A stretch of 64,000 nt of DNA, taken from positions 57,679-121,678 of the forward strand of contig CALWAS010000027.1 in assembly GCA_944375905.1 (NCBI GenBank). The letters run 5' to 3'. Both the position numbers and the translations under genes were made by a program. Source of the DNA: an uncultured Bacilli bacterium. Its GTDB lineage: Bacteria; Bacillota_I; Bacilli_A; RFN20; CAG-826. Below are positions 1 to 64,000 of this stretch, piece by piece; positions within the stretch are counted from its first letter, which is position 1; every line of letters starts with the position of its first letter. The notes beneath the pieces were generated by a model. The model saw only the letters and a program-made list of their open reading frames with translations, made no database searches and had not been told where the DNA came from.

Positions 1-1979
1 TTGATGTACTCCACCGAGATATCCTGGTCTTTGTCGAGCAAAGTGATAATGAGCTGAGAGCAATTTTGCGGCAAAACTTGGCATGCCCGAGTGACGTTGT
101 CCTTATCGAAGTTTGAGAAAGGCGCGTCAAGAACTAGCGGGAATTCTTCAGATTCATCGTCATCGGCATCCCTCAAAACGTCGTTCCGATGGCGGGCCAT
201 ATAAACCAGACTTGAAACGAAAGCAAGGTTTTTCATGCCGCTCTCGGCTTGAGATAAAACTTTCTTGTCTCTCGCCCCCATGGCGTAATAGGGCGTGACA
301 TTGAAATTGGCTTCCCCAATCTTAAAAGTCACAGTCTTATCTCCGCTTAGGTATTGATAGACCTCATTAACGCGTTTTTGCAGATTTTCCACAACCGATT
401 TTCGAGCCGACTCGCGCCTAGATTCTGCAAATTCCCTAACGTCGTCTAGACATTCGAGGCAAGCATTCAAATATTTATTTTTTTCGTTCGAAGCTTCAAA
501 ACTACTGATGTTCTTATTGATGCTGTCCAATTGTTTATCAATATCAGAAATGTCATGCTCAGACAGCCTTTTAATTGACTCGTTCCTGGCACCGATTAGC
601 GTGGAAAGCCGCATAACATCATCATTCCAGACAGACACATCGCCAGTAAAGTTTCTCAGTTTCTGGTCACATTCCTTTATCGTGTCCCTGCACGAATCGA
701 TGTCTTTCTGACATTTCCAAATCGTCCTAAGGTGCCGGCTAACATTGGAGGCACTGTTTTTTGCTACGGGCTCAAAGGCCAATAACTCGTTTTTTAGCCC
801 GCTGAGCAAACCGGAATTGTCATTTGGCGATACATGTTTTTCCAATTCTTTTAGTTTGTTATAGATGTCGCCGCGCCCTGGAATCGGGGTTCCACAAATG
901 CAAACGCCATTATTCAAAATTTCTTCAATGGTAGCTGCCGTCAAATGTTCATAATGAACTTGACCGTCTTTTTTAATCTCTTCAAGTTTGTCAATTATCC
1001 CGGTCGTTCTGACGGCCTTTGACGCGCCCCACAAAGCAAGGAAACCTACGGTTCCTAAATCGCCGCTTAGATCATTTAGCATATATTGCATTTCCGTCTC
1101 AATTGAATCTTGCAATCTTTCTAAGTCGCGTTCGGATTCACGCCTTTGGGTTTGCCATTGTCCGGCTTCCTTATGGGCTTCTATCTGCGCTTTTTTCTCA
1201 TCTCTTTGCGCCTCAAGGAGATCTCGATCCTTTATTGTGTCAGCAAGCTGTTTTTCAAAATCTTGTTTTTTTGATACTAGTTGCTCCCTTTTGGCTTCAA
1301 GCTGTGCTTGATTCTCGAAGGAAGTTGAATCTTTTTGTTTTTCGAAGTCCTTCCAAATGGGCCCGTTTTTCTTGAGGAGATTAATAAGTTGGTCGCGCGC
1401 ATCGAAATTCATGATCCGGCTGACCGATTTTCCCAGCTCTCTTTTATCGGCAACCTCATCGATACGATTAGCCTCGCCGTCGTAAAAGAAATAATCTTTC
1501 AGGTCTTGTGGGAGAATGCTTTCTATTTCGCTTGCAGCTCTGAAATTATCAAGGATGTCAGCTTTTCCGCTCGGGTCTGATTTAAGATTGCGGAAAATGA
1601 TTTGAGTCGGCTTAGGAGAAGTCTTTTCCAGACTAGGTCCCCCGCTGCCACGTGAAACGAAATTGTATTTTTGGCTGGTACTAACAAGGTAATGGTAAGC
1701 ACCATGCTCAAGTTCAATAGTTACCTTAGCCTCGTATTGTTTGCCTAGGGCCGAGATTGGCAATGAATTTAAAACGTCTTTGTTAAAAAGGTCATCGCCT
1801 TTACCGAAAATCTCGCTATCGGGGTAAAGGCACCAGATGATTGACTTGACGAAAGTCGTTTTCCCTACGTGGTTAGAACCATATATTACGGTGACGTTCT
1901 TGCCATCTTTGCTCGAGAGGTCGACAGTTTGATCTTTGAATTGTCGAAAATTACTATAGGAAATTGACAAGATTTTCAT
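1..1979 (-). CDS. DndD/SspC-like SMC-family ATPase, truncated by the window edge (C-terminus lies beyond position 1)
   Basis: Minus-strand ORF starting at the ATG at 1979-1977, with GGAG 9 nt upstream. It stays open to position 1 and is absent from the ORF track only because no stop lies in the window. My by-eye translation gives an N-terminus MKILSISYSNFRQFKDQTVDLSSKDGKNVTVIYGSNHVGKTTFVKSII, which is an RecF/SMC/DndD-type N-terminal Walker A. Long coiled-coil-like K/E/Q-rich middle segments follow. The C-terminus reads FPLVLDAPFSNFD, a Walker B/D-loop. The AT-rich codon usage matches the island. Confidence 0.6.
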   Translation of the reverse strand, partial: MKILSISYSNFRQFKDQTVDLSSKDGKNVTVIYGSNHVGKTTFVKSIIWCLYPDSEIFGKGDDLFNKDVLNSLPISALGKQYEAKVTIELEHGAYHYLVSTSQKYNFVSRGSGGPSLEKTSPKPTQIIFRNLKSDPSGKADILDNFRAASEIESILPQDLKDYFFYDGEANRIDEVADKRELGKSVSRIMNFDARDQLINLLKKNGPIWKDFEKQKDSTSFENQAQLEAKREQLVSKKQDFEKQLADTIKDRDLLEAQRDEKKAQIEAHKEAGQWQTQRRESERDLERLQDSIETEMQYMLNDLSGDLGTVGFLALWGASKAVRTTGIIDKLEEIKKDGQVHYEHLTAATIEEILNNGVCICGTPIPGRGDIYNKLKELEKHVSPNDNSGLLSGLKNELLAFEPVAKNSASNVSRHLRTIWKCQKDIDSCRDTIKECDQKLRNFTGDVSVWNDDVMRLSTLIGARNESIKRLSEHDISDIDKQLDSINKNISSFEASNEKNKYLNACLECLDDVREFAESRRESARKSVVENLQKRVNEVYQYLSGDKTVTFKIGEANFNVTPYYAMGARDKKVLSQAESGMKNLAFVSSLVYMARHRNDVLRDADDDESEEFPLVLDAPFSNFDKDNVTRACQVLPQNCSQLIITLLDKDQDISVEYI

Positions 1980-2126
1980 CTTTAGTGCTCCCCAGAACTC
2001 TCCCGAACGGTTTTTTCTATCATTTTCTCGAAGTCGGAGCTAAGCGATTTAACTTCGCCACGCTGGGCCTGCACTTTCATGATCTTCCGAAGGAAATCCT
2101 GATAGAGTGCAGAAACCATCTCGTTA

Positions 2127-4295
2127 TCAATACCCATTGTCGCCAGAATCCTCCCAAAGCGAGACCTGATCTAAGCGATAAGCTTCCATGATTTGGCTTC
2201 GCAAGGCCTCGCTATCAGATGCATTGTCTGCTTCGTTTGCAAATTCTTCAACCCTTTGCAATTCGCGCTTTGCCAATCCCTGCTCAAGGCGCATTGCATC
2301 ATCATCTAAAAACTTGAGTTGTGAAAGGGGCCGAGTGATTGTCACGAAATCGTAAATTTCTGCAATTCGTTTGCCACTGCGGTAATCTTGCCGAAGCAGC
2401 CTGCCTCTCCTTTGAATGTACTCTTTGGGGTTAGTCGTCGAGGCCAAAATGAACGCCGTCCTGATGCACGGGATATCGATTCCTTCGTCAAGACAGCGAA
2501 TGGCAACGAGAGTGTCGATTGTTCCGTCTTTGAAAAGCGAAATCAACTTCTCCCTTTCTTCGGGATCCTCTTGGGCCGTAAAGCGGAAAGCTTTCATTTT
2601 GTGCACGCCATTTAGCAATTGAAGGACGTCACTTATTTGCTTTTGGGACTCGCCTGGGTCTCGGTCCTTATAAGTAACCGACCCGCAATAAACAAGGTTG
2701 AACTTTGATTTTTCATAATTGGTTATCGCCTCATCAAGCGCGCCTAGCTTGTTTCTTGCCCCCGCTACCACAATTGACCGCTTGATCAAATCACGGCGAA
2801 GCTGATTATCTTCATCTGCAGAAAGATAGGATGCCTCAGCCATTATTTTCTTTGTTAGTTTTAAATACTCATAACGCTCATCATCGTCGAGAGCGACAAG
2901 AATTGGGTAATAGCGATAGTGGCATAGAACGCCATTTTCTATTGCCTCTGGAAGCGTATATCGGATAAGGCACGTGCCAAAGAAATTAAGAATCTTATCC
3001 GTACCGAGAGCATCGTGATGACGAGTTATCGTCGCCGAAAGTCCGAGTCGGTAGCGAAAGTCGATCGAAAGGACCTGGCTAGTTTGAGAGGCTCCCAGAT
3101 TATGGCACTCGTCAGCTAGGAAAATCGTCCGCTTTTTAACCGTCTCCAAAATGCTGAGAACCTCAGGCTTGATGAGACTTGATGAAGTAATGATAGCGGC
3201 TTCGAACTTGCTGTAGCCGCCTTTTACGGCCGCTGCGTATTCTTGAAAGCTAGTGAGCCATGTACGCGAATTTCCGCAGCAAATCAGCGGTTTGATCTTA
3301 TATTTTTCGCAATTTTCATTCCACTGATAAACAAGGTTGATCTGAGGAACAACGATAAGCAGGAAGAACGATTTTGAGCTCTTTTCAGGATCTTCGACTA
3401 GCGAAACGACGGCTCCCAATGATGTAATTGTCTTGCCTGTCCCGGTAGCCATATCGAAATAGCCCCTGTAATCATTTTCCTTCCACGCTTGGATGGCTTT
3501 TCTTTGATAGTCGTAATATTTAATGTTTGCGTTTCCCAGACGCGTGTTTAATAGGCGTTGCTTGAACTTCTGCCTCGCATACTCGCGATCAAGATTTTCA
3601 AGTTCTTCTTTGCTAAAGGAGTCTTTGTAAACAAGGATTTTTTCCTTTACTGCTTCCGGAAATTCGATGATTTGCATCCTACTATCGTGATTTGTCCATT
3701 TTCGATTGAACAATATCTTGTGTTCTTGGCATCTAGTCGATGTGTCAGAACCATTCCAAGAGCAGAAAACTTCGGTCGACTCGCGGTTCAAAAGCAAGCC
3801 ATTTGCAGTCAGATTTCCCGAAGAATGGGCAAGGACAACATTTCCAACGCAGTCGGTAAATATATTGATTTTTTCATGAAGCATTTGTTCAGGGCCACCC
3901 GAATTAAGAACGCCGATCTTGATGTCGAGAATGCCATGGCTCACTAGATAAGACAGAAGAGAGAGATACCCTTTTTCAAATTCGTCGCGAGGATCTTCCC
4001 AGGTTGTAAGAAGACGCTTTTCAATTGTTTCCCTAAGTTCATAGCCCTTCGAAATGGCCTCGGCTTCATCCTCCTTCAAGGCCGTCGAAAGGATGAGGTG
4101 AATACGACCATAGTTGTTCGAAATCATTGGGCAAAGCCCGGCCGCTAGCATTTTGAGACTGACGGCCGAGAAGAATCCGGAGATCCCTTCATAGAGCACC
4201 GACTCTTTAAGACACGGAACATAAAGGTCGTCGATGACATCGTCGACCTGCGTCTCATAATGCATTCTCAACTCAAGATCCGATAATGCCATCAA
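2127..4295 (-). CDS. Superfamily-2 DECH-box helicase (ResIII/SNF2-like) with a roughly 270-aa N-terminal domain; candidate restriction/effector component
   Basis: 722-aa ORF. Helicase motifs are Walker A DMATGTGKT, motif II FLADECHNLG, motif III LSATITR and motif VI QRRGRLLR. The N-terminal region contains HEKINIFTD...SSGNLT, a degenerate HxK(x5)D...SGN arrangement reminiscent of PLD/HKD nuclease motifs but with non-canonical spacing. A 4-bp ATGA overlap joins it to the upstream cysteine desulfurase gene. Confidence 0.75.
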   Translation of the reverse strand: MMALSDLELRMHYETQVDDVIDDLYVPCLKESVLYEGISGFFSAVSLKMLAAGLCPMISNNYGRIHLILSTALKEDEAEAISKGYELRETIEKRLLTTWEDPRDEFEKGYLSLLSYLVSHGILDIKIGVLNSGGPEQMLHEKINIFTDCVGNVVLAHSSGNLTANGLLLNRESTEVFCSWNGSDTSTRCQEHKILFNRKWTNHDSRMQIIEFPEAVKEKILVYKDSFSKEELENLDREYARQKFKQRLLNTRLGNANIKYYDYQRKAIQAWKENDYRGYFDMATGTGKTITSLGAVVSLVEDPEKSSKSFFLLIVVPQINLVYQWNENCEKYKIKPLICCGNSRTWLTSFQEYAAAVKGGYSKFEAAIITSSSLIKPEVLSILETVKKRTIFLADECHNLGASQTSQVLSIDFRYRLGLSATITRHHDALGTDKILNFFGTCLIRYTLPEAIENGVLCHYRYYPILVALDDDERYEYLKLTKKIMAEASYLSADEDNQLRRDLIKRSIVVAGARNKLGALDEAITNYEKSKFNLVYCGSVTYKDRDPGESQKQISDVLQLLNGVHKMKAFRFTAQEDPEEREKLISLFKDGTIDTLVAIRCLDEGIDIPCIRTAFILASTTNPKEYIQRRGRLLRQDYRSGKRIAEIYDFVTITRPLSQLKFLDDDAMRLEQGLAKRELQRVEEFANEADNASDSEALRSQIMEAYRLDQVSLWEDSGDNGY

Positions 4296-5419
4296 AAAGC
4301 CTCCACCGCCTTTAATAATGTAATGATATCTTCTTCATTATTAAACACGCCGAGACTAACGCGAACCGTGCCTCCAAAGACCTTCGACCCAATGAAATCA
4401 TGTATGAGCGGCGCACAATGATAGCCAGTCCGCACCGAAATCCCTTCGTTAGCTAGAATCGTCCCTATATCGTCGGACTTATAGCCATCAATGGCAAAGG
4501 AAACAATGCCGTTGTATTTGCAATTTGGTGCAAAGAATAAATGCGTTTTTGGCATCTTACTTAAGCCGTCAATAAGCATCTTTGTTTCTTTTGAAATGGT
4601 TTCGGCTATCTTTGAACGGTTTTCTCTAACAAATCTTGCGCCAGGTATCAAAGAGGCAATCGCCGAAACATTGCGGCTGCCCGCTTCATATCGATAGGGA
4701 AGATCAGCCGGCATTTCCGGATTCAAAGAATCAGATCCCGTGCCGCCGCATATGACAGGAGGCAAATCGCGGTCTCTCATAACGATGAAGCCCCCGACCC
4801 CAAAGCAGCCATAAAGCGTTTTGTGGCCCGCAAAGACAACATAATCCGCATCAGCTAGCCCGCACAACGGATGGATTCCGTAGGCCTGGGCAGCATCAAG
4901 GACATTCACTGAATCGTATTTTCTTCCCAAAGCGAAAATTGCCTCATGCGATATCCTCGCCCCGGTAACGTTGGAAATAGCGCTGAGGAAGATGGCTAGA
5001 GGGTGATCTAGAACGAACATTCGTTCAATTGTTGGAAGATCGGGTTCCCAGTTTTCATCGAAGGGAAGAACCTTGACCTTTACGCCATCATCCTTCAGCC
5101 TTTCTAAGGGCCGGATGATCGCGTTATGCTCGAAGGGAGAAATATAAATCGTGTCGCCCTCCACCGCACCAAGTCCAAGAATGAGGATATTCAAGGCTTC
5201 GGTCGCCGACGAAGCAAAAACGACATGGGACGGATCGATGCCGTTCTCTAGAGAGGCAACGGCCACTCTGGCCTCTTCCACGATGTCGCTTGCCGCTTGG
5301 CTCTCTTTCGATTCGCCACGGCCAGCGTTGAAAGCCAACGTCCGGTTTATCTTGTCGACAAAGTCATAAACTTCTTTCGGTTTGGGAAAAGTCGTTGCTG
5401 CATTGTCCAAATAGATCAT
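4292..5419 (-). CDS. Cysteine desulfurase, class V aminotransferase family (DndA/SspA/IscS-like)
   Basis: 375 aa. N-terminal MIYLDNAATTFPKP is the NifS/IscS signature start. The PLP-lysine motif is FAGHKTLYG, with a glycine-rich loop containing Cys (VICGGTGSD). Start and stop overlap both neighbours, placing it inside the operon. Confidence 0.8.
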   Translation of the reverse strand: MIYLDNAATTFPKPKEVYDFVDKINRTLAFNAGRGESKESQAASDIVEEARVAVASLENGIDPSHVVFASSATEALNILILGLGAVEGDTIYISPFEHNAIIRPLERLKDDGVKVKVLPFDENWEPDLPTIERMFVLDHPLAIFLSAISNVTGARISHEAIFALGRKYDSVNVLDAAQAYGIHPLCGLADADYVVFAGHKTLYGCFGVGGFIVMRDRDLPPVICGGTGSDSLNPEMPADLPYRYEAGSRNVSAIASLIPGARFVRENRSKIAETISKETKMLIDGLSKMPKTHLFFAPNCKYNGIVSFAIDGYKSDDIGTILANEGISVRTGYHCAPLIHDFIGSKVFGGTVRVSLGVFNNEEDIITLLKAVEAF

Positions 5420-8400
5420 TTATCGCTCTCCTTCAAAAGATTGCCAAAGACGTAGAGCAAATCGTTTTTGGAAAGGGCTTGGTTGTATTGCGATAGGATT
5501 TCCCGGATCTGGTTCTCGACAATGTTGGATACTGGCGATAGCTTGGATTCATCGACTACCGATAGCATTTCGCTCGCCGCTCCGAAGGCAGATTTAGCTG
5601 TCTTAAATTTGTCTGAGACAAGATAAGCTAGGAACTGCTCGATCGTTTTGAAGAACATTTCCCGGTTTTTGCCGTTCCAATCAGAGAAATGCAAATCAAT
5701 GGCAGCAATAGAAAGCTCATCAATGAGGGTAGGATCAAAATGCGACTTAGATTCATAAATGGCCTTGGCGATTTGGTTGTACCGGAAATCCCCGACGCCT
5801 TCCTCAACGCTGTACCCGGCTTTCCTTTCGATGCCTTGGAGAATCGAGAGCAACGATCCTTTTTTGCCGGCGATGCCAGGCATCGAAAGAAGCCTTGTTG
5901 AAGTTGATTTCGCCAATTTTGTCTCCATCTCTTCGAAAGACTTCTTTTCTTTCTCTAGGGCGGAGAGGAGCTTATCGAGCCCAATGACCTTGAAATTTCG
6001 CGGCAGGAATTCAAAGAAGAAGTCATTGGGCGAAAGATCATACTTGGTGAGCTCGGCCAAAAAGGTTTCTTTCTCCTTGGAAATGACCATCGGAAATCCA
6101 GCGGCCGTCGCAGTTCGAACAACTTGAGGGAGATTCCGAAACCAGTTCTTAAGACAGTCGAGGGCCTTTTTCCCAGCGCTCCGACCGTCGGCCTCGGCTT
6201 TCCCGCCAAACAATGAAATGACACCGGTAATGAAATCGCTCCGCTCTTTGGCACCACGATCGATCTTAATCTTCCATTCATCAATTTTTGGAGAGGAGAT
6301 GGCCTTATTGATGCCAGCTGAAGAAAATTCCTCCTCTTTCTTCCCGAAATAGAGGCCGAAAGCCTTGTCATCGGCAACTCCAAGTCTTAGGACAGCTAGG
6401 GTAATGAAGAGCGGGATGACGCCCTGTCTTATGCCGTAAGGAGGCTCAATGAGCTTTTGAAGGATCGGCGACACGGAAACCATAATCGCATCCTTACCGT
6501 TCAGCATCCCTTCGACTATTTTGGTCGCGGCATTGATGCCATAAGGATCGCCTTCGGCTTTTGCTTTTTCAAAGAAAATACGATAAATGGTGTTTTCCGG
6601 GCTCGATTCGCTCGTTTCCTCAATGACAGCCCTCTGATTGTCCCCTTTCGTAAGGAGGATGTCGATCAGGCGATCGCGCGCTTTCGCGTAGTTTTTCGTC
6701 GGGTGATCGCGGTTAAGCAACTCGTTATTCACGATCGGGGTATCGGAATAAACCTTCTCGAAAACGCTGCTAAGGATTTCGCTCGCGGTTTTTCCACTGA
6801 AGTTGACTGAAGAAAAGAAGCACGATCCACTATCCTTGTACGCTTTGCCGATGACGGCTCTTATATCGGACTGCAAACGGCTTTTCATCACGTGAAGAGC
6901 TGCCTTGTCATTGTTGCTGAGGCCAGCATCGGTCTCCATTCGCTCATAAGCCTTCCATAAGGAAAGGGCGTGCTCCATGGCATCAAGAGGGAGAGAATTT
7001 GGAACTTGGACGATTATCTTTGGGTCATTGATTTCCTTGACCTTTTTCATGATTGAGTCAGGGCTTCCGCTTGCATCGAAGATCCTTACGATTATTCCGT
7101 CGTATGGCCACCCATAGAGATCCTTGAAAGAAGATAGAGCAAGGAAGGATTCAGAATCGATGTAAGTGATTCTTGCATACCTTGTCATTCGCTTTTGAAC
7201 GTTGTAAGCAAAAGAAGCGACATAGTCGTCCTTGAATATTTCCTTAAGGGCATCGACGGGAGAATAACGACGTAATTCCTTCCTGATTATTTTCTCGGCT
7301 CGGGCATTTATTTCTTTGCTTCCGACGAAAGCGAAATCAAGCCCCCCATCGAATCTGTTAACGCGTACGGCGCCTTCCTTCTCGAGCAAACTTATTTTGT
7401 CGAGTACCTCCTCAAGGGGCAAATCGAGAGCGAGAGCCAAGGTCTGGGCGTTTGCCTTAAGCTTTGTTGAAGGTTGGAGCATGAGGCAGACAGCCATGCC
7501 CTTAACAATCTTCTTGATCTCCGCATCATCATATTTCGAGCAAGTAGCATCACAGCTATAGGCTAGGTTTTTCAAACGATGGTCTGGGCTATCAAAAATC
7601 TGTTTTTCGAAGTAATCCCAAACCGAGTCGATGCCGATAAGATGCCCATTGTTATCCTGTTCGACGAGGGAACGTAGGCCATTGGGATCACTCCCATAAA
7701 TAAAAGTGAACAAGGTGCGCTCGTTCTGCGCAACCTCTTCGTTGATTCTAAGCAAGGCAAAAGTGCTCAATGGGTTTAGTGGGAAGACTAGAGAAGAAAG
7801 CTTTTCTGCATCGATGCCATCAGCAGCTTTGCTAAAGACGCCGAGACGATCGATTTGCCCGAAGTAGTCTTTATTTTTTTCAATATAATCTGCAAAGAAG
7901 GCATTGAAAGCCGAGAGCTTCTCAATGGCAAAGTTGATAAGCTCGGCGCTCTCTTTGAGCGCACGATCAAACTGGCGGAATACAAAGCGCCCTTCGACGG
8001 CCTGAAGAATTTCATTGACGCGATCGTCTTTGGAATAAAGGGAGGTCTTTTTGTGGGCTATGCAGCAAAAATGTATCGAGTAGTTACTATCGCTTCGATT
8101 GGAAAGCTCGGCAAAGTCCTGGATGAAACGAAGCTCGTCGCCGTGGTTTTCAGGGCTTGATTCAAGAAACTTAGAAAATTCGTCAAAGACAACAAAAAGC
8201 CCATCGAACCCGCGCTTTTTAAGTGAAGAGGCCACCGCTTTGTACGTACCGATGGGGTCAGAAGCCAGAATCGGGTTGAACTCACCGCCAGATGTAATGC
8301 AACGATAAATATCACCAAATCGTTTAAAGGCTTGCTCCGAATAAGAACGGAGATCATTGATAAGACGATCGACCTCGCCTTTTTTCAGGTTGCACTGGTC

Positions 8401-8913
8401 AAACTTAGTAGATGAAATGATCCTGTCTTTCTTCCAAGACGAAAGAAGGCGGGCGGCTTCCTCGTAAGCGGTATATGGAACGAGGTCTTCACAATGAGCC
8501 AGCATGAGCCCCGAGCGCAGCCCATTCATAAAGGCTTGCTTCATGCTGCCAAAAGAAGGGCTAATTACGATTGGTATGTAACTTTTGTGATTTTTGATCT
8601 TAGACACAAGATCTGGATCAACCACTTCGACTCTAGAGATGAACTTGTCTAGAGATTTCGCGCTCGCCGCGCCGAACAGAATTTGAAGAATAGCCAGCAG
8701 AAGAAACGATTTTCCTTTGCCATACGCCCCAATAAGCTGGGTCGATTGATTCCGGTTATAGGCCACGTCATCTAGGTAGTCCCCGAGAATCTCGCAAACA
8801 TCAGAAGTTGGGAGATATTCCGTTAGTTTATCAGCCGAGTCTAGGTCAAACTCGATGTTTATTGACGGCTCAAATCGCTCATTCACTCGAATAAGATCAG
8901 TTAGCCTAGTCAT
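5416..8913 (-). CDS. Large P-loop NTPase, BrxC/PglY-like in size and architecture (hypothesis)
   Basis: 1165 aa. N-terminal Walker A GAYGKGKSFLL and Walker B-like LFVVFDEF, followed by roughly 900 aa with no other recognisable motifs. The size (about 1200 aa) and the N-terminal ATPase followed by a long helical body resemble BREX BrxC/PglY-type ATPases. Its start overlaps the stop of the 296-aa ORF by 8 bp, and its stop overlaps the start of the cysteine desulfurase by 4 bp. Confidence 0.5.
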   Translation of the reverse strand: MTRLTDLIRVNERFEPSINIEFDLDSADKLTEYLPTSDVCEILGDYLDDVAYNRNQSTQLIGAYGKGKSFLLLAILQILFGAASAKSLDKFISRVEVVDPDLVSKIKNHKSYIPIVISPSFGSMKQAFMNGLRSGLMLAHCEDLVPYTAYEEAARLLSSWKKDRIISSTKFDQCNLKKGEVDRLINDLRSYSEQAFKRFGDIYRCITSGGEFNPILASDPIGTYKAVASSLKKRGFDGLFVVFDEFSKFLESSPENHGDELRFIQDFAELSNRSDSNYSIHFCCIAHKKTSLYSKDDRVNEILQAVEGRFVFRQFDRALKESAELINFAIEKLSAFNAFFADYIEKNKDYFGQIDRLGVFSKAADGIDAEKLSSLVFPLNPLSTFALLRINEEVAQNERTLFTFIYGSDPNGLRSLVEQDNNGHLIGIDSVWDYFEKQIFDSPDHRLKNLAYSCDATCSKYDDAEIKKIVKGMAVCLMLQPSTKLKANAQTLALALDLPLEEVLDKISLLEKEGAVRVNRFDGGLDFAFVGSKEINARAEKIIRKELRRYSPVDALKEIFKDDYVASFAYNVQKRMTRYARITYIDSESFLALSSFKDLYGWPYDGIIVRIFDASGSPDSIMKKVKEINDPKIIVQVPNSLPLDAMEHALSLWKAYERMETDAGLSNNDKAALHVMKSRLQSDIRAVIGKAYKDSGSCFFSSVNFSGKTASEILSSVFEKVYSDTPIVNNELLNRDHPTKNYAKARDRLIDILLTKGDNQRAVIEETSESSPENTIYRIFFEKAKAEGDPYGINAATKIVEGMLNGKDAIMVSVSPILQKLIEPPYGIRQGVIPLFITLAVLRLGVADDKAFGLYFGKKEEEFSSAGINKAISSPKIDEWKIKIDRGAKERSDFITGVISLFGGKAEADGRSAGKKALDCLKNWFRNLPQVVRTATAAGFPMVISKEKETFLAELTKYDLSPNDFFFEFLPRNFKVIGLDKLLSALEKEKKSFEEMETKLAKSTSTRLLSMPGIAGKKGSLLSILQGIERKAGYSVEEGVGDFRYNQIAKAIYESKSHFDPTLIDELSIAAIDLHFSDWNGKNREMFFKTIEQFLAYLVSDKFKTAKSAFGAASEMLSVVDESKLSPVSNIVENQIREILSQYNQALSKNDLLYVFGNLLKESDK

Positions 8914-9796
8914 GGATGCGAACCTCCATCTTGTGGACGATATTCCTTAGATCGATGCTTTCAGCCGGCATTTCTACAACATTGAGTCCTGCCGTCCTAA
9001 CAACATTGATCAAATTCATCGACTTAAGACGATCGAGGACGGTCATAAATTCATCACGATTCAAATTGAATAGGCGGCCGGGTCCGTTTTTTGCCTCTAG
9101 AAGAGAATCAATCGTATCCTCGTGCGACTTAGATGCTTTCAAAAGGAGGTAATAAAAAACGTATGGCTCAATCTTGTCGAGATCGATCGGCTTTTTTTGA
9201 TAAAGCTGCGTTTCCTTTCTTTCTAGAAGCGAAAAGGCGGAAAGAGGACAATTAAGGTTGTTTTCGGGATCATCGATGGGATCCGATACATAGGTTCTAA
9301 CCAAAACGCTAAGATCGTCGCTCACGATCGATTCCTGTGGGGATTCCCCAAAGTGCTCAGCGCACCACTCCCCAAACGAACGAATGAACGTCTCTTTGCT
9401 AAATGATTCATGGGGCAGCATTTCATTGAAGAGGAAATAGAAAAGAGGCGCCTTGGATTCGGAGGCCACAATGTTCGCATGGATCAGCTGCCAGCTGCCG
9501 GCTTTGAGAAGATAAGGATCAGCTTCGAAAATGATGCTTGCTTCCTCTGAAAGTTCAGGCTTTAGCTTTTTGTTGACGTCCAAAAGACCGGCACATTCCA
9601 TCCAATAGCGAAGAGCCGATACCATGTTCGACCCTATTCCGAGGCAGACGGGGCCATCGCTTTTCGAAAATACATTGAAGCGCCCATTGGCGTTAATAAG
9701 CTCACGATAGGCCTTGCTTAACCAACCTTCGCGAATGGAAAAACTCTGGCTAAGCTTGAATTGGGGCTTGGTCATCCGTGATTCATTGTTTTCCAT
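8906..9796 (-). CDS. Hypothetical protein (296 aa), translationally coupled between the DndC-like and BrxC-like genes
   Basis: ORF with AT-rich island codon usage. It overlaps the DndC-like stop by 14 bp and the downstream start by 8 bp. I recognise no catalytic motif; it lacks the DGQHR/ParB-like signature of DndB/SspB. Confidence 0.55.
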   Translation of the reverse strand: MENNESRMTKPQFKLSQSFSIREGWLSKAYRELINANGRFNVFSKSDGPVCLGIGSNMVSALRYWMECAGLLDVNKKLKPELSEEASIIFEADPYLLKAGSWQLIHANIVASESKAPLFYFLFNEMLPHESFSKETFIRSFGEWCAEHFGESPQESIVSDDLSVLVRTYVSDPIDDPENNLNCPLSAFSLLERKETQLYQKKPIDLDKIEPYVFYYLLLKASKSHEDTIDSLLEAKNGPGRLFNLNRDEFMTVLDRLKSMNLINVVRTAGLNVVEMPAESIDLRNIVHKMEVRIHD

Positions 9797-11537
9797 TTTT
9801 GATCCTCAGAACTTTCTTCATGTAGCAACCGCTGTCGAAGTGTGAAACGCACTCAAGACAATGCCGGCACTTGTCGGGATTAATCGTATATATGACAGAA
9901 TCGAGAGAAGCATCGCCTTTCTTTGAATTCGAGACATGCAGCGCTCCAAAACGGCATACAGACTCGCAAGCGCCACAAGCAAGGCAGGTTTGGAACTTGG
10001 TAATCTGTGAGTTAATCAAAAGCTCTCCAAGATGACGGTTTTTGAATCGGCCTTTATTACTTAAAATCGCAACCCTGAGAGTCGTGCTTCCTTTAATTCC
10101 CCTAAGCTGAAGAATCGGCTCTCTTGTCACTGAATCAAGGACATATGCCTCCCCCAGTTTCGGATTCCCCATCGAGAAATCGAGTATCCCAAATGGTTTG
10201 AAAAGGGTATAAAGCATATCGTCAATCGGCCGTGACAACTCAAAATTTATGGCATTCTCGTCAAAAGCACACGGCTTAAACGTAACGATGGTGTTTTTGC
10301 CTAAAGCAAGCCCGTTTCCGCCTTGTCTTGCCTTCCACTTGCCAGTATCGACGTATTCTTTCCAATCAGGTTTTCCAACGCTCTTGGCAAAATCATAAAG
10401 AAGATTTTGAAAATCCCCATAGAGTTCCGGCATATATATCGACGACAGAAAGCCCGACCAAATGCTGTTATTTGGACAACACCAACATCCGACACGAGAA
10501 AAGCCCTGACGGTAGGCGTGGTTGAAATCGAGTTTGTTCGAAATGATGTAAAGCCAGTCGTCAAAGGAAGTCCAATCGATGATTGGGGAGCAGACAACCT
10601 GTTTTGTTATCTTCGAATCAGCACTGTCGCGGGAATAATTGGATCGCGAAACCGATTCCATCCTGCGTACGCCGAAAAATGTCAAAATCCGCGGCGTCTT
10701 GGCAAAAAGAGACTCAATAGTCTTGGTAATGGCACCTGTCTTGAAAACGGTACAGCACCACCGCATGACCCTTGATGGCGGGCCTATCTTGCGACACAGA
10801 TCATTGAAATCCTGATCTTTGTTTTTTGCCTCAATTAGCGGCGTCCCCGGATAACGCTTCCTAAAGCGGGCGACGTATTCATGAGTCGTTGGGTATTCAA
10901 GCGTCGTATCTCCATAAATATGAACGATGGTTTCGCTTCCTAAGGACTTCATGGCAAGATGGCTCACTACCGTCGAATCCTTGCCTCCGGAGAAACTCAC
11001 GAAAGAATTCGCAGCCGTATAGCCCCTTGCCCGCTCTAATATGTAAGCAGTTGCTTCATCTGTAATTTCGGCCAGTCTTGAACGATTCACGCGGCAAAAT
11101 GCCGCGATTTCCTCTGAATCAAGGTACCCATCGACATATGGCTGATTAGCAGATGCAAATTCGGCAAGTTTTTTTCGTATCTCGCTCGGATCTCTCTTTA
11201 TCATCTGACTTTGGGAAAACTTAACGATCTGCCCGTCTATGACGTAAGATCCCGACCCGATAGCCCACACAGAGTGCCCTGCATATTTCATGGGAACATC
11301 GTTTAGGACCTCGATCAATAAACGTTCTTCGGGAAAAACGGGTCGAAGGTCGGTCCCTATCCGATGGCATTTTCCATGGCATTCCGGACAAGTATCGTAA
11401 AAGGACGGCGCGTTGCATTTAGAACACCAAAAAATCGAAGCCGAAAAGACCCTTGCCCGGCTTCCGCAAACAGGGCAGGTACTAGTTTCGCACAGCGTTC
11501 CCTGACACTCTTTTCGTTCGCATTTATATATAATCAT
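9783..11537 (-). CDS. DndC/SspD-like PAPS-reductase-family PP-loop ATP pyrophosphatase with N-terminal Zn-ribbons and a C-terminal 2x[4Fe-4S] ferredoxin-like domain
   Basis: 584 aa. The PP-loop SFSGGKDST is followed by MRWCCTVFK, the DndC/CysH-like cysteine region. The N-terminus has four CxxC pairs (CERKECQGTLCETSTCPVCGS...CSKCNAP...CPECHGKC). The C-terminus reads CLACGACESVCRFGAL...CRHCLECVSHFDSGC, the classic CxxCxxCxxxC + CxxCxxC ferredoxin pattern. It is the first gene after a roughly 325-bp AT-rich promoter-like gap. Confidence 0.8.
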   Translation of the reverse strand: MIIYKCERKECQGTLCETSTCPVCGSRARVFSASIFWCSKCNAPSFYDTCPECHGKCHRIGTDLRPVFPEERLLIEVLNDVPMKYAGHSVWAIGSGSYVIDGQIVKFSQSQMIKRDPSEIRKKLAEFASANQPYVDGYLDSEEIAAFCRVNRSRLAEITDEATAYILERARGYTAANSFVSFSGGKDSTVVSHLAMKSLGSETIVHIYGDTTLEYPTTHEYVARFRKRYPGTPLIEAKNKDQDFNDLCRKIGPPSRVMRWCCTVFKTGAITKTIESLFAKTPRILTFFGVRRMESVSRSNYSRDSADSKITKQVVCSPIIDWTSFDDWLYIISNKLDFNHAYRQGFSRVGCWCCPNNSIWSGFLSSIYMPELYGDFQNLLYDFAKSVGKPDWKEYVDTGKWKARQGGNGLALGKNTIVTFKPCAFDENAINFELSRPIDDMLYTLFKPFGILDFSMGNPKLGEAYVLDSVTREPILQLRGIKGSTTLRVAILSNKGRFKNRHLGELLINSQITKFQTCLACGACESVCRFGALHVSNSKKGDASLDSVIYTINPDKCRHCLECVSHFDSGCYMKKVLRIKNGKQ

Positions 11538-11862
11538 GTGCGTTCAGAAAGATTGTACCATGTACTTATTGGGACAGTCTTATCGATGCTCCACAAAAGA
11601 GCCAAACACAATCTGTAGGAACCTTTTATTTCTGACATCATTTTGTCTAAATTTCTTGATATTTCGTCAGTCAACGAAGTAATTTACTCGATTATGTCTT
11701 AATCATATAAAATATGTATTCGTAAGTTAAAAAACTGATTGTATGTTCCATTTTGCTTGCCAGGAATAAAAGCCATGCGCGATAACTTAATAAAGAAGGT
11801 TGCCGTTTTTCTTGCTGAACAACAGTTTCGCTGACACTTCTATAGCTGGACGTTGTGAAAAG

Positions 11863-13284
11863 TCAGGCATCGTTGCCATTTAGCGAAAGGTAGAATCTCG
11901 AATCCGAATAAATCGCTCCCGTATCCCTTATCAAAAAGGTCTTTGACAAATATGAACGGACTATTCCAACCAGAAGGTATTTGTTCCATTCATAGTCCAA
12001 TTGGGGCAGATTCCAAAAACTGAAATATTCGTCAACTCTGATTTCTTTTTTCTCTCCAATCTCCGATTTTAAACCTCTGGTTATGGATTCTATCGTTTCT
12101 TCGCTTAACTGAAATTTGCTTTTAGAAACGATGCGATTGGAATCCACTTCCACATAATCGGGCGCAGTAATGTCCAAAAGCCATTTCCTGCTGTCTATAC
12201 CGTTGATATGGATCCTTTGGCAAAATTTATTTATCTCATCGAAAGAAATGATTTCTTTGCTATAAACGAATTCTATGATCAAATCGTCTCCGGTAAGTTT
12301 GATCCGCTTAGTTGCTGAAACATATGGCTCCTTAAAGAAATATTTTCTTCCATAGTAACAAGCGGCAAGAAAATACAAGCCCTGCTCATTTGCAAAAGAT
12401 CCTAATTCTTTCAAGAAAGTCGGATGGGCGATAGCAAAAGACGAATACAACTTACCTCTTGCAACAACTCCCACTGGGCTGCTTGAAATGATTTTCCGTA
12501 ACGTAGAGCCGATGCAAATAATAGCTGCTTCGCTGATTTTTTCATCGGCAAGGCGACGATAAGAAGAACGATTGCGCAAAAAGTCCTCATAGTAAGAAAG
12601 ATATCTCTCAACCAGTTCGATCTTCTTTTGATCGAAGAATTCACCCTTTGCTTTGGCTATTGTTTTGTCCCTTAAGGAACAAAAATTGTTGAGAGAGTCC
12701 AGAAGGAAGAAGTCGGTAAATGACTTGCTGACCTTTCGAAGCAATCCGTTGATTATCTGGAAACTGTCAATGACAGCCTTAACTGATGCCGGGGAAAACC
12801 GCCTGATGGTCAATGCTTGGACAAATTCATCCTTTGTTTCCTTGGCGAAATGAGCCTTAGCTTCCTCGGGTTCCGCGACCGGATGGCAATGATAAAGGAA
12901 AAAGCACTCCTTTAAATCGACGCCATAGGCTTCCAAAAGACATTGAATGTTCATCATCGAATGGCTAGACGTGTGGTTGGTGTCGAGATAAAGGTCGCGA
13001 AACGGAGAATAGTTGGTCCTTCGAGTCCGGGAGAAAACTACGCACTTGCTCCACTTGTAACGGATGGAGAGCAGTTCTTCATCGCTTTTTGGATTGCGGC
13101 GGTCTAATTCGGAAAGAATACCAAGTGTCATTCGGTTCCAGCTTCCGGCACAGACCAAAATATCACGGTAGCTAAACAAATAAGGGGTTGTGTTTTCCAA
13201 ACACGGCAGCGGATTCGTCATGTCGAATTCGTAGTAGCGCCTACCATCGATATATCGAATTTTATATTTCTCTTCTATTCCCAC
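11863..13284 (-). CDS. Hypothetical protein (473 aa), first gene of the AT-rich island inside the boundary
   Basis: Long ORF with island-like AT-rich codon usage and no recognisable motifs. It has the same orientation as the modification operon and lies directly inside the GC-content transition. Confidence 0.5.
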   Translation of the reverse strand: MGIEEKYKIRYIDGRRYYEFDMTNPLPCLENTTPYLFSYRDILVCAGSWNRMTLGILSELDRRNPKSDEELLSIRYKWSKCVVFSRTRRTNYSPFRDLYLDTNHTSSHSMMNIQCLLEAYGVDLKECFFLYHCHPVAEPEEAKAHFAKETKDEFVQALTIRRFSPASVKAVIDSFQIINGLLRKVSKSFTDFFLLDSLNNFCSLRDKTIAKAKGEFFDQKKIELVERYLSYYEDFLRNRSSYRRLADEKISEAAIICIGSTLRKIISSSPVGVVARGKLYSSFAIAHPTFLKELGSFANEQGLYFLAACYYGRKYFFKEPYVSATKRIKLTGDDLIIEFVYSKEIISFDEINKFCQRIHINGIDSRKWLLDITAPDYVEVDSNRIVSKSKFQLSEETIESITRGLKSEIGEKKEIRVDEYFSFWNLPQLDYEWNKYLLVGIVRSYLSKTFLIRDTGAIYSDSRFYLSLNGNDA

Positions 13285-13411
13285 GTTTTGTAAATGATAA
13301 CGCAGATCCCGACCGACGAATATTTATTTACAAATTGAACAAACTGAGTCCCCTTCTCCTTCACTTTGCCATAAAAAACTGTCTCTAAAATTGTCTTATG
13401 CAATATGGAAA

Positions 13412-13452
13412 CCGCAGCAAAAAGCCCGGCTTCGATAAGAAACCGGGCTCTC
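13412..13452. terminator. Bidirectional rho-independent terminator at the island/host junction
   Basis: AAAAAGCCCGGCTTCGATAAGAAACCGGGCTCTCTTTTT has a GCCCGG/CCGGGC stem flanked by an A-run and a T-run. On the minus strand it lies just downstream of the stop of the 770-aa lipoprotein gene. Confidence 0.5.
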
Positions 13453-13466
13453 TTTTTCGTTTTACC

Positions 13467-15779
13467 CTATTCGACGATGTCGAAGTAGATGCCGCCGACG
13501 AGAATCCAGGCCAGGCGCATCGTTACATGTCCCTTCGTGTAGATCTGGGCCCCGGGGTAAGGCGGATCCGGGTCGAGGACATAGCCGTTTTCGACCAGTA
13601 GCTCCTTGTAGGCCGCGTACCACTCGTCGTCGCAGCCCGACTTGGTGCTATTGGAGATATCGACCGTGTAGAGATAGACCGAATCCCACTTGCGGTAGGT
13701 CTCGGGGTGATAGAGATAAGGAATCGTCGCGGCGTCTTCTTCCCCATAGAAGGCCACGAAATCGGCATAGACCTCAGGGCTATCCTCTTCCCAAGTGGTC
13801 GGTTCGACCCAGGCTGGAAGGGACGATAGCTCGTCTACGAGGCCATCGGGAAGAACTACATCTTCATCGTAAAGGAACGTGCAGACGTCATGTCCCTCCA
13901 TCGTGAGGCCGTCGTCGGTATCGTAACTCATCTCGGCGATCCTTCCTTCCGCGTCGAGGCGGAGGCGGAGGGTCGAGATGACGATGTCGCTCCCGTTCCG
14001 CCCGAGGATCATCCGGTCCTTGACGCCGGTCAGGACGAAGTCGCGGATGACGTAGGAGCCGTCATCGTCCTTCTCGAAGAGAAGGGGCGAGACGTCGAAG
14101 CGGAAATGGGAGGAAAGCGCCTCGTCGAGAGCAACGTCGACCCGCGAGGCATCTTCCCCGTTCGGCTTGATGAAGCGCTGGCTTTTGCCGCCGTCGAGGT
14201 AATAGCCCTCGTAATCGGTCGAGATCGTTCCCGAGAAACGCTGGGAGATGTCCTCGTAGACGAGGTGTTCCCGGTCGTAATAGATGTTGAGCTGGTTTTC
14301 CTCCGTCCTTTCCTCGTGGGAAAGCATGGCGAAGGCGTGGCTTCCGTCGAAATAGGCGAAGGCCCTTTCGAGGGCTTCTTGGTCCTCACTATCGAGGCCG
14401 GTCGCCGGCACGACGTCGACGAACTCGCCTTCGGGGTCGAGCTCGACGGTGATGACGACCGAGTAATGGAGGAGACCATCCACCATCTCGGGATAGGTGA
14501 CGACGAGATGGTCGAAGAGCCCGTTTTCGTCGAGATAGACATAGACGCTCTCCGGGCTCGAGAGGGCACCCATGAAGGAAATCTCGCCCATCTCGTCCCC
14601 GCGCGTGCCAAGGTAGCGGTAGCCATCGCCTTCCTTGCGGAAGGCCGTTAGGTCGGAAGCGAGGACCGCGTAAGGCGTCGGGTAGTCGTCTTCCCATTCG
14701 TAGTACTCGCCAAGCCGCTCGGAAGAGACGGCGTTATCAGCATTGAGTCCGCGGACGGCCGTCCAGCCATCGTCGTTGAAATAGACGGCCTCTTCCTTTT
14801 CCCCGCCGGCCTCCTCTTGATAGAGGCGGACCTCGTCGATGAGGCGGTCGGACCTCGTCTTGGCAACGAAGGTCTTATTGCCGCTCCCGGTCTCCACCAT
14901 TTCCATCGTCGAGACGAGGGAGACGCATTTCGTCTCGCTCGGCATAAGGTCGGAGATGGAAGTCTCGGAAAGGGGCTCGCCGCTCGGGGTGAGGAAGGAA
15001 GCGAGATAGTCGTCGGCTTCCTTGATCGAGGCGCTTCCGACGTCGCGGAATACCCCTTGGCAGTCTTTGACCTCGGCGTATTCCTGCTTCAATGGGTCGT
15101 AGATCTGAAGCGAGAAGGCGAGATCGCCGCCGTCGAGGTAGAAGCGGGCTTGCCCGAAGGTCTTGTCGATGGCGTCCTGCCCATAGCCAAGTCCCGTCGC
15201 GAGGGCATAGATGATCTTCTCGTTTCTAGTGTAGGCGTAATCGCCTTCCTCGAAGAAGTTCTGGACCTGCAGGGTGTTTTCGAGCGGCGAGAAGAAGTCG
15301 AAATCGGAAAGATCCGTCTTCAAGACACCGTTCGCCACATAGGGATAGCCGAGGCGGAAGGCCCCGGTCGAATCGAAATAGAAGAGGTAGACGATTTTGT
15401 CGGCAATCGCCTTGTCGTAGCTATCGATCAGTGCATAGCCGGTGTTCGAAAGGGATTGATAGAAATAGCTGCCCCGATGGACATCCCGGGCAAAGACGCC
15501 TTCGTAGGTCGACTCGATGGCGTAGTCGTCGTTTTCGGCGACGTCGAGGAGGAGCTCGAAGGCTTCCTTCGCCGTCACCGGCTCCTCGACTTCGACGGAC
15601 GAGGAGGAACCGGAACTAGAGGAGGCTGACGATGACGACGAGGCTGAAGATGAGGAAACGGACTCTGATCCCGAAGTGGAGCCAGCGCCCGAACTAGAGC
15701 TGGACGACGAAAGCCCCGTCTCCCCGCAGGAAGCGAGGAGAAGGGACAGCAGAATGGCAGGAAAGCACTTAAATCTCAT
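13467..15779 (-). CDS. Lipoprotein with a serine-rich linker (770 aa), function unknown
   Basis: N-terminal MRFKCFPAILLSLLLASCGE has the lipobox LLASC, followed by a roughly 50-residue run of S/G/A. High-GC codon usage. The long antisense ORFs on the plus strand are GC artefacts. Confidence 0.7.
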   Translation of the reverse strand: MRFKCFPAILLSLLLASCGETGLSSSSSSSGAGSTSGSESVSSSSASSSSSASSSSGSSSSVEVEEPVTAKEAFELLLDVAENDDYAIESTYEGVFARDVHRGSYFYQSLSNTGYALIDSYDKAIADKIVYLFYFDSTGAFRLGYPYVANGVLKTDLSDFDFFSPLENTLQVQNFFEEGDYAYTRNEKIIYALATGLGYGQDAIDKTFGQARFYLDGGDLAFSLQIYDPLKQEYAEVKDCQGVFRDVGSASIKEADDYLASFLTPSGEPLSETSISDLMPSETKCVSLVSTMEMVETGSGNKTFVAKTRSDRLIDEVRLYQEEAGGEKEEAVYFNDDGWTAVRGLNADNAVSSERLGEYYEWEDDYPTPYAVLASDLTAFRKEGDGYRYLGTRGDEMGEISFMGALSSPESVYVYLDENGLFDHLVVTYPEMVDGLLHYSVVITVELDPEGEFVDVVPATGLDSEDQEALERAFAYFDGSHAFAMLSHEERTEENQLNIYYDREHLVYEDISQRFSGTISTDYEGYYLDGGKSQRFIKPNGEDASRVDVALDEALSSHFRFDVSPLLFEKDDDGSYVIRDFVLTGVKDRMILGRNGSDIVISTLRLRLDAEGRIAEMSYDTDDGLTMEGHDVCTFLYDEDVVLPDGLVDELSSLPAWVEPTTWEEDSPEVYADFVAFYGEEDAATIPYLYHPETYRKWDSVYLYTVDISNSTKSGCDDEWYAAYKELLVENGYVLDPDPPYPGAQIYTKGHVTMRLAWILVGGIYFDIVE

Positions 15780-17371
15780 TTTTGATATGGATACATCGAA
15801 AGGCCGACGCCGGATCCGACGAATGAATAATCAAAGTTGACGACTTCAAGCACCGCAACTTCGCCGATTTGGAAATGGTAACCTTCTTCCTCCATATAGG
15901 GCCACAGCGAATATTCATAGAAATCATCGAGAGACATAGGCGTCACATTCTCGCTATCGAGAAGCTTGGCCCTATAGGAATTGACCGCGGCTTCGGTTTC
16001 GTCGCTAGGAACGTCGGGGCAATCGATTTCCGTGCTGCCATCGCCCGTGTCGATAAGTTCCCAAGCGTATCCCGTATCCCAGTAAGGAAGGAGATTCAGG
16101 TCGCCGAGAAGATCCATGAGGGCATCTTGCACGTCCTGGCTTTCGTTTTCCCATTCGCTCGGGAGCGAGTAGGACATGTCGACCGGGATTTCCGTCGTGC
16201 CGATCGCAGTGACGGTGATCTCGTCATCGCCCGATACGAGCCGGTAGCCGCCTTCGATTTGGTAAAGGGAGATTCCTTCGGAGAGCGTCACATCGAGGAA
16301 ATCGTAGGCATCGAACGAGAAGTGCTCGGCCACGCCATGGGCAAATGGGAGCTGTTCGAGATGGTTGTCGACTATTTCGAAGACGCGCCCGTCGACATCG
16401 AAGTCGGGAAGGTAGGTCCGGAGAGCGTTTTCGCTCGAGCCGGTAAGAGTCATTCCGCCTTTGTCCGCATCCCAAGAGAGGATGTCGGTGCCTTCGGCGG
16501 TCGCGACGATGCCGCCCTTGCCAGTCGGCGTCTCGATGTAGACCTTGTCCGCGGTCGCGTAGAGTTTCGAAGCGGTCGCGCCTTCCCCGATCGTCAAGGT
16601 GTAATTCTGATCGAGAAGGGAATCGAGCGCGGCATCCACCGTCTTGCTAGCCTCGCTTTCGGCAGGGACCGCAAAGCGCCCTCCCTCGGCCTTTTCGTCT
16701 GGCGTAATCTCCGCCTCAGTCTCGAAAGCCGTTCCGTCCCCTGCTTCGAGTTTAAGGACGAGGGTAAGTTTCTCGCCATCGCGAACGAGCTTGGCCTCGT
16801 TTATTTTCAACGCCGCATCGGTCGGGTCGCCGAAAGCCATGCCGCTAAGCAGGTGGGCAAGGTAGACGATGTCGGTCTTGTTCTTCTCCGTATCGAGCGG
16901 GTAGTCTCCGTCTTCAATGATCTCGACTTCGTAGAAGCCGAGCGGAGAATCAAGCGGAAGGGCCGAGTAGTCGTCGGCCATGACGCTTTCGATTTCCCTC
17001 GCGTCGCTATCGAGGCTGAGTTCCACCGCCTTTCCCTCGCGGTTCTCGAAATAGCGGGCTTCCCTTTTGCCTTCGGTGGCCTTTCCTAGATAGGTGAAGA
17101 AATCCTTTCCGACGAAGATCGTGGCATCCTTCTTCCCTTCGCCGATCGTGACGGCGGCATTCATCCGGTAGCCGTTTTCAAGGGTCGCCAGGATGTCGGT
17201 CCGCGGCTCGCTCGAACTGCTGATCTCGCTTGAGGATTCTTCACCCGAGACTTCGGAAGAAGTCGATGTTTCCTCGCTAGAGGCGATCGATGAAGAAGTA
17301 TTGTTTGGCGTGGGCGCGCAAGCGCCAAGGAGGAGGGCGGCCGCAAGGCCAAGCAGGATTTTCTTATCCAT
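15776..17371 (-). CDS. Lipoprotein with a serine-rich linker (531 aa), function unknown; operon partner of the 770-aa lipoprotein
   Basis: N-terminal MDKKILLGLAAALLLGACAPT (lipobox) followed by an S/T/E-rich linker. Its stop overlaps the downstream lipoprotein start (ATGA). Confidence 0.7.
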   Translation of the reverse strand: MDKKILLGLAAALLLGACAPTPNNTSSSIASSEETSTSSEVSGEESSSEISSSSEPRTDILATLENGYRMNAAVTIGEGKKDATIFVGKDFFTYLGKATEGKREARYFENREGKAVELSLDSDAREIESVMADDYSALPLDSPLGFYEVEIIEDGDYPLDTEKNKTDIVYLAHLLSGMAFGDPTDAALKINEAKLVRDGEKLTLVLKLEAGDGTAFETEAEITPDEKAEGGRFAVPAESEASKTVDAALDSLLDQNYTLTIGEGATASKLYATADKVYIETPTGKGGIVATAEGTDILSWDADKGGMTLTGSSENALRTYLPDFDVDGRVFEIVDNHLEQLPFAHGVAEHFSFDAYDFLDVTLSEGISLYQIEGGYRLVSGDDEITVTAIGTTEIPVDMSYSLPSEWENESQDVQDALMDLLGDLNLLPYWDTGYAWELIDTGDGSTEIDCPDVPSDETEAAVNSYRAKLLDSENVTPMSLDDFYEYSLWPYMEEEGYHFQIGEVAVLEVVNFDYSFVGSGVGLSMYPYQK

Positions 17372-17576
17372 GGGGTGTTCCTTTCTTATCAGAAATGTAA
17401 CGCCTCAGAGCCATTTGTCACTAGAAAATTTAATGAATTTCCAATATCAGCCTATTTGATATTTACAGTGTAAAGATTACCAAATGGCGATTAACACCGA
17501 AGACTTTTGATATATCGATGCAAAATCGCCTGAATCGAAAGCAAAAAAGAGATGTCGAGACAAGACAAATGTTACT

Positions 17577-18311
17577 TCAAGCGAGCTTTTTGCGGAGTTC
17601 GTACATGAGGATGCCGCCGGCAACTCCGACGTTGAGGGAATCGATGTTCCCCATCTCGATCCGGACCCGGGCATCGCTCAACGAGCGGATCTCATCGCTG
17701 ATCCCATGGGATTCGCTTCCGAGGACGAGGGCAAGTTTCTCTTTTAGAAGGAAAGAAGACGGGGGAAGCGAGGAAGAAAGGTCGCTAGCAAGGAGGAAAT
17801 AGCCGTCCTTTTTAAGGGCGTCCGCCGCTTCCTTCCGCATAAGGAAATGGAGGGAAAGCTGGAAGATGGCCCCTTGGCTCGCCATGAGGGCCTTCGAGGA
17901 ATAGGGCGTGGCCGTCCCGGGAAGGAAGACGACGTCGAAGTAGGAAAAGGCGAGGGCCGTCCTCAAGATGGTGCCGAGGTTCCCGGGATCGCCCACCCCA
18001 TCGAGGACAAGGACGCGGCCCGAGGAAAAAGGAACTTCCTTCTTTCTTTCGCAAACCCCGAGTATCCCTTCCGGATGGACGAGGGAAGTTACCTTCTTGT
18101 AGGCCCGCTCGCTTAGTAGTGTCGCCTTCGTCTCGGGATACGGCGGCTCGTAGGTCGAATAGATCTCAAGCAAGGAGCCATGGCGATGCGCCTCCTCGAC
18201 GAGGTGCTTGCCCTCGACGAGGAAAAGGGCGCCTTTCCCGTCCTTCAGGCGGACGAGGGACTTCACCTTCGGGTTGTCCGGGCTATCGATGAATGGAAGC
18301 GTCTTTCCCAT
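17577..18311 (-). CDS. rlmB: TrmH/SpoU-family RNA 2'-O-methyltransferase (RlmB-like)
   Basis: 244 aa. SpoU motifs LVLDGVGDPGNLGTILRTALAF and LVLGSESHGISDE, with an IGMxGxxxSLNV-like C-terminal motif (IEMGNIDSLNVGVAGGI). Confidence 0.8.
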   Translation of the reverse strand: MGKTLPFIDSPDNPKVKSLVRLKDGKGALFLVEGKHLVEEAHRHGSLLEIYSTYEPPYPETKATLLSERAYKKVTSLVHPEGILGVCERKKEVPFSSGRVLVLDGVGDPGNLGTILRTALAFSYFDVVFLPGTATPYSSKALMASQGAIFQLSLHFLMRKEAADALKKDGYFLLASDLSSSLPPSSFLLKEKLALVLGSESHGISDEIRSLSDARVRIEMGNIDSLNVGVAGGILMYELRKKLA

Positions 18312-18392
18312 CGCAATGGATTTTCGCGCCGATTGGTAAGAAAGGGAACAAGAAAAGGCGCCTTTCGCTTAGATAAGGCGCCTTGGAACCGT

Positions 18393-21044
18393 TTAGGAGA
18401 GGGACTCGCCCCAGTAGACCGCAATCGAGGGGTCGCACCACTCCTCGTCCCAGAGAGCGGGCCGGCTATCCGCCTCGCAATGGATTTCCTTCTGGACGGT
18501 GAAGGCCCGGCGCCCCACTTCAAGGACGGAGGAAGGGATGTGGACTTCATTGAGCCCGCGCGTTCCAAGGAAGGCGCATTCCCCGATCTTGAGGAGAGTC
18601 GGCGGCAGGCTTGCCCCGACGATCTTCTCGTTGCCGCATAGGGCGTTCGGGCCGATTTCCTCGAGCCCGTAGGGAAGCAAGAGCTCGAATTCCCACTCCC
18701 GGTAATCAAAGGGACCGTCGTCGGTAAGCGAGCCGAGGGGAAGCCTTTCCTCGAGGAAGGGAACGCTTTGGGGAAGCTCATGCCGCCCTTCTTTGTCGGG
18801 AAGGGAAAGAAGGGAGGCCTTTTTCGTTCCTGGGCCGTCGAGATAGGTGGCAAAAACCATGTCCCCGTAGTCGAAGATGTCGCCGGCGAAATGCTCGAGG
18901 CGCGGCAGATTGGGGAAGATATCGGGCAAAGACGGGCATTCGCCTTCGAAAAGGAGAACCGCCTGGTCGCAACGGTAGAATGTCCCGTAAATCTCCTCGA
19001 TTTCGGATGGGAAGACAATGTAACGCAGCTCGTCGCAATAGACGAAGGCTTCGTCGCAAACCCGCTTGAGGCCAGAAGGGAGGCTCACTTTCCTAACGGA
19101 AGTCCAGGCAAAGGAATAGGAGGCTAGCTCCTCGACCCTATAGGCTTTCCCCGAGAAGAAGATTTCCTCGGGCACCGCCACTTCCTCGTCATCGCCGAAG
19201 TAATCGACGATCGTTGCGTACTCGCCCTCGCCCCGGTCGGCAATGGCGAAGGCAAAGCCGTCGTACTCCCCATAGAGGCCGGTCCCGCAGGTCGCGGCCG
19301 GGTTGGAATCGTTTCCGGGAGAGGAAGAGGGGTCGGTCGAGGCCCCAAAGACGATCCGGCAGCTCGTAGAACCGCCGAGGAAGTCGTCGCTGAGTATCCC
19401 AGCCGATTTCGGGACGAAGAGCCACTCGAGGAGCGGGCAGTTGGCGAAGGCCCCCGCCCCGATGGAGGCGAGGCCGTCCGGAAGGTGGACTTCCTTGAGG
19501 GCGGGGCTATCCTCGAAGGCCCTTTCCCCGATCGTCCTCAGCCCCTCCTTGAGGTCGACCCTCGAAAGCCCGGTCGACGAGAAAGCCACATCGCCGATGC
19601 TAACGAGGGAAGCGGAAAAATCGACTTCCCCAAGCCCGGTGCAGCCGCTCAAGGCAAACGGCGAAACGACAGCGATTCGATCGGCCATGTCGAGGGAGCG
19701 CAGCCTCCGGTTGCCGTAAAAGGCCCCGGTAGCGATTTCCGAGCCTTCTTTGAGAATAGAAAGATCGAGTTCCCGGTAGTACTCGTTGCATCCCATGAGG
19801 ACGTTGCCCCGGCTGGAATCGAAGGAATCGGCGTAAAGAAGCGTCCCGTCGGAATAGCGCTCGAAAAGCAAGCCGAAGCCATAGGCGTGGGGGATCTCGA
19901 GGAAGGGAACCCGGATCCGGTAATCGCTTTCGAGCCCGAGGAAGTAGACGGCCTCGATCGGCGAGTCGAGGAAGACGTCCGAGCCGATATCGACGTCGTA
20001 ATCGTCGTCGTTATAGGGAACGAGGGCATATTCGAGCTTGCTATTGGCGAAGGCCCGGTCGTCGATCGAGCGCAGCGAGTCGCTCTCCTCGAGGGGCAAA
20101 TAGTTTAGGGCGGTCCCCTCAAAGGCGGAGGCCCCGATGTCGCTCAGGCGGCCCGACCAATAGAAGGAAACGAGGGAAGAGTCCTCGAAAGCACTTTCCC
20201 CGATCGTCTCGATGTAGGGGGCGGCGACGGAAAGGAGGGACGAGTCTTCGAAGGCCCCGGGGGCGATGCCGTCGTAGCCTTCGGGGATGTACACGTTCCT
20301 TTCCTCCCCCCGGTAGCCGCTGACAAGCTTTTTCCCTTCCGTTTCCTCAAAGAGGATCTCACCCGCGTTCTCCCCTTCCACCGCGATGGTGAGGTAGTCG
20401 TGGTTCCCGTCTTCGTCAGTGGCCTTGAGAACGGCCGCTCCCGGGGAAAGGGCCCGATAGCCCTCGAGGCCGTTCACCTCGACGACCTCGGGGTTGAGCG
20501 AAACGACTTCCGTTATCTTCTCCGCGTGGATGAAGTCGCCGAAAAAGGAGTAGTCCTTCCCTTCCTCGACGAGATCCTGGCTCTTGTTGAAGAGGCTCAC
20601 CGCGAAGCTTTTCCTCATTCCCCGCACCTCGATGTCGATGACGGCATCGTTCACGCAGTAATAAGGGTCCGCGGAAGAGCAGGTCACCCTCGCGATGCCG
20701 GGGGAAAGGGCCTCGACATTGCCGTTTTCGTCGACCGAAAGGACGGACGGGTCGCTGCTTTTGAAGAAAGGAGGGTATTCCGCGCCGGGGTAATCGACGA
20801 CGATACGGCTTTTCTCCCCGATGTAGAGGACATCCTCGTTTCCTTCGAGCCTAAGCGTGCCCGACGGGACGCTCGTAAACTGTCCCGGACTCGATGTCGC
20901 TTCCTCCGAGCTTGAAAAAGGGGAAGAAGAGCTTTCCGAGGAGGGGCCGCCGCTTGTAGACGATTGGCCAACAAGGGCGTCTAGGAAAGAGCAACCGGCC
21001 AATAGGCAAGCGAGGGGCAAGGCAAGCAACAACGATTTTCTCAT
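18393..21044 (-). CDS. BspA-type leucine-rich-repeat surface lipoprotein with Ig-like (Big_2-type) N-terminal domains
   Basis: The ORF track lists the start at 21188. The likely true start is the internal MRKSLLLALPLACLLAGCSF (lipobox) at 21044, which removes the overlap with the neighbouring gene. The N-terminal part has Ig-like beta-rich segments. The C-terminal two-thirds carry repeated ~23-residue units of the form IPEGxxxIGxxAFxxCxxLxxV, typical of BspA/Treponema LRRs. Confidence 0.7.
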   Translation of the reverse strand: MRKSLLLALPLACLLAGCSFLDALVGQSSTSGGPSSESSSSPFSSSEEATSSPGQFTSVPSGTLRLEGNEDVLYIGEKSRIVVDYPGAEYPPFFKSSDPSVLSVDENGNVEALSPGIARVTCSSADPYYCVNDAVIDIEVRGMRKSFAVSLFNKSQDLVEEGKDYSFFGDFIHAEKITEVVSLNPEVVEVNGLEGYRALSPGAAVLKATDEDGNHDYLTIAVEGENAGEILFEETEGKKLVSGYRGEERNVYIPEGYDGIAPGAFEDSSLLSVAAPYIETIGESAFEDSSLVSFYWSGRLSDIGASAFEGTALNYLPLEESDSLRSIDDRAFANSKLEYALVPYNDDDYDVDIGSDVFLDSPIEAVYFLGLESDYRIRVPFLEIPHAYGFGLLFERYSDGTLLYADSFDSSRGNVLMGCNEYYRELDLSILKEGSEIATGAFYGNRRLRSLDMADRIAVVSPFALSGCTGLGEVDFSASLVSIGDVAFSSTGLSRVDLKEGLRTIGERAFEDSPALKEVHLPDGLASIGAGAFANCPLLEWLFVPKSAGILSDDFLGGSTSCRIVFGASTDPSSSPGNDSNPAATCGTGLYGEYDGFAFAIADRGEGEYATIVDYFGDDEEVAVPEEIFFSGKAYRVEELASYSFAWTSVRKVSLPSGLKRVCDEAFVYCDELRYIVFPSEIEEIYGTFYRCDQAVLLFEGECPSLPDIFPNLPRLEHFAGDIFDYGDMVFATYLDGPGTKKASLLSLPDKEGRHELPQSVPFLEERLPLGSLTDDGPFDYREWEFELLLPYGLEEIGPNALCGNEKIVGASLPPTLLKIGECAFLGTRGLNEVHIPSSVLEVGRRAFTVQKEIHCEADSRPALWDEEWCDPSIAVYWGESLS

Positions 21045-21073
21045 GGAGAGATTGTAACGAGCGAAAAGATGGC

Positions 21074-21667
21074 TCACCAAACGAAATCGCCCTTGATGAG
21101 CTTTTTCCGGCACCGCTCGTAATCGGGGAACTCGCTTTTGAGGAGGATGTGGAAGCCCCGTCCGTGGTCGAAATAGAAATGATGGCAAAGCTCATGGACG
21201 ACGACGCTATCGATGATATGGGGATCGTAGCTCGACAAAGAGAGGGCGAAAGTGAGGGCGTGGCTCCTCCGGGAGTTCGAGCCAAGGCGGGTCTTCATCT
21301 TCCTCACCTTGACCGCATAGGGCGGGAAGACCCCGATTTTCCCTTCGTAAGAGGCAACGGCCTCCCGAAGGTAGGCGAGCAATAGCCGCTTCCTTTCCGC
21401 TTCGCCCGGTTCGGCTTCGACCTTCTTCCCAAAGAGGTAGCACCCGTCTTCTTTCTTCGAACGCTCAAGCAAGGAGAGAATCGACCGCTCGCTTTTCTTT
21501 ATCAAGGAGAGGACGTCCGAAAATCTCATGGCATAGGGTGCGGAAACCGCGATTCCCCCGTCCCTAGCGGGCCGGAAATACACCCTTTTGATTCTCTTGA
21601 AGCGGACCTCGACGCGGATTTCCCTCCCGCCAAGGACGATCCTTCCCTCTTCGAGCCGCTCTTTCAT
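21074..21667 (-). CDS. DUF45/YgjP-like metal-dependent hydrolase (HExxH)
   Basis: 197 aa. C-terminal VVHELCHHFYFDHGRGFHILLKSEFPDY is the YgjP/WLM-type zinc-hydrolase motif. The remaining sequence context also fits the family. Confidence 0.7.
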   Translation of the reverse strand: MKERLEEGRIVLGGREIRVEVRFKRIKRVYFRPARDGGIAVSAPYAMRFSDVLSLIKKSERSILSLLERSKKEDGCYLFGKKVEAEPGEAERKRLLLAYLREAVASYEGKIGVFPPYAVKVRKMKTRLGSNSRRSHALTFALSLSSYDPHIIDSVVVHELCHHFYFDHGRGFHILLKSEFPDYERCRKKLIKGDFVW

Positions 21668-21779
21668 CGCTAGAAGATTAGCCGTAAATCCCCGCCTTTG
21701 CCAATCTTTCCCCTAAGGGGAAGTTGGAAAATGCCCGCAATAGGGATATCCTAACCGCTAGTTTGGAGGGAATGACAGC

Positions 21780-22559
21780 ATGGAAAAGATCCTCGTCTCG
21801 GCGTGCCTGCTCGGCGAAAAGACCCGTTACGACGGGAAGGACAACCTTTGCGCTTCCCTCTCCCGCCTCATGGACGAGTACGAACTCGTCCCCTTCTGCC
21901 CCGAGGTCGAGGGCGGACTCCCGGTTCCCCGCGAGCCGAGCGAAATCAAGGGCGGCTCCGTCATCCATAGGGACGGGAGCGACGTCACCAAGTACTTCGT
22001 CGACGGGGCCGAGAAGGCCCTCAACCTTTGCCGTTACCTCGGGATCGGCATCGCCATTTTGAAGGACGGCTCCCCTTCCTGCGGCTCGAGGAGAATCCAC
22101 GACGGAAGCTTCTCTTCCCTTTTGAAGGACGGGCAGGGCATCACGGCCGCCCGCCTCATCGCCGCCGGGATCCGCGTCTATAGCGAAAACGATGCCCTCG
22201 ATTTCCTCCTAAAGGGTAAAGAGGAACGGAAGTCCCCGCGCCATAAGCCCTACCGCCGCTTTAGGAAAGACGGGGCGAAAGAGGGCAAGGAAGCCGGGGA
22301 GCGGAGCTACCGCCGCCGCGAAGAGAAGGAAGGCGGCAAGCGCCATTACGTCAAAGCGGAGGGCGAAAAAGGCCGCCCCTATGGCAAAAAGCCCTTCAAA
22401 AAGGGCGGATTTGCGCATAAAAAGCCCGGCGAACGCTCCTTCGAGAAACGAGGAAAGGGACCGCGCAAGCCCTTCTACAAGAAAGGCGAAGGCAAGACGA
22501 ACGCCCGCAAGGGCTACTTCGCCCGCCGCGGGAAGGCCAACGATGGGCGAAAGGAATAG
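21780..22559 (+). CDS. DUF523 (YbbK/TudS-like) protein with a roughly 110-aa Lys/Arg/Gly-rich C-terminal tail
   Basis: N-terminal MEKILVSACLLGEKTRYDGKDN...FCPEVEGGLPVPR...SPSCGS matches DUF523 (thiouracil desulfurase-like Cys-rich fold). From about residue 150 the ORF continues as a K/R/G/E/Y-rich low-complexity tail (KPYRRFRKDGAKEGKEAG...KKGEGKTNARKGYFARRGK) encoded by purine-rich DNA. Confidence 0.65.
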   Translation: MEKILVSACLLGEKTRYDGKDNLCASLSRLMDEYELVPFCPEVEGGLPVPREPSEIKGGSVIHRDGSDVTKYFVDGAEKALNLCRYLGIGIAILKDGSPSCGSRRIHDGSFSSLLKDGQGITAARLIAAGIRVYSENDALDFLLKGKEERKSPRHKPYRRFRKDGAKEGKEAGERSYRRREEKEGGKRHYVKAEGEKGRPYGKKPFKKGGFAHKKPGERSFEKRGKGPRKPFYKKGEGKTNARKGYFARRGKANDGRKE

Positions 22560-23049
22560 GGTCTTCGTCCTGGCCCTGACCGCCGTCTTCAGCGCCATCG
22601 CCTTCGTCGCCACCGCCTTTTTGGCCATTCCCTACCCCGGAGGCGGCTATTTCAACTTCGGCGATGCCGCAATCATCCTTTCAAGCGCCTTCCTCGGGCC
22701 GCTTCCCTCCCTTTTCGTCGCCTTCTTCGGAGGGGCGATGGCCGACATCTTCCTCGGAATGGCGATGTACGCCCCCTTCTCGCTCCTCGCGAAGTTCCTT
22801 TTGTCCCTCTCTTCTTCCCTTTTCTTCCGCCTCTTCAAGAGAAAATGGGGCGGGCTTCTATTAGGAAGCGCCCTCGGGGGCATCCTCGAAGTCCTTTCCT
22901 ATATGCTTTGCTACTACGTTCTTCTCGGAACGCTCACCGTTTCCTCCCTTTTCGACTTGATCCAGGCCGCGGTATCGATTGCCGTTTCCATACCTCTTTA
23001 CCTTGCCATCAATAGAGCCGTCGCCTTCCGCCTCCACCGAAAGGCGTAG
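22543..23049 (+). CDS. Small polytopic membrane protein, ECF-transporter S-component-like
   Basis: I take the start as the internal MGERNRVFVLALTAVFSAIAFVATAFLAIPYPGGGYFNFGDAAIILSS. The upstream part of the listed ORF overlaps the basic tail of the preceding gene. It has 5-6 hydrophobic helices and is about 168 aa, typical of ECF substrate-capture proteins. Confidence 0.45.
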   Translation: MGERNRVFVLALTAVFSAIAFVATAFLAIPYPGGGYFNFGDAAIILSSAFLGPLPSLFVAFFGGAMADIFLGMAMYAPFSLLAKFLLSLSSSLFFRLFKRKWGGLLLGSALGGILEVLSYMLCYYVLLGTLTVSSLFDLIQAAVSIAVSIPLYLAINRAVAFRLHRKA

Positions 23050-23249
23050 GCAAAGGGCCTTCGTTTCTACTTCGTCAACGGCTCCGCCGGCATCCCCTAG
23101 CAGGCGGGCTTTTTCTTTTAAGCCCGTATCATCGTGCCCCCCTTCCCCGCTTCGGCGAGGCAAAAGGAAAAAGCCCCTCCTGTTGGTTTGCCCAACATTT
23201 GGGGCTCACTTCAAAGCGGGATGGGGCTTCTTTTTTCCAAGCGCCTCAA

Positions 23250-24611
23250 TTAGTAGATGCGCTTTTCGGTCGCCTTGTCGAAGATATGGGCCTTCGAGAT
23301 GTCGAAGAGGATCTTCATCTGGTCGCCGATCTTGATCTCATGGGTAAGCGGGATCTTGGCGACGAGGTCGCCGCCGGCGAAATCGCTATGGACGTAGTAT
23401 TCGTGTCCGAGGAGCTCGGCCACGGCAACGGCGATCTCATAGGGCTCGCCGCCATAGCGCTTGACGTGCTCTTCGTCGCCCTCGTGGATGTCCTCCGGAC
23501 GGATGCCGAAGATGATCTCGTGGGCGCCGCCGATGGCCTCGATGTCCTGATGGAGCTTCTTCTTGGCCGCGGCCAGCCGGGCTTCGGAGGCCTCGTCCTT
23601 GGTGGCCTTGCCTTCTTCCTCGAGCTTGGCGATCGCGAGCTTGTCGCTTTCTTCCTCGGCCTTGTAGAAGGCGTCGTGGGCCTTGACCCACTCCTCCGGG
23701 CACTTGATCTTCTTGCCATTGCCAAGGATGACGGTGCCCTTTTCGTAGGTGGCCTTCATGAGGTTCATCGACGGGGAGCCGATGAAGCCGGCGACGAAGA
23801 CGTTCGCTGGCTTGTTGTAGATCTCGATCGGGGAGCCGATCTGCTGGATGTGGCCGAGCTTCATGACGACGATGCGGCTCGCCATGGTCATGGCCTCGGT
23901 CTGGTCGTGGGTGACGTAGATGGTCGTCGCCCCGAGGGCTTCGTGGAGCTTGATGATCTCCGAACGCATCTGGACGCGGAGCTTCGCGTCGAGGTTGGAG
24001 AGCGGCTCGTCCATGAGGAAGACCTTGGCGTTGCGGACGATGGCCCGTCCAAGGGCGACGCGCTGACGCTGGCCACCAGAGAGGGCCTTCGGCTTCCGGT
24101 CGAGGTATTCCTCGATCTGGAGGATCTTGGCGGCGTTATGGACGCGCTCGTCGATCTCGCTCTTCGGAAGGTGGCGGATCTTGAGGCCGAACGCCATGTT
24201 GTTGTAGACGGTCATGTGCGGGTAAAGGGCGTAGGACTGGAAGACCATCGCGATGTCGCGGTCCTTCGGGCTCCGGTCGTTGCTGTACTCGCCGTCGATG
24301 TAGAGCTCGCCGCTCGAGATGTCCTCGAGGCCGGCGATCATGCGGAGGGTCGTCGACTTGCCGCACCCGGACGGGCCGACGAAGACGATGAATTCCTTCT
24401 TCTTGATGTCGAGGGTGAAGTCGAAGACGGCCTGAACGCCGTTTTCGTAGATCTTGTCGACGTGGCGGAGGGAAACGTAGGCGAGGTCATTGGGTACTTC
24501 GCGCTTGCCCTCGGCTTTCTTTTCTTCCTTCTTGGCTTCGGCTTTGCTTTCGGCCTTGGCTTCGGGGAGCTTCTCCCCTGCCTCGGCCTTCTTCTTGAAT
24601 AGTGCCATCAT
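23250..24611 (-). CDS. Sugar ABC transporter ATP-binding protein (MalK/MsmK/UgpC family) with an N-terminal Lys/Glu/Ala-rich extension
   Basis: Walker [19 protein letters not shown], signature [14 protein letters not shown], Walker [13 protein letters not shown] and a C-terminal TOBE-like regulatory domain. A 45-aa N-terminal extension [36 protein letters not shown] is present. No alternative start codon exists near the conserved core start, so the extension appears genuine. Confidence 0.85.
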
Positions 24612-24677
24612 TGCTCCTTATTGAACGCGGTTTCCCGCTTGGCTACGGCGATTATATGAAAGCGCTAACAAGTTGTC

Positions 24678-24694
24678 TTGTGCACGGTGCACAA
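24678..24694. promoter_or_regulatory. Perfect 17-bp palindrome TTGTGCAC-G-GTGCACAA upstream of the MalK-like gene; candidate operator
   Basis: Seen directly in the sequence, 67-83 bp upstream of the MalK-like start codon (minus strand), in the gap between the MalK-like and PucR-like genes. Confidence 0.35.
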
Positions 24695-24789
24695 ATCGAT
24701 TTGGCCAAGCGGCGCGCGGCCATTTCGACCCGTCCCCGATTCGCGAAGAACGGGGGGCGGACCGCCGCATTCGGATTTTCCAAGGCGAG

Positions 24790-24830
24790 AAAAGAAAAAG
24801 CGGGCACGTCTTTCCTAAGCCCGCCCGCCG
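24790..24830 (-). terminator. Rho-independent terminator downstream of the PucR-like gene
   Basis: Minus-strand reading is GGGCGGGCTTAGGAAAGACGTGCCCGC followed by TTTTTCTTTTCT. Confidence 0.45.
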
Positions 24831-24844
24831 CGCTTGCCCGCCGC

Positions 24845-25438
24845 TTACCGGCGCCCGTAGGCTTCGTATATTTCGATGAGAAGGGCGTTATGGTAGTCCC
24901 GGGGGTCGATGCCGGTCGCCTCCACGAACTTCTGGAGGCGGTAGGAAAAGGTATTGCGATGGACGAAGATGGCCTCGGCGGCCTTCTTGGCGTCGAGCCC
25001 GCTCCTAAGGTAGGCGATGGCCGTGAGGTAGGTCTCGCGGTCGAGGCCGGAGAAGTCCTGCCGGAGGAGTGGGATCGAGGAAAAGTCCTGGTAGTAGAAC
25101 TCCCTTAGGAGAACGTCGCTCGGGAAAAAGGCGCTATTGGGGAAATAGGAAAGCCCCTCCCGCACGAGCTTCCGGGCCAAGGGCGTATCGAGGTGCGAGC
25201 GGAGGAAGGAAAGGTTGTGCCCGAGGTCGTCGCGCATTGCCATGAGGGCGCTCGAAAGCGGGAGGAAGAAGTCGCTCCCGGCGTAGACGATGCCGGAAGT
25301 CGGCGTTTCCTTCTCAAGGCGAAAGGGCACGTCGAAGGACGAGAAGGCGCCCTCGAGGCCCCTTTCGTCGAGGGGTCCGTCAGCGAGATATAGGTAAAGG
25401 TAGTCGCGTCCCATCACCTGATCTTGAGCAAGTAGCAC
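24845..25438 (-). CDS. PucR/CdaR-family transcriptional regulator (short form, C-terminal HTH)
   Basis: 197 aa. C-terminal AIFVHRNTFSYRLQKFVEATGIDPRDYHNALLIEIY matches the PucR C-terminal helix-turn-helix. Its start overlaps the stop of the upstream glucosidase gene by about 25 bp. Confidence 0.55.
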   Translation of the reverse strand: MLLAQDQVMGRDYLYLYLADGPLDERGLEGAFSSFDVPFRLEKETPTSGIVYAGSDFFLPLSSALMAMRDDLGHNLSFLRSHLDTPLARKLVREGLSYFPNSAFFPSDVLLREFYYQDFSSIPLLRQDFSGLDRETYLTAIAYLRSGLDAKKAAEAIFVHRNTFSYRLQKFVEATGIDPRDYHNALLIEIYEAYGRR

Positions 25439-27108
25439 TCGAAGGGACGGAGGGTGAAGACGTGGTTGCTAAGAAGGACGCCGTCGTAGTTATGGAGGAC
25501 GATGTCCGCGAGCTCGTAATTGAAGGTGAAATAGACCTGATAGGGGCGGAAGTTCGAAATGCACATGATCGTCGAGCTGCCCCGGTGGAGATAGGCGAAG
25601 ACATCGGGGTGATTGTAGTCGACGATCTCGAGCCTTCCGTTATTGACGATGTCGTTGTAGGTGGCCGATTTGCGGAAGGAAATCGCGTACTGGAAGTAGT
25701 TGAGGATCGAATAGGGATCCTCCATTTCCTCTTGCACGTTCACGCCTTCGCGGTAGTTGTCGTTGACCTTGACCCAGGGCTTGGCATGCGAGAAGCCGGC
25801 GTTTTCGTGGCGGTTCCACTGCATCGGGGTCCGGGCGTTGATCCGGTTGGCCCTTCGCCAGAAGCGGAGGATCGTCTCGTCGTCGTAGCCGGCCGCGCGT
25901 AGTTCCTTGAGGGAATCGCGGTTCGCGTCGTCGAAAAGGAAATCCTCGATCTTCGAATAGGTGACGTTGCTCATCCCGATTTCGTCGCCATAGTGGATGA
26001 ACGGGGTGCCGTATAGGAAGAGGAGGGTCGTGAATAGCATCTTGGCCGACTCGCTCCGGTACTCGACCGAGCCGTATTGGCTAAGGACCCGCGGATGGTC
26101 GTGGTTGCACCAATATAGCGGCATGTCGCTCGTCGCGGCATTCGGGTACCACCGCATGAAGTTGTTCTTGAGCGAGATGACGTCGGTCCTTATCTCGTCG
26201 TCGCGCTTGTCGATCGAGCCGTAGGCGCCGTTGTTCCAGACGGTGTCGAAATTGAAGACGAGGTTGACCGGACCCCGCCCGCGGTCGCTATAAAGCCGGG
26301 CCTCCCCCGGTTGGAGGCTACCCCCGAATTCACCGACGAGGAGAGTGTTTTCGTCGACCCCCTTCTCGCGGAATTCGCGGAGATAGGAAAGGATTTCCGG
26401 GCGGTTGGAGAAGCGGTCCGGGTCAAGGACGTAGCCCTCCTTCCCGGCGGGAAGCGGGCTATCGGCATAGCTCGGGTCCTTGGCGAGATGGGAAATGGCA
26501 TCGAGGCGGAAGCCGTCGACGCCCATCTCGACGTAATGGCGGGCGATTTTGAAATACTCGTTCCTGAGCTCGGGGTTTTCCCAGTTGGTATCGGGCATTG
26601 CCGGCGAAAAGACATGGAGGTAGAAACTGTCATCGGTCCCGGGCATCCTTTCCCAGGCCGACGTCGAGAAGAAGGAGCCCCAGTTATTGGGAGGGAGGAG
26701 CTTTCCGTCCGCCCACCGGCCCTTCTTGATGATGTAATAGCCGGCTTCCTTCGAGTTTATGTCCGCCTTGGCCTTCATGAACCACGGATGGAGGTCGCTC
26801 GTGTGGTTCATCGTGAGGTCGAGGAGGACGCGGATGCCGCGGAGATGGGCCTCGTGAAGGAGCTTCGAGAGATCCTCGTCCGTCCCGAAGCGGGGATCGA
26901 CGTGGTAGTAGTCGCTCACGTCGTAGCCCGAGTCGTGCATCGGGGTCTTGAAAATGGGGCAAATCCAAAGCAAATCGACTCCGAGTTCCCTTAAGTAATC
27001 GAGTTTCTCGACGATGCCTCCGAGGTCACCGTAGCCATCCCCGTTCGAGTCCTTGAACGAGGCCGGGTAGATGATGTAGCCGATCGAGTTCCGCCACCAC
27101 GCTTCCAT
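25414..27108 (-). CDS. GH13 alpha-glucosidase / oligo-1,6-glucosidase-type glycoside hydrolase
   Basis: Likely true start MEAWWRNSIGYIIYPASFKDSNGDGYGDLGGIVEKLDYLRELGVDLLWICPIF, a canonical GH13 N-terminus. Conserved regions GFRLDAISH and LVGEFGG, and the NHD catalytic-region motifs (WCNHDHPR), are present. The ORF-track start at 27144 adds 12 Arg-rich codons. Confidence 0.9.
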   Translation of the reverse strand: MEAWWRNSIGYIIYPASFKDSNGDGYGDLGGIVEKLDYLRELGVDLLWICPIFKTPMHDSGYDVSDYYHVDPRFGTDEDLSKLLHEAHLRGIRVLLDLTMNHTSDLHPWFMKAKADINSKEAGYYIIKKGRWADGKLLPPNNWGSFFSTSAWERMPGTDDSFYLHVFSPAMPDTNWENPELRNEYFKIARHYVEMGVDGFRLDAISHLAKDPSYADSPLPAGKEGYVLDPDRFSNRPEILSYLREFREKGVDENTLLVGEFGGSLQPGEARLYSDRGRGPVNLVFNFDTVWNNGAYGSIDKRDDEIRTDVISLKNNFMRWYPNAATSDMPLYWCNHDHPRVLSQYGSVEYRSESAKMLFTTLLFLYGTPFIHYGDEIGMSNVTYSKIEDFLFDDANRDSLKELRAAGYDDETILRFWRRANRINARTPMQWNRHENAGFSHAKPWVKVNDNYREGVNVQEEMEDPYSILNYFQYAISFRKSATYNDIVNNGRLEIVDYNHPDVFAYLHRGSSTIMCISNFRPYQVYFTFNYELADIVLHNYDGVLLSNHVFTLRPFECYLLKIR

Positions 27109-27320
27109 CCTTGCTCTTCTCCTTGCGCGCTTACGTTGTCCCATTATAGCGCATCGCCCGCGCGAGCCGTCTTCAAATGCTACGAATGTAATAGATTTGG
27201 CGCTTTTCCTGCTTCGTGCCGCTGCTCATATGTCAAATGCCCGCAAAACCCGCTTCCTTTTCCCTATTTCGCACGATTGTCGCCTTGCCTATGCCACGCG
27301 TCCTTCCTACAATCCCCCAT

Positions 27321-29117
27321 ATGGGGAATTTCGTCAGGACGCTCAGGCGGATGACAAAGGGCTATGGCTGGCTTCTTTTCTTCTCGCTCCTCGCCCAGGT
27401 CGTCATGATCTTCTTCAACGTCCTCGCCGTCTTCCTCCTCCAGCTCCTCGTCGATAGCATCGAGGGGCTTTCATCATTGGAAAGTTCATCTTTCCTCGAG
27501 CAGTGGCTCATTTTCATCCTGACCGGAGGAAAGGGGGCTTCCTTCCTTTTCGATAACCGCGGCTACATCATGCCGCTTGCCATCTTCGCGGCCGGGGCGC
27601 TCCTCGCCGCCTCGAGTTCCCTCCGAATGAGCCTCCGCGCCTATCTTTCAAGCGGCGTCAACGGCTCGATGCAGTACACCCTCTTCTCCCATCTCGAGCG
27701 CCTGCCCTATCCCTATTACAAACGGAGCAAGTCGGGCGACCTCATCCAGACGGCGACCCGGGACATCGACGTCCTCCGCCGCTTCCTCGTCCTCGACATC
27801 GGCAATTTCAACTACACGTTCTGGATGGTGCTTTTCTGCCTGAGCGTCCTGGCCATCCTTTCCTGGAAGCTCGCCCTCGTTTCCATCGCCCTCTTCCCGG
27901 CGATGTTCGTCTATTCCTTCTTCCTCATCAAGAAGGTGCGGGCCCGCTACCGCAAAACCGACGATGCCGAGGCCGTCCTAACCGACCGAATCAACGAGAA
28001 CCTCTTGGCCACCCGCATCGTCAAGGCCTACGGGGCCGAGCGGCGCGAGATCGCACGCTTCGACACCTTCCTCGACGACTACAAGGCCAAGTTCATTTCC
28101 TGGAGCCGCCTCCGGGGCTTCTTCTTCGCCTCGACCGACATCTTCGTCTTCGGCAGCAAGCTCCTTTCCCTCATCTTCAGCGCCTATCTCGTCTTCCTTG
28201 GGGAAATCGGCCCCGGGACCCTCGTCGTCGCCTTCCTTTTCATCGACATGATCGTCTGGCCCGTCCGCGATACCGCGACCTCCCTTTCCAACATGGGGCG
28301 CTATTTCGCCTCGGCCGACCGGGTAAGGGAAATCCTCGACGAGGAAATCGAGGACGTCGATAGCGGGCTCACCCCCGAAATCAAGGGCGAGATCCGCTTC
28401 GAGGACGTCCATTTCCACTATCCCGACAGCGACATCGAGACGATTTCCGGGGTTTCTTTCGTCCTCCCGGCGGGCAAAAGCCTCGCCATCATGGGCAAGA
28501 CCGGCTCCGGGAAGAGCACCCTCGCCTATCTTCTCACCCGGCTATACGAGCCGACCTCGGGTCACATTTACCTCGATGGAATCGACATCACCAAGATAAG
28601 CAAGCACCATCTTAGGCGGAACGTCATGCCCGTCCTCCAAGACCCCTTCCTCTTCTCGAAGTCGGTAAGCGAGAACATCAGGATGGGCAAGAAGGACGCC
28701 TCGATGGAGGAAGTGAGGAAGGCGGCCCGGATGGCCTCCCTCGAACGGACGGTCGAGCGCCTCGAGAAGGGCTACGACACGGCCGTCGGGGAAAAGGGAA
28801 CCTCCCTTTCGGGCGGGCAGAAGCAAAGGGTCGCGATCGCCCGCACCCTCGTCGCCTCTTCCCCGGTCCTCATCCTCGACGACTCCCTCTCCGCGGTCGA
28901 CACGGCGACCGACCGCCGGATCAGGACCAACCTCGCCTCCGAGAAGGATAGGCCCACCACCATCATCGTCACCCACCGGGTCATGACGGCCAAGGACTGC
29001 GACGAGATCATCGTCCTCGACCGCGGCCGGGTAAGCGAGCACGGAAGCCACGAGGAGCTTCTCTCGAAACCCGGGCTTTATAGGGAAATCGCCGCCATCC
29101 AGGGGAAAATGCAATGA
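27321..29117 (+). CDS. ABC exporter, fused permease/ATPase (type I exporter, heterodimer subunit A)
   Basis: Six N-terminal TM helices, then Walker A GKTGSGKSTL, signature LSGGQKQRVAIAR and Walker B LILDDSLSAVD. The start was chosen at the internal MGNFVRTLRRMTKGYGW; an alternative start is at 27351. Its stop overlaps the start of the next ABC gene (ATGA). Confidence 0.85.
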   Translation: MGNFVRTLRRMTKGYGWLLFFSLLAQVVMIFFNVLAVFLLQLLVDSIEGLSSLESSSFLEQWLIFILTGGKGASFLFDNRGYIMPLAIFAAGALLAASSSLRMSLRAYLSSGVNGSMQYTLFSHLERLPYPYYKRSKSGDLIQTATRDIDVLRRFLVLDIGNFNYTFWMVLFCLSVLAILSWKLALVSIALFPAMFVYSFFLIKKVRARYRKTDDAEAVLTDRINENLLATRIVKAYGAERREIARFDTFLDDYKAKFISWSRLRGFFFASTDIFVFGSKLLSLIFSAYLVFLGEIGPGTLVVAFLFIDMIVWPVRDTATSLSNMGRYFASADRVREILDEEIEDVDSGLTPEIKGEIRFEDVHFHYPDSDIETISGVSFVLPAGKSLAIMGKTGSGKSTLAYLLTRLYEPTSGHIYLDGIDITKISKHHLRRNVMPVLQDPFLFSKSVSENIRMGKKDASMEEVRKAARMASLERTVERLEKGYDTAVGEKGTSLSGGQKQRVAIARTLVASSPVLILDDSLSAVDTATDRRIRTNLASEKDRPTTIIVTHRVMTAKDCDEIIVLDRGRVSEHGSHEELLSKPGLYREIAAIQGKMQ

Positions 29118-31048
29118 GAGCCCTCGAAGAAGAGAAACTGCCAAGCAAGCTGAATCTCCGGATTTGGCTTCGGATGGGACGCTACATCCTCGATAGCCTC
29201 CCGGTCCTCATTACCATCGTCGTGGCGATGCTTTTCACCGCCTTCTACGACTCGAGCTTCGTCCCGGTGATGAATGCCGCCTTGACCGGCGGGGTTCCGG
29301 CCCTAAGCGCCTCCAAGGACTTTTTCGCGACCGAGCTAAGCATCGTCTTCGTATCCGGGCTCATCGAGATAAAGACGAGCATGGGGGTCTTCCTGATCCT
29401 CGAGATCGTGGCCATCCTCCTCCGCTCGGCCTCGATCTTCCTCACCTTCTATCTCACGAGCTACCTCGGGATGAAGATCATGGTGGGGCTCAGGAAGGAC
29501 AGCTTTGCCCACGTCCAGGAACTTTCCTTCTCCTATTTCGACAAGAACAATTCCGGCTGGCTCATCGCAAGGATGAACAACGACACCTCGGCCATCGGAG
29601 ACGTCCTCTCCAACGACATCGTCAACATCTTCTGGGCCCTTTTCGACATCGCCTTCACCCTCATCACGATGTTCGGGCGGGACATCGTCCTTTCCCTCGT
29701 CCTCCTCGCCTCCGTCCCCGTGATGTGCATCTTCGTCCCCCTTTTCGAGCGGGCGGTGCTCAAAAGATGGCGCGAGGCGCGGAACGCCTATAGCTATTTC
29801 GTCGGCTGGCTCGCCGAGGCCATCAACGGGGCCAAGACGATCAAGACCCTTGCGATCGAAGGCGAAGTCGCCGCCGAGGCAGAAACGATCGTCGAGGACA
29901 TCAAGGGGAAGCGCTTGAGGGCCAACCGGCTCGATGCCCTCTTCGGGCCCTTCGTCACCGTGATAAGCCAAAGCATGGTCGCCATCGTCGCGGCGGTCGG
30001 GATCTACCTCATCGGGGCGAGCGAAAGCGAGGCCGAGACGATCGCGACCGTCGTGATGTTCATCGGCTTCGTCGGGCAGATCTACAACCCGATCCAGCGC
30101 CTTAGCGAGATCTTCTCCGACTTCATGGCCAACCAGGCCGGGGCCGAGAAGGTGGCCCAGCTCCTCGACGCGAAGATCGACGTCGTCGATTCGCCCGAGG
30201 TCGTGGCCAAATACGGCACCGTCCTTGACCCGAAGGAAGAAGCCTACGCCCCGCTTGCCGGGGACATCGTCTTCGACAAGGTCTCCTTCTCCTACGTCGA
30301 GGGGACCGAGGTCATCCATTCCCTTTCCCTCACCGTGAAGGAAGGGACTTCTTTAGCCATCGTCGGGGAGACGGGAAGCGGGAAGACGACCCTCGTCAAC
30401 CTCCTCTGCCGCTTCTATGAGCCGAGCGGGGGGAAGATCCTCATCGGGGGCAAGGACTACCTTTCCTATTCGCTTGGCTATCTACGCAATAGCATCGGCT
30501 ACGTCCAGCAGACCCCCTTCGTCTTCGCCGCGACCTATTTCGAGAACATCGCCTATGGCGTCCCGGGCGCTTCCCTCGAGGAAGTGAGGAAAGCCGCGCG
30601 CTTCGTCGGGATCGACGATTTCATCATGGCCCAGGAAAAGGGCTACGACACCTTCCTCGTCGACGGCGGATCTTCCCTCAGCGAAGGGCAGAAGCAGCTC
30701 ATTTCCTTCGCCCGGGCGATTCTTAGGAACCCGCGCCTATTAATCCTCGACGAGGCGACGAGCTCGATCGACACGATGAGCGAGCAGTCGATCCAGAAGG
30801 CGTTAGGAAAGCTTCTCAAGGGACGGACCTCGATTACCATCGCCCACCGCCTCTCGACCATCGTCGACAGCGACCGGATCCTCGTGATGGACAAGGGAAA
30901 GATCGTCGAGGACGGGAACCACCGCGAGCTCATCGAGAAAAAAGGCGTCTATTACCGTCTCTATATGAACCAGTTCCAGGATCTCAACCTTTCCGATCAG
31001 CTCGAGGTCTACGAGAGGGACATCGTAAAGAAAGGGATAAAGCTTTAA
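29114..31048 (+). CDS. ABC exporter, fused permease/ATPase (heterodimer subunit B)
   Basis: TM domain followed by Walker A GETGSGKTTL, signature LSEGQKQLISFARA and Walker B LILDEATSSID. Translationally coupled to the preceding gene. Confidence 0.85.
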   Translation: MRALEEEKLPSKLNLRIWLRMGRYILDSLPVLITIVVAMLFTAFYDSSFVPVMNAALTGGVPALSASKDFFATELSIVFVSGLIEIKTSMGVFLILEIVAILLRSASIFLTFYLTSYLGMKIMVGLRKDSFAHVQELSFSYFDKNNSGWLIARMNNDTSAIGDVLSNDIVNIFWALFDIAFTLITMFGRDIVLSLVLLASVPVMCIFVPLFERAVLKRWREARNAYSYFVGWLAEAINGAKTIKTLAIEGEVAAEAETIVEDIKGKRLRANRLDALFGPFVTVISQSMVAIVAAVGIYLIGASESEAETIATVVMFIGFVGQIYNPIQRLSEIFSDFMANQAGAEKVAQLLDAKIDVVDSPEVVAKYGTVLDPKEEAYAPLAGDIVFDKVSFSYVEGTEVIHSLSLTVKEGTSLAIVGETGSGKTTLVNLLCRFYEPSGGKILIGGKDYLSYSLGYLRNSIGYVQQTPFVFAATYFENIAYGVPGASLEEVRKAARFVGIDDFIMAQEKGYDTFLVDGGSSLSEGQKQLISFARAILRNPRLLILDEATSSIDTMSEQSIQKALGKLLKGRTSITIAHRLSTIVDSDRILVMDKGKIVEDGNHRELIEKKGVYYRLYMNQFQDLNLSDQLEVYERDIVKKGIKL

Positions 31049-31099
31049 AAATCCTCACTCCTTCTCCTTTTGCGCGCATAATAGCCTACGAAAGAGGGA

Positions 31100-33334
31100 A
31101 TGGAAATGAAAAGCAGATCCTTTATTGCCCTTGGGGCCTTGCTCCTCGGGCTTTCTTCGTGCACGGGGTTCACGCAAAGGGCCGTCGCGGGGATCGAGAA
31201 GACCGGAACCGAGGGGAACGTCGACACTTACACGATAACCTACACCGACGGAACGACGGAGACCTTCACGGTCACCAATGGGACCGACGGGGAGGACGGC
31301 GCCTCCCCCACCGTCGAGATCGGTGAGAACGGGAACTGGTACATTGACGGCGAGGACACCGGGATAGCCGCGGAGGGTCCCCAAGGGCCACAGGGCGAGC
31401 AAGGGACGCAAGGCGAAACCGGTTCTCAAGGGCCTCAGGGCGAGACGGGGCCGCAGGGCCCCGAGGGGGAACAAGGCCCCCAGGGCGAGCAGGGACCCCA
31501 GGGCCCCGAGGGGGAACAAGGCCCCCAGGGCGAGCAGGGACCCCAGGGCGAAGCCGGTGATACCCCATACATCGGGGAAAACGGGAACTGGTGGGTTGAT
31601 GGCAAAGATACCGGAACCGCCGCGCAGGGCCCGCAAGGTGAAGGCTCGACCATCGAAATAGGGGCGAACGGAAACTGGTGGATCGACGGCGTCGACAGCG
31701 GCGTTTCAGCCTACGGATCGGCCTCCGTCTGCACAGTCACCCTCGACCCCAGGGGCGGGACGATGCCGGCCGGCTCCTTTGGGTCCTACGAAGTCAAGTT
31801 CGGCGCGACTATTCCGTCGCTCCCGGAGCCGGAGAAGGAAGGCTACGAATTCCTCGGCTGGTACACGGGCGAAGGGGAAAGCGACGGCGAGTTCACGACC
31901 ACCACTCCCGTCACCGGCGACCTCAACCTCATCGCGAAATGGGATTCGATCGAGGAGTACACATATACGATAACGTGGGTCGATTACGACATGACCGTCC
32001 TCGAGATCGACCGGGATGTAAATGCCGGCGAGATGCCGCGTTACAACGGGCGGGAGCCGGAAAGGGATCCCGACGTCGGCGTCGTCTACACGTTCGCGGG
32101 TTGGACGCCGGAGATCGAGCCGGTTTCCTCGGATGCGGTCTACATGGCAACGTACGAAGCGGAGGCGGCAAGCGTCCTCGTCAGCTTCGACCTCGGGGAA
32201 TACGGCAGCCTCAACCAGAGCCAATTTGCAGTTCCCTACGGTGGGACAGTCGACGAGCCGGAAATAGACAAATCCGAAGTTCCGGCGAACTACGGCTTCG
32301 TCGGGTGGTACCTCGACCCCGGCTTCACGGACCCGGCCTCCTTCCCCTTTGATGTGACCGAGGACACGACTTTCTACGGACGCTGGGAGGAGGCGAGCGA
32401 CCAGCTCACCTACTACTACGATTCAAGCTACGACGGCTACGTGGTCAGGAGCTACAACGAACGCGTGGTCGTGGATTCGGTCGTCGTCCCTTCCTCCTAC
32501 GACGACGGTATAAACGGCGAGAAGCCGGTCGTCGGCATCCAGAACGCCTTCGCATCCAGCAATAACGTCAAGTCGATCATACTTCCGGAAGGCATCCGCT
32601 TCATCGGGGACCGGGCCTTCTACGGAAGTTCGCTAGAGATAATAAATTTTCCATCGTCCCTCGAGGAAATAGGACCAAGCGCCTTCGAATCGTCTAATAT
32701 AAAGACATCCGACCTTTCTGCGACATCCATCGCGGAAATCCCGGAAAGCGCCTTCAAAAAGTCTCTGCTAGAAAACATCTCGCTGCCGGAAAGCCTAAAG
32801 AGAATCGGGGACAACGCATTCGATACGTGTCGCGTCCTGAGCATATGGCTTCCAGAAGGTCTTATTAGCATTGGGGAGAACGCTTTCATCAGTTGCTTCT
32901 CCCTTAGGAATATCTCTGTGCCAAATGGATTGCAGAGCATCGGAGATGGCGCTTTCTTCAACTGCTGGGCCTTGGAAAGCTTCTCTTTGCCTGACGGGCT
33001 AAAAAGAATTGAGGCTGGCACATTTAACGGCTGCGGTTCTCTCAAGAACATAACGCTACCAGAAGGCCTTGAGTACATCGATTCTAACGCATTCTCGGGT
33101 TGTGCTTCCCTAAATAGTATTGTCATTCCATCCAGCGTTCAGACATTAATCCAAAACGCCTTCTACAACTGTTCATCGCTCACTATCTATTCGATGACAT
33201 CCTCCAAGCCCGGAGGATGGGATCCAGCGTGGAACGCTTCTTGTCCCGTCTACTGGTACTCGGAGGAGAATCCGGGCAACATTCCCGGCAACTTCTGGCA
33301 CTACGACGAGGAAGGGCTGCCGACCAAGTGGTAG
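31100..33334 (+). CDS. Surface lipoprotein with a collagen-like Gly-X-Y segment, Listeria-Bacteroides (Flg_new-type) repeats and C-terminal BspA-type LRRs
   Basis: N-terminal [24 protein letters not shown] (lipobox). Residues about 95-150 form the collagen-like repeat [40 protein letters not shown]. Repeated VTLDPRGG...GYEFLGWY / YTFAGWTPE / [12 protein letters not shown] units follow. The C-terminal third consists of IPEGLxxIGxxAFxxCxSL LRR units. Confidence 0.75.
31454..31543 (+). repeat. Perfect 45-bp tandem duplication inside the collagen-like coding segment
   Basis: CAGGGCCCCGAGGGGGAACAAGGCCCCCAGGGCGAGCAGGGACCC occurs twice in tandem, encoding the 15-aa unit [15 protein letters not shown]. 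Confidence 0.8.
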
Positions 33335-33348
33335 GCTAAGATATGAAC

Positions 33349-33378
33349 AAAGGGTCTTCGGACCCTTTTTTCATTGAA
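33349..33378 (+). terminator. Rho-independent terminator after the collagen-like/LRR gene
   Basis: AAAGGGTCTTCGGACCCTTTTTTC: a GGGTC/GACCC stem followed by T6, 15 bp past the stop. Confidence 0.6.
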
Positions 33379-33946
33379 AGGAAGAGGGCTTTGCCATCAA
33401 TTTTCCTTCCTTAACTCTAAAATTTAGGTTTCTTTGACTAGCAAAAAGCCCGGCCTCATCGAGCGGCCGGGTGAAGAGAGTTAGCGATGATGCCCTAGGC
33501 GGCAATCTGGTTGCAAAGGCTTTGAAATAGTCGTCTAAAAGATCGAAAGAGAGCCAGTAGCCGGCCTCTTGGCTAACGGACTAAATGCAGCAGACGGTCG
33601 GCTTATCCTATGGAAGGGCGAAATCGGATTTTTCATCGATGGCAGAAAAAATAAGCTTGGAGTCCATAGGCATCCCAATTAAAAAGGCATCGCCCCTAAG
33701 AAAATAGACAATGAGGGCTAGGTCGCGACGAGACGCCGGGTTTATGGCCAATTGCCGGTCCCTAGCGGATATCGAACTCGCTGGAAGCAAGTTCATCTAA
33801 GCTTCCGCCGCCCCGAGGGCAGAAGCCCACCTGATAAATGGAGAAAGGCGACCAAGAAAGAAAACTAGACGGATAGCAAGGCAAATTCATAGCATCCGGG
33901 CATAGGGTCTTTTACTGCCGTTCATCGGTAAAAAGGGATAAAAGTA

Positions 33947-33975
33947 CGAAAAAGCCCCGCGTTTGGGGCTTTTAT
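33947..33975. terminator. Bidirectional terminator downstream of the minus-strand glgB-glgP-...-membrane-protein operon
   Basis: AAAAGCCCCGCGTTTGGGGCTTTTAT: a GCCCC/GGGGC stem flanked by an A-run and a T-run, immediately after the stop of the 147-aa membrane-protein gene. Confidence 0.55.
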
Positions 33976-34418
33976 CACTTCTTTCCCCTTTTTTCGTCGG
34001 GGTCGCCGTAATCGCGCTGGGCAAACTTCTGGTCGAAGACCGCGTCGGCCAAGGGGATGGCCGCGAGCAACGGGAAGACGTAGAGGAAGGCCACGTTCCC
34101 ACCCTGGGAAAGAACGAAGATCGATGCTGAGAGCCCGAAGGCGAGCTGGACAAGATCGGTGACGATGATCTTCGTCCAGGGCTTGTTCGGGAAGAAAAGA
34201 TAGAAAGAGGCGCGGACGAGGGCAACAACGGCACATGGCAGGCTCAAGATGAGCGAGAGGGCGACCATGAGCGAGGCGTTCGACTCGTAGGAGGCGAAGA
34301 AATCGAGGGCGGAAAGGAAGCCGCCCGAGGCCTCGAAGAGGGGAACGATTGGGAAGAACGCCGCTCCAAGAACCGCGAACAGGCTCGTGAAGAGGACGAA
34401 TAGCTGCCGATTCGACAT
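33975..34418 (-). CDS. Small integral membrane protein (147 aa), unknown function
   Basis: Four predicted hydrophobic helices (LFVLFTSLFAVLGAAFFPIVPLF and others). Its start overlaps the stop of the upstream gene by 1 bp. Confidence 0.55.
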   Translation of the reverse strand: MSNRQLFVLFTSLFAVLGAAFFPIVPLFEASGGFLSALDFFASYESNASLMVALSLILSLPCAVVALVRASFYLFFPNKPWTKIIVTDLVQLAFGLSASIFVLSQGGNVAFLYVFPLLAAIPLADAVFDQKFAQRDYGDPDEKRGKK

Positions 34419-34933
34419 CAGTATCCGGTCTCCTGCCGGCGGTAGTTGACCGCCAGCTTCTTCTTATAGGCCTCCACCGCCTCTTCGGGCTCGTAGCCGA
34501 GGAGGGGGAGGATGTTGAGGAAGCTCGAGAAAGCCTTCGCGTAGGACTTCGGCTCGTAGGAAGCGGCGAGGTTCACCGCATTGTAGTAGGCGACGAGGAT
34601 CTGCTTGGTGAGCGTGTCCTGGTCCTTCTTGAAATGGTGGGTGTAGCTCTCGACCCCGAGGGGAATCCCGAGCGAGAGGAAGAAATGGAGGGCGTCCGCG
34701 TACTCGTCGAGGATCTTTTCCTTGCTTGAAGGCGGCTTGTTCGACCAATACTTGAAGCAGCGCGTCTCGTTGGCCATCTCCCCGAGCTCGACGAGGAGGG
34801 CGAGAAGGCGTTCGTGGAACGTCGTCTCGTAGCTCACCTTGTGGAGGGAAGCGATTTCCTTGTCGAGCTCGGCTTGAAGGGCGAAGAGAGGCGTGAGGAC
34901 GATCTTGTCGCTCACTTTCCTTCCTCGAAGCAC
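34418..34933 (-). CDS. All-alpha NTP pyrophosphohydrolase, dimeric-dUTPase/MazG-like (tentative)
   Basis: 171 aa. The helical HERLLALLVELGEMANETRCFKYWS and EYADALHFFLSLG segments resemble dimeric dUTPase (dUTPase_2) / MazG-type folds. It overlaps the glgP stop by 22 bp. Confidence 0.4.
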   Translation of the reverse strand: MLRGRKVSDKIVLTPLFALQAELDKEIASLHKVSYETTFHERLLALLVELGEMANETRCFKYWSNKPPSSKEKILDEYADALHFFLSLGIPLGVESYTHHFKKDQDTLTKQILVAYYNAVNLAASYEPKSYAKAFSSFLNILPLLGYEPEEAVEAYKKKLAVNYRRQETGY

Positions 34934-37335
34934 GGAGTAAGGTGCCAGATGTCGCGGTTGTATTCCTCGATCGTGCGGTCGCTCGAGAAGAAGCCGCTAT
35001 TGGCGATGTTGTGGATGCAGCTTTCGGCCCACCGCGCCTTGTCTTCATAGAAGCGGTCGGCCTTCTCGCAAGCCTCGCAATAGGAAGCGAAGTCCTTGAG
35101 GATGAGGAACTGGTCCCCGCGGTTCATGACCTCGTCGAAGATGAGGCGGAAGCGGTCGGGATGGCGCTCGGCCCACGGGCCGTTGAATAGCGAATCGAGG
35201 ACGTTCTTGACCCGGGGGTCGCTATTGTAGACGTCCCACGGGTTGTAGCGTCCGGAGGCGAGAAGCGACTCGACCTCGTCGGCGGTAAGGCCGAAGATGA
35301 TCTCGTTGTCCCTTCCAGCCCGGTCGGCGATCTCGATGTTGGCGCCGTCGAGGGTGCCGATCGTGATGGCCCCGTTCATCATGAGCTTCATGTTCGAGGT
35401 GCCGCTCGCTTCCTTCCCTGCCGTCGAGATCTGCTCGGAGAGGTCGCTCGCCGGGATGATCTTCTCGGCCAAGGAGACGCCATAGTCCTCGACGAAGCAG
35501 ATCTTCATGAGCTTCGAGGCGCCCGGGTCGTTGTTGACGACGTCGGCAACCGCGAGGATGAGCTCGATGATGCGCTTGGCATACTCGTAGCTCGGCGCGG
35601 CCTTGGCCCCGAAGATGTAGGTATGGGGAACCATCTTGAAGTTCTTCGGATCGGCCTTGTAGATGAGGTAGTTGCTCATGATGTGGAAGAGATTCATGAG
35701 CTGGCGCTTATAGGCGTGGAGACGCTTGATCTGGGTGTCGAAGATCGTCTTCGGGTCGATTTCGAGGCCGTATTTGCGGTAGACGAAGGCAGCGAAATCC
35801 TTCTTGTTTTCTTCCTTGACCTTCATGACGGCTTTCTGGAAAGCCTTGTCGCTAGCATAGGCATCGAGTTTCCTGATGTCCTCGAAATGCCTGATCCAGG
35901 AATCGCCGATCTTGCTCGTGATGAGCTCGGCGAGCCGCGGGTTGGCGTAGACGAGCCATCTCCGGTGGGTGACGCCGTTGGTCTTGTTGTTGAATTTCTC
36001 CGGGAAGAGCTCGTAGAAGTCCTTGAAGGTGTAGTTCTCGAGGATCCCGGTATGGATCTTGGCGACGCCGTTCACCGAATAGCCGGCATAGATCGCCATG
36101 TTCGTCATGTGGATCTGGCCGTCTTTGATGATCGACATCCGGTAGCGGCGGCTTTCGTCGATGCCCTTCTCGAGGAGAAGGAGGTTAAACCGGCGGTTGA
36201 TCTCCTCGATGATCATGTAGACGCGCGGGAGGAGGTCCCGGACGTAGTTGACCGGCCACCGCTCGAGGGCTTCCGGCATGACGGTGTGGTTGGTGTAGGC
36301 GATCGTGTGGGTGACGACGTCCCAGGCCTCGTCCCAGCCGTATCCGTGCTCGTCCATGAGAAGGCGCATCATCTCGGGGATCGAGAGGATCGGGTGGGTG
36401 TCGTTGAGCTGGAAGGCCCAGTGGTCCTTGAAGTGGTCGAGGTTGCCATAGTGGCCGATTTCGCTATTGATGGCGCTCTGGAGCCCGGCCGAGACGAGGA
36501 AGTACTGCTGGCGGAGCCGGAGGAGGCGCCCATGCTCGGTGCTATCGTCCGGATAAAGCCCGTAGGAGAGTTCCTTGAGGGTCGAGAGATACTCGTTGAA
36601 GGAGCAATCGGTCGGGAGGTTTTCCTCCGAGGGCTCGGCGCTCCAAAGGCGGAGGAGGTTGGCCTCGCCGTTTTTGTAGCCGACGACGGTGACGTCGTAA
36701 GGAACGGCCCGGATCGAGCGAGCATTGACGAGCCGCATCGCGTAGGAGCCGTCGGGCTTTAGATAGGTCTCGCTATTGCCATAGAACTTGACTTCCACCG
36801 CATGCTTCGGCTTCCTCACTTCGAAGACGAAGCCGTTGGATAGCCACTGGTCGGGGAGCTCGACTTGCTTCCCGTCGACGAATTTCTGGCGGAAGAAGCC
36901 GTATTCGTAGCGGATGGTGTCCCCGTGGACGGGGAGGGCAAGGGAGGCGGCGCTATCGAGGAAGCAAGCCGCGAGGCGGCCGAGGCCGCCGTTGCCGAGG
37001 CCGGCATCGCGCTCCTGGTCCTCGAGCTCGCTGATGTCGATCCCGTATTCGGCAAGCCCTTTCTTGGCAACGTCATAGACGCCGAGGTTCTGCATGTTGT
37101 TGAGTAAGAGCCTCCCGATGAGGAATTCCATCGAGAAGTAGACGAGCTGCTTCCGCCCGTGCTTGTTGATGTCCTCCATCGAGTCGCGGAGGGAATAGCC
37201 GGCGTAGTCGCGCACCATCTCGCCGAGGACGTCGTAACGCTCGGTGATGTGGCTCTCCTCGACGGTGCGGCCGAATTTCTCGCTGAGCCGCCTCGCGAAT
37301 TCCTCTTTGAAGGCTTTGACGCTGTCGAACATCAT
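34912..37335 (-). CDS. glgP: Glycogen/maltodextrin phosphorylase
   Basis: 807 aa. PLP-site motif EASGTSNMKLMMNGAITIGTLDGANIEI with family-wide conservation (LGNGGLGRLAACFLDS). Confidence 0.95.
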   Translation of the reverse strand: MMFDSVKAFKEEFARRLSEKFGRTVEESHITERYDVLGEMVRDYAGYSLRDSMEDINKHGRKQLVYFSMEFLIGRLLLNNMQNLGVYDVAKKGLAEYGIDISELEDQERDAGLGNGGLGRLAACFLDSAASLALPVHGDTIRYEYGFFRQKFVDGKQVELPDQWLSNGFVFEVRKPKHAVEVKFYGNSETYLKPDGSYAMRLVNARSIRAVPYDVTVVGYKNGEANLLRLWSAEPSEENLPTDCSFNEYLSTLKELSYGLYPDDSTEHGRLLRLRQQYFLVSAGLQSAINSEIGHYGNLDHFKDHWAFQLNDTHPILSIPEMMRLLMDEHGYGWDEAWDVVTHTIAYTNHTVMPEALERWPVNYVRDLLPRVYMIIEEINRRFNLLLLEKGIDESRRYRMSIIKDGQIHMTNMAIYAGYSVNGVAKIHTGILENYTFKDFYELFPEKFNNKTNGVTHRRWLVYANPRLAELITSKIGDSWIRHFEDIRKLDAYASDKAFQKAVMKVKEENKKDFAAFVYRKYGLEIDPKTIFDTQIKRLHAYKRQLMNLFHIMSNYLIYKADPKNFKMVPHTYIFGAKAAPSYEYAKRIIELILAVADVVNNDPGASKLMKICFVEDYGVSLAEKIIPASDLSEQISTAGKEASGTSNMKLMMNGAITIGTLDGANIEIADRAGRDNEIIFGLTADEVESLLASGRYNPWDVYNSDPRVKNVLDSLFNGPWAERHPDRFRLIFDEVMNRGDQFLILKDFASYCEACEKADRFYEDKARWAESCIHNIANSGFFSSDRTIEEYNRDIWHLTPCFEEGK

Positions 37336-37372
37336 AGTTGGTCGTGGTTCCTTTCTAATTTGCGCGGGTCCT

Positions 37373-39478
37373 TTACTCGGCCTTCGCGGCCGCCTTCTTC
37401 CCCGCTTTTTTCGCCGCCGGCTTCTTGGGGGTGGCTTTCTTGGCAGCCTTTTTCGCGGCTGCCGGCTTCTTCGTAGGCGCCTTCTTGGGGGCGGCGGCCT
37501 TTTTCCGGGCCGGGGCCTTCTTCGCCGCCTTTTCTTCTTCGGGCTTCGAAGCCTCTTCGATCGTCACCGGGGCGGGCGCTTCCTCCTTTTTGTGGAGGGA
37601 AGCGTAGTAGTCCATTTCCTCCTTGCCGACGATCCGCTTGAAGATCATCGCCCCGTAGGAGGGGATCCTGATCGTCAGGTGGTAAGGCTTGTTCTCGGGT
37701 CCGCCTTCGCCCGTCCAGACGTTCCACTCGTTGTGGTTGTTCCAGCCGCCATAGACGTCCTTGTCGCTATTGAAGAGCTCGTAGTACTCGCCATAGCGGA
37801 GGACCGGCACGTCGTAGGCGTCGTAGTAGTTCGGCGTCATGTTGTAGACGAAGAGGAGGTCGCTATCCTCGTATTGGCGCTGGAAGCAGAACACCGACTG
37901 GTCGCTATTGTCGACCATCGTCCAGGAGAAGCGCGCCGGGTTGTGCTCCTCGACGTGCATCGCCTTCTCGCTCCGGTAGATGAGATTGAGGTCGCGCATG
38001 AGGCGCTTTACCGAATCGTGCTTCGGGAAGGAGAGAAGCTCCCACGGGAGGGAACGCTGCTCGTTCCATTCGTCGAAGGAAGCGAGCTCGTTGCCCATGA
38101 AGTTGAGCTTCTTGCCCGGGTGGCCGAACTGGTAGGCGTAGAGATTCCTGAGGAGGGCGAACTTAGTGTCGTAGTCCCCGTACATCTTGTTGATGAGGGT
38201 GCCCTTCCCGTGGACGACCTCGTCGTGGGAGAGCGGGAGCAGGAAGTTGTCGCTATAGAAGTAGGCCATCGAGAAGGTGAGCTTGTTATGCTCCCACTTC
38301 TTGTAGACCGGGTCCTTGGAATAGTACTTGAGGGTATCGTTCATCCAGCCGAGGTCCCACTTGTAGTCGAAGCCGAGCCCGCCCCATTCGACCGGACGGG
38401 TGACGCCCGGGAAGTCGGTCGAGTCCTCGGCGATCATCATGACGTCGGGGTGCTCGTAGTGGATCTTGCCGTTGAGGCGCTTGATGAATTCGGTCGCCCC
38501 GGTGTTCTCCCCGTTTTGCTTGTTTCCGTCCCAGTAGACGATGTTGCTAACCGCGTCGATGCGGAGCCCGTCGAAGTGGAACTCGCTCACGAAGTAGTTC
38601 ATGGCCGACATGAGGAAGCTCCTGACCGGGTCCTTCCCGAGGTCGAAGAGGAGGCTCCCCCACTGGCTGTAGGTATGGGGCTCCCCATATTCATATAGAT
38701 GGGTGCCGTCGAATTCCTTGAGGGCCCAATAGTCGCTTGCGAAGTGGACCGGAGCGAAGTCGAGGATGACGCCGATCCCGGCCCGGTGGAGGCGGTCGAC
38801 GAAACTCATGAGCTGCTTCGGGTTGCCATAGCGGCTGTCGACGCTATAGAAGCCGGTGGCCTGATATCCCCAGCTTCCGTCGAAGGGGTATTGGACGATC
38901 GGCATGATCTCGACGTGGGTGAAGCCGGTCTCGAGGATATAGGGAATGAGGTAGTCGGCGACTTCCTCGTAGCTCGGGAAGCGGCCGTCGATCTTTCCCT
39001 TCCAGCTCCCGAGGTGGAGCTCGTAGATCGACATCGGCTTATCGAAGTTGCGGTCGCGGCCCTTCATCCATTCATCGTCGGCCCAGGGGAAGCCCCGATA
39101 ATCGAAGAGACGGGAGCAGGTCTGGGGACGGAGCTCGCTATAGAAGGCGAAGGGGTCGGCCTTGTCGACGTATTCGCCCCAGCAGTTCCGGAAGTGGAAC
39201 TTGTAGGACTGATAGTCCATGAGCCCCTCGACGAACTTCTCGAAAACGCCGGAATCGTCGACTTTCTCCATCTTGTCGACCCGGACGTCCCAGCCGTTCC
39301 ATTCGCCGATGACCGAGACGTCGCTCGCCATCGGGGCGTAAAGGCGGAAGACCACGCCTTTTACCTTTCTCTTTTTATCGCCTTCGAGGACCGTCCTCTC
39401 CTCGAAATGGGCGCCGAAGTACTTGTAGGCGTCGATGGTCTGGCCCATCAAATAGTCGTAAAGAATGCCGTATGCCAT
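37373..39478 (-). CDS. glgB: 1,4-alpha-glucan branching enzyme with a roughly 70-aa Ala/Lys/Pro-rich C-terminal tail
   Basis: 701 aa. GH13 branching-enzyme regions are GFRIDAVSNIVYWD, the HDEVVHGKG catalytic region and the N-terminal CBM48-like MAYGILYDYLMGQTIDAYKYFGAHF. The C-terminus reads KKEEAPAPVTIEEASKPEEEKAAKKAPARKKAAAPKKAPTKKPAAAKKAAKKATPKKPAAKKAGKKAAAKAE, a histone-H1-like AKP repeat. Confidence 0.95.
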   Translation of the reverse strand: MAYGILYDYLMGQTIDAYKYFGAHFEERTVLEGDKKRKVKGVVFRLYAPMASDVSVIGEWNGWDVRVDKMEKVDDSGVFEKFVEGLMDYQSYKFHFRNCWGEYVDKADPFAFYSELRPQTCSRLFDYRGFPWADDEWMKGRDRNFDKPMSIYELHLGSWKGKIDGRFPSYEEVADYLIPYILETGFTHVEIMPIVQYPFDGSWGYQATGFYSVDSRYGNPKQLMSFVDRLHRAGIGVILDFAPVHFASDYWALKEFDGTHLYEYGEPHTYSQWGSLLFDLGKDPVRSFLMSAMNYFVSEFHFDGLRIDAVSNIVYWDGNKQNGENTGATEFIKRLNGKIHYEHPDVMMIAEDSTDFPGVTRPVEWGGLGFDYKWDLGWMNDTLKYYSKDPVYKKWEHNKLTFSMAYFYSDNFLLPLSHDEVVHGKGTLINKMYGDYDTKFALLRNLYAYQFGHPGKKLNFMGNELASFDEWNEQRSLPWELLSFPKHDSVKRLMRDLNLIYRSEKAMHVEEHNPARFSWTMVDNSDQSVFCFQRQYEDSDLLFVYNMTPNYYDAYDVPVLRYGEYYELFNSDKDVYGGWNNHNEWNVWTGEGGPENKPYHLTIRIPSYGAMIFKRIVGKEEMDYYASLHKKEEAPAPVTIEEASKPEEEKAAKKAPARKKAAAPKKAPTKKPAAAKKAAKKATPKKPAAKKAGKKAAAKAE

Positions 39479-39673
39479 GGTTTTCTTCCTTACTTGATCC
39501 TTTTCACTAGGTCATATCCTAAAACAAATGAGGGCGTTAGTCATGCCCTTGCGTGCACGTGAGGGGGATTCCTGCCGTCGTTTCGCCGCTAGGCCCTCAC
39601 AATCAAGGGGCAGAGGCTGTCGGCAAGGAAACGAAACAACCAGCTTCCTCAGATGGGATATCCAAGGTTATGT

Positions 39674-39706
39674 GGTACAAATTGAGAATTTTTTTGAATT
39701 TGTACC
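39674..39706. promoter_or_regulatory. 10-bp inverted repeat GGTACAAATT-N13-AATTTGTACC in the glgB/ackA divergent intergenic region; candidate operator
   Basis: A perfect inverted repeat seen directly in the sequence, with an AT-rich spacer (GAGAATTTTTTTG). It lies about 200 bp upstream of the glgB start and about 665 bp upstream of ackA. Confidence 0.35.
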
Positions 39707-40370
39707 GCTTAGCTATGCATTTCGATTAAGTCATGAAGCATATTGGCTACACGAAAAAAGGAGGACTGTACTCCTCAAAACGGCCTTCTTTTCGAAGCTC
39801 GGTCTTCGATGACGGGCTCCTCCTACCCACGATTAGCCTTTGGCGACAGGCTCATCCAGGCCTATTCAAAGGCTCGGAGACTGCCCCATCGAGCGTTCAA
39901 TCACCAGAGGGAAACGGGACGACGATCGTCGCTTCCGTCGCGCCTTCGAAAGCCGTCCGCTTCCCCTTCGTCAACCTCGAAAGCGCGGATTCTTCCAAGA
40001 TGTAGCAGACCGCAAAGGACCCGCATCCGAGCTCTTTGAGCTCTTGGGCAGAGTTACATTCTTGAGATTTTCGCAGCCCAAAAAGCGGCCTTCCCCGATT
40101 TTCAGGAGTCCTTTGCGGAAATGATCTTCTGGAGATTCGCAAAGTCATCGAGAACACGGCCACCGATCGTTTCGAGACTTGAGGGCAAATCGAGCTTCAC
40201 GAGCCGCGAGTCGAAGTCAAAAGGCTGCCTCGATCAAATGCCTCCGTCCAAAAACTTCCTTTTGACCATTCGGCACATGATAAAGAAGGCACTATCCCCT
40301 TAGGGGAGCGTTAGCCATGGTGTTGAAGGTTAAGTTAGCCTAAAATCCTATCGCTAACGAAAGGAAAGTT

Positions 40371-41582
40371 ATGTCAGACAAATTGGTAATGGCCGTCAAC
40401 GCCGGCTCGAGCTCCCTCAAGTACAAGCTCTATCGCCTCGAGGGTCTCGAAGTCGTCTGCGGAGGCCTCGTCGACCGGATCGGGCACGAGGACGGCATCT
40501 TCAAGCTTGCTTACAAAGGGGAAACGACGAAGGAAGTCCTCCCCATCATGGATCACCACAAGGGCGTCGAACTGATTCTGAACGCCCTTGCCTCGAAAGG
40601 AATCGTCAAGGACAAGAAGGACATCGTGGCCATCGGCCACCGGGTCGTCCAAGGCGGCAAATACTTCAGCAAATCGGCCATCTTCGACGCGGATACGGAA
40701 AAGAAGATCGCCGATCTCACCCCGCTTGACCCGCTTCACGCGCCGGCTCACCTCATGGGTTTCCACGCCTTCAAGGAAGCGATCCCTGACGCGGTCGCCA
40801 TCGCCGTCTTCGACACGGCTTACCACCAGACGATGGAAGAGGAAGACTATCTCTTCCCGATTCCGTATGAGTTGAGCGAGAAATACGACTGCCGCCGCTA
40901 TGGCGCGCATGGCACGAGCCACCGCTACCTGGCCGAGAAGTCGCTAGCCACCTACCTCAAGGGGAGGAAAGACACCAAGATCATCACCTGCCACCTTGGC
41001 AGCGGGGCCTCGCTGGCCGCCATCCACAACGGCAAAGTCGTCGCCACATCGATGGGGCTCACGCCCCTCGGCGGCGTCATGATGGGCACCCGCTCGGGCG
41101 ACTTCGATCCCTCGGTTTCCTATTACCTTTCCGAGCAGATGGGAATCTCGAGCGCCGAAGTCTACGACCTTTTAAATAAAAAGAGCGGCTTCCTCGGCGT
41201 CTCCGGCGTTTCCAACGACACCCGCGACGTCGAAGAGGGCTATATGAAAGGCGACCGCCGCTGCATCATCGCGAGCAACCTCTTCGCCCGCCGCGTCGCC
41301 GATTACATCGGCCAGTACTTCGTCCGCCTTGGAGGGGTCGACCTCATTGTCTTCTCGGCTGGAATCGGGGAGAACTCGCCCTTCTACCGGAAACTCGTCA
41401 TCGACCGGGTGAAAGATGCCCTCGGAATCGAAATCGACGAGAAGAAGAACGAGGAAGCCTTCGGCGGGAAGGAAGCCCTCATCTCGACCCCGAATAGCAA
41501 GGTCATGGTTGCCGTCATCCCGACCGACGAGGAGAAGATGATCGCTTCCGACGCCGTGAAGGCCTACGAGGGGAAACTATGA
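40371..41582 (+). CDS. ackA: Acetate kinase
   Basis: 403 aa. N-terminal MSDKLVMAVNAGSSSLKYKLY and the GHRVVQGG, AHGTSHRY and VHLGSGASL motifs. Confidence 0.95.
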   Translation: MSDKLVMAVNAGSSSLKYKLYRLEGLEVVCGGLVDRIGHEDGIFKLAYKGETTKEVLPIMDHHKGVELILNALASKGIVKDKKDIVAIGHRVVQGGKYFSKSAIFDADTEKKIADLTPLDPLHAPAHLMGFHAFKEAIPDAVAIAVFDTAYHQTMEEEDYLFPIPYELSEKYDCRRYGAHGTSHRYLAEKSLATYLKGRKDTKIITCHLGSGASLAAIHNGKVVATSMGLTPLGGVMMGTRSGDFDPSVSYYLSEQMGISSAEVYDLLNKKSGFLGVSGVSNDTRDVEEGYMKGDRRCIIASNLFARRVADYIGQYFVRLGGVDLIVFSAGIGENSPFYRKLVIDRVKDALGIEIDEKKNEEAFGGKEALISTPNSKVMVAVIPTDEEKMIASDAVKAYEGKL

Positions 41583-42598
41583 CCCTCCCAACCGAGATCA
41601 AGGAATTCGGCCATCGCTTCGCCAAGGAATACCGCGCCATCCGCAAGGCCATCGAGAAGTACGACCGCATCGTGGTCTACCGCCACATCAAGCCGGACTT
41701 CGACGCGATGGGCACCCAGATGGGCCTCTACACCTTCCTAAAAGACAACTTCCCGGCCAAGGACATCCATTTCGTCGGGGACAACCACGTGACGTTTACC
41801 CCGCGGCTCTTCCCGGAAACCGAGCGCCTCAACGACGAGTGGATCGCGAAAGGGCCGTTCCTTGCCATCGTCGTCGACGTCGGCGACCGCGAAAGGATCG
41901 CCGATCCGCGCTTCGAGAAGGCAGAGGCCGTCGTCAAGTTCGACCACCATCCCTTCAAGGGCACGGAAATAGCCAAGTATCCCGTCCTCTTCGAGGAAGC
42001 GGCCGCGGCTAGCGAGATCGTCGCCGACTTCTGCCTTTCCTGGAGCGGAAGGTGGATGAGCAAGGAAGCCGCCCACTACTTCTACATCGGCATCGTCGGC
42101 GATTCGGGACGCTTCATGTACTCGTCGACCTCGACCCACACCTTCGCGGTGGCAATGGAGCTTCTCCGCGAGGGAATCGACCTCCCGCGGCTATACCGCT
42201 CGATGTACGTGAAGAACATCGACGACCTCAAGTCGACCGCCTACGTCCTCTCCCACTTCCGCGTCTCCGAGCACGGCGTGGCCTACTACACCCTCGACGC
42301 GAAGACCCAAGAAGAGCTCAAGATCACCCCCGAGCGTGGGAAGGAGAACGTCAACGTCTTCTCCAACATCGACGGCATCGGCATCTGGTGCTCGATCACC
42401 GAAGACCCGAATCCCAAGGACTACTGCTGGCGGATATCGATCAGGAGCAAGATGCTCGACATCGCCCCCATCGCCTTCAAGTGGGGCGGCGGCGGCCATC
42501 CCCAGGCCTCGGGCGCGAAGATCAAGGACCTCAGCGAGCTCGATGCCTTCATCGGCGACCTCGACGCCCTGCTCAAGGAACATCCGGAAGCTAAGTAA
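41579..42598 (+). CDS. nrnA: DHH-family phosphoesterase, NrnA-like (oligoribonuclease/pAp phosphatase)
   Basis: 339 aa. DHH motifs HIKPDFDAMG, VVDVGDRERIADP and FDHHP, with a DHHA1-like C-terminal GGGGHPQASGA. ATGA-coupled to ackA. Confidence 0.85.
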   Translation: MTLPTEIKEFGHRFAKEYRAIRKAIEKYDRIVVYRHIKPDFDAMGTQMGLYTFLKDNFPAKDIHFVGDNHVTFTPRLFPETERLNDEWIAKGPFLAIVVDVGDRERIADPRFEKAEAVVKFDHHPFKGTEIAKYPVLFEEAAAASEIVADFCLSWSGRWMSKEAAHYFYIGIVGDSGRFMYSSTSTHTFAVAMELLREGIDLPRLYRSMYVKNIDDLKSTAYVLSHFRVSEHGVAYYTLDAKTQEELKITPERGKENVNVFSNIDGIGIWCSITEDPNPKDYCWRISIRSKMLDIAPIAFKWGGGGHPQASGAKIKDLSELDAFIGDLDALLKEHPEAK

Positions 42599-42628
42599 GC
42601 CCCTCCCCAAAAGGGGCTTTTCCTTTTA
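42598..42628 (+). terminator. Rho-independent terminator after nrnA
   Basis: AGCCCCTCCCCAAAAGGGGCTTTTCCTTTT. Confidence 0.5.
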
Positions 42629-42639
42629 GCATTGAGCCT

Positions 42640-43089
42640 ATGAAATACCGCAAGGCAAAAGAGGGGGAACTCCGTGTTCTCCATGAATGCATGTACCTAG
42701 CCGTCCGGGACGGCAGCCATCCCCGCTATAGCGAAGAAGAGCTTCGGGCCTGGTGCCCCGACGAGTATTCCCTAAGCGAATGGGCCGCTTCCTTTTCGGG
42801 GCACGACGTCATCGTGGCCGAGGACGACGGAGGAATCGTCGGCTTCGTCGACGGGGACGGAAAGCACTATGTCGACCGCCTCTACGTGATACCCCTCTAT
42901 CAAGGCCTGGGAGTCGGGAAGAAGCTGCTTGGGGAAATCGAAAAGAAGCTTTTACTCCCCTATGAAGCCGATGTCTCATACACCGCCGCGGAGTTCTTCA
43001 AGAAAGCCGGCTACGAGGAAATCGGCGCCGAAGAAGTCGTTAGGAACGGCATCCGGATCGGGCGTCTAAAAATGGCGAAAAAGGGGTAG
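42640..43089 (+). CDS. GNAT-family N-acetyltransferase
   Basis: 149 aa. Motif A RLYVIPLYQGLGVGKKLL (Q/RxxGxG/A) and the acetyl-CoA-binding region. Confidence 0.8.
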   Translation: MKYRKAKEGELRVLHECMYLAVRDGSHPRYSEEELRAWCPDEYSLSEWAASFSGHDVIVAEDDGGIVGFVDGDGKHYVDRLYVIPLYQGLGVGKKLLGEIEKKLLLPYEADVSYTAAEFFKKAGYEEIGAEEVVRNGIRIGRLKMAKKG

Positions 43090-43358
43090 GCAAGAGGCGC
43101 CCATCCGACGGCATCGCATCTCTTTTTGAAAAAAGATTTCTTTTCTTTTCGCCCTTTTCGCCATTTTCGACCGCCTATTGCGGGGATTTTCGCCTTAGAT
43201 AGAAGAGAGGCTCCTTCAAAGGCGGCTTTCGCACGGAAACTTTCCCTTTTCTTGAGGTTTTGCCAGTGGCAAATCGATAAGGAAAAAGTAAAGGGGGACA
43301 ACCGAAAACGCGAAAGAAAAAAAGGGCGAACGTGCCTAAGCGAAGGCTCGCCCGCCCT

Positions 43359-43400
43359 GGAAAGACCGCGACGGAAAGACCGCGACGGAAAGACCGCGAC
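43359..43400. repeat. 3 x 14-bp perfect tandem repeat GGAAAGACCGCGAC
   Basis: Seen directly in the sequence, immediately 3' of the stop (43408) of the minus-strand AAA ATPase gene, within a purine-rich 300-bp spacer. Confidence 0.8.
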
Positions 43401-43407
43401 CAGTTGA

Positions 43408-44301
43408 TCAATCCCCGTCGAAATCCTTTTCATGGGAAAGGAAGAAATCCCTTAGGAGAACGACGTTCGCTAGCTCCGTCCACTTCTTCTTCCGCGGTGG
43501 CTCTTCGTCGAGGTCGATGACGCTCGCGCCCTCCATCGATAGGAAAATCGGGGAATGGGTCGCGACGAGGAGCTGGGCTTTTTCATGAAAGGCCGCATGG
43601 CGCATGATGTCCGCGACTTTGGCTTGATAAGGAAGGGAAAGGCAATTTTCCGGCTCGTCGATCAAATAGAAGCCATCCTTCTCGAGGATGGAAAGGAAGA
43701 TGTCTACGGCGCTTTCCCCATTGCTTCTTTCTTCCTCGAGATTGCCGCCGTGCCTAAGCCCATAGGAGCGGGCCGTCATCCCTAGGGCCTCGTTTCGCTC
43801 CCGGAGGTCGTCGAGATCGTCGAGGGAATCGAAATGATAAGCGGAACGGGCTAGCTCGCCCCGCTTCTTCCTAAACTCGTCGCGCCGAATCCTCGTGGCC
43901 CTGTTCTCTTCCCTCCGGGCGGCTATTTTCCTAAAAAGGCCATCGGAGGTAAGAAAGGCCCGGGTCCTTGGCGCATCGAGCTTGTCCCCATAGGCATCGA
44001 CGGCCCGCCTTGCTTCCATCATTCCCGCGAAGTCGTGGAAGGGATGATAGGCCCTTCCCTCGAGCTTGTAGGTCGTGTCGTCGTAAAGGGGGACGTCGCG
44101 CTCGGCCTTGAGAAGGAGGCCGATGAGGGAAAGGAGAGTCGACTTTCCGCTGCCGTTATTGCCATAAAGGACCGTGATGTCGCTTAAAGGCAGCTCGAAA
44201 AGGCGCTTCCGCCAGAAAAGGGGAAAGGGATAGGTATCGACGAGATCGTAGGAATCGAGTTCCTCTTCGCTCGGGAAAAGAATCGAGGAATAGTAGACCA
44301 T
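43408..44301 (-). CDS. Standalone ABC-type/AAA ATPase (AAA_21-like), third gene of the sbcDC operon
   Basis: 297 aa. Walker A GNNGSGKSTLL, Walker B FYLIDEPENCLS and H-loop VATHSP. It starts 2 bp after the sbcC stop. Confidence 0.7.
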   Translation of the reverse strand: MVYYSSILFPSEEELDSYDLVDTYPFPLFWRKRLFELPLSDITVLYGNNGSGKSTLLSLIGLLLKAERDVPLYDDTTYKLEGRAYHPFHDFAGMMEARRAVDAYGDKLDAPRTRAFLTSDGLFRKIAARREENRATRIRRDEFRKKRGELARSAYHFDSLDDLDDLRERNEALGMTARSYGLRHGGNLEEERSNGESAVDIFLSILEKDGFYLIDEPENCLSLPYQAKVADIMRHAAFHEKAQLLVATHSPIFLSMEGASVIDLDEEPPRKKKWTELANVVLLRDFFLSHEKDFDGD

Positions 44302-44303
44302 GG

Positions 44304-47300
44304 CTAGGCGATGAGTTTCAAAAGGCTCCTGCCCTCTTCTTTCCGCACCTCGATCTTCTTATCGATGTCCGCCGCAAGGGCTTCGACATGGGAGATGATG
44401 CCCACCATTCTCGTCCCGTCCCGGGTCAAACCGCGGACGGTCTTGATGACGGCGTGGAGCGATTCTTCGTCGAGGGTCCCGAAGCCCTCGTCGATGAAGA
44501 GGCAATCGATTTCGCTAGCCCCGGAAGAAGAGGCGATCACGTCGGAGAAGGAAAGGGCGAGGGCCAAGGCGGCTTTGAAGCATTCGCCGCCCGAGAGAGT
44601 CCTGATGGGGCGGGATTTGCCGCTCAAGGCATCGATTACATCGATGTCGAGGGCAGTATTGCTGCCGATATTGGCCCGCCAATCATGGGGAATGAGCTGG
44701 TAAGTGCCGCCGCACATCGAGGAAAAGCGTTCGGATGCCCGTTCGACGATCGATGAAAAGACAGCCGATTGGTAATACGTCTCGAAATCGACCTTCGGAG
44801 CCCGCGGATAGCGGCCTTTGGCCACGAGGTAAAGGGTATTGACCGCCTGGAATTCCTTAAGGGTGGCTTTGTTGTTCTCGAATAAGGAGAGAAGCGCGGA
44901 ATAGATTCCTTCGGCGGAGGAAAGAAGGGACGAATACTTGCTCGTTTCCTCAATGGCCCTATCGTGGGCCGCCTGGAGCTCGTCCAGTTTGGCCTTCAAG
45001 GCGGCAAGGTCTAAGGGAAGAAGCTTGTCGTAGCCGGCTTTGAGGTGTTCCTCCTTAGCCTTCTGGCAAGAAAGCAGAGCCGCGGCATAAGCTTTGGTTT
45101 CCTCCTTCGAGGCGTCCACTTCTCCTTTTTCCCGAGAGGCGGCCGCTTCGGCCTCTTTAACGTCAATGAATCCGCTATCTTTCAATGTCTTCTCGTCTTC
45201 GAAGACGGCAGCGTTCAGCTTTGCTTTCACCTCGTTTACGGACGTCTCGTCCCGGCTTATGTCGTTTCGAAGGACTTCGAGATCGCTACCGGCTTTCCGG
45301 AATCGGGCTTCGATGGCTTTCGCCTCCTCGGCATTGCGTTCCCGTTCATCCTTTAGAGAGGAAAGGCACGCTTCGACTTCTTCCTTTTCGTGCCCCTCCA
45401 AGCTTTTTTTGACTTCCTGAAGCTTTGACTTCTCGGCCGAAAGACCGGCAATGGCATCCGAAAGGGCACTACGAAGGGCCGGGAGGGCGGCCTCTTTCTC
45501 CGCGGCTTCCTTCTCAAGAAGGGCGGCTTGTTTAAGATCCGATTTCTCTTTAGCCAGGGCCGACTCGACCGCGACCCGATTCTTTTTGAGCGCGGACAAG
45601 GCAATGTCGTTAGCTTCCTTCGCCTCGGCGAGGGAGTAGGGGGCCTCGTCGATCGTTATCTTCTTTCCGATAGCCTCTTCAAACGAACGGAGGAAAGACT
45701 CTTCCTTGGTCTTGGCCTTTCCTTCCGCCGATGAAGCCGCCGACGCGGCTTCCTGGGCCTTTGTTTCCTTTTCAGCCAAGTCGGCCTTGCACTTTTCAAG
45801 GCTTTCCTTGCTTACTTCCCCCGAGGGAACAGCCGGGGAGGGATGGGAGAGGGATCCACAGACGGGACAAGGCGAGCCTTCGACCAGGGCCGTCGCCAAA
45901 AGGCCGGCCTGGGCATCGATGAAGCGTTGGAAAAGGGATTGATACTCCTCGCTCTTATTGGCCTGTTCTTCCCTAGCCTTTAGATAAGCCTTTCGGCAAT
46001 CGGCGGCTTCTTTTTCGGCCTTGAGGAAAGACGCGTGGTCCCCGGCAAGCGATTCCAGGTTCTTTTTCCGGCCGTCGAGATCCTTCTTTTGGATATCGAG
46101 AGCGGCAAGATCGGCCTGGAGGGTGGACCCTTCGTGTTCTTTCCGGAGGCGCGAGGCGTTTTCCCGCCTCGAAGACACTTCTTTTTCCTCTTGATCTAGG
46201 GTCTTCCGGGCCGCCGCCTCGCTTTCTTCCTTATCCTTGAGGGCTTTCTCGAGGAGGGGAATCGACTCAAACGCGGCCGAAAGCAGCTTGAGCGCAGATT
46301 CCTCTTTCACTATTTCGTCGTTCCTCGCATTCAAAGCATTGCGCTTTTCGTTCTCTTGAGCGGCTTTTTGCAGGGCGTTTTCGGCTTCGGGAAGGCTTTT
46401 TTGGTGCCTTTCCAAAAGCTTCTTGGCCTCCGTTAGCCCCTTTTCGGCCTCTAGGCGCGCCCTGTGGGAGCGAACGACAAGAAGGGCCTTGTCGTAGAGG
46501 GCGTTTTCTTTTTCCTTCCGGTCCATTTCCTCCTTCTTGGAAAGAAGAAGGGATAGATCGGACTCGTTTTTCAAATAAGCTGCGCGGTTTTCCTCGTCCT
46601 TCTTGGCCTTCTCGAAGATGGCCTCGGCTTCCTTTTCCTTCTCATGGGCTTCGCCTTGGGCGGCGACGAGGCCAGCCTGGCGTTCCCTTTTCCCCGCCAG
46701 GTCTTTTTCGATGAGGGGGAGAAGCTCTTCGAGGAAATAGCATGGGCGACCATTGTCGTCGCCGGTCCAGACAAGGCGGGAAGAAAGCTCGCTATCGTCG
46801 CTTTGGTATTCCCGGCACTTGGCATCGATGAGGGTCGATTCCCCGCTTAGGCGGGTAGATAGTTCATTGGCTCTCTTTCCGAGGGCATCCTCGAAGTCAG
46901 CAAACGGCTTCGTATGGAGGACGTCGCGGAGAAGGGCGCTCCGATCGCTCGACTTGGCGGTGATGAGATCCATGAATTTCCCTTGGGGGATCATGGAGGT
47001 GATTACGAACTGCTCTTTGCTAAGGGAAAGGATCTCGAGGATCTTCTTGTTGACTTGCCGGAGTGCCGTGATGGGATGCTGGAGGTCACCGCCGGAAAGG
47101 AGGGCCGTCGGCTCTTGGTAAACGGTTTTGTTCCCCCGCTTCGCCTTTCTCTCCTGACCGGGCTTGCGTTCTACCTCGTAGATTTTTCCGTGCGCGGAAA
47201 AGGAGAAGCGAACATAGGTCTCTAGATCGTCGGGGGCGGAAAGGGAGCGGAGATCGTCAGCTTTCCTGAGCCCGCCCGACGAATCGCCATATAGGGCAAA

Positions 47301-47444
47301 GCAGATAGCGTCGAAGATCGTGGTCTTCCCGGCTCCCGTCTCCCCGTCGATGAGGAAAAGTGAGCCATCGAAGAGACTAAAGTCGATTTCCGTCTTCTTC
47401 TCGTAGGAGAGGAAGGCCTGCATCGTGAGTTGGAGCGGCTTCAT
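44304..47444 (-). CDS. sbcC: SbcC/Rad50-family exonuclease ATPase
   Basis: 1046 aa. N-terminal MKPLQLTMQAFLSYEKKTEIDFS...LFLIDGETGAGKTTIFDAICFALYG, a long coiled coil with a central CPVCGS zinc hook, and C-terminal LSGGECFKAALALAL...LFIDEGFGTLD. Confidence 0.9.
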   Translation of the reverse strand: MKPLQLTMQAFLSYEKKTEIDFSLFDGSLFLIDGETGAGKTTIFDAICFALYGDSSGGLRKADDLRSLSAPDDLETYVRFSFSAHGKIYEVERKPGQERKAKRGNKTVYQEPTALLSGGDLQHPITALRQVNKKILEILSLSKEQFVITSMIPQGKFMDLITAKSSDRSALLRDVLHTKPFADFEDALGKRANELSTRLSGESTLIDAKCREYQSDDSELSSRLVWTGDDNGRPCYFLEELLPLIEKDLAGKRERQAGLVAAQGEAHEKEKEAEAIFEKAKKDEENRAAYLKNESDLSLLLSKKEEMDRKEKENALYDKALLVVRSHRARLEAEKGLTEAKKLLERHQKSLPEAENALQKAAQENEKRNALNARNDEIVKEESALKLLSAAFESIPLLEKALKDKEESEAAARKTLDQEEKEVSSRRENASRLRKEHEGSTLQADLAALDIQKKDLDGRKKNLESLAGDHASFLKAEKEAADCRKAYLKAREEQANKSEEYQSLFQRFIDAQAGLLATALVEGSPCPVCGSLSHPSPAVPSGEVSKESLEKCKADLAEKETKAQEAASAASSAEGKAKTKEESFLRSFEEAIGKKITIDEAPYSLAEAKEANDIALSALKKNRVAVESALAKEKSDLKQAALLEKEAAEKEAALPALRSALSDAIAGLSAEKSKLQEVKKSLEGHEKEEVEACLSSLKDERERNAEEAKAIEARFRKAGSDLEVLRNDISRDETSVNEVKAKLNAAVFEDEKTLKDSGFIDVKEAEAAASREKGEVDASKEETKAYAAALLSCQKAKEEHLKAGYDKLLPLDLAALKAKLDELQAAHDRAIEETSKYSSLLSSAEGIYSALLSLFENNKATLKEFQAVNTLYLVAKGRYPRAPKVDFETYYQSAVFSSIVERASERFSSMCGGTYQLIPHDWRANIGSNTALDIDVIDALSGKSRPIRTLSGGECFKAALALALSFSDVIASSSGASEIDCLFIDEGFGTLDEESLHAVIKTVRGLTRDGTRMVGIISHVEALAADIDKKIEVRKEEGRSLLKLIA

Positions 47445-48583
47445 TGCGCATTCCTCCCGAGCGTCTCGTCGAGCAATTCGGAGACGGTTTCCCCTTGAGT
47501 CTCATCCATCCTCGAACCGGTCGTTTCCTCATAGAAGCGGGCGAATAGCTCCTTTGGGTCGATGGAGGCGACGTCGATGTCCCCACCCTTCGAATAGGAA
47601 GAGGCAATTCCCTTGTACTCGAGGGAGACGGCCAAGGGAAAGCGGGACTTCAGCCGGGCCATCGGCTCGTCTTGGTAGGTAGTGTCCAAGAGGGTGAAAT
47701 AGACGTAGTCGTTCCGGTGGTCTTCCCTTTTGAGAAGCTCCTCGAGATATCCTTCCATCCTAACCACGTCGTGGAGGGGGACAAAGGGGGCTTCTTTGAC
47801 AAAAACGCCTTTTTCGCTTATGTCAACGATACTGAATGTTTTCTTGTATTTGGCCTCTTGGCGGTCGAATTTTAGAAGGGCTCCCGGATAACGCATCTTC
47901 TCGCTTAGGGGGATGGCCTTGTGGATATGGCCGAGCGCCACGTAGTCAAAGGGGGCGAAGACGCTTCCCGGAAGAACGTCGCTTCCCCCGATCGATAGCT
48001 CGGCCCCGGACATCGCCGGCTGGGTCTCGCTGCCCGAGCCAGTAAGCATTCCCGAGGAAGGAAGGACGCTTTGGTGGGCGACGAGGACGTGCGGATGATC
48101 GCTAGCAAGATCCATTCGGGAAACGATGTCCCCTACCGCTTCCTCAAGGCTCCCATAGTCGACGCCCATCTCGTCTTTTGCAACATGGTAATTCACGTAG
48201 GGAAGTAAGAAAAAGTCGACCGCATTGACCGTAATCGGAGCCAAAGAGTCCTTGATGTCCGTCACGATGTAAACATGGTGGCGGGCGGCCAACCCGGATA
48301 AGTAATGGAGTTTTTCCGGGGAGTCGTGGTTTCCGCTGATCATAAGGAGCGGAATTCCATTCTCCTCAACGTCCGCGATAAAAGAATCGAGGATTTCCAT
48401 CGAAAGGGAGGAGGGAGCCGCCGAATCGTAGATGTCCCCGGCGACGACGATTGCATCGAGCTTCTCCTTCAGAGCCAAGTCGAGGGCTTCCTTGAGGGCA
48501 TGGCGATGCTCAAGCGAAAGGTCGTAGTTTCCAAGTTTCTTCCCAAGGTGGATGTCCGAAAGGTGAAGGAAGCGCATGGTCAT
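47441..48583 (-). CDS. sbcD: SbcD/Mre11-family nuclease
   Basis: Likely start MTMRFLHLSDIHLGKK; the ORF-track start at 48685 adds 34 Cys/Arg-rich codons. Phosphoesterase motifs are DIHLG, GDIYD, GNHD and GHIH. Its stop overlaps the sbcC start. Confidence 0.9.
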   Translation of the reverse strand: MTMRFLHLSDIHLGKKLGNYDLSLEHRHALKEALDLALKEKLDAIVVAGDIYDSAAPSSLSMEILDSFIADVEENGIPLLMISGNHDSPEKLHYLSGLAARHHVYIVTDIKDSLAPITVNAVDFFLLPYVNYHVAKDEMGVDYGSLEEAVGDIVSRMDLASDHPHVLVAHQSVLPSSGMLTGSGSETQPAMSGAELSIGGSDVLPGSVFAPFDYVALGHIHKAIPLSEKMRYPGALLKFDRQEAKYKKTFSIVDISEKGVFVKEAPFVPLHDVVRMEGYLEELLKREDHRNDYVYFTLLDTTYQDEPMARLKSRFPLAVSLEYKGIASSYSKGGDIDVASIDPKELFARFYEETTGSRMDETQGETVSELLDETLGRNAQ

Positions 48584-48713
48584 ATGATATGGCCTTTCGA
48601 GGCAGCTTCCCATGGATGAGCGAAAAAAGGGACAAAATCGTTTTTGACAAATCCGGCATGGGAAAAACGAAAAGCCGGTCTTCAACGTAGATAGCCGGCT
48701 TTTGCAGGAGATT

Positions 48714-50786
48714 TTAGATTTTCATTGCCGCCTCGTAGGCGCCCCAGATGACGGTCCGAAGGTTACCTACCTTCTTGCAGTCGCCAACGTAATGGATCTT
48801 CTTTCCCTTCCCTTCGAGCGGCGTCGGGATGTAGCCGACAGACGTAATGACGCTATCGACGGGAATCTCAACGGTCGAGCCGTCCTTTTTCTTGATCGTA
48901 GCCGTTCCATCGCCGATGGCGGCCAAGGTGCTCTCAAGGTAAACAGGAACCCCGTGGAGCTTGAAATAGTCGCGAAGATAAGTGGAATTGGCCATGCAGA
49001 CGCCCTTTTGCTTGATGATGTCGTCGGCCATCTCGACGATAATCGGCTTTTTGCCCTCGAGATGGAGCTCATAGGCTATTTCACAGCCGGTAAGGCCGCC
49101 GCCGATGACGGCCACCCTTTCCCCTACTTCCTTCTCGCCCGAGAGGAATTCGAGGGCTTCCACCGCCTTTTCCCCGCCTTCGACGTGGAGGCGGCGCGGC
49201 TTCGAGCCGGTCGCGACGACGATGTCTTTTTCTGGGAGGGCGGCAAGATCCTTTATCTCGGTATCAAGATGGATTTCGACGCCCATCTCCTTCATCTGGA
49301 GCTCATACCAGGCCTCGAGTTCCCTAAGCTTTCCCTTGTAGGAGCACTTCCCGGCATCGACGAAGACGCCGCCGAGGCGCGATGACTTTTCATATATAAC
49401 CGGCGTGTGTCCCCTCAGCTTCAGCACCCGGGCGGCTTCCATGCCGCCGATGCCGCCGCCGATGACGGCGACTCGACGCGGATGCTTTGTAGGGACGATA
49501 TGGTGGACGTTCGTCTGCATCGTCTCGGCGTTGACCGCGCAGCGCGACATATGGAGGGTGTCGTGAAGGTCTTGGTCGTTGGCCACACCCTTGTAATGGG
49601 CGAAGTTGAAGCACCCGGCATGGCAGCAGATGCAGGGCCTGATTTCCTCGGGATGGCCTGCCTTAAGCTTACTCACCCAAGCCCCGTCGGCAAGGAACTG
49701 CCTGGCGACGCCCATCGCGTCGATTTTGCCTTCCTCGATGGCCTTGGCCGCCGTGTAGGGGTCCATCCTCCCGGCCGCGACGAGCGGCACGTCGACATAG
49801 GGCTTCAAAGCCTCGACGTCCGCGAGATTGCAGTTCTCCGGCATGTAGATCGGCGGGTGCGACCAATACCAGGCGTCGTAGGTCCCGTTGTCGCAGTTGA
49901 GCATGTCGTAACCGGCCTCTTCGAGGAGGCGGGCCGCTTCCTTGCTCTCCTCGAAGTCGCGGCCGACTTCCTCGTAGGATTCGCCCGGCATGGCCCCTTC
50001 ACGGTAGCCCTTGGTCTTGGAGACCACGGAATAGCGGAGGGAAACGGGGAAGTCCTCCCCGCATTCCTTCTTGATGGCCCTCACGATCTCGATCGGGAAG
50101 CGAAGGCGGTTCTCGAGGCTTCCGCCGTATTCGTCGGTCCGCCTATTCGTGTACTTCATCGCGAATTGGTCGAGGAGGTAGCCTTCGTGCACGGCATGGA
50201 CCTCGATGCCGTCGACGTCCGCGTCCTTGCAAAGCTTGCTGACGAGGGCAAAAGTGTCGATGAAATGGTCAATTTCCTTCTTCGTAAGCGCCCGGGATGG
50301 GGTTTTGTCGGACCATCGGTTCGGGTTTTCGCTAGCGGAGGCGAGGATGAAATCGACATCCATGAATGGCTTGGCGAGCACCTTCAACGCTTTGTTGCAA
50401 TAGACGGCCTCCATGAGGCTCGTGACGGCCATCGAGCGGCCGAAGCCGGCCGTCAGCTGGATGAACATCTTGGCCCCGTAGGAATGGATCTCGGCCATGA
50501 ACGCCTTGAGCTTTTTGTACATTCCCTTGTTCTGGTAGAGCCATTGGCCGCCCAGCGGGTTGTAAAGGGGGGCGATTCCCGGAAGGATTAGGCCGACGTC
50601 GTTCTTGGCCTTGTCGAGGAGGAACTTGGCGGCTTCCCTATCGAAATGGGGAGCCTCCATCCAGCCGAAGATGGAAGTCCCGCCCATCGAGGTCATGACG
50701 ATGCGGTTCTTGATCTCGCATTTCCCGATGTGCCAGGGAGTGAATAGTGGTTCGAGGCGCTTGTCCATTTCTATAAAACCTTTCAT
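48714..50786 (-). CDS. Old-Yellow-Enzyme-family NADH:flavin oxidoreductase fused to an FAD/NAD(P)-binding domain (2,4-dienoyl-CoA reductase / enoate reductase-like)
   Basis: 690 aa. N-terminal OYE TIM-barrel (LFTPWHIGKCEIKNRIVMTSMGG, HAVHEGYLLDQF), a 4Fe-4S Cys cluster CICCHAGCF...C, and the C-terminal dinucleotide-binding motifs VAVIGGGIGGMEAA and VAVIGGGLTGCE. Confidence 0.85.
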   Translation of the reverse strand: MKGFIEMDKRLEPLFTPWHIGKCEIKNRIVMTSMGGTSIFGWMEAPHFDREAAKFLLDKAKNDVGLILPGIAPLYNPLGGQWLYQNKGMYKKLKAFMAEIHSYGAKMFIQLTAGFGRSMAVTSLMEAVYCNKALKVLAKPFMDVDFILASASENPNRWSDKTPSRALTKKEIDHFIDTFALVSKLCKDADVDGIEVHAVHEGYLLDQFAMKYTNRRTDEYGGSLENRLRFPIEIVRAIKKECGEDFPVSLRYSVVSKTKGYREGAMPGESYEEVGRDFEESKEAARLLEEAGYDMLNCDNGTYDAWYWSHPPIYMPENCNLADVEALKPYVDVPLVAAGRMDPYTAAKAIEEGKIDAMGVARQFLADGAWVSKLKAGHPEEIRPCICCHAGCFNFAHYKGVANDQDLHDTLHMSRCAVNAETMQTNVHHIVPTKHPRRVAVIGGGIGGMEAARVLKLRGHTPVIYEKSSRLGGVFVDAGKCSYKGKLRELEAWYELQMKEMGVEIHLDTEIKDLAALPEKDIVVATGSKPRRLHVEGGEKAVEALEFLSGEKEVGERVAVIGGGLTGCEIAYELHLEGKKPIIVEMADDIIKQKGVCMANSTYLRDYFKLHGVPVYLESTLAAIGDGTATIKKKDGSTVEIPVDSVITSVGYIPTPLEGKGKKIHYVGDCKKVGNLRTVIWGAYEAAMKI

Positions 50787-50855
50787 CTGATTGTATTTAT
50801 TTTTTCAATATGCTCTCAAGAATCTCCATCGGGAAGAGATACGACGAGAAAAAGA

Positions 50856-52751
50856 TCAGTCAATCGTCCCATTGTCTATAAAGTCGGTGGTGACCCAGCC
50901 GGTGGCGCTCACGAGAGCGCGGAGAGCGCCCTTGGCGCCATCGAGGCCGGTGCCGTAGTCGCCCCAATTACCGGTTTCGACGTTCGTCCAGAAGGTCTCC
51001 ATCGGCGACCAGAAGTCGCTGGTGACGCTGCAGCCCTGCGGGACGACGTTCGGGAGCTGCGCGTTGATGGCGTTCATGAACGGGTTGTCGGAGAGATCGG
51101 CCTCTTCCATGACATCGAGGTTGGTCATGCCGTAGCCGAGTTCGGCCTGGTAGGTCTTCTGGTTATCTTCGTTCGTCATGAACTTCGCGAAGGCGCGGGC
51201 GGCAGCGACGTACTCGTCGCCGCGGGATTCGACGTAGTTGTTGATGACGACGGCCTTGTAGCCGAGGAACGGCGTGAGCTGCGCCGCGGTCGTCCCGACG
51301 GTCAGGGTCGGGAGCTCGGCGACGGCGATGTTCTTGTTCCAGGCGATGAAGGTGTTGTAGGCGTTCCAGAGGATCGTCGCGCCCATCGTCCCGTTGGCCA
51401 AGCCTTTCTCGACTTTGGAGATGGAGGCGTCGAAGACCCAGGTCGCGCCGTATTCGTTGCGGAGGTCCATGACCTGCTGCGCGATCTGGGCGCCCTTGGT
51501 GGAATAGAAGTCGGTGTCCATGTAGATCTTGCCGTCTTCGCCGGTCTTGACTCCCACGCTGAGGCCGTGGCCGACGAGCGGGGAGATGGAATACCACCCT
51601 TCGGTGAGGTCGAAGTTGAAGGTCTTGCCGGCGGCCTTGCAGGCGGCGAGGATGCCCTCGACGCTCTTGGCCTGATCGGCGCTCACGACGGTCGTGTCGT
51701 AGAAGAGCATGTAGCTGTTGTCGCCGCGGTAGGGGTAGCCGTAGAGGGTGCCGTCGATCGAGCAGGCGTCCACCGCTTCCTGGCCGTCGCTCGCGACGAT
51801 CGCGGCCTTCTCCTCATCGGTGAGTGCGAGGAGGGCTTCGCCCTGGACCGCGGCGCGGATGAAGTCGTCGGCCATGCAGATGATGTCGGCCGAGTTCGCC
51901 TTATCGGCGGTCAGGAGTCTCTGAGTGTCGCCTTCGCCGAGGGTCTGGCTGACTTCGATGGTCCAGTCCGCATAGTCCGGGTTGGTCTCCTTGAAGTCGT
52001 CGATGATCGCTTCGACGATTTCCTTGTCGGCCGGCGGGCACCAGACAGAAAGCCGATTGGAATTATCCTCGACCGTGAAATTCAGATAGTCGAAGAATCC
52101 ATCTTCGCGAAAAGCCAAAACCGTGGCGTTTCCTTCGCCAATCAACTTCACTTTGCCATCTGCGGTGACCTCCAGCGAAGTCGCCGATCCCGCCGTTGGA
52201 GCAATGGCGAAGAAGACGTCGCTAGGGATGTCGGAAACAAGAGGCAAATCGACCTCCCCTTCCTCTATTCCGACCGTCATTGAGCGAGTCGTGAAATATT
52301 GCGGCGCCTTTTCGTATGTCTCTCTTCTATAGAGAATGTCGACGCTCACGAAATAGTCTCCGCAGGCAAAATATGACGGATTCGGACTCTGTGGAATATA
52401 GCGTGGCAAGTAATAGTAGACATCGCCAAAGTTCGCAATCTCGTAGAAATCAGATAACGGGACGATCTCGCCTTCAATCCCTTCCTTGACGAATTCGATT
52501 TTCGCAAGTTGGTTCAGATATAGAAGCGTCTCCGGGGCGCTTTTCACGTAGAGGCCCGGGGCCATTCCTTCACTCTCTTCCAAACTGGAACCAAGGCTGA
52601 GAGAGGATTCGCTCTCTAAACGGCTGCCCGACGACTCGGCCTCCGAGCTAGCGAATATCGAAGACGATTCCAAAGTAGGCTTGGCGCCGCCGACACAGCC
52701 ACTCAAAAAGATGGCCACGACGCCGATAAATGCCACAGCACGTCTATTCAT
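50856..52751 (-). CDS. Lipoprotein: sugar ABC transporter substrate-binding protein (family 1, MalE-like) with an extra roughly 230-aa N-terminal domain
   Basis: Likely start MNRRAVAFIGVVAIFLSGCVGG (lipobox). Residues about 245-630 carry LSVWCPPADKEIVEAIIDDFKE...DIICMADDF, a MalE-like SBP pattern. The N-terminal region is an S-rich linker plus a beta-rich domain. Confidence 0.65.
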   Translation of the reverse strand: MNRRAVAFIGVVAIFLSGCVGGAKPTLESSSIFASSEAESSGSRLESESSLSLGSSLEESEGMAPGLYVKSAPETLLYLNQLAKIEFVKEGIEGEIVPLSDFYEIANFGDVYYYLPRYIPQSPNPSYFACGDYFVSVDILYRRETYEKAPQYFTTRSMTVGIEEGEVDLPLVSDIPSDVFFAIAPTAGSATSLEVTADGKVKLIGEGNATVLAFREDGFFDYLNFTVEDNSNRLSVWCPPADKEIVEAIIDDFKETNPDYADWTIEVSQTLGEGDTQRLLTADKANSADIICMADDFIRAAVQGEALLALTDEEKAAIVASDGQEAVDACSIDGTLYGYPYRGDNSYMLFYDTTVVSADQAKSVEGILAACKAAGKTFNFDLTEGWYSISPLVGHGLSVGVKTGEDGKIYMDTDFYSTKGAQIAQQVMDLRNEYGATWVFDASISKVEKGLANGTMGATILWNAYNTFIAWNKNIAVAELPTLTVGTTAAQLTPFLGYKAVVINNYVESRGDEYVAAARAFAKFMTNEDNQKTYQAELGYGMTNLDVMEEADLSDNPFMNAINAQLPNVVPQGCSVTSDFWSPMETFWTNVETGNWGDYGTGLDGAKGALRALVSATGWVTTDFIDNGTID

Positions 52752-53080
52752 TTGTGATCCCCCCGCATTAGCGATTTTTATCATAGCACTCCTGAGCGAT
52801 GTGTCGTTCCCCTATGCGGAAATCTCCCTCATATTCCCGTTGCCAAAGCGCTGGAGAACCGCCGTCTTTGACAACCAGGCCTTTTGAAATGGCAGCCAAA
52901 AATAGAGTTGCTTTTTTTCTGATCGCATCCCGCGAACTGCGACTTTGGTCGTTGCCGCTCGAATAGAGTCGGTTGAGAATTGCTTGGCATGGCACTTGCT
53001 TGTCATGTACAAAAGTGCCTTTTTCATTGCCACTTACATTGCTTTCATTGTTAAATTGAAACGATAACAGGAGGAACGAA

Positions 53081-55204
53081 ATGAAGAAACGGAGTCTGGG
53101 CCCCATCGCCCTCACCCTGGCTTTCCTTCTTTCCGGTTGCTCGTTAGGCGACGGCTCGTCTTTTTCAAGCGGCCTCGGCTCGAGCGCGGAAAGCTCGCTT
53201 TCAAGCGAAGAAACATCATCCCAATCGAGTCCGAGCCAAGACTCGTCCTCATCGAGCGAAGAGACCCCTTCCTCCGAGAGCCAGCCCTCGACCAGCGAAG
53301 GAACCTCCTCTTCTTCGGAGAGCCAGCCATCGACCAGCGAAGGAACTTCTTCCTCAGAGAGTCAGCCCTCGAGCAGCGAGAGCGCTTCCGATTCCGAAAG
53401 CTCGTCGGAACATGGCGAAACTTCTGAGGGCGAAGAAGAAGGGCAGAATGCCGCTATTCAAAAGGCCATCGAGGCATTTGATCTCACGATGGGGGCTAAG
53501 GGATTTATCTCTGCTAAGTCGGAAGCCCCAGCCGGTCCTGACGGTGAAGTAGTCCCCGTGGAAATGAGGCTCGACATAGAGGCTACCTACCAGCGGGGAT
53601 CCGACGTAGCCTTTGCCTCAAGTGTCATTCAGACGACAAGCATGGGTGATCAGTCCATGACCTCCGGCCTAAACGAAGAAGGCCCGTATTTCCGCGATGA
53701 AAGGGGACTATCCTATCGGGAAGGCCATAAGATGGACGGGACCGTCGAAAGATTCTATGACGTTCCCTTCCCTTCCTTCGATTCAGCCTACATGTCGCCC
53801 TTCTCGATCCTCACTGTCCGGGACCTTATTTTCGTCGAGGACGGGGTATTCAGGCTCCCGAAAGGAATTGCTAGCGCGATTTCCTACGCCTTCATCGACC
53901 AGGCATTCGGCGGCCCAGCCATCAATCGAGGACCCGACGAGATGCTCCTCTATCTCGACGGGGAACGTTTCTCCCGCGTCGAATATGAGATACCCTACCC
54001 GGAAATGGGCGCTGCCTACGTGGCTTCGTTCGATCTTTCCTATGAAGATGAGGTGGAGGCCATTTCCCATCTCGACGATCTTTCGGGCCTTGAGCCGACG
54101 GAAGATTCGATTCGCCTAGAGAAAGCTTTCGAAGCTCTCTCCTCCCCCATTGCCTTCGACATTGAATGGGGAAGCGGCGACGTCACGAGCTATTATCGCG
54201 GCGAGAACGCGGTTTATTTCTCCTATCATGGCGAACCGCGTTACTACGCCCCGATGAAAGAGGGGGACGAATTGCTATACCCGTACTACGGGGAGCCTGG
54301 GTTTGGCGAATTCGACACCAATTCCCCGGTTTCGATCGATCGTCTCGTGCCGAACGGCAACGGGATCAACACCACTCTCTTCAGCCCCGTCGATGGCAAG
54401 GCGTCGACTTACCGCATCGAAGGAAGCGACCTCGCCGAAGCCGTTTTCGACCTCCTCGTTCCTGCCGATGTCCTGTCCTTCTACCTGGGCGGCCTCGAAG
54501 CAGTCGAGGTGGTCCTCAATGACGATGGGACAGTCGATATGGTCGATTTCCTTTCCTCCTCTTCTTCCCACGTCTTAATTCGCTACAGGCAATACGAGGG
54601 CATGCCATCCGGCTATGACGACAGCCCCATCTTGAATATCGAATTGCTCGGACTCTCCAATTTCCTCGACTCCCTCGTCGAAGGGCCGGACGGGATTGCC
54701 TACACGGTCAAAAGCCCGTTCCTTGAGGGGTCGCTTTCCCTTTATCTCACCGAACGCTCGCTCTTCCTTGAGGGAAACGGGCGCAAAAGCTGGTATACGG
54801 CCGTCGAGGGAATGGATGGAATCCAAGAACTGGACCTCTATTCCGGGACACCCGCTATAACCGGGGCCTCCTTTGACTCGATGGATCACCTGCTTCCGGG
54901 CTTCTTCGTGGACAAAAATCCCATTTATTCCTTCTTCCCCATAAGCAAATCGGCATATGAATCCGATAGCATCGACGCGATGAGCTTCCTCTTCCCCGCC
55001 CCGCAAGTCCTCAACGACATGGGGTTCAACGTCTACGACGTCGTCTCTCTCAAAATAGAGATAGACGCCTCAAACAATTCGTTCATCATCTCCGGACAGG
55101 ACGAGAGCGGCACGACGGTCGTCGACGTCTACGGGGAGAAAAAGCCGCGGGAGGACGGCTTGGACGACAGCGTTCCATATCCTCTCCCGGATAAGGAAGG
55201 ATAG
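53081..55204 (+). CDS. Lipoprotein with a serine-rich linker (707 aa), function unknown
   Basis: MKKRSLGPIALTLAFLLSGCSLGDG followed by a roughly 100-aa S/E/T-rich linker with internal SSESQPSTSEGTS repeats. Confidence 0.7.
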   Translation: MKKRSLGPIALTLAFLLSGCSLGDGSSFSSGLGSSAESSLSSEETSSQSSPSQDSSSSSEETPSSESQPSTSEGTSSSSESQPSTSEGTSSSESQPSSSESASDSESSSEHGETSEGEEEGQNAAIQKAIEAFDLTMGAKGFISAKSEAPAGPDGEVVPVEMRLDIEATYQRGSDVAFASSVIQTTSMGDQSMTSGLNEEGPYFRDERGLSYREGHKMDGTVERFYDVPFPSFDSAYMSPFSILTVRDLIFVEDGVFRLPKGIASAISYAFIDQAFGGPAINRGPDEMLLYLDGERFSRVEYEIPYPEMGAAYVASFDLSYEDEVEAISHLDDLSGLEPTEDSIRLEKAFEALSSPIAFDIEWGSGDVTSYYRGENAVYFSYHGEPRYYAPMKEGDELLYPYYGEPGFGEFDTNSPVSIDRLVPNGNGINTTLFSPVDGKASTYRIEGSDLAEAVFDLLVPADVLSFYLGGLEAVEVVLNDDGTVDMVDFLSSSSSHVLIRYRQYEGMPSGYDDSPILNIELLGLSNFLDSLVEGPDGIAYTVKSPFLEGSLSLYLTERSLFLEGNGRKSWYTAVEGMDGIQELDLYSGTPAITGASFDSMDHLLPGFFVDKNPIYSFFPISKSAYESDSIDAMSFLFPAPQVLNDMGFNVYDVVSLKIEIDASNNSFIISGQDESGTTVVDVYGEKKPREDGLDDSVPYPLPDKEG

Positions 55205-55216
55205 GAGGAAAGCACA

Positions 55217-57127
55217 ATGAAAAAGGAAAAACTACTGGTCGTATCGCTGCTGCTTCCCTTGCTTTCGGCTTGCGTCGGCGGGGTCGGAAACGACCGTCGC
55301 CTGCCAGCCCAGGGGGAAACAGGCGACTCCGGATCCATTCCGGCGGATCCAATCGGAATCGACGAAGCGCTCGCTTTGTTCAACGATGACCTGAGCCTTT
55401 CGCTCACCTTTTCCCTCGGAGTCGAGGGGAATTCCACCACGGAAACGGCTTCCTTTTACTATGACGAGACCGCTTCCCGTTTCGATCTCAATAAGGGGAG
55501 CGACTCGACGGTTTTCTCCAACGACGCCGGCCTAGCCGTTACCTATGAGGTCGGAATCGACAATGTGGTGACCGAACAAGCCATCTCCTCGCCCCTCGTC
55601 TCCTTCGATTACTACTACGCAAACCCGTTTGCCAGGATCGGAATCGAGGATTTGGGAGAGGAAAAGGAAGGCGTTTATCCCCTTAGTGGGACGATGGCTT
55701 CCTATGTCCTTAGCCGCCTTCTCATACCGGCAAACGGCTTCCGCCTCATGCCGCTTGGGACATCGACGGGATCCATCGCCTTAAGCGACGGCGGCTTTTC
55801 TTCCTTCTCCCTCGCCGGTACGGCCTACATAACGATTGCCGGCGCTTCCGTCCCCGGCATCATCGACATCGCGATTGCCGGCGACTTCTCCTACGAAGAA
55901 CTGCAAATCGAGCCGCCAAAGGGCATCGAAGGCGAACTCACCGAGGATCTAGCGGCCCTCGGCCGTGCCTTCGAGGAAATGAGAACCAAAAACTATGGGG
56001 TTTCCCTTCTCTCAAAAGGGACTCCCGTCCTCCGGGCCGACATCTTCGAAAAGGTGACCTGCCTTACTTTTGGCGAAAAGTGGAAAAACGATGCCTACCT
56101 CGTGAGGACGGACAAGGACATTGAACGTTACGAATTCGACGAGGCGGGAGGAGAGTACATCCACGTCGCCGGCTTCTCTGGCGAAGGCGATGGACTCCCC
56201 CTCATCCGCCCGCGTTTCTCGCTTACGCCTCTTCTTTTCGAGGGTACCATCGAGGGCGGATTCTCCTTTAAGGGAACGCAAAATCAGCTTTTCGAGGTGC
56301 TTGAGGACATTCTCCCGAACAACCTGGGCGGCGACGATATCCAAATCAACGCCGATTTCGATTCGCTTCGCATTCTTCTCGATGCCGACGGATCGCTCAG
56401 CTCCATCGACTTCACGAAGGAAGGCGAAGCCTCGCTCTCGCTTATCTTCGACGAGCCGCAGAGCTTCGCTTACGGAATCAGTTTGGACGACTTCGTGAGC
56501 GCGGCGGAGAGGGGCGAGCCCCTGCCCCGCCCGAGCGAGGATCTGGCCGCGAAATACGTCGACCAGCTGCAAAGCCCAAACAGCCATTTCGCCGTCTATT
56601 CGCCCGACAATACCCATTTCTTCGAGTTCTACTTCGGCTCCGACTTCCTCTTCCAAATCGAAGGACAAATGGATGGGTCGTCGAACTACTACCGCCTCTA
56701 TGAGCCTAGTGAGGACGGAAAATGCAACGTTCATAGTTTTTACGATGAAGGAAGCGGGCTCGTGCACGAAAATTCGACGGTATACGACAACTCGTTCGAG
56801 GACATGCTTTTACCTGATCCCTCCTTCCTTGAAGGACGGCAAAGCCCATACTACGAGTGGCTCGACGAGTCGGAAGTCGCCCTCTATGGCATCGATCTGA
56901 ATCGCTACTTCGGCCGGGCCGTCTCCGACTCCGGCGCCGTCAAGCAGAGCGAAGCAACGACGATGGTCATCGGAATAGACCCATCGAGCCAAGCCATGAC
57001 CCATCTCGAGATGAGGATTCCCGGCATGAACGTCGAGCCAAGGCTCAGCTTCAAGTGCGATACCTTCTCCGAGCTTCCTCTTTCCTATCAGGAAATCGTC
57101 TCCATCCTCGAAGGAACGAGCAACTGA
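55217..57127 (+). CDS. Lipoprotein (636 aa), function unknown; operon partner of the 707-aa lipoprotein
   Basis: [22 protein letters not shown] (lipobox). It starts 12 bp after the preceding gene. Confidence 0.7.
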
Positions 57128-57128
57128 G

Positions 57129-57170
57129 GAGAAGCGAACGGAGGCCCCTTTTGGGCCTCCTTTTCTTTTT
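57129..57170 (+). terminator. Rho-independent terminator
   Basis: GGAGGCCCCTTTTGGGCCTCC followed by TTTTCTTTTTTT, directly after the lipoprotein stop. Confidence 0.55.
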
Positions 57171-57210
57171 TTCCTTTGCGAAAGGCCGTCCCAAAGGCAA
57201 ACTATCGACG

Positions 57211-59718
57211 ATGAGAAAGCCAATCGAAGTACCGGACCATATCGAAATAAGGGGCGCGCGCGTCCATAACCTCAAGGGGATCGATGTCGACATCCCCCTC
57301 AACCGGCTCGTCGGGATTGCCGGCGTCTCCGGCTCGGGGAAATCCTCGCTCGCCCTCGGCGTCCTCTATAGCGAAGGCTCGCGCCGCTATCTCGAGGCCC
57401 TATCGACCTATACGCGGAGGAGGATCAGCCAGGAAGGGCGGAGCGACGTCGATCTCGTAAGGAACGTCCCCTCGGCCATTGCCCTCCATCAGCGGCCCAA
57501 CGTCCCGGGCATCCGCTCGACCTTCGGGACGATGTCGGAGCTCAATAACATCCTCCGCCTCATCTATTCCCGGCTCGGGTGCCACCTCTGCCCGAATGGG
57601 CACCACTGCCCGCCCTCGATGGACGTCGCCCTCATGAAGGAGACGGTTTGTCCCGTCTGCGGGGCCTCTTTCTACGGCCCCTCGGCCGAGGAGCTTGCCT
57701 TCAACTCGGCCGGGGCCTGCCCCTCGTGCGGGGGAACCGGCTTCAAGCTCACGGTCGACCGTTCAAGCCTCGTGCCCGACGAGAACCTGAGCCTAGAAGA
57801 AGGCGCGGTCGCCCCGTGGAACTCCCTCATGTGGAGCCTCATGGTCGACGTCGCCCGGGCGATGGGCGTCAGGACCGATGTCCCTTTCAAGGACCTAAGC
57901 GAGGAAGAAAGGCGGATCGTCTACGACGGGCCGATGGAAAAGAAGCACATCCTCTACAAATCGAAGAAGGGCGATGACTTCGCCGAGCTCGACTTCACCT
58001 ACTATTCGGCCGTCAATACCGTCCTCAATGCCCTCTCGAAGGCCAAGGACGAAAAGGGCATGAAGCGGGTCAGCCGCTTCCTCAAGGAAGAGCCCTGTCC
58101 CGCTTGCCATGGGACGCGGCTTTCGGAAAGGGCCCGTTCGTCCCTCGTGAGGGGAATAAGCCTCGACGCGGCCTCGGAAATGCCGCTGGGCCAGCTCATC
58201 GATTGGGTAAAGGGCATTCCCGAATCGATGCCCGAGGCGATGAGGGAGATGGCGAGCGGGCTTACGAGGGAATTCCTCCATATGGCTAAGCGCCTCGTCG
58301 ACCTCGGGCTCGACTATCTATCCCTTTCGAGAGCCGGAAGCACCCTTTCGACCGGGGAACGCCAAAGGGTCGAATTGGCCCGGGCCGTCCGGAGCGAGAC
58401 AACCGGGGTCCTCTACGTCCTCGACGAGCCATCGATCGGCCTCCATCCCCATAATGTCGACGGCCTCTTCCTTCTTTTCGACGACCTTCTTTCCCAGGGC
58501 AACTCCATCGTCATGGTCGATCACGACGAGCGGATCCTCGCCCGGTGCGACTATCTCGTCGAACTCGGGCCGAAAGCCGGGAAGGAAGGCGGGGAAATCG
58601 TCGCGAAGGGGAATCTAGCGGAAGTGGAAAGCGATCCCCGTTCCATGATCGGCCCCTTCCTTTCGGGGAAGGAGGAAACCGTCGTCCGGAAAAGGGCGGA
58701 AAAAGAAAGGATGTTCGAAAACGGGGAGATCCACCTTTCGACCGGGGCCATCCATACCGTCCGTCCCCTCGACATCCATATCCCCAAAGGACGCCTCGTC
58801 GCGGTGACGGGAGTGTCGGGATCCGGGAAGACGACGATGGTTCTCGAGTCGCTCGTGCCGGCTTTGCGGGCGAAAATCGCGGGGACTCCCCTCCCAAACC
58901 ATGTCATTTCCATCGAGGCGGAAGGCCTAAGGAGGGTCAATCTCATCGACGCGACCCCGATCGGGGCGAACGTCCGTTCGACGGTCGCGACCTATAGCGG
59001 GGTCCTCGACGACTTGAGGAGCGCCTACGCGAGGACGGAAGGGGCCAAGTCCCTCGGGCTGAAGGCCGGGGACTTCTCCTACAACAGCGGCTCCCTCCGC
59101 TGCCCCGAATGCGACGGGACGGGAACGATCACCCTCGACGTCCAGTTCCTCCCGGACATGGACATAGCGTGCCCGAAGTGCCATGGGGGCCGTTACAAGG
59201 AAGAGGCGAGGAAAGTCAAATGGCCGGACGGAAACGGGCTTTCGATCGTCGAGATGATGGGCCTAACCGTCGACGAGGCCCTCGAGAAGACGAAAGGCCT
59301 CCGCAAGTGCCACGAAAAACTCGAAGTGCTCTCCAAGCTCGGGCTTGGCTACCTGACCCTCGGGGAGGCAACCCCTTCCCTTTCCGGCGGCGAGGCCCAG
59401 CGCCTCAAGCTGGCCTTCGAGATGGGACGCCTTCAAAACGATGCCCTCTTCGTCTTCGACGAGCCGACGATCGGGCTCCACCCCCTCGACGTGAGGAGAC
59501 TGCTATCCGTCTTCGACTCGCTTTTAAAGATGGGGGCCTCCATCGTCGTCATCGAGCACGACCTCGACTTCATAGCGAATAGCGACTACGTCGTCGACCT
59601 CGGGCCCGGGGGCGGCGTCTATGGCGGGCAGCTCGTCTACGAGGGGCCGACGGAAGGAATATTGGACGCGAAGCAAAGCCTGACGGCTCCTTATTTAAAA
59701 GAAGTCCTCCAAAAATAG
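57211..59718 (+). CDS. UvrA-like ABC ATPase (class II UvrA paralog, 835 aa)
   Basis: Likely start [48 protein letters not shown] (the track start at 56857 adds a basic-rich 118 aa). Zn-finger Cys pairs (CPVCGASF...CPSCGGTG; CPECDGTG...CPKCHGG), two ABC modules ([27 protein letters not shown]). Shorter than canonical UvrA (about 940 aa). Confidence 0.85.
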
Positions 59719-60162
59719 CAAAGTCCCTCATTTCCATGAAGAAAAGTAGGTTTTGCGGGAAAAATCTCTGCGTTCTATGGGCGTTTTAACTAATCTCAGG
59801 CAGCTTGGCCTTTCGACCGTCCGCCTTTTTTGACGGCTGTTCCATTGTCGGACGGAGGCGATGGCGAAACCTCTTCCCATGGTTGCTCATGCCGCATGCA
59901 AGTCAATTTGAAAGCTGCTTTTTCAAGGAAGCGGATTATACCCTTTATGTATACGTAGGTCACGTTTTAGGCCTTTTGGAAAAAATCCTTGTAAATCGCC
60001 CGTTTTCTTCGCCAAAATGCCATTTTGCTTAACGAATTGCATTAAACTTTTCTTTTAGATTGACGTTTTATCGGGTTTTCTTTCGATTTTGTTAAGGCGC
60101 TTAAGGAACCGATAATCGGAAATCGCGAACGTCAATCGTCCTTTGGGAAGGCTCTTGGGCTA

Positions 60163-60195
60163 GGAAAAAGAAAGCCCCTTCAAAGGGGGCTTGGC
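60163..60195 (-). terminator. Rho-independent terminator after the MukB-like gene
   Basis: Minus-strand GCCAAGCCCCCTTTGAAGGGGCTTTCTTTTTCC. Confidence 0.45.
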
Positions 60196-60213
60196 TGAAG
60201 TCCAAAACCGCTA

Positions 60214-63200
60214 TCAGTCGGCGGCCCGGCTCCGGATGATGGGGGAAGGAACGACCCGGCTCCCCTGCTTCACCAAGGCGATCTTGGTGTCGACGTAGGG
60301 GGCGATGGCCTTCGCCTGGTTTCCCGGGACGGCGAGAATCGGCTGGATCGAGAGTTCCTGGAAGTAGCGCATCATGCTCTCGACGTGGGACTGGTCCATC
60401 TTCTCGAAGGCTTCGTCGAACATGACGAGGCAACCCGGGGAAGTGCGGCCGTATCCGGGGCGGCAGAGCTGATCGAAGCTCGCGGCGATGATGACGTAGA
60501 ACGGGGTCTGTGTCTCGCCGCCGGACTTCGACTTGCTGATCTCGGAGAAGCGGTAGGTCTTGCCGTTCTTGTCGCGGATCTTGATGTCGTAGTCCATGAA
60601 GTTCCGGTAGTCGGTGAAGCTCTGGAGGAGCTTTTCGTCGGCATCCTCGCTCGTGAAGCGGTCGTAGAGGCTATTCATGAGGGCCTCGTTCTTGCTCGAG
60701 AGCTGCTCGGTGAAGAGGGTCGTCTGGTCGTAGTCCTGCTTGCTCGCGAAGATCTCGTAGTAATCCTTGAAGGTCGAGTCCTTCGAGGCCGAGACGACGA
60801 ATTCGTAAACGTCGCCCTCGGAGCCGAAGGGACGGCCGGCGAGGATTTCGTTGAGCTTCTTGATGTGGCGCTTCTCTTCCTCGATCGATTCGCGGATCTT
60901 GGCGATGTAGTCGTTCTGGAAGCTTTCGGCCGCCTTCTTCCTTGCCCGTTCGAGCTTGTCGATGTTCTCGACGAGGTCGTGGTTGGCGACTTTGTCGTAT
61001 TCCTTCACGAAGTGCGGGAGGGCGTCGAGCTCGCTCGTCTCGTCGAAGGAGAACTTCCGGATGTAGCTCGCCATGAGGGTGCGGAGGTCGCGCTCAAGGC
61101 GGGAGAGCTCCTTCGAGAGGCGCTCGACCTGGGCCTCGGCCTCCTTGGAGGCCATTTCCTTGTTGGACTTCCAGTCCTCGTAGGCGAGCTTGAGGCCTTC
61201 CTTCTTAAGGAGTTCGTCTAGCTCCTTTTCCTTGCTTGCCACGTCCCCCTGGAGGGAGGCGAGGCGGCTCGAGGCGGCCCCGAGGGAGGAAGAAGTGGCC
61301 TTGATGGCGTCGGCGGCCTTGCTCGAGGCGGCGACGGCCTCTTCCCGCTCGAGGCGGAGGGCCGAGAGGCGGCTCGACTTGGCGATGAGGTCGCTATCTT
61401 CCCCTTCGAGGGAAGATTTCTTGGCTTTCAGGGCCTCGAGGGACCGGCGGGCCGTCTCGTAAACGGCCCAGTGGTTGTCTTCCTCGAGGAGGGAGGAAAC
61501 GTAGCTGTGGTCGCTTTGCTCGACGAGGCGGTAGGTGGAACGGGCTTCCTCCTCTTCCATCTCGATGTCGCTCGAAAGCCCAGCCAAGGTGCTTTCGACT
61601 TCCTCGAGGCGGAGGCGGCGGGCGCTCGCGCCGATGTAGGGCGCTTCCTTTTCGCCATGCGTCTTCCTGACCGAGCGGAAGCCGTAGTAGAGGCCGTCGA
61701 TCGTCGCTCCCTCGTCCTTTCCGACGAAGAGGAGCGGATCGTCCACCGCCTCAACCGTCCCGAGGAGGAGATCGAGGTAGCGTTCGGCGTCGTAAGTGAG
61801 GGCCGTGAGCTTGGCGGCGAGGCTACTATCCTTATGAACGGCGTTTTCCGGGAGCCTCGCGAGGTCGACGATGCCGATCCCGGCGAACTGCTCCTTGTCC
61901 CTAGCTTCGTTGAGGGCCCTAAGAGCCGTCTCGAAGTGGCTTTCGTCGACGAAGAGGTCGAATCTCCTCTCGGCGAGGAGGGATTCGATGGCGTAGCGCC
62001 AGTTCTCCTCGCCTTCCTTGATGTCGATGAGCTCGGCGAAGGGACGGGCATCGATTTCGTCGCCCGTCTCGTCCTTCACTTTCTTCACGATGTAGGCGCG
62101 GAGCTTCGTCATGGCCTCCGGATAGACGGTCCTTCCGGCCTCGAGCTCTTCCTTCTCCTTTTGGAGGGCGAGGGCTTCCTTCTTGTCGCTCCTCAGGCGG
62201 TTTCGCACTTCGTTATAGGAAGCGGAAAGCTCGTCTTTCTTCTTCTTGAGGGCGCTTTGATAAAGCGGCAGGTATTTCCTTAGTCCCTCGTAATCGCGGT
62301 GCTCGAGATAGTCGAGGAGGGAGTTCCCGACCGAGAGGGAATGCTCGAGGCTCGCTTCCTTGGCGAGGCGCGCCTCGTAGGAATGGACGCGGGACTCGGC
62401 GTCGGAAAGCTTCTTCTCGCCTTCGGCGATCTGCTCGTCGATGGTGCGGAGCTCGAGGTAGGAGGAATCGTTTTCGAGGGCGTAGATGTCGCGTGAGACC
62501 CGTTCCTTGTCCGCCTCGGCTTTCTTTTGCTCTTCCTCGAGGTCCTTCTCGCGGCGCTTGAGCGATTCAATCTCGGCCCCGAGCTTCTCCTTCTCCTCCT
62601 CGATTGAGGAGGAGGCGAGGTTGAGGGCGAGGGCCTGGTAAAGGGAGGCTTCCTTCTTGCTCTTGTTATAGAGATCGGCCTTCTCGGCGATCGAGCGGAG
62701 GGCTTCCTTCTTCGCTTCCTCGTTCTTCACGGTGCGGGTGAGCTCGTTGAGCGAGTGGACGACGGTCCGCATGTTGGCGATGTTCACGTCCTTCTCCGGC
62801 ATGAGGAAGCGGTAGACGAACTCGTGGACGTCGTCGATCGGCTTGAAGGAGACGGCCTTCGGGAGAAGGTCGAGGTACTTCTTGCCGTCGATCTGGAGGA
62901 TGTCGTTATAAAGGGTCGCGCGGACTTTCTTCTGGGAATCGCCGAGGAGATGGAAGGTCCCTTCCGGGGCTTTCTGCTCCATGAGGCGGTAATTGAGGAT
63001 GTTCCCGTCCTCGTCTTTGAATAGGGAATCGTCGAGGACGTGGTTCGGGACGTAATAGAAGGTCTTGAGGATGTCGCGGACCCCTTCCTGGATCTCGAGG
63101 ACGACCCCGATGAGGAAGGATTCGAGCGTCTTTTCGTCGAGGAACTGGAGGCAGATGTGCGAAATGATGTTCGGGTCGCTCCGGAGATAGGGGTGGCTCG

Positions 63201-63432
63201 ATTCGCCCGTCCGGCCCCGCATGTAGGTCTCGACGGTCCGGTCGGTCTTTTCGTTGGCGGCCGCGTTGAACTTCGATTGGTCGCCGCCGGAAAGGAGATA
63301 GTAGATGGCGTCGATGAGCGAGCTCTTGCCAGAGCCGTTGTCGCCCGCGACGAGGACGGAGCCGTCCACCGGGATGCTCTCGTCGTAGAATCCGTGCCAA
63401 TTGATGAGGCGGATATCAGTCAGCTTCTTCAT
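60214..63432 (-). CDS. MukB-like SMC ATPase (Wadjet JetC / MksB family)
   Basis: 1072 aa. N-terminal MKKLTDIRLINWHGFYDESIPVDGSVLVAGDNGSGKSSLIDAIYY (MukB/MksB LINWNGF-type head), long coiled-coil K/E/L-rich arms, and C-terminal SGGETQTPFYVIIAASF...LVMFDEAFEKMD (signature plus Walker B). Confidence 0.75.
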   Translation of the reverse strand: MKKLTDIRLINWHGFYDESIPVDGSVLVAGDNGSGKSSLIDAIYYLLSGGDQSKFNAAANEKTDRTVETYMRGRTGESSHPYLRSDPNIISHICLQFLDEKTLESFLIGVVLEIQEGVRDILKTFYYVPNHVLDDSLFKDEDGNILNYRLMEQKAPEGTFHLLGDSQKKVRATLYNDILQIDGKKYLDLLPKAVSFKPIDDVHEFVYRFLMPEKDVNIANMRTVVHSLNELTRTVKNEEAKKEALRSIAEKADLYNKSKKEASLYQALALNLASSSIEEEKEKLGAEIESLKRREKDLEEEQKKAEADKERVSRDIYALENDSSYLELRTIDEQIAEGEKKLSDAESRVHSYEARLAKEASLEHSLSVGNSLLDYLEHRDYEGLRKYLPLYQSALKKKKDELSASYNEVRNRLRSDKKEALALQKEKEELEAGRTVYPEAMTKLRAYIVKKVKDETGDEIDARPFAELIDIKEGEENWRYAIESLLAERRFDLFVDESHFETALRALNEARDKEQFAGIGIVDLARLPENAVHKDSSLAAKLTALTYDAERYLDLLLGTVEAVDDPLLFVGKDEGATIDGLYYGFRSVRKTHGEKEAPYIGASARRLRLEEVESTLAGLSSDIEMEEEEARSTYRLVEQSDHSYVSSLLEEDNHWAVYETARRSLEALKAKKSSLEGEDSDLIAKSSRLSALRLEREEAVAASSKAADAIKATSSSLGAASSRLASLQGDVASKEKELDELLKKEGLKLAYEDWKSNKEMASKEAEAQVERLSKELSRLERDLRTLMASYIRKFSFDETSELDALPHFVKEYDKVANHDLVENIDKLERARKKAAESFQNDYIAKIRESIEEEKRHIKKLNEILAGRPFGSEGDVYEFVVSASKDSTFKDYYEIFASKQDYDQTTLFTEQLSSKNEALMNSLYDRFTSEDADEKLLQSFTDYRNFMDYDIKIRDKNGKTYRFSEISKSKSGGETQTPFYVIIAASFDQLCRPGYGRTSPGCLVMFDEAFEKMDQSHVESMMRYFQELSIQPILAVPGNQAKAIAPYVDTKIALVKQGSRVVPSPIIRSRAAD

Positions 63433-64000
63433 CGTCGTCCTCCTTCTCGCCCGCGCTGGACTTGGCCAAAAGGGCGATGCGCTGGTCGATCTCGTCGAAT
63501 TCCTCCTCGGGGACGAGGAGGGCGATCGAGGGGTAGATCTCCACCGTCGATTCCTCGCTTATCTCGCTCGGGCAATCGACGATCTTGTGCCGCTTGAGCT
63601 TCCGGAGCGCCTCCCGGTAATAGGAGATGCGCTGGCTCCCGGGGATCGGGCAGATGGCCTTCATTTCCTTGATGGCATCGCCGAGCGGGACGAGGATCTT
63701 GTCGCTCGAGGAGGCCTCGCGGGCCTTCTTGATGAACATCTTGCGGAGAACGAGGAGGAAGCAGGTCTCGAACTTCGAGAGGCGGACGCGGTTGCGCCCG
63801 GCCCGGTTGGCGATGTAGACGACTTCCTTCTCGCGGTCGACGCCGAGCTCGAAGTCGGCCATCGATAGGTAGGTCTCGAAGAGGGGGCGGTTGCTCACGA
63901 CGGCGAAATAGTCGCCGGCATCCTCCCCTTTCTTGCGGACGATGTAGGTGTCGCGGAGCAATTTGTCGACGAGGCGCGCGAACTCGTTGCGCCTCGTGTC
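63416..64000 (-). CDS. JetB/MksE-like small acidic partner protein (5' end possibly beyond the window)
   Basis: The ORF overlaps the MukB-like start by 17 bp. It has an acidic C-terminus (EKEDDDEEAD). The frame stays open upstream of the TTG listed as start to position 64000, so the true start may lie beyond the window. Its small size and acidic, kleisin-partner-like character match a JetB/MksE-type partner. Confidence 0.45.
   Translation of the reverse strand, partial: DTRRNEFARLVDKLLRDTYIVRKKGEDAGDYFAVVSNRPLFETYLSMADFELGVDREKEVVYIANRAGRNRVRLSKFETCFLLVLRKMFIKKAREASSSDKILVPLGDAIKEMKAICPIPGSQRISYYREALRKLKRHKIVDCPSEISEESTVEIYPSIALLVPEEEFDEIDQRIALLAKSSAGEKEDDDEEAD

What the first reader, a model, noticed from the sequence alone, without database searches (positions are those of the whole stretch)
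1..13460. AT-rich island encoding a non-canonical phosphorothioate-like sulfur-modification module fused with BREX-like and helicase components
A roughly 13.4-kb block of AT-rich DNA (about 40% GC, against about 60% or more in the flanking host sequence) carries seven co-directional minus-strand genes. Most are joined by overlapping start and stop codons. The array contains the three defining enzymes of DNA phosphorothioation: a NifS-like cysteine desulfurase, a DndC/SspD-like PP-loop ATP pyrophosphatase, and a DndD/SspC-like SMC ATPase. DndB and DndE equivalents and SspB/SspE equivalents are absent. In their place are a roughly 1165-aa BrxC/PglY-like P-loop NTPase, a DECH-box SF2 helicase, and two ORFs (296 and 473 aa) with no motifs. 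BREX type 4 is the only described system that couples a PAPS-reductase to BrxC, but it uses PglZ and BrxL and has no cysteine desulfurase, DndD or helicase. This gene combination therefore fits none of the described Dnd, Ssp or BREX layouts and is a candidate new hybrid defence system. It continues past the left edge of the window.
Basis: partly seen in the sequence, partly recalled or inferred. Interest (0 to 1): 0.9.

Follow-up and report, generated by a model that had tools for sequence, protein, structure and literature searches.

The report
Ssp sulfur-marking operon fused to PbeABCD
This low-GC island carries one tightly packed operon that joins two already-described anti-phage modules: an Ssp-type set of enzymes that puts sulfur into the DNA backbone, and the PbeABCD restriction-like set. 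I found no paper that names this pairing, although it is common in gut bacteria.

Summary
The island is real: 45% GC against 58% in the host, with co-directional minus-strand genes that overlap by 1-14 nt. It is not a motif-less hybrid.

HMM searches resolve every core gene:
- The 584-aa protein is SspD, a PAPS-reductase/PP-loop enzyme with the BrxP-like Zn-ribbon and ferredoxin architecture.
- The "motif-less" 296-aa ORF is SspB (DUF4007). It also matches the solved SspB structure.
- The 1165-aa "BrxC-like" NTPase is SspC.
- The 375-aa protein is the desulfurase SspA.
- The helicase is PbeA, an HKD nuclease fused to an SF2 helicase.
- A missed 51-aa ORF sits where PbeB belongs.
- The "DndD-like SMC" is PbeC, a CxC ABC ATPase.

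An identical metagenome contig supplies the missing left end: full PbeC, a 180-aa PbeD and the island border. There is no PglZ or BrxL, so this is not BREX.

The order sspD-B-C-A-pbeA-B-C-D recurs in 34 of 67 related loci from gut Bacillota and Mollicutes genomes. The same Ssp module elsewhere carries SspFGH or DUF262/SspE-like effectors instead.

Verdict: a new pairing of two known modules. I call it a new variant of a known kind, of moderate interest. The 473-aa ORF is not a core part. Together with a 105-aa gene, it brackets a defence hotspot whose cargo differs in a related genome.

The parts
9783..11537 (-). sspD: 584-aa PP-loop ATP pyrophosphatase (PAPS-reductase fold). It has N-terminal Cys4 zinc ribbons and a C-terminal 2x[4Fe-4S] ferredoxin domain, which is the BrxP-like architecture.
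   Evidence: Pfam PAPS_reduct 1.5e-33, plus Fer4 and Fer4_7. PADLOC BrxP 4.4e-77 (residues 59-583 align to BrxP model positions 23-518 of 779), SspD 2e-12, DndC 4e-8. Invariant in 13 homologues: SGGKDS PP-loop (S183-S188), RWCC, CWCCPNN, and two ferredoxin-type cysteine clusters, C518/C521/C524/C528 and C557/C560/C563/C571. More than 7,000 database homologues, mostly about 582 aa.
8906..9796 (-). sspB: 296-aa DUF4007 protein, the DNA-recognition/nicking subunit of the Ssp modification complex.
   Evidence: Pfam DUF4007 3.6e-61. Nine PADLOC SspB models, best 1.1e-42. phmmer hit to solved SspB 6JUF/6LB9 at E=1.8e-12. Always directly follows sspD in 81 loci.
5416..8913 (-). sspC: 1165-aa P-loop ATPase, a homologue of BrxC/PglY.
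   Evidence: Twelve PADLOC SspC models, best 3.4e-72. BrxC models are weaker, best 5.4e-22. Walker A G62-x-x-G-K-G-K-S69 and Walker B D244-E245 are conserved in at least 90% of 71 homologues.
4292..5419 (-). sspA: 375-aa PLP-dependent cysteine desulfurase.
   Evidence: Pfam Aminotran_5 4.6e-66. PADLOC SspA 1.1e-33 and DndA 4.5e-33. TIGR01977 318 bits. PLP lysine H199-K200 and catalytic C335 are conserved in at least 95% of 70 homologues.
2127..4292 (-). pbeA: 721-aa HKD (PLD-family) nuclease domain fused to a DECH-box SF2 helicase.
   Evidence: PADLOC PbeA 1e-203 over the full length. TIGR04095 dnd_restrict_1 3.3e-140 on residues 257-708 (468 bits, below the 600-bit cut-off). ResIII, Helicase_C and DEAD. 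Weak PLDc_2 hit on residues 124-176, E=0.021. H140, K142, D148, S159, N161, GTGKT, D395-E-x-H398 and QRRGR are conserved in at least 90% of 35 homologues.
1982..2137 (-). pbeB: 51-aa small protein.
   Evidence: Called as a 51-aa gene on the identical contig L001. ORFs of 50-53 aa sit at the same position in L002-L005. No family hit, as expected for the fast-evolving small protein described in PMC10853773. Assigned by size and position only.
1..1979 (-). [quoted passage not shown] The first 659 of 683 aa are in the window. The gene ends 72 bases beyond the left edge.
   Evidence: PADLOC PbeC 2.8e-74 (249 bits) against DndD 79 bits on the full protein from L001. Walker A GKTT and C360-x-C362-G are conserved in at least 90% of 36 homologues. 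The motif 'GVCICGTP' is read directly from the sequence.
11538..11862 (-). 325-bp AT-rich intergenic region upstream of sspD. It is the likely promoter region of the operon.
   Evidence: This is the only gap longer than 14 nt inside the array. One sigma-70-like match at 11730..11702, which is not above chance expectation. The role is inferred only.
11863..13284 (-). 473-aa flanking gene ('X473'), probably a multi-domain DNA-binding protein. It borders the island and is not a core component of the system.

Best explanation
The island carries a two-module, phosphorothioate (PT)-based restriction-modification-like defence operon, sspD-sspB-sspC-sspA-pbeA-pbeB-pbeC-pbeD.

Modification half (inferred from the characterised Ssp and BREX type 4 enzymes):
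- SspA takes sulfur from cysteine as a persulfide.
- SspD, a PP-loop ATP pyrophosphatase with Fe-S clusters, receives the sulfur and delivers it.
- SspB (DUF4007, tandem winged helices) recognises and nicks the target.
- SspC, a BrxC-like ATPase, powers scanning.
- The product is host DNA carrying PT on one strand of a short motif, most likely of the CpsC type.

Effector half (inferred from the haloarchaeal DndCDEA-PbeABCD system and from domain content):
- PbeC (CxC ABC ATPase) and PbeD scan DNA.
- PbeA (HKD nuclease plus SF2 translocase) blocks or cuts incoming DNA that lacks the PT mark.
- PbeB is a small regulator.

The SspD here is the 'split BrxP' form. SspD followed by SspB matches the two halves of the BREX type 4 protein BrxP, and SspC matches BrxC. 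The modification half is therefore the PT-synthesis core shared by Ssp and BREX type 4, but its partner is PbeABCD rather than PglZ/BrxL, SspE or SspFGH.

The identities of the parts are shown by sequence evidence. Every biochemical step is inferred, as is the functional coupling of the two halves. The confidence given (0.75) blends about 0.9 for the identity of the parts with about 0.65 for the functional coupling of the two halves.
For: - Family assignments. PbeD has a weak TIGR04062 dnd_assoc_4 hit at E=6e-4, and it is 25-27% identical to the ORFs that follow PbeC-like genes in L064 and L077.
- Catalytic motifs are intact and conserved.
- Single-operon packing, including a 1-nt overlap at the sspA/pbeA junction.
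- An identical contig completes the operon and shows no PglZ or BrxL up to the island border.
- The same eight-gene order occurs at 80%, 68% and 65% SspD identity in unrelated genomic contexts.
- PbeA (with or without a detectable PbeC) directly follows sspA in 34 of 67 informative GTDB species loci.
- Pairwise-identity correlation between Ssp and Pbe proteins is rho 0.42-0.73. Within the Ssp module it is 0.70-0.84, and for PbeA-PbeC 0.83. Xiong et al. reported 0.107 for DndCD-PbeAC (PMC6459918, read).
- The same Ssp module pairs elsewhere with SspFGH and with DUF262/SspE-like effectors. This marks it as a genuine PT-writing module with exchangeable readers.
- Literature: BrxP = SspD+SspB and BrxC = SspC. 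BrxP, BrxC and a desulfurase suffice for PT synthesis (preprint 10.1101/2024.06.03.597175, also held as PMC12914056). The ferredoxin-bearing PAPS-reductase architecture is noted in BrxP and 'a subset of SspD' (PMC12839542). PbeABCD needs PT and stops virus DNA replication (PMC6459918). PbeA-D were re-annotated as HKD-SF2, small protein, CxC ABC ATPase and DndE cognate (PMC10853773).
Against: - Nothing here is experimental. PT in this host, the target motif and phage restriction are all untested.
- CxC/Pbe systems also occur without any PT genes. Rakesh et al. question whether they are dedicated PT readers (PMC10853773).
- PbeABCD was characterised only with double-stranded Dnd-type PT, whereas Ssp writes single-stranded PT.
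- PbeD could not be shown to be DndE-like.
- PbeB is assigned by size and position only.
- Pairwise-identity correlations are not independent data points and are inflated by shared phylogeny.
- About half of the related Ssp loci lack Pbe, so the pairing is frequent but not obligatory.
Confidence: 0.75

Rival explanations
1. The Ssp module and the PbeABCD (CxC-anchored) module are two independent defence systems that merely sit side by side in a defence island. Ssp writes PT for another purpose or another reader. Pbe acts on its own, for example as a suicide or abortive-infection nuclease released through PbeB.
For: CxC/Pbe systems occur without PT genes in many taxa, and their dependence on PT has been questioned (PMC10853773). 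320 of 553 PbeAC pairs lack nearby dndCD (PMC6459918). The same Ssp module is found with several other effector sets. The site is a hotspot where cassettes are swapped.
Against: Overlapping start and stop codons at the sspA/pbeA junction, and no intergenic gap anywhere from sspD to pbeD. The fixed order recurs in 34 of 67 loci across divergent genomes. Ssp-Pbe identity correlations reach 0.73. In the one system tested experimentally, Pbe activity required PT (PMC6459918).
Confidence: 0.2
2. One reading: a new hybrid of BREX type 4, Dnd and helicase components that lacks SspB-like and DndE-like specificity factors and works by a mechanism outside the Dnd, Ssp and BREX frameworks.
For: SspD scores best against the BrxP model, and SspC is a BrxC homologue. 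The complete eight-gene layout is not named in any paper I could search.
Against: SspB is present. A PbeD-family protein is present just outside the window. There is no PglZ or BrxL anywhere in the island. Every core protein belongs to an existing PADLOC family of the Ssp or Pbe systems, with E-values from 1e-33 to 1e-203.
Confidence: 0.05
3. The operon is a decayed or silent remnant carried in a horizontally acquired island and has no current function.
For: Foreign base composition. No expression data.
Against: All eight ORFs are intact and full length relative to their homologues, with every catalytic motif conserved. The sequence is 100% identical over 13,048 bases to a metagenome scaffold assembled separately (ENA ERZ28615327).
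Confidence: 0.05

Closest known systems
SspABCD PT-modification module (Vibrio cyclitrophicus FF75 / E. coli 3234/A; partners SspE or SspFGH)
   Same: The four families are the same: desulfurase SspA, DUF4007 SspB (sequence match to the solved SspB), the large P-loop ATPase SspC, and the PAPS-reductase SspD. In related loci the same module is followed by SspFGH or by DUF262/SspE-like proteins.
   Different: The gene order is D-B-C-A. SspD is 584 aa with zinc ribbons and a ferredoxin domain. It matches the PADLOC SspD model (277 positions) only over the PP-loop core, at 45 bits. The partner here is PbeABCD, not SspE or SspFGH.
DndCDEA-PbeABCD (Haloterrigena jeotgali A29), also described as the CxC ABC-ATPase/DndE-anchored system
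   Same: A four-gene effector cassette in the same order: HKD-SF2 helicase, small protein, CxC ABC ATPase and a protein of about 150-180 aa. It sits directly downstream of a PT-writing module.
   Different: The PT writer here is Ssp-type (SspB and SspC in place of DndE and DndD). The mark is therefore expected on one strand only. PbeD is 180 aa and only weakly similar to TIGR04062.
BREX type 4 (BrxP, BrxC, PglZ, BrxL, with or without a cysteine desulfurase)
   Same: SspD+SspB are collinear with BrxP. SspC is homologous to BrxC. A desulfurase is encoded alongside. The ferredoxin-bearing PAPS-reductase architecture is shared.
   Different: SspD and SspB are separate genes. PglZ and BrxL are absent from the whole island. 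SspC and SspB score much better against Ssp models than against Brx models.

Membership tests
SspABCD PT-modification module | PAPS-reductase / PP-loop ATP pyrophosphatase (SspD) | tested here: met
   PAPS_reduct 1.5e-33. SGGKDS is invariant. PADLOC SspD 2e-12, although the BrxP model scores higher at 4.4e-77.
SspABCD PT-modification module | DUF4007 protein SspB | tested here: met
   DUF4007 3.6e-61. PADLOC SspB 1.1e-42. PDB SspB 6JUF/6LB9 at 1.8e-12.
SspABCD PT-modification module | Large P-loop ATPase SspC (BrxC-related) | tested here: met
   PADLOC SspC 3.4e-72. Walker A and B conserved.
SspABCD PT-modification module | Cysteine desulfurase SspA (or IscS in trans) | tested here: met
   Aminotran_5 4.6e-66. 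PADLOC SspA 1.1e-33. K200 and C335 conserved.
SspABCD PT-modification module | Produces single-stranded PT at a short motif (CpsCA-type) | not testable with these tools
   Needs LC-MS/MS of PT dinucleotides or PT-seq on host DNA.
PbeABCD / CxC-DndE anchored system | PbeA: HKD nuclease fused to an SF2 helicase | tested here: met
   PADLOC PbeA 1e-203. Helicase domains. The H-x-K...D...S-x-N motif is conserved in at least 90% of 35 homologues. The Pfam PLDc_2 hit is only sub-threshold, E=0.021.
PbeABCD / CxC-DndE anchored system | PbeB: small, fast-evolving protein between pbeA and pbeC | tested here: met
   A 51-aa ORF at 2137..1982. ORFs of 50-53 aa sit at the same place in L002-L005. There is no sequence family to test against.
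PbeABCD / CxC-DndE anchored system | [quoted passage not shown] | tested here: met
   PADLOC PbeC 2.8e-74, above DndD at 1.2e-22. C360-x-C362 and Walker A conserved.
PbeABCD / CxC-DndE anchored system | PbeD: DndE cognate downstream of pbeC | tested here: inconclusive
   A 180-aa ORF directly follows pbeC on L001. Weak TIGR04062 dnd_assoc_4 hit at 6.4e-4, below the cut-off. Homologous to the ORFs after PbeC-like genes in L064 and L077. No Pfam DndE hit and no PDB hit.
PbeABCD / CxC-DndE anchored system | PT-dependent block of virus replication | not testable with these tools
   Needs phage challenge with and without PT synthesis.
BREX type 4 | PglZ phosphatase | tested here: not met
   No PglZ hit in PADLOC or Pfam for any protein from X473 to the island's far border.
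BREX type 4 | BrxL Lon-like protease | tested here: not met
   No BrxL hit.
BREX type 4 | BrxP (PAPS-reductase fused to DUF4007) and BrxC | tested here: inconclusive
   Homologous and collinear. SspD aligns to BrxP model positions 23-518 and SspB to positions 528-769. However, they are two genes here, and SspB and SspC score far better against Ssp models.
DndABCDE | DndD paired with DndE, and DndC with its own cysteine dyad | tested here: not met
   DndC models reach only 4e-8 and TIGR03183 only 32 bits against a cut-off of 290. The ABC ATPase is of the CxC/PbeC type and lies in the effector half. No canonical DndE is present.

The most novel reading that the evidence does not exclude
PbeABCD (CxC ABC ATPase, DndE-like protein and HKD-helicase) is a general PT reader that can use the single-stranded, Ssp/BrxP-type PT mark. 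On this reading Ssp-Pbe is a fourth, previously unnamed Ssp-based defence type alongside SspE and SspFGH. It would be widespread in gut Bacillota. It would also show that the Ssp/BREX-4 PT-writing core is a portable cassette that plugs into mechanistically unrelated effectors.
Probability: 0.55. Interest if true: 0.5.

Novelty: new variant of a known kind. Interest (0 to 1): 0.4.

Why it matters
PT-based defence is usually described as a few fixed pairs: Dnd-DndFGH, Dnd-Pbe, Ssp-SspE, Ssp-SspFGH and BREX type 4.

This operon and its many relatives show a further stable pair, Ssp with PbeABCD. It is built on the BrxP-like form of SspD that links Ssp to BREX type 4.

The pairing bears on an open dispute: whether PbeABCD really reads PT, and whether it can do so on hemi-modified DNA.

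It also points to cultured gut strains with the same layout in which this could be tested directly: Eubacterium segne BX4, Eubacterium album LFL-14, Neopoerus faecalis CMD_1836 and Oscillospiraceae bacterium 38-13.

It does not reveal a new enzyme or a new kind of modification.

Tried and rejected
- A genome-contig scan with PbeA alone found no relatives. The second scan, using an SspD alignment, worked.
- The search for homologous proteins with PbeD returned nothing, not even the query itself.
- PDB sequence searches with SspC and with PbeD (single sequence and a 3-sequence profile) gave no meaningful hit.
- I looked for mobility signatures. There are no tRNA genes and no Rfam matches in the window. 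No direct or inverted repeats of 11 nt or more link the two island borders. No integrase was found in the sequence examined.
- Promoter and terminator scans were not above shuffled expectation.
- X473 was considered as an extra system component. I rejected it as a core part because it is absent upstream of sspD in L004-L006 and precedes a different cassette in L086-L088. Fold searches found no enzymatic fold.
- The source organism could not be named. Cluster look-ups carry no names, and P0121 was not found as an exact gene product.
- The 2020 ABC-ATPase classification paper (Krishnan et al., NAR 48:10045) is not held. I could not check whether it already depicts a CxC system next to Ssp genes.
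- The held supplement of PMC10853773 does not mention SspB, SspC or DUF4007.
Full report
**Observation**

Window 1 to about 13,400 is compositionally distinct. Its GC is 45.2%, against 57.8% for the rest of the window.

All long ORFs in the block are on the minus strand:
- 13284..11863, 473 aa
- 11537..9783, 584 aa
- 9796..8906, 296 aa
- 8913..5416, 1165 aa
- 5419..4292, 375 aa
- 4292..2127, 721 aa
- 1979..1, an ORF that runs off the left edge

From the 584-aa gene onward, neighbouring genes overlap by 1-14 nt or are 2 nt apart. The only real gap is 325 bp, between the 473-aa gene and the 584-aa gene.

**What the genes are**

Pfam, PADLOC and NCBIfam scans assign every core gene.
- The 584-aa protein has a PAPS_reduct domain (1.5e-33) and a 4Fe-4S dicluster domain. 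Its best PADLOC model is BrxP (4.4e-77, residues 59-583 aligned to model positions 23-518 of 779). The SspD model (2e-12) and DndC models (4e-8) are much weaker.
- The 296-aa protein is DUF4007 (3.6e-61). It matches nine SspB models (best 1.1e-42) and the solved SspB structure 6JUF/6LB9 (1.8e-12).
- The 1165-aa protein matches twelve SspC models (best 3.4e-72). BrxC models are clearly weaker (5.4e-22).
- The 375-aa protein is a class-V aminotransferase-type cysteine desulfurase (SspA 1.1e-33, DndA 4.5e-33).
- The helicase matches PbeA over its full length (1e-203). Residues 257-708 match TIGR04095 'DNA phosphorothioation system restriction enzyme' (3.3e-140; 468 bits, below the 600-bit cut-off).
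- The truncated ATPase matches PbeC. On the full protein it scores 249 bits against PbeC and 79 bits against DndD.

Catalytic motifs are intact and conserved across homologues:
- SspD: the SGGKDS PP-loop, RWCC, CWCCPNN and two ferredoxin-type cysteine clusters.
- SspC: Walker A and B. SspA: the PLP lysine K200 and catalytic C335.
- PbeA: H140, K142, D148, S159 and N161 (an HKD-type nuclease motif), plus GTGKT, DExH and QRRGR.
- PbeC: Walker A and the C360-x-C362 zinc-hook motif.

**The missing left end**

An ENA metagenome scaffold (L001) is 100% identical to window 1..13048 and extends 5.7 kb past the left edge. It adds:
- the rest of PbeC (683 aa);
- a 180-aa ORF in the PbeD position;
- a 433-aa ORF with no family hit;
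- a 105-aa MazG-like ORF.

GC then rises to host level. The island is therefore about 15.9 kb.

The 180-aa protein has a weak, sub-threshold hit to TIGR04062 'DNA phosphorothioation-associated protein 4' (6.4e-4). It is 25-27% identical to the ORFs that follow PbeC-like genes in two other loci. Its proposed DndE-like nature could not be tested.

No protein in the island matches PglZ or BrxL.

**Comparison with related loci**

The 584-aa protein belongs to a large, strongly conserved family. More than 7,000 database proteins match it, most about 582 aa long, and the top 120 are 55-80% identical.

The three closest contexts are at 80%, 68% and 65% identity, with different flanking genes. All show the same eight-gene order sspD-sspB-sspC-sspA-pbeA-pbeB-pbeC-pbeD.

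A scan of one genome per GTDB species found at least 517 loci. The best 80 come mostly from gut, rumen and faecal Bacillota and Mollicutes-type genomes and MAGs.
- The order sspD-sspB-sspC-sspA holds in every locus long enough to show it.
- Of the 67 loci with enough sequence after sspA, 34 have PbeA directly downstream, 32 of them with a detectable PbeC.
- The remaining loci carry other effectors after the same Ssp module: SspF/SspG, DUF262/SspE-like proteins followed by a PbeC-like ATPase, or other helicase and nuclease sets.

Pairwise-identity correlations:
- 0.70-0.84 within the Ssp module;
- 0.83 for PbeA-PbeC;
- 0.42-0.73 between Ssp and Pbe proteins.

For comparison, the literature reports 0.107 for DndCD-PbeAC and 0.58 for DndCD-DndFGH (PMC6459918). 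These correlations are not phylogenetically independent, so they are only indicative.

**Mechanism**

All steps below are inferred from homology.

The Ssp half should write PT:
- SspA mobilises sulfur from cysteine.
- SspD activates and transfers it.
- SspB and SspC find and prepare the DNA site.

The strongest experimental support comes from BREX type 4. BrxP (equivalent to SspD fused to SspB), BrxC (equivalent to SspC) and a desulfurase are sufficient for PT synthesis in Bacteroides (10.1101/2024.06.03.597175, also PMC12914056). The ferredoxin-bearing PAPS-reductase architecture seen here has been noted in BrxP and in 'a subset of SspD' (PMC12839542).

The Pbe half should act on unmarked DNA. 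In Haloterrigena, DndCDEA-PbeABCD gave about 10^4-fold protection. It required all four pbe genes and PT, and it stopped viral DNA replication without visible cleavage (PMC6459918). Rakesh et al. re-annotated PbeA as an HKD nuclease-SF2 helicase, PbeB as a small regulator, PbeC as a CxC ABC ATPase and PbeD as a DndE cognate. They argue that cleavage is likely (PMC10853773). The conserved HKD residues found here agree with an active nuclease.

**Comparison with what is known, and novelty**

Each half is a described module. What I did not find in any paper I could search is the pairing of an Ssp-type writer with PbeABCD. Published pairs are Dnd-DndFGH, Dnd-Pbe, Ssp-SspE, Ssp-SspFGH and BREX type 4. 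CxC/Pbe systems are described with Dnd genes or with cytosine methylases.

One relevant paper (Krishnan et al. 2020) is not held, so prior depiction cannot be excluded.

Membership of BREX type 4 fails on PglZ and BrxL. Membership of Dnd fails on DndC, DndD and DndE. Membership of the Ssp modification module and of PbeABCD is met for all sequence-testable features, except that PbeD is inconclusive.

I rate it a new variant of a known kind. It is frequent in public genomes and unsurprising in principle, because PT writers and readers are known to be exchangeable. It is still useful for testing whether PbeABCD reads single-stranded PT.

**The 473-aa ORF and the island**

The 473-aa protein has no family hit, but it belongs to a real family with 534 representatives.
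- Its N-terminal half also occurs alone, as proteins of about 245 aa.
- Its C-terminal half occurs at the end of proteins of about 840 aa that carry a sigma-70 region 4 HTH.

In a related genome (L086), the neighbouring SpoU methylase is 74% identical to the window's. There, a 61%-identical homologue of the 473-aa protein and an 80%-identical homologue of the 105-aa ORF bracket a completely different cassette of about 9 kb. That cassette contains DUF6339, D12 methyltransferases and a DndB-domain protein.

The Ssp-Pbe operon therefore occupies a defence hotspot whose cargo is exchanged between relatives. The 473-aa gene is a border or accessory gene rather than part of the system.

No tRNA gene, integrase or flanking repeats were found at the borders.

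Noticed in passing
window 11863-13284 (-), L001 15212-15529, and L086 1043-2482 and 11807-12124: The 473-aa ORF and a 105-aa MazG-like ORF bracket the island. In a related genome (L086, SpoU methylase 74% identical), their homologues (61% and 80% identical) bracket a different cassette of about 9 kb. That cassette contains DUF6339, D12 methyltransferases and a DndB-domain protein. This looks like a defence hotspot with exchangeable cargo.
   Followed up: partly
window 11863-13284 (-): The 473-aa protein belongs to an unannotated family with 534 representatives. Its two halves also occur separately: the N-half alone as proteins of about 245 aa, and the C-half at the end of proteins of about 840 aa with a sigma-70 region 4 HTH. 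One fusion to a PolIII-alpha-like protein also exists. The AlphaFold model (pLDDT 90.5) shows an integrase-core-binding-like helical domain and tandem winged helices. Its function is unknown.
   Followed up: partly
L087 9377-16700 and L088 677-7376: In low-GC genomes (33% GC), a 37%-identical homologue of the 473-aa protein sits next to a resolvase. It precedes a conserved cassette of 74-aa, 649-aa and 303-aa genes, DUF6339 and a D12 methyltransferase/DUF7226 protein. This appears to be an uncharacterised modification-based system.
   Followed up: no
L001 13674-14975 (about 625 to 1,926 bases left of the window edge): A 433-aa ORF starts 8 nt after pbeD, still inside the low-GC island. It has no Pfam, PADLOC or NCBIfam hit and no homologue in the other loci examined. 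It may be an extra operon member or separate cargo.
   Followed up: partly
L046 10001-21209: A 51%-identical SspD-like PAPS-reductase is not followed by sspB or sspC. About 4 kb downstream lie a DndD/PbeC-like ATPase, a 139-aa ORF that looks DndE-like by eye (not tested against any model), and a desulfurase-like ORF. This may be a Dnd/Ssp chimera in Laedolimicola ammoniilytica.
   Followed up: no
L064 17632-20218 and L077 17608-20154: A variant layout in which a PbeC-like ATPase and a PbeD-like protein follow sspA directly, with no PbeA. A 403-aa (L064) or 445-aa (L077) ORF follows.
   Followed up: no
window 13467-15779 (-), 18393-21188 (-) and 31100-33334 (+): The host flank encodes a 770-aa serine-rich lipoprotein with no family hit and two large BspA-type leucine-rich-repeat surface proteins. 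One of these also has collagen-like and Listeria-Bacteroides repeats. This is consistent with a host-associated gut bacterium.
   Followed up: no
window 13048: The otherwise identical metagenome scaffold L001 ends inside the 473-aa gene, at window 13048. This suggests an assembly break near the island border, possibly caused by strain variation at the hotspot.
   Followed up: no

What the first reader, a model, noticed from the sequence alone, without database searches (positions are those of the whole stretch)
2127..4295. DECH-box helicase with a possible degenerate HKD (PLD-like) nuclease domain: candidate restriction effector
The helicase motifs are clear (GTGKT, DECH, SAT, QRRGRLLR). The roughly 270-aa N-terminal domain contains HEK(x5)D...SSGNLT, close to but not matching the canonical PLD HxK(x4)D(x6)GSxN spacing. 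PLD-helicase fusions are typical restriction effectors of modification-dependent systems. If real, this is the restriction arm paired with the sulfur-modification arm.
Basis: partly seen in the sequence, partly recalled or inferred. Interest (0 to 1): 0.6.

Follow-up and report, generated by a model that had tools for sequence, protein, structure and literature searches.

The report
PbeA-type PLD nuclease–helicase defence protein
The gene encodes an ordinary member of the already described PbeA family, a probable DNA-cutting (PLD/HKD) domain fused to a DNA motor, that sits in one operon with DNA sulfur-modification genes as the likely attack arm of an anti-virus system; the only unusual point is that it is paired with the Ssp type of sulfur-modification genes, not the Dnd type.

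Summary
Its N-terminal ~220 residues are predicted with high confidence to adopt a PLD fold. The best structural matches are SauUSI, BfiI, NucT, Zucchini and Nuc.

The HKD motif is not degenerate. H140, K142, S159, N161, N170 and E172 are invariant in homologues down to 24% identity. The odd spacing, HxK(x5)D(x10)SxN, is a 4-residue hairpin insertion shared by the whole family.

The protein is a full-length match to PbeA (PADLOC E=1e-203), the HKD-nuclease/SF2-helicase component of the published PbeABCD (CxC ABC-ATPase-centred) phosphorothioate defence module. It is followed by a 45-aa PbeB-like ORF and a CxC-type PbeC that is cut by the window start. It is translationally coupled upstream to sspD-sspB-sspC-sspA.

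However, this is a known family, nuclease activity has never been shown for it, and Pbe acts against unmodified DNA rather than modified DNA.

The one moderately new point is the pairing. All Ssp-coupled PbeA proteins form one clade, found in gut/rumen Firmicutes and Methanobrevibacter. I found no paper describing this pairing.

The parts
2127..4295 (-). pbeA ORF (722 aa from TTG 4295; probable true start ATG 4292; stop codon 2127-2129)
   Evidence: PADLOC PbeA PDLC02707 E=1e-203, covering aa 4-695 of the protein and 2-668 of the 672-position model.
3630..4295 (-). N-terminal single-HKD PLD-fold domain (aa 1-222)
   Evidence: AF2 pLDDT 89.9. Foldseek top hits SauUSI, BfiI, NucT, Zucchini, NgoAVII, Tdp1, Nuc. 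PLDc_2 E=0.022. NucT and Zucchini by profile.
3807..3878 (-). HKD motif block H140-E-K142-x5-D148-x10-S159-G-N161-L-T; the conserved N170 and E172 lie just downstream of it
   Evidence: Positions. Invariance.
3528..3629 (-). Helical linker between the PLD domain and the motor (aa 223-256)
   Evidence: Secondary structure of the full-length model.
2928..3527 (-). SF2 helicase RecA-like lobe 1 (aa 257-456), with motif I GTGKT (3429-3443), motif II DECH (3102-3113) and motif III SAT (3030-3038)
   Evidence: Pfam ResIII aa 258-425, E=2e-20. Motif positions. Invariance.
2331..2927 (-). SF2 helicase RecA-like lobe 2 (aa 457-655), with a helical insert at aa 471-527 and motif VI QRRGRLLR (2391-2414)
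   Evidence: Pfam Helicase_C aa 553-635. Closest solved sequences are archaeal XPB/Rad25, E=1e-21. Model.
2130..2330 (-). Conserved C-terminal helical tail (aa 656-722; E678, R681, F685 and N691 invariant) with an acidic end; no target-recognition domain
   Evidence: No DUF3427 or other Pfam hit.
1982..2119 (-). 45-aa ORF in the pbeB position (small, fast-evolving protein)
   Evidence: Translation. Aligns weakly (20-34% identity) with the 49-55-aa ORFs at the same position in five related loci. No family hit.
3..1979 (-). [quoted passage not shown] The N-terminal 659 aa lie in the window; about 20 C-terminal residues are cut off by the window start.
   Evidence: PADLOC PbeC E=1.5e-73. Walker A and the G-x-C360-x-C362-G zinc-hook motif are invariant.
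4292..5419 (-). sspA/dndA-like cysteine desulfurase; its stop codon overlaps the pbeA start
   Evidence: Aminotran_5 E=5e-66. PADLOC SspA E=1e-33, DndA E=4.5e-33.
5416..8913 (-). sspC (BrxC-like P-loop ATPase, 1165 aa)
   Evidence: PADLOC SspC E=3e-72.
8906..9796 (-). sspB (DUF4007)
   Evidence: Pfam DUF4007 E=4e-61. PADLOC SspB E=1e-42.
9783..11537 (-). sspD of the BrxP type: PAPS-reductase domain plus a C-terminal 4Fe-4S ferredoxin-like region, not fused to DUF4007
   Evidence: PAPS_reduct E=1.5e-33 and Fer4. PADLOC BrxP E=4e-77, SspD E=2e-12.

Best explanation
The ORF is pbeA, the HKD(PLD)-nuclease/SF2-translocase subunit of a PbeABCD-type module (also called the CxC ABC-ATPase-centred system). 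Here it is fused into one operon with an Ssp-type DNA phosphorothioation module: sspD-sspB-sspC-sspA-pbeA-pbeB-pbeC, with pbeD lying beyond the window.

What is shown:
- Family membership.
- A PLD fold carrying a complete, invariant H/K/D/S/N/E residue set.
- Intact helicase motifs I, II, III and VI.
- An overlapping operon structure.
- Co-inheritance of this PbeA clade with the Ssp genes.

What is inferred:
- SspABCD marks host DNA with phosphorothioate.
- PbeC, a Rad50-like zinc-hook ABC ATPase, scans DNA together with the DndE-like PbeD.
- On DNA lacking the mark, PbeA is engaged and translocates with its XPB-like motor using ATP.
- Because it has only one HKD half-site per chain, PbeA must dimerise (as Nuc, BfiI and SauUSI do) to form one active site that nicks or cuts the invading DNA.
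- The small PbeB acts as a regulator.
For: - PADLOC PbeA models match the full length: E=1e-203, 7e-200 and 2e-123. The best NCBIfam hit is TIGR04095, 'DNA phosphorothioation system restriction enzyme' (468 bits).
- PLD fold: AF2 pLDDT 89.9; Foldseek matches are PLD superfamily, with SauUSI first. For the full-length model the top hit is again SauUSI (E=4e-23 over 725 columns), followed by XPB.
- Invariant H140/K142/D148/S159/N161/N170/E172 and helicase motifs.
- The N-domain family has 2,610 cluster representatives. The domain is almost always at the N-terminus (within the first ~50 residues in all but one of the 150 best matches), and most complete proteins are about 700 aa.
- Neighbours: a PbeB-like ORF and PbeC with an invariant CxC motif; sspDBCA lies upstream with overlapping stop and start codons.
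- The same collinear cassette occurs in the closest homologues and in 12 GTDB species representatives. All Ssp-coupled PbeA proteins form one clade in a neighbour-joining tree.
- Literature: PbeABCD protects against virus SNJ1 about 10^4-fold and depends on phosphorothioate (PMC6459918). PbeA was re-annotated as an HKD endoDNase + SF2 helicase, PbeC as a CxC ABC ATPase and PbeD as a DndE cognate (PMC10853773).
Against: - No nuclease activity has been demonstrated for any PbeA.
- In the only experimental system, viral DNA stayed intact on Southern blots, and a pbeA deletion kept low-level resistance (PMC6459918).
- This protein falls below the curated cut-offs of Pfam PLDc_2 (15.1 vs 27 bits) and TIGR04095 (468 vs 600 bits).
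- pbeD is not in the window.
- The tested system was Dnd-coupled, not Ssp-coupled, so the functional link to Ssp rests on operon structure and co-inheritance only.
- Dimerisation and the order of events are inference.
- The tree has no support values.
Confidence: 0.62

Rival explanations
1. PbeA is a non-cutting motor. It uses ATP to translocate, remodel or block replication of unmodified DNA, and the HKD domain serves only for DNA or phosphate/phosphorothioate binding or for dimerisation.
For: Xiong et al. (PMC6459918, read) found that SNJ1 DNA replication was blocked without visible cleavage or degradation. They also found that a pbeA deletion kept weak resistance, and they proposed a translocation or looping role.
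Against: The full catalytic-type set (H, K, S, N, N, E) is invariant across homologues down to 24% identity. That is the pattern expected for an active site, not for a scaffold. Nicking or limited cleavage could escape a Southern blot.
Confidence: 0.2
2. The module is an abortive-infection device. PbeB holds PbeA in check; a viral trigger releases it, and PbeA cuts host DNA, killing the infected cell.
For: This was proposed as an alternative by the authors of PMC10853773 (read). A small, fast-evolving protein is encoded right after pbeA here and in all relatives.
Against: In the tested system, phosphorothioate-modified virus escaped restriction, which fits self/non-self marking better than suicide (PMC6459918). 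The tight coupling to a modification module is also more typical of restriction-modification logic.
Confidence: 0.1
3. It is a stand-alone SauUSI-like type IV enzyme that attacks modified foreign DNA (the literal 'modification-dependent' reading).
For: SauUSI is the best structural match for both the N-domain and the whole chain. There are weak PADLOC mREase_IV hits on the helicase C-lobe (E=7e-8).
Against: The protein ends about 85 residues after motif VI and has no DUF3427-type target-recognition domain. It is embedded in an operon with PbeB, PbeC and modification genes. The PbeA models score about 650 bits higher than the mREase_IV models.
Confidence: 0.04
4. The HKD resemblance is chance or a dead relic, and the N-domain is not a PLD-type domain.
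For: The Pfam PLDc_2 match is below its cut-off (E=0.022), and the spacing is non-canonical.
Against: Fold prediction and fold search, the profile hits to NucT and Zucchini, homologues that pass the Pfam cut-off with the same spacing, and invariance of the motif.
Confidence: 0.02

Closest known systems
PbeA of DndCDEA-PbeABCD (Haloterrigena jeotgali A29; Xiong et al. 2019, PMC6459918), equivalent to the HKD endoDNase-SF2 helicase of CxC ABC-ATPase-centred systems (PMC10853773)
   Same: - Same architecture: PLD/HKD domain, then ResIII, then Helicase_C, about 700 aa.
- Same gene order: pbeA, then a small ORF, then a CxC ABC ATPase.
- Adjacent to DNA phosphorothioation genes.
- Full-length PADLOC PbeA match.
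   Different: The modification partner is Ssp-type here (DUF4007 SspB, BrxC-like SspC, BrxP-like SspD), not DndCDE(A). The protein is only about 30% identical to a haloarchaeal relative (Natronomonas locus L055). pbeD is not visible in the window.
SauUSI (PDB 7clg), an ATP-dependent type IV restriction endonuclease of Staphylococcus aureus
   Same: It is the only solved structure found here that matches both an N-terminal single-HKD PLD nuclease domain and an SF2 motor, and it is the top Foldseek hit for both the N-domain and the whole chain. It is a dimer whose PLD domains form one active site (my own knowledge of the published structure).
   Different: SauUSI is 953 aa, has a C-terminal target-recognition domain that reads modified cytosine, and acts alone on modified DNA. 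PbeA lacks that domain and is part of a multi-gene module. Sequence similarity is confined to the helicase C-lobe (E=1e-6).
Nuc / NucT / BfiI / Zucchini (single-HKD PLD-family nucleases)
   Same: Same fold and the same H, K, (D), S, N, E residues. One HKD per chain implies an active site formed by a dimer.
   Different: PbeA has a 4-residue longer hairpin between the HxK...D strand and the GSxN strand. It also has about 125 residues ahead of the motif and a fused motor.
Archaeal XPB/Rad25 helicases (PDB 2fwr, 6p66, 5tnu)
   Same: They are the closest solved sequences to the motor, aa 254-652, E=1e-21. XPB is a dsDNA translocase that works with a partner nuclease, Bax1.
   Different: In PbeA the nuclease is fused in cis, and the context is defence, not repair.
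SspABCD-SspE and SspABCD-SspFGH systems; type 4 BREX (BrxP, BrxC, PglZ, BrxL)
   Same: The upstream four genes match SspA, SspB, SspC and SspD models. SspD is of the BrxP-like form with a ferredoxin-like tail, and a subset of Ssp systems is reported to have this form (PMC12839542).
   Different: There is no SspE, SspFGH, PglZ or BrxL in the island or in related loci. The effector side is PbeABCD instead.

Membership tests
PbeA (PADLOC) / HKD-SF2 helicase of CxC ABC-ATPase systems | Full-length match to PbeA profile models | tested here: met
   PDLC02707 E=1e-203, covering aa 4-695 of the protein and 2-668 of the 672-position model. Four further PbeA models score E=7e-200 to 2e-61.
PbeA (PADLOC) / HKD-SF2 helicase of CxC ABC-ATPase systems | Architecture: N-terminal HKD/PLD domain + SF2 helicase (ResIII + Helicase_C) | tested here: met
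PbeA (PADLOC) / HKD-SF2 helicase of CxC ABC-ATPase systems | Followed by a small fast-evolving protein (PbeB) and a CxC zinc-hook ABC ATPase (PbeC) | tested here: met
   45-aa ORF at 1982-2119. PbeC E=1.5e-73, with an invariant GxCxCG motif.
PbeA (PADLOC) / HKD-SF2 helicase of CxC ABC-ATPase systems | DndE-like PbeD encoded after PbeC | not testable with these tools
   The window ends inside pbeC. In relatives a 177-183-aa ORF follows PbeC, with only weak similarity to TIGR04062 dnd_assoc_4 (E=2.5e-4 to 3e-3). A Dnd-coupled relative (L017) has a clear TIGR04062 protein there.
PbeA (PADLOC) / HKD-SF2 helicase of CxC ABC-ATPase systems | Confers phosphorothioate-dependent protection against viruses | not testable with these tools
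   Needs experiments. Shown only for the H. jeotgali system (PMC6459918).
NCBIfam TIGR04095 dnd_restrict_1 (equivalog domain) | Score at or above the curated cut-off of 600 bits | tested here: not met
   468.1 bits, E=3e-140, covering aa 257-708 (the helicase part only). It is the best NCBIfam hit by far, but below the equivalog threshold.
PLD superfamily (HKD nucleases) | PLD alpha/beta fold | tested here: met
   AF2 pLDDT 89.9. 24 PDB matches at E<=0.001; every one I recognise is a PLD-superfamily or PLD-like protein.
PLD superfamily (HKD nucleases) | HxK...D...GSxN motif residues present and conserved | tested here: met
   H140, K142, D148, S159 and N161 (plus N170 and E172) are invariant. 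The spacing is x5/x10 instead of x4/x6, and this is family-wide.
PLD superfamily (HKD nucleases) | Pfam PLDc_2 gathering score (27 bits) | tested here: not met
   15.1 bits, E=0.022 for this protein. Homologues P0025 (27.9 bits) and P0109 (28.4 bits), which have the same motif spacing, pass.
PLD superfamily (HKD nucleases) | Phosphodiesterase activity through a covalent phospho-histidine intermediate | not testable with these tools
   Biochemistry is required.
SF2 helicase/translocase | Motifs I (GxGKT), II (DExH), III (SAT) and VI (QxxGRxxR) intact | tested here: met
   ResIII E=2e-20 and Helicase_C E=1e-15.
SauUSI-type type IV restriction enzyme | C-terminal modified-DNA target-recognition domain (DUF3427) after the helicase | tested here: not met
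   No such Pfam hit. The chain ends with about 65 residues of helices after lobe 2.
SspABCD modification module (context) | Cysteine desulfurase + DUF4007 SspB + SspC ATPase + PAPS-reductase-type SspD in one cluster | tested here: met
   The SspD here matches the BrxP model far better (E=4e-77) than the SspD model (E=2e-12).
Type 4 BREX (context) | PglZ and BrxL present | tested here: not met
   All ORFs of the low-GC island are accounted for, and none is PglZ or BrxL. None is present in related loci either.

The most novel reading that the evidence does not exclude
sspDBCA-pbeABCD is a distinct, so far undescribed hybrid phosphorothioate defence system. One monophyletic lineage of PbeA (with its PbeB, PbeC and PbeD) has become hard-wired to the Ssp (single-strand phosphorothioate, BrxC-like ATPase) modification machinery instead of Dnd. 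It has spread through gut and rumen Firmicutes and into Methanobrevibacter. If so, it would supply one of the 'missing' restriction partners for the ~84% of sspBCD clusters that lack sspE or sspFGH (PMC8092258). It would also mean that the CxC-ATPase/HKD-helicase module can read a differently placed phosphorothioate mark.
Probability: 0.4. Interest if true: 0.5.

Novelty: new member of a known kind. Interest (0 to 1): 0.3.

Why it matters
As a protein, this is a routine new member of the PbeA family, so the finding mainly confirms a correct reading of raw sequence. It has two modest uses.

First, the invariant H/K/S/N/E set and the confident PLD fold in a clade that Pfam does not flag strengthen the argument that PbeA proteins are real nucleases. 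This point is still disputed between the two papers that describe the system (PMC6459918 and PMC10853773).

Second, the conserved, clade-specific fusion of the Pbe module to Ssp-type modification genes gives a compact, testable eight-gene cassette. It could be used to ask how a Rad50-like ATPase plus a nuclease-helicase senses phosphorothioate. It may also explain part of the many 'orphan' sspBCD and 'solitary' pbeAC loci.

Tried and rejected
- An exact-sequence look-up of the protein in public assemblies found nothing. The nearest record is a 458-aa fragment at 98% identity (P0001).
- A genome scan with the single protein found no relative. The scan with alignment A1 worked.
- My first attempt to crop N-domains from alignment A2 failed, because MAFFT pushed the last residues of the short query to the far end. 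I redid the crop from A1.
- I tested whether the 473-aa ORF upstream of sspD (11863-13284) is the same gene as the conserved 375-429-aa ninth gene of related cassettes. BLASTP found no similarity. It has no Pfam, PADLOC or NCBIfam hit.
- The PbeD-position proteins of relatives gave no PADLOC or Pfam hit, no meaningful PDB sequence hit, and only weak TIGR04062 hits.
- The promoter and terminator scan of 1-14000 gave fewer sites than the shuffled controls, so nothing can be said about transcription signals.
- The Type-2 'BREX-related' HKD-helicase systems (DUF499 + methylase + DUF3780; PMC12839542) were considered and rejected, because none of those partner genes is present.
- The papers of Xiong et al. 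2020 (Ssp) and Krishnan et al. 2020 (ABC ATPases) are not held in the library. I therefore cannot exclude that the Ssp-Pbe pairing is mentioned there.
Full report
**The observation**

The finding's coordinates are exactly one ORF on the minus strand, 2127..4295, 722 aa from a TTG. Homologues begin 'MALSDL'. The second codon is an ATG at 4292 whose A is shared with the TGA of the upstream gene (TGATG), with GGAGG 8 nt upstream. The product is therefore most likely 721 aa and translationally coupled to its neighbour.

- GTGKT 285-289
- DECH 395-398
- SAT 420-422
- QRRGRLLR 628-635
- HEKINIFTD 140-148
- SSGNLT 158-163

Pfam gives ResIII (E=2e-20) and Helicase_C (E=1e-15), but no PLD family at E<0.01.

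**Is the N-terminal domain PLD-like?**

Four independent tests say yes.

1. With the first 255 residues alone, the only Pfam family reported up to E=10 is PLDc_2. It scores E=0.022 and 15.1 bits against a cut-off of 27, and it falls on the HKD region. Homologues at about 38% identity with the same motif spacing pass the cut-off, at 27.9 and 28.4 bits.
2. A profile of 22 N-domains searched against all PDB sequences hits only NucT (E=0.011) and Zucchini/MitoPLD. The alignments sit on the motif and show a 4-residue insertion in PbeA.
3. An AlphaFold2 model of residues 1-255 is confident, with mean pLDDT 89.9 and pTM 0.86.
4. Foldseek against the PDB returns 24 matches at E<=0.001, including SauUSI (E=1e-7), BfiI, NucT, Zucchini, NgoAVII R-protein, Tdp1 and PLD3, with Nuc at E=1.1e-3. 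Every match I recognise is a PLD-superfamily or PLD-like protein.

**Is the motif degenerate?**

No. In alignments of 30 and 56 homologues (31-55% identity), H140, K142, D148, S159, N161, N170 and E172 are invariant, as are the helicase motifs. In 12 further homologues at 24-35% identity, H, K, S, N, N and E remain invariant and D148 nearly so. These come from Natronomonas, a nanoarchaeon, Methanobrevibacter, Streptomyces, Nocardioides, Planctomycetes, Prevotella, Flavobacteriia and others.

The HxK(x5)D(x10)SxN spacing is the signature of the whole family. It reflects a longer hairpin between the two motif strands, not decay in this protein.

A search of the N-domain against 1.84 billion cluster representatives finds 2,610 relatives at E<=0.001 and 1,521 at E<=1e-10. 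The domain is almost always at the N-terminus: it starts within the first ~50 residues in all but one of the 150 best matches. Complete proteins are mostly 680-730 aa.

**What the protein is**

PADLOC's PbeA models match end to end (E=1e-203, 7e-200, 2e-123). The best NCBIfam model is TIGR04095, 'DNA phosphorothioation system restriction enzyme'. It scores 468 bits, below its 600-bit equivalog cut-off, and covers only the helicase part.

The full-length model has pLDDT 82.2 and pTM 0.58, so the domains are reliable but their mutual orientation is not. It shows:
- a PLD domain, aa 1-222
- a linker helix
- two RecA-like lobes, aa 257-456 and 457-655, with a helical insert
- a conserved helical tail

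Its best PDB match is SauUSI over 725 columns (E=4e-23), then archaeal XPB. By sequence the motor is closest to XPB/Rad25 (E=1e-21). There is no C-terminal target-recognition domain.

**Surroundings**

The gene lies in a low-GC island, with genes at 42-48% GC against 58% for the rest of the window. All of the island's genes are on the minus strand, and their ends overlap or are 2-7 nt apart. In order:
- sspD, 9783-11537: PAPS reductase plus a 4Fe-4S tail; matches PADLOC BrxP at E=4e-77
- sspB, 8906-9796: DUF4007, E=4e-61
- sspC, 5416-8913: PADLOC SspC, E=3e-72
- sspA, 4292-5419: cysteine desulfurase
- pbeA
- a 45-aa ORF, 1982-2119
- pbeC, 3-1979: PADLOC PbeC, E=1.5e-73

PbeC has the invariant GxCxCG zinc-hook motif that defines the CxC ABC ATPases, and it lacks only about 20 C-terminal residues because the window starts there. 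The 45-aa ORF aligns weakly with the 49-55-aa ORFs in the same place in relatives, as expected for the fast-evolving PbeB. pbeD would lie beyond the window. PglZ, BrxL, SspE and SspFGH are absent.

**Related loci**

The closest homologues (40-55% identity) sit in the same collinear cassette: PAPS reductase, DUF4007, SspC, Aminotran_5, PbeA, a small ORF, PbeC, and a 177-183-aa protein. A 375-429-aa protein of unknown function often follows. The 177-183-aa proteins hit the PbeD-type model TIGR04062 only weakly.

A tblastn census finds the same cassette in 12 GTDB species representatives: Oribacterium, Erysipelotrichaceae, Lachnospiraceae, Ruminococcaceae, Oscillospiraceae, Solobacterium, Sporobacter, uncultured Clostridia and an unclassified bacterial MAG, and one Methanobrevibacter.

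In a neighbour-joining tree of 61 PbeA sequences, all Ssp-coupled proteins form a single clade. There are two exceptions inside it: one locus cut by a contig end, and a reduced Limosilactobacillus fermentum form (no support values). Sister clades are Dnd-coupled. For example, Nonomuraea locus L017 encodes PbeA, PbeC, TIGR04062, a dnd-associated methyltransferase, DndB and DndC.

**Literature**

Xiong et al. 2019 (PMC6459918) named PbeABCD in haloarchaea.
- They described PbeA as PLD + ResIII + helicase C.
- They showed about 10^4-fold protection against SNJ1 that depends on phosphorothioate.
- Phosphorothioate-modified virus escaped.
- There was no visible viral DNA cleavage, and pbeA was only partly required.
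- 320 of 553 pbeAC pairs lacked dndCD nearby.

Rakesh, Aravind and Krishnan 2024 (PMC10853773) equated the system with their CxC ABC-ATPase systems. They called PbeA an HKD endoDNase-SF2 helicase and argued that cleavage must occur.

Wang et al. 2021 (PMC8092258) reported that 83.9% of sspBCD clusters lack sspE or sspFGH, and they expected further restriction partners.

In the searchable library I found no paper describing an Ssp-Pbe pairing. Two relevant papers are not held.

**Mechanism**

Shown:
- family membership
- fold
- a conserved catalytic-type residue set
- an intact motor
- operon coupling
- co-inheritance with Ssp genes

Inferred:
- SspABCD phosphorothioates host DNA.
- PbeC and PbeD scan DNA.
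- On unmarked DNA, PbeA translocates with ATP.
- PbeA acts as a dimer whose two HKD half-sites make one active centre (by analogy with Nuc, BfiI and SauUSI), and it nicks or cuts the invader.
- PbeB regulates.

The main rival is a non-cutting motor or roadblock role, which the published Southern blot favours but residue conservation argues against. Abortive infection and a SauUSI-like stand-alone modification-dependent enzyme are less likely. A chance resemblance is excluded as far as computation allows.

**Verdict**

The object is a new member of a known family, not a new kind of system, and the motif is a family variant rather than a degenerate one. The moderately novel aspect is the clade-specific fusion to Ssp-type modification genes. 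Interest is 0.3.

Noticed in passing
window 60214-63432 (-): A 1072-aa protein matches the Wadjet JetC model end to end (PADLOC JetC1 E=1e-225). So a second, unrelated defence system probably lies at the far end of the window. Its JetA, JetB and JetD partners were not looked for.
   Followed up: no
window 56857-59718 (+): The C-terminal third of a 953-aa protein matches the PADLOC models mad3 (E=6e-59) and mad8 (E=1e-28) of the MADS candidate defence system. It lies next to the JetC gene.
   Followed up: no
window 11863-13284 (-): A 473-aa ORF sits at the edge of the low-GC island, upstream of sspD on the same strand. It has the lowest GC of the island (41.9%) and no Pfam, PADLOC or NCBIfam hit. 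It is absent from the related cassettes and is not similar to their ninth gene.
   Followed up: partly
loci L081 12700-13989, L083 14884-16071, L085 14870-15997: Several related Ssp-Pbe cassettes carry a ninth gene of 375-429 aa right after the PbeD-position gene. No library gives it a family match. If present here, it would lie beyond the window start.
   Followed up: partly
locus L087 (Limosilactobacillus fermentum-type, 7280-17624): This is a very abundant variant inside the Ssp-coupled PbeA clade. It has lost the PAPS reductase and DUF4007, keeping a 516-aa SspC-like remnant, a cysteine desulfurase and pbeABCD. It adds a 904-aa protein with RNA-polymerase-alpha-CTD-like repeats.
   Followed up: partly
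locus L009 (Methanobrevibacter sp. MAG, 2855-14400): The same collinear sspDBCA-pbeA...pbeC cassette occurs in a rumen methanogen. Its SspD is 59% identical to the window's, which suggests transfer between bacteria and archaea in the gut.
   Followed up: partly
window 9783-11537 (-): The SspD here is of the BrxP type (N-terminal zinc-ribbon-like cysteines, PAPS reductase, 4Fe-4S tail) but is not fused to DUF4007. It scores far better against the type 4 BREX BrxP model than against the SspD model, which places this module between Ssp and type 4 BREX (PMC12839542).
   Followed up: partly
window 13467-17371 and 18393-21188, 31100-33334: The flanking host DNA (58% GC) encodes serine-rich lipoproteins and BspA-type leucine-rich-repeat surface proteins, next to glycogen-metabolism genes. 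This fits a host-associated anaerobe. The organism was not identified.
   Followed up: no
window 2127-4295 vs NCBIfam TIGR04095: The curated model 'DNA phosphorothioation system restriction enzyme' covers only the helicase part (aa 257-708). This clade scores below its cut-off (468 vs 600 bits), so automatic annotation labels such proteins merely 'DEAD/DEAH box helicase'.
   Followed up: yes

Follow-up and report, generated by a model that had tools for sequence, protein, structure and literature searches.

The window analysed here, 64,000 nucleotides of DNA from an uncultured Bacilli bacterium, encodes on its minus strand a 1165-residue protein (5416..8913) that is very probably SspC, the ORC/Cdc6-clade AAA+ ATPase (DUF6079 / BrxC-PglY-like) of an Ssp-type DNA phosphorothioation (PT) module. 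The family assignment, the fold, the intact motifs, the operon structure and the conservation of the cassette are established here, and the main value of the result is a corrected annotation, as annotation pipelines call SspC "hypothetical" or "ATP-binding". The resemblance of SspC to the BREX protein BrxC is genuine and has been published before. Our survey of related loci further indicates that a Pbe/CxC effector is a regular partner of an Ssp-type writer and that one and the same writer is found combined with three alternative effector modules.

Family assignment and fold of the window ATPase

The sspC reading frame is present and intact at the position given in the original prediction, and opens with an ATG that lies 8 nt downstream of a GGAGG. 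A chance ORF is clearly excluded by the number of homologues, 1078 at E ≤ 1e-5 in a 90%-clustered database and 4848 cluster representatives at E ≤ 1e-3, and by their alignments, which are full length and start at residues 1–3. Profile searches with PADLOC gave 16 matches, 12 to SspC models and four to BrxC profiles, and none to any other family. The best was the SspC profile PDLC02779 (3.4e-72), which aligned in two stretches; BrxC was the second-best family at 5.4e-22, with the SspC profiles ahead by 50 orders of magnitude. The protein rises above no model threshold in Pfam or NCBIfam, and the latter holds no model for either SspC or SspB. Pfam BrxC_BrxD (PF10923) reached 18.4 bits against a cutoff of 22.2 and covered only residues 43–77, the P-loop region, while PF19557 (DUF6079 / BrxC-PglY_N), the domain common to SspC and BrxC, did not match the window protein even at E ≤ 1. 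The Pfam copy that we used (PF19557.5) matches 8 of 42 clade members, and precomputed PF19557.7 matches are found on nearly all other listed full-length SspC homologues (27–51% identity). The earlier view that some 900 residues of the protein are unannotatable therefore holds for Pfam and NCBIfam only, since the better PADLOC stretch covers residues 222–1001, the SspC match extends beyond it, and a structural model resolves domains.

To relate the protein to known folds we used a confident AF2 model (pLDDT 85.1) and Foldseek. The six best PDB matches are all BrxC chains of the Acinetobacter BREX system (9zdx, 9zll, 9zn5), with E values of 1.8e-9 to 1.9e-7 and target TM scores of 0.40–0.59, and the match with a 754-residue BrxC-BrxB hybrid model runs to 769 columns. 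The next-best matches are ORC/Cdc6 proteins, which align with the N-terminal ATPase and winged helix-turn-helix (wHTH) at E values of 1.5e-3 to 1e-2 (ORC2 1w5t, 1.5e-3, probability 1.00; 9bcx_B, 3.4e-3); the length of the query, 1165 residues, keeps their TM scores modest. TnsC (8fcu_Q) also matched (E = 0.18, probability 0.95). SspC has been described as an ORC/Cdc6 AAA+ protein that takes the place of DndD (PMC10853773), and the fold matches agree with this published clade assignment. Searches of PDB sequences for BrxC with phmmer, using the full protein or its N-terminal 500 residues (E ≤ 10), and with a 42-sequence profile gave no meaningful match, and the bridge from SspC to BrxC is made by the fold search only. 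The label "BrxC/PglY-like" given to the protein at the outset is thus apt at the level of the fold, where four BrxC profiles also point the same way, but does not describe the locus, which is not BREX, or the family, for which SspC profiles score far better. The protein is a relative of BrxC and does not belong to an NTPase family without a BREX or Dnd link.

That the ATPase might instead belong to another large P-loop family (KAP NTPases, DndD-type ABC ATPases or DndH/DptH) can hardly be entertained. Its P-loop is generic and its sub-threshold Pfam matches are weak and scattered over assorted AAA families only, which is what such a reading would draw on. However, all 16 PADLOC matches are to SspC or BrxC, with DndD, DndH and DptH absent, KAP does not appear in Pfam at E ≤ 1, the folds matched by Foldseek are those of BrxC and ORC/Cdc6 and not of ABC or HerA/FtsK proteins, and it is another gene, pbeC, that encodes the DndD-like protein here. 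The profile and fold searches rule out these identities for SspC.

Both N-terminal motifs named in the original prediction, GAYGKGKS and VVFDEF, are present in the translation. The Walker A motif, LIGAYGKGKSFLL, occupies residues 62–69 (8707..8730, minus strand) and the Walker B motif, FVVFDE, residues 240–245 (8179..8196, minus strand) within LFVVFDEFSKF. In an alignment of 42 homologues with 26–51% identity, Gly62, Tyr64, Gly65, Lys66, Gly67, Lys68 and Ser69 of Walker A are invariant and Ala63 varies; in the Walker B region Phe243, Asp244, Glu245 and Phe246 are invariant. Arg309 and the QNERT motif at residues 396–400, which includes Arg399, are likewise invariant, and Arg317 is conserved in at least 90% of the sequences. 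By analogy to BrxC residues K78/E269/K326/R330/R430 (PMC13326643), and judging from spacing and invariance, these arginines would include a candidate Arg finger and sensor 2.

Domain boundaries were read from the DSSP string of the AlphaFold model. Residues 1–440 (7594..8913, minus strand) comprise a conserved N-terminal segment, an AAA+ domain that carries a helical insert at about residues 149–232, and a lid bundle. No other part of the protein is as well conserved: block conservation is 0.56–0.67, falling to 0.46 in block 151–200 within the helical insert, while the C-terminal half, residues 441–1165 (5416..7593, minus strand), ranges from 0.35 to 0.50. The model suggests that the C-terminal half contains a wHTH (~489–527), an alpha+beta domain with two long helices (~532–701), a second wHTH-like unit (~811–886) and a helical C-terminus (888–1165), a layout that parallels the published BrxC domain order (PMC12839542; PMC13326643). 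This fast-evolving half is presumably the one that binds DNA and partner proteins.

The sspDBCA-pbe operon

The sspC gene lies within a tightly packed set of minus-strand genes, sspD-sspB-sspC-sspA-pbeA-pbeB-pbeC, whose seven members are joined at junctions of -14, -8, -4, -4, -11 and +2 nt. The PAPS-reductase and cysteine desulfurase neighbours that had been predicted are both there. SspD (9783..11537) is a 584-residue PAPS-reductase-type PP-loop enzyme with a C-terminal 4Fe-4S region; it matches PAPS_reduct (1.5e-33) and Fer4 in Pfam and carries the motifs SGGKDS (183–188) and CLACGACESVC (518–528). SspB (8906..9796) is a 296-residue DUF4007 protein (Pfam 3.6e-61; PADLOC SspB 1.1e-42); its gene and sspC share 8 nt, where the sspB stop runs into the sspC start. 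SspB is described in published work as a triple-wHTH DNA-binding protein and a nickase. SspA (4292..5419), with a start that overlaps the sspC stop by 4 nt, is a 375-residue class-V PLP cysteine desulfurase (Pfam Aminotran_5 4.6e-66; PADLOC SspA 1.1e-33, DndA 4.5e-33) with a GYHC motif at residues 332–335.

Downstream of sspA follows a Pbe module. PbeA (2127..4295; PADLOC PbeA 1e-203) consists of 722 residues and fuses an HKD (PLD-type) nuclease to an SF2 helicase with ResIII and Helicase_C domains in Pfam; its motifs are HEKINIFTD (140–148), GTGKT (285–289) and DECH (395–398), and it scores 468 bits against TIGR04095 (dnd_restrict_1), under the 600-bit cutoff. PbeA is presumed to be the restriction effector. 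The pbeB position is filled by a fast-evolving ORF of 51 residues (1982..2137), assigned from its position, that has no profile match; loci L001, L003 and L006 hold ORFs of 49–53 residues there, with 19–34% identity, and the likeness to the "small protein" of CxC systems (PMC10853773) is one of position and size only. PbeC (1..1979) is a CxC-type ABC ATPase that is cut by the left edge of the window, with 659 of its 683 residues inside. Its motifs are GSNHVGKT (34–41), CIC (360–362), which corresponds to the CxC zinc hook, and LVLDAP (615–620). It corresponds to the "DndD-like ATPase" of the original prediction, a neighbour that is indeed present but is better named PbeC, as it matches the PbeC profile at 1.5e-73 vs 3.8e-19 for DndD.

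All ORFs and enzyme motifs of the operon are intact, which rules out a decayed locus. The cassette is carried by a low-GC island (1..13450; ~35–48% GC vs 56–62% in the neighbouring chromosome) whose left end lies beyond the window. No tRNA or tmRNA that could mark an integration site is present in the window, and a promoter and terminator scan upstream of sspD did no better than shuffled sequence, so we claim no promoter for sspD. The contig L001, which is 100% identical to window positions 1–13048 and extends 4.6 kb further, contains pbeC at full length, followed by a 180-residue gene at the PbeD position (L001 13124–13666) and a ninth gene of 433 residues. In described Pbe systems PbeD is a partner of the ABC ATPase from the DndE family; the gene at the PbeD position here is conserved in at least 37 loci and has no Pfam or PADLOC match. 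The ninth gene, which follows the PbeD position in the closest loci, has no family assignment.

The gene content also bears on whether the ATPase could be BrxC/PglY proper, from a type-4 BREX system that may have been reduced. The SspC fold matches BrxC, SspD scores best as BrxP (4.4e-77, positions 23–518; SspD profile 2.1e-12) and SspB matches the C-terminal part of BrxP (528–769) in PADLOC, so that sspD followed by sspB reads as a split BrxP. Moreover, type-4 BrxC and SspC are homologous, as are BrxP and SspD/SspB (PMC12839542). However, PglZ is present in 457 of 457 type-4 BREX taxa and BrxL in 96% (PMC12839542), whereas we found no PglZ/BrxZ among the large ORFs of the window, the L001 genes beyond it or representatives of the flanking clusters that recur in 80 related loci, which answers the proposed check for co-occurring PglZ. 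BrxL is absent from the same places, and neither it nor a PglX methyltransferase turned up in the window or in the scans of related loci. Together with the profile scores of 3e-72 for SspC vs 5e-22 for BrxC, these absences make the type-4 BREX assignment highly improbable, and the missing PglZ and BrxL already contradict a true BREX locus.

A different concern is whether the module writes a mark other than DNA phosphorothioate, whether sulfur- or nucleotide-derived or placed on RNA, with the ATPase as a generic loader. Enzymes of the PP-loop PAPS-reductase type have a part in RNA thiolation as well, PT could not be detected in some sspBCD-bearing gut isolates (PMC12914056), and the clade is divergent, with an ATPase that has no family-level match in Pfam or NCBIfam. 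On the other hand, a desulfurase, a PP-loop/Fe-S enzyme, a DUF4007 protein and a DUF6079-type ATPase are the set that makes PT in Ssp and type-4 BREX systems, and the effectors encoded downstream, an HKD nuclease-helicase or SspFGH, are directed at DNA. We therefore consider another mark quite improbable, and retain a PT-writing Ssp module as the reading of the locus.

Cassette conservation, co-evolution and proposed function

To place the operon among its relatives we surveyed 80 related loci from different species, 74 of which could be classified by effector. The genome-collection scan used the Walker A pattern GPYGKGK, and the window's own genome was missed probably because its motif reads GAYGKGK. 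The order sspD-sspB-sspC-sspA is found in every locus whose contig is of sufficient length. These four genes are followed by Pbe in 48 loci, by SspFGH-like genes in 15 and by a helicase/MzaB-like ATPase/PLD trio in 10; with 48 of the 74 classifiable loci, Pbe is thus the effector most often found with this Ssp clade among Bacillota of gut and rumen. The nine-gene cassette is retained at 50% and at 35% SspC identity. In the searchable literature we found no description of the Ssp-Pbe pairing, and the Pbe/CxC effector appears there only beside Dnd genes or methylases, or alone.

The components of the cassette diverge at different rates, with median pairwise identities of 0.54 for SspD, 0.48 for SspA, 0.35 for SspB and 0.30 for SspC. 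SspB and SspC co-evolve closely (rho 0.90). The Pbe proteins track SspC and SspB and not the sulfur enzymes: rho is 0.63 for SspC-PbeA and 0.55 for SspC-PbeC, compared with 0.22 for SspD-PbeA and 0.29 for SspA-PbeA. The bootstrap difference in rho is 0.41 (95% CI 0.24–0.53), and the contrast persists when close pairs are removed (0.60 vs 0.11). SspC and SspB accordingly look like a site-recognition pair with which the Pbe effector co-diversifies. If true, the survey results offer a testable handle on the choice of modified motif and on effector matching in PT biology.

How the module might operate can be outlined from its parts. SspC would bind ATP via Lys68 and Asp244/Glu245 and, like its structural relative BrxC, for which ATP-dependent DNA binding and assemblies from dimers up to heptamers are reported (PMC13326643), could form ATP-bridged oligomers on double-stranded DNA. 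SspC and the DUF4007 protein SspB would then locate the target motif and open or nick the target, SspA would draw sulfur from cysteine as a persulfide, and SspD (PP-loop/Fe-S) would activate the backbone and insert the sulfur, so that host DNA comes to carry a PT mark; C-PS-C(A) is an example motif of SspC systems. We infer this order of events, and SspB and SspC probably set the sequence specificity. The Pbe module, comprising PbeA, PbeB, PbeC and the PbeD-position gene just outside the window, would be the effector against unmarked invading DNA and would presumably read the PT mark. This PT-Pbe link is suggested by adjacency and by analogy to Dnd-Pbe findings in archaea, where the mechanism is itself disputed (PMC10853773).

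In the original prediction the ATPase was cast as a sensor that discriminates modified from unmodified DNA. That is not the known role of the family: the SspC/BrxC ATPase is needed to write PT, and the SspC P-loop ATPase is essential (PMC12914056). In the same study PT required no more than brxP, brxC and a desulfurase, loss of brxC abolished PT, and a brxC mutant was not complemented by brxC or sspC of other species (PMC12914056), which indicates that SspC/BrxC function is partner-specific and not simply transferable. A weaker form of the sensor idea survives in the likely site-recognition role of SspC and SspB described above.

A stronger version would make SspC a shared hub for modification and restriction, as BrxC is in type-1 BREX, which helps to write PT, scans DNA and licenses or recruits Pbe at unmodified sites. 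The far greater co-diversification of Pbe with SspC/SspB than with the sulfur enzymes is consistent with such a role, as are the BrxC-like fold and the layout of the whole gene set as one overlapping operon; in addition, BrxC mutants are reported to split methylation from restriction, and BrxC is proposed to control both (PMC13326643). It speaks against this version, as it does against a sensor, that the three effector modules combined with sspDBCA are unrelated and that each brings ATPases and DNA-binding parts of its own. Locus L023 joins a distant SspC (26% identity) to a window-like Pbe (PbeA 48%), and SspFGH functions with heterologous SspBCD in Proteobacteria (PMC8092258), which indicates that SspFGH responds to the mark rather than to its writer. 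The co-variation could also stem from a shared target motif or from clade structure without physical coupling. We thus regard a hub for both activities as rather unlikely.

As Pbe varies in step with SspC/SspB but not with the sulfur enzymes, we tentatively raise the possibility that sspDBCA-pbeABCD, with or without the ninth gene, may be an undescribed PT-based defence configuration in which SspC goes beyond the role of a writer component and forms, with SspB, a specificity hub that Pbe must match or touch. If true, this would account for some of the sspBCD operons, ~85% of the total, in which neither SspE nor SspFGH is present.

Comparison with known systems

Among known SspC systems, SspABCD-SspE and SspABCD-SspFGH (Vibrio cyclitrophicus FF75, E. 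coli 3234/A, V. anguillarum FF-93) share with the window locus the SspC profile family, a large P-loop ATPase of equal size, and the partners DUF4007 SspB, PAPS-reductase SspD and cysteine desulfurase SspA, and relatives in the window's own clade are followed by SspFGH-like genes. In contrast, the window gene order is D-B-C-A, unlike the one suggested by the name sspABCD, and its SspD is long, equipped with a 4Fe-4S tail and much closer to BrxP than to the canonical short SspD profile; the clade is therefore not a textbook Ssp locus. Its effector is Pbe (HKD-helicase and CxC ABC ATPase) in place of SspE or SspFGH, its host belongs to an uncultured gut lineage of Bacilli and not to the proteobacteria, and its SspC, unlike known ones, is recognised by neither Pfam nor NCBIfam.

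For BREX we compared the type-4 BrxC (Bacteroides salyersiae) and the solved type-1 protein (Acinetobacter; PDB 9zdx, 9zll, 9zn5). SspC shares the BrxC fold and orders its domains similarly: ORC/Cdc6-type AAA+, wHTH, alpha+beta, second wHTH, then a helical C-terminus. It also conserves Walker A, Walker B and the candidate Arg-finger and sensor residues. Type-4 BrxC also works beside a PAPS reductase-DUF4007 protein and a desulfurase, and PT is made in type 4. Unlike BREX, the window locus has no PglZ, BrxL, BrxB or PglX, and BrxP is split into SspD and SspB; neither phmmer nor a PDB profile search detects any sequence similarity to type-1 BrxC. With the ORC/Cdc6 loaders (Aeropyrum ORC2 1w5t, yeast ORC-Cdc6 9bcx) and TnsC 8fcu the protein shares the N-terminal ATPase and wHTH fold (probability 0.95–1.0), but its ATPase domain has a large helical insert, the protein runs on for ~650 residues more, and the gene stands in no replication context.

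The effector side is closest to the DndCDEA-PbeABCD systems of haloarchaea, the CxC ABC ATPase-DndE systems (Xiong 2019, PMC6459918; Rakesh, Aravind and Krishnan 2024, PMC10853773). Both have PbeA (HKD and SF2 helicase), a small PbeB-position ORF, PbeC with CxC and a PbeD-position gene, and in both the Pbe genes adjoin the PT-writing genes. The writer in the window, however, is of the Ssp type (AAA+ SspC and SspB) and not of the Dnd type (ABC ATPase DndD and DndE), and the closest loci carry an extra ninth gene after the PbeD position.

The sspC gene and its operon

The sspC ORF encodes a protein of 1165 aa, starts with ATG and occupies positions 5416..8913 on the minus strand, with GGAGG located 8 nt 5' of the start codon. 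It is the third gene in a tightly packed minus-strand operon that comprises sspD (584 aa, PAPS_reduct and 4Fe-4S; 11537..9783), sspB (296 aa, DUF4007; 9796..8906), sspC (8913..5416), sspA (375 aa, class-V cysteine desulfurase; 5419..4292) and the helicase gene pbeA (722 aa; 4295..2127), followed by a small ORF of 51 aa (2137..1982) and by pbeC (1979..3), an ORF that leaves the window at its left edge. The genes sspD, sspB, sspA and pbeA were assigned from Pfam/PADLOC matches, sspC from its ORF and PADLOC, and the last two were called as ORFs. The spacings between consecutive genes are -14, -8, -4, -4, -11 and +2 nt, negative values being overlaps. The operon resides within a low-GC island (about 35–48% GC versus 56–62% nearby) with its right border at ~13,400–13,550, and a metagenome contig, L001, that is 100% identical to window positions 1–13048 carries the operon 4.6 kb past the window.

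Pfam and NCBIfam yielded no match above threshold for SspC, and it is for this reason that roughly 900 aa of the protein had been called unannotatable; the sole Pfam match, BrxC_BrxD, is sub-threshold (18.4 bits, cutoff 22.2) and restricted to the P-loop. That description does not hold against PADLOC, in which 12 SspC models match at near full-length coverage (best 3.4e-72) and BrxC/PglY models rank second (5.4e-22). Among the neighbors, the cysteine desulfurase matches SspA (1.1e-33), the PAPS reductase matches BrxP (4.4e-77) and SspD (2.1e-12), and the DUF4007 protein matches SspB (1.1e-42) and additionally resembles the C-terminal third of BrxP. Our searches recovered 1078 SspC homologs at E<=1e-5, those listed being almost all full length (about 1140–1170 aa) and annotated PF19557, and an exhaustive profile search returned 4848 cluster representatives at E<=1e-3, of which 1941 reach E<=1e-30. 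The 1165-aa protein is a divergent member of the SspC family. SspC homologs are also carried by three human faecal contigs recorded as "Bacteriophage sp." (H16–H18 in the phage collection, including MT835506.1 31553–35128), one of them full length with 25% identity; these may be prophage-borne defense genes or misassigned contigs.

The remainder of the window is ordinary chromosome, with glycogen phosphorylase, branching enzyme, ABC transporters and BspA-type LRR proteins. The phosphorylase shares 72–77% identity with proteins from MAGs of uncultured "Bacilli bacterium", and the loci closest in SspC come from hosts of matching taxonomy. Directly upstream of sspD, in the low-GC island, lies a 473-aa ORF (11863–13284, minus strand) that has no family match; it shows weak similarity (22.5% identity, E=1e-10) to a 329-aa gene at the same position in L004, a related cassette contig with 50% SspC identity, and has no counterpart in the related contig L006. 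The L004 cassette, like the window's island, adjoins YgjP-like and SpoU methylase genes (window 17577–21667, L004 2711–4446). This may represent a shared insertion neighborhood in related hosts; blastn found no DNA-level similarity between the two neighborhoods. Further along are Wadjet components (60214–63961, minus strand), namely JetC (1072 aa, PADLOC 1.3e-225) and JetB (181 aa, 4.5e-33), and JetA would fall past the window's right edge. A 953-aa protein (56857–59718, plus strand) has a mad3/mad8-like ATPase C-terminus (5.8e-59), and a block at 43408–48685 (minus strand) encodes three proteins, of 297 aa (AriA/PtuA-like ATPase), 1046 aa (SbcC/LmuB-like) and 414 aa (nuclease-like); these may be more defense genes, or simply SbcCD. 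Two large surface proteins with BspA-type leucine-rich repeats, of a kind typically seen in gut anaerobes, are encoded at 18393–21188 (minus strand; LRR_5 1.6e-51) and 31100–33334 (plus strand; LRR_5 5.7e-61), the latter also containing Listeria-Bacteroides repeats and a collagen-like stretch.

Fold and conserved residues of SspC

From a 42-sequence alignment, AlphaFold2 gave a confident model of SspC (mean pLDDT 85.1). When it was searched against the PDB with Foldseek, the six best matches were all Acinetobacter type-1 BREX BrxC (9zdx, 9zll, 9zn5), with E values of 1.8e-9 to 1.9e-7, target TM scores of 0.40–0.59 and 588–769 aligned columns, in agreement with the BrxC likeness put forward in the original prediction. 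Next came Aeropyrum ORC2 (1.5e-3), then yeast ORC-Cdc6 and TnsC. Sequence methods applied to SspC against the PDB did not recover the BrxC link. The model consists of an AAA+ domain with a helical insert, a wHTH (about residues 489–527), an alpha+beta domain with two long helices (about residues 532–701), a second wHTH-like unit (about residues 811–886) and a helical C-terminus, a layout that parallels the published domain order of BrxC.

Both Walker motifs that had been predicted are present in the translation, Walker A at residues 62–69 (LIGAYGKGKSFLL) and Walker B at residues 240–245, within LFVVFDEFSKF. Across the 42-sequence alignment, K68, D244, E245, R309 and QNERT 396–400 do not vary, and conservation of R317 reaches at least 90%; judged by their spacing, these residues would correspond to BrxC K78, E269, K326/R330 and R430 (PMC13326643), which makes R309 and R317 candidate Arg fingers and R399 a candidate sensor 2. 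Conservation is highest in the N-terminal 450 residues and lowest in the C-terminal 500. The analysis itself establishes the family of SspC, its fold, its intact motifs and its conserved operon.

The Pbe module and related loci

The 722-aa helicase is PbeA (PADLOC 1e-203) and contains an HKD nuclease motif, HEKINIFTD, and the SF2 motifs GTGKT and DECH; it scores 468 bits against TIGR04095, "DNA phosphorothioation system restriction enzyme", under the 600-bit cutoff. The edge-truncated ORF had been described as a DndD-like ATPase, and a DndD match does exist (3.8e-19), but PbeC is far better (1.5e-73) and the protein carries the CxC motif (CIC 360–362). On the L001 contig PbeC is complete at 683 aa, and two more genes follow: one of 180 aa that occupies the PbeD position, for which no Pfam or PADLOC family match was found, and a ninth of 433 aa. 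The writer and its Pbe module thereby span window positions 1–11537 and L001 13049–14975. In the published Pbe system, PbeA combines HKD with an SF2 helicase, PbeB is small, PbeC is an ABC ATPase of the CxC type and PbeD is a cognate of DndE (PMC10853773). The ninth gene (395–433 aa), found 3' of the PbeD-position gene (L001 13674–14975, just past the window's left edge; L003 19563–20807; L006 19495–20682) and present also in L008 and L023, evolves very fast (21–29% identity) and its protein has no Pfam or PADLOC match.

The nine-gene order is kept at 50% SspC identity (contigs L003–L005) and at 35% (L006/L007). A genome scan, using one genome per species, yielded 80 loci (L008–L087), mostly from gut/rumen Bacillota MAGs and also from Methanobrevibacter, Spirochaetaceae, Prevotellaceae and Muribaculaceae. 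When these loci were searched with HMMs from the cassette, the order sspD-sspB-sspC-sspA was found in 80/80, wherever the contig is long enough. Pbe lies directly downstream in 48/74 classifiable loci (44 with both PbeA and PbeC), an SspFGH-like trio in 15 (in L043, SspF 1.9e-35, SspG 4.6e-28 and DndH/SspH 7e-80), a trio of an SF2 helicase, an MzaB-like ATPase and a PLD/DrmC-like nuclease in 10, and a DUF262-type protein in one; six contigs were too short to classify. The helicase/MzaB-like/PLD trio is also located on Treponema saccharophilum plasmid pTS1, where its RefSeq labels are all generic. It follows sspA at L035 10301–14728 and pTS1 (L088) 13880–18312, its SF2 helicase is without the PbeA N-terminal nuclease, and we found no name given to it as a partner of Ssp. 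A DUF262-type protein of about 735 aa forms one of the recurring flanking clusters. Such proteins, of about 700–740 aa, occur beside or within the cassette in ~10 loci (including L015 5229–7310, L027 14569–16728, L064 13603–15783 and L067 14671–16890); they are HEC-05/PDC-M55C-like, a domain class to which the SspE N-terminus belongs, and do not match the PADLOC SspE models. In gut/rumen samples, the cassette is also found in a Methanobrevibacter sp. MAG (an archaeal methanogen, L016), Spirochaetaceae (L034) and Bacteroidales (L031, L039), a spread across phyla that points to wide horizontal transfer, if the binning is correct.

Rates and co-variation were compared across the 37 non-redundant loci in which each of the seven proteins is present (L001, L003, L006, L008 ... 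L086). Median pairwise identity is 0.54 for SspD, 0.48 for SspA, 0.43 for PbeA, 0.35 for SspB, 0.30 for SspC, 0.25 for PbeC and 0.24 for PbeD. Spearman correlations of pairwise identities are highest for SspB-SspC (0.90), PbeA-PbeC (0.86) and SspD-SspA (0.81), and PbeA correlates with SspC at 0.63 versus 0.22 with SspD and 0.29 with SspA; SspC-PbeC gives 0.55. Overall, PbeA follows SspC/SspB at 0.55–0.63, and correlations of the Pbe proteins with SspD/SspA are slight (0.11–0.29). The difference between SspC-PbeA and SspD-PbeA, 0.41, has a bootstrap 95% CI of 0.24–0.53, which excludes zero, and the gap holds without pairs at SspD identity >=70% (0.60 versus 0.11). We read SspB and SspC as a fast-evolving recognition pair that the effector follows, rather than the chemistry, and the tracking of this pair by Pbe suggests that they share a determinant of specificity. 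A similar pattern could instead arise from clade structure or horizontal transfer. In L023, SspC is 26% and PbeA 48% identical to those of the window; therefore, the modules can reassort.

Proposed mechanism and comparison with known systems

Phosphorothioate (PT) synthesis requires P-loop ATPase activity of the SspC/DndD type, and in type-4 BREX the loss of brxC abolishes PT, while brxP, brxC and a desulfurase suffice for it (PMC12914056). BrxC binds dsDNA in an ATP-dependent manner via its wHTH and alpha+beta domains and forms ATP-bridged back-to-face dimers that on DNA can grow into heptameric rings (PMC13326643). For SspC, the published prediction is that it encircles DNA and moves along it together with SspB (PMC10853773). 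The nicking through which Ssp modification becomes single-stranded is attributed to SspB (PMC9646914). We propose that SspC and SspB would load on DNA and choose the site, that SspA would provide persulfide sulfur for insertion by the PP-loop and Fe-S protein SspD, and that the Pbe module would attack unmarked DNA. The original prediction had envisaged a sensor of modified versus unmodified DNA, which is not the known role of the family. This reading is weakened because the same writer occurs with interchangeable effector modules and because SspFGH accepts a heterologous writer (PMC8092258), and both points also argue against SspC as a hub beyond writing, a possible role that the co-evolution signal keeps in play.

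PglZ, the defining feature of BREX, is missing from the locus: no PglZ, BrxL or PglX was found in the window, and no PglZ or BrxL among representatives of the recurring flanking clusters of the 80 loci; the co-occurrence with PglZ that the original prediction proposed to check was not seen there. The protein is a divergent SspC of an already known family, folded like BrxC and expected to work like it; the original prediction was right about the BrxC-like structure, and the locus is not BREX. A 2021 survey found SspE or SspFGH adjoining only about 15% of 2,678 sspBCD operons (PMC8092258). Beside this Ssp writer the effector is Pbe, and CxC/Pbe systems are reported to accompany Dnd genes or methylases, or to occur by themselves (PMC10853773). 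We found no description of the Ssp-Pbe pairing in the searchable literature, and unsearched papers or supplementary data may note it. In the published Dnd-Pbe systems Dnd genes stand beside Pbe, whereas at the window locus that place is taken by an Ssp-type writer, sspDBCA.
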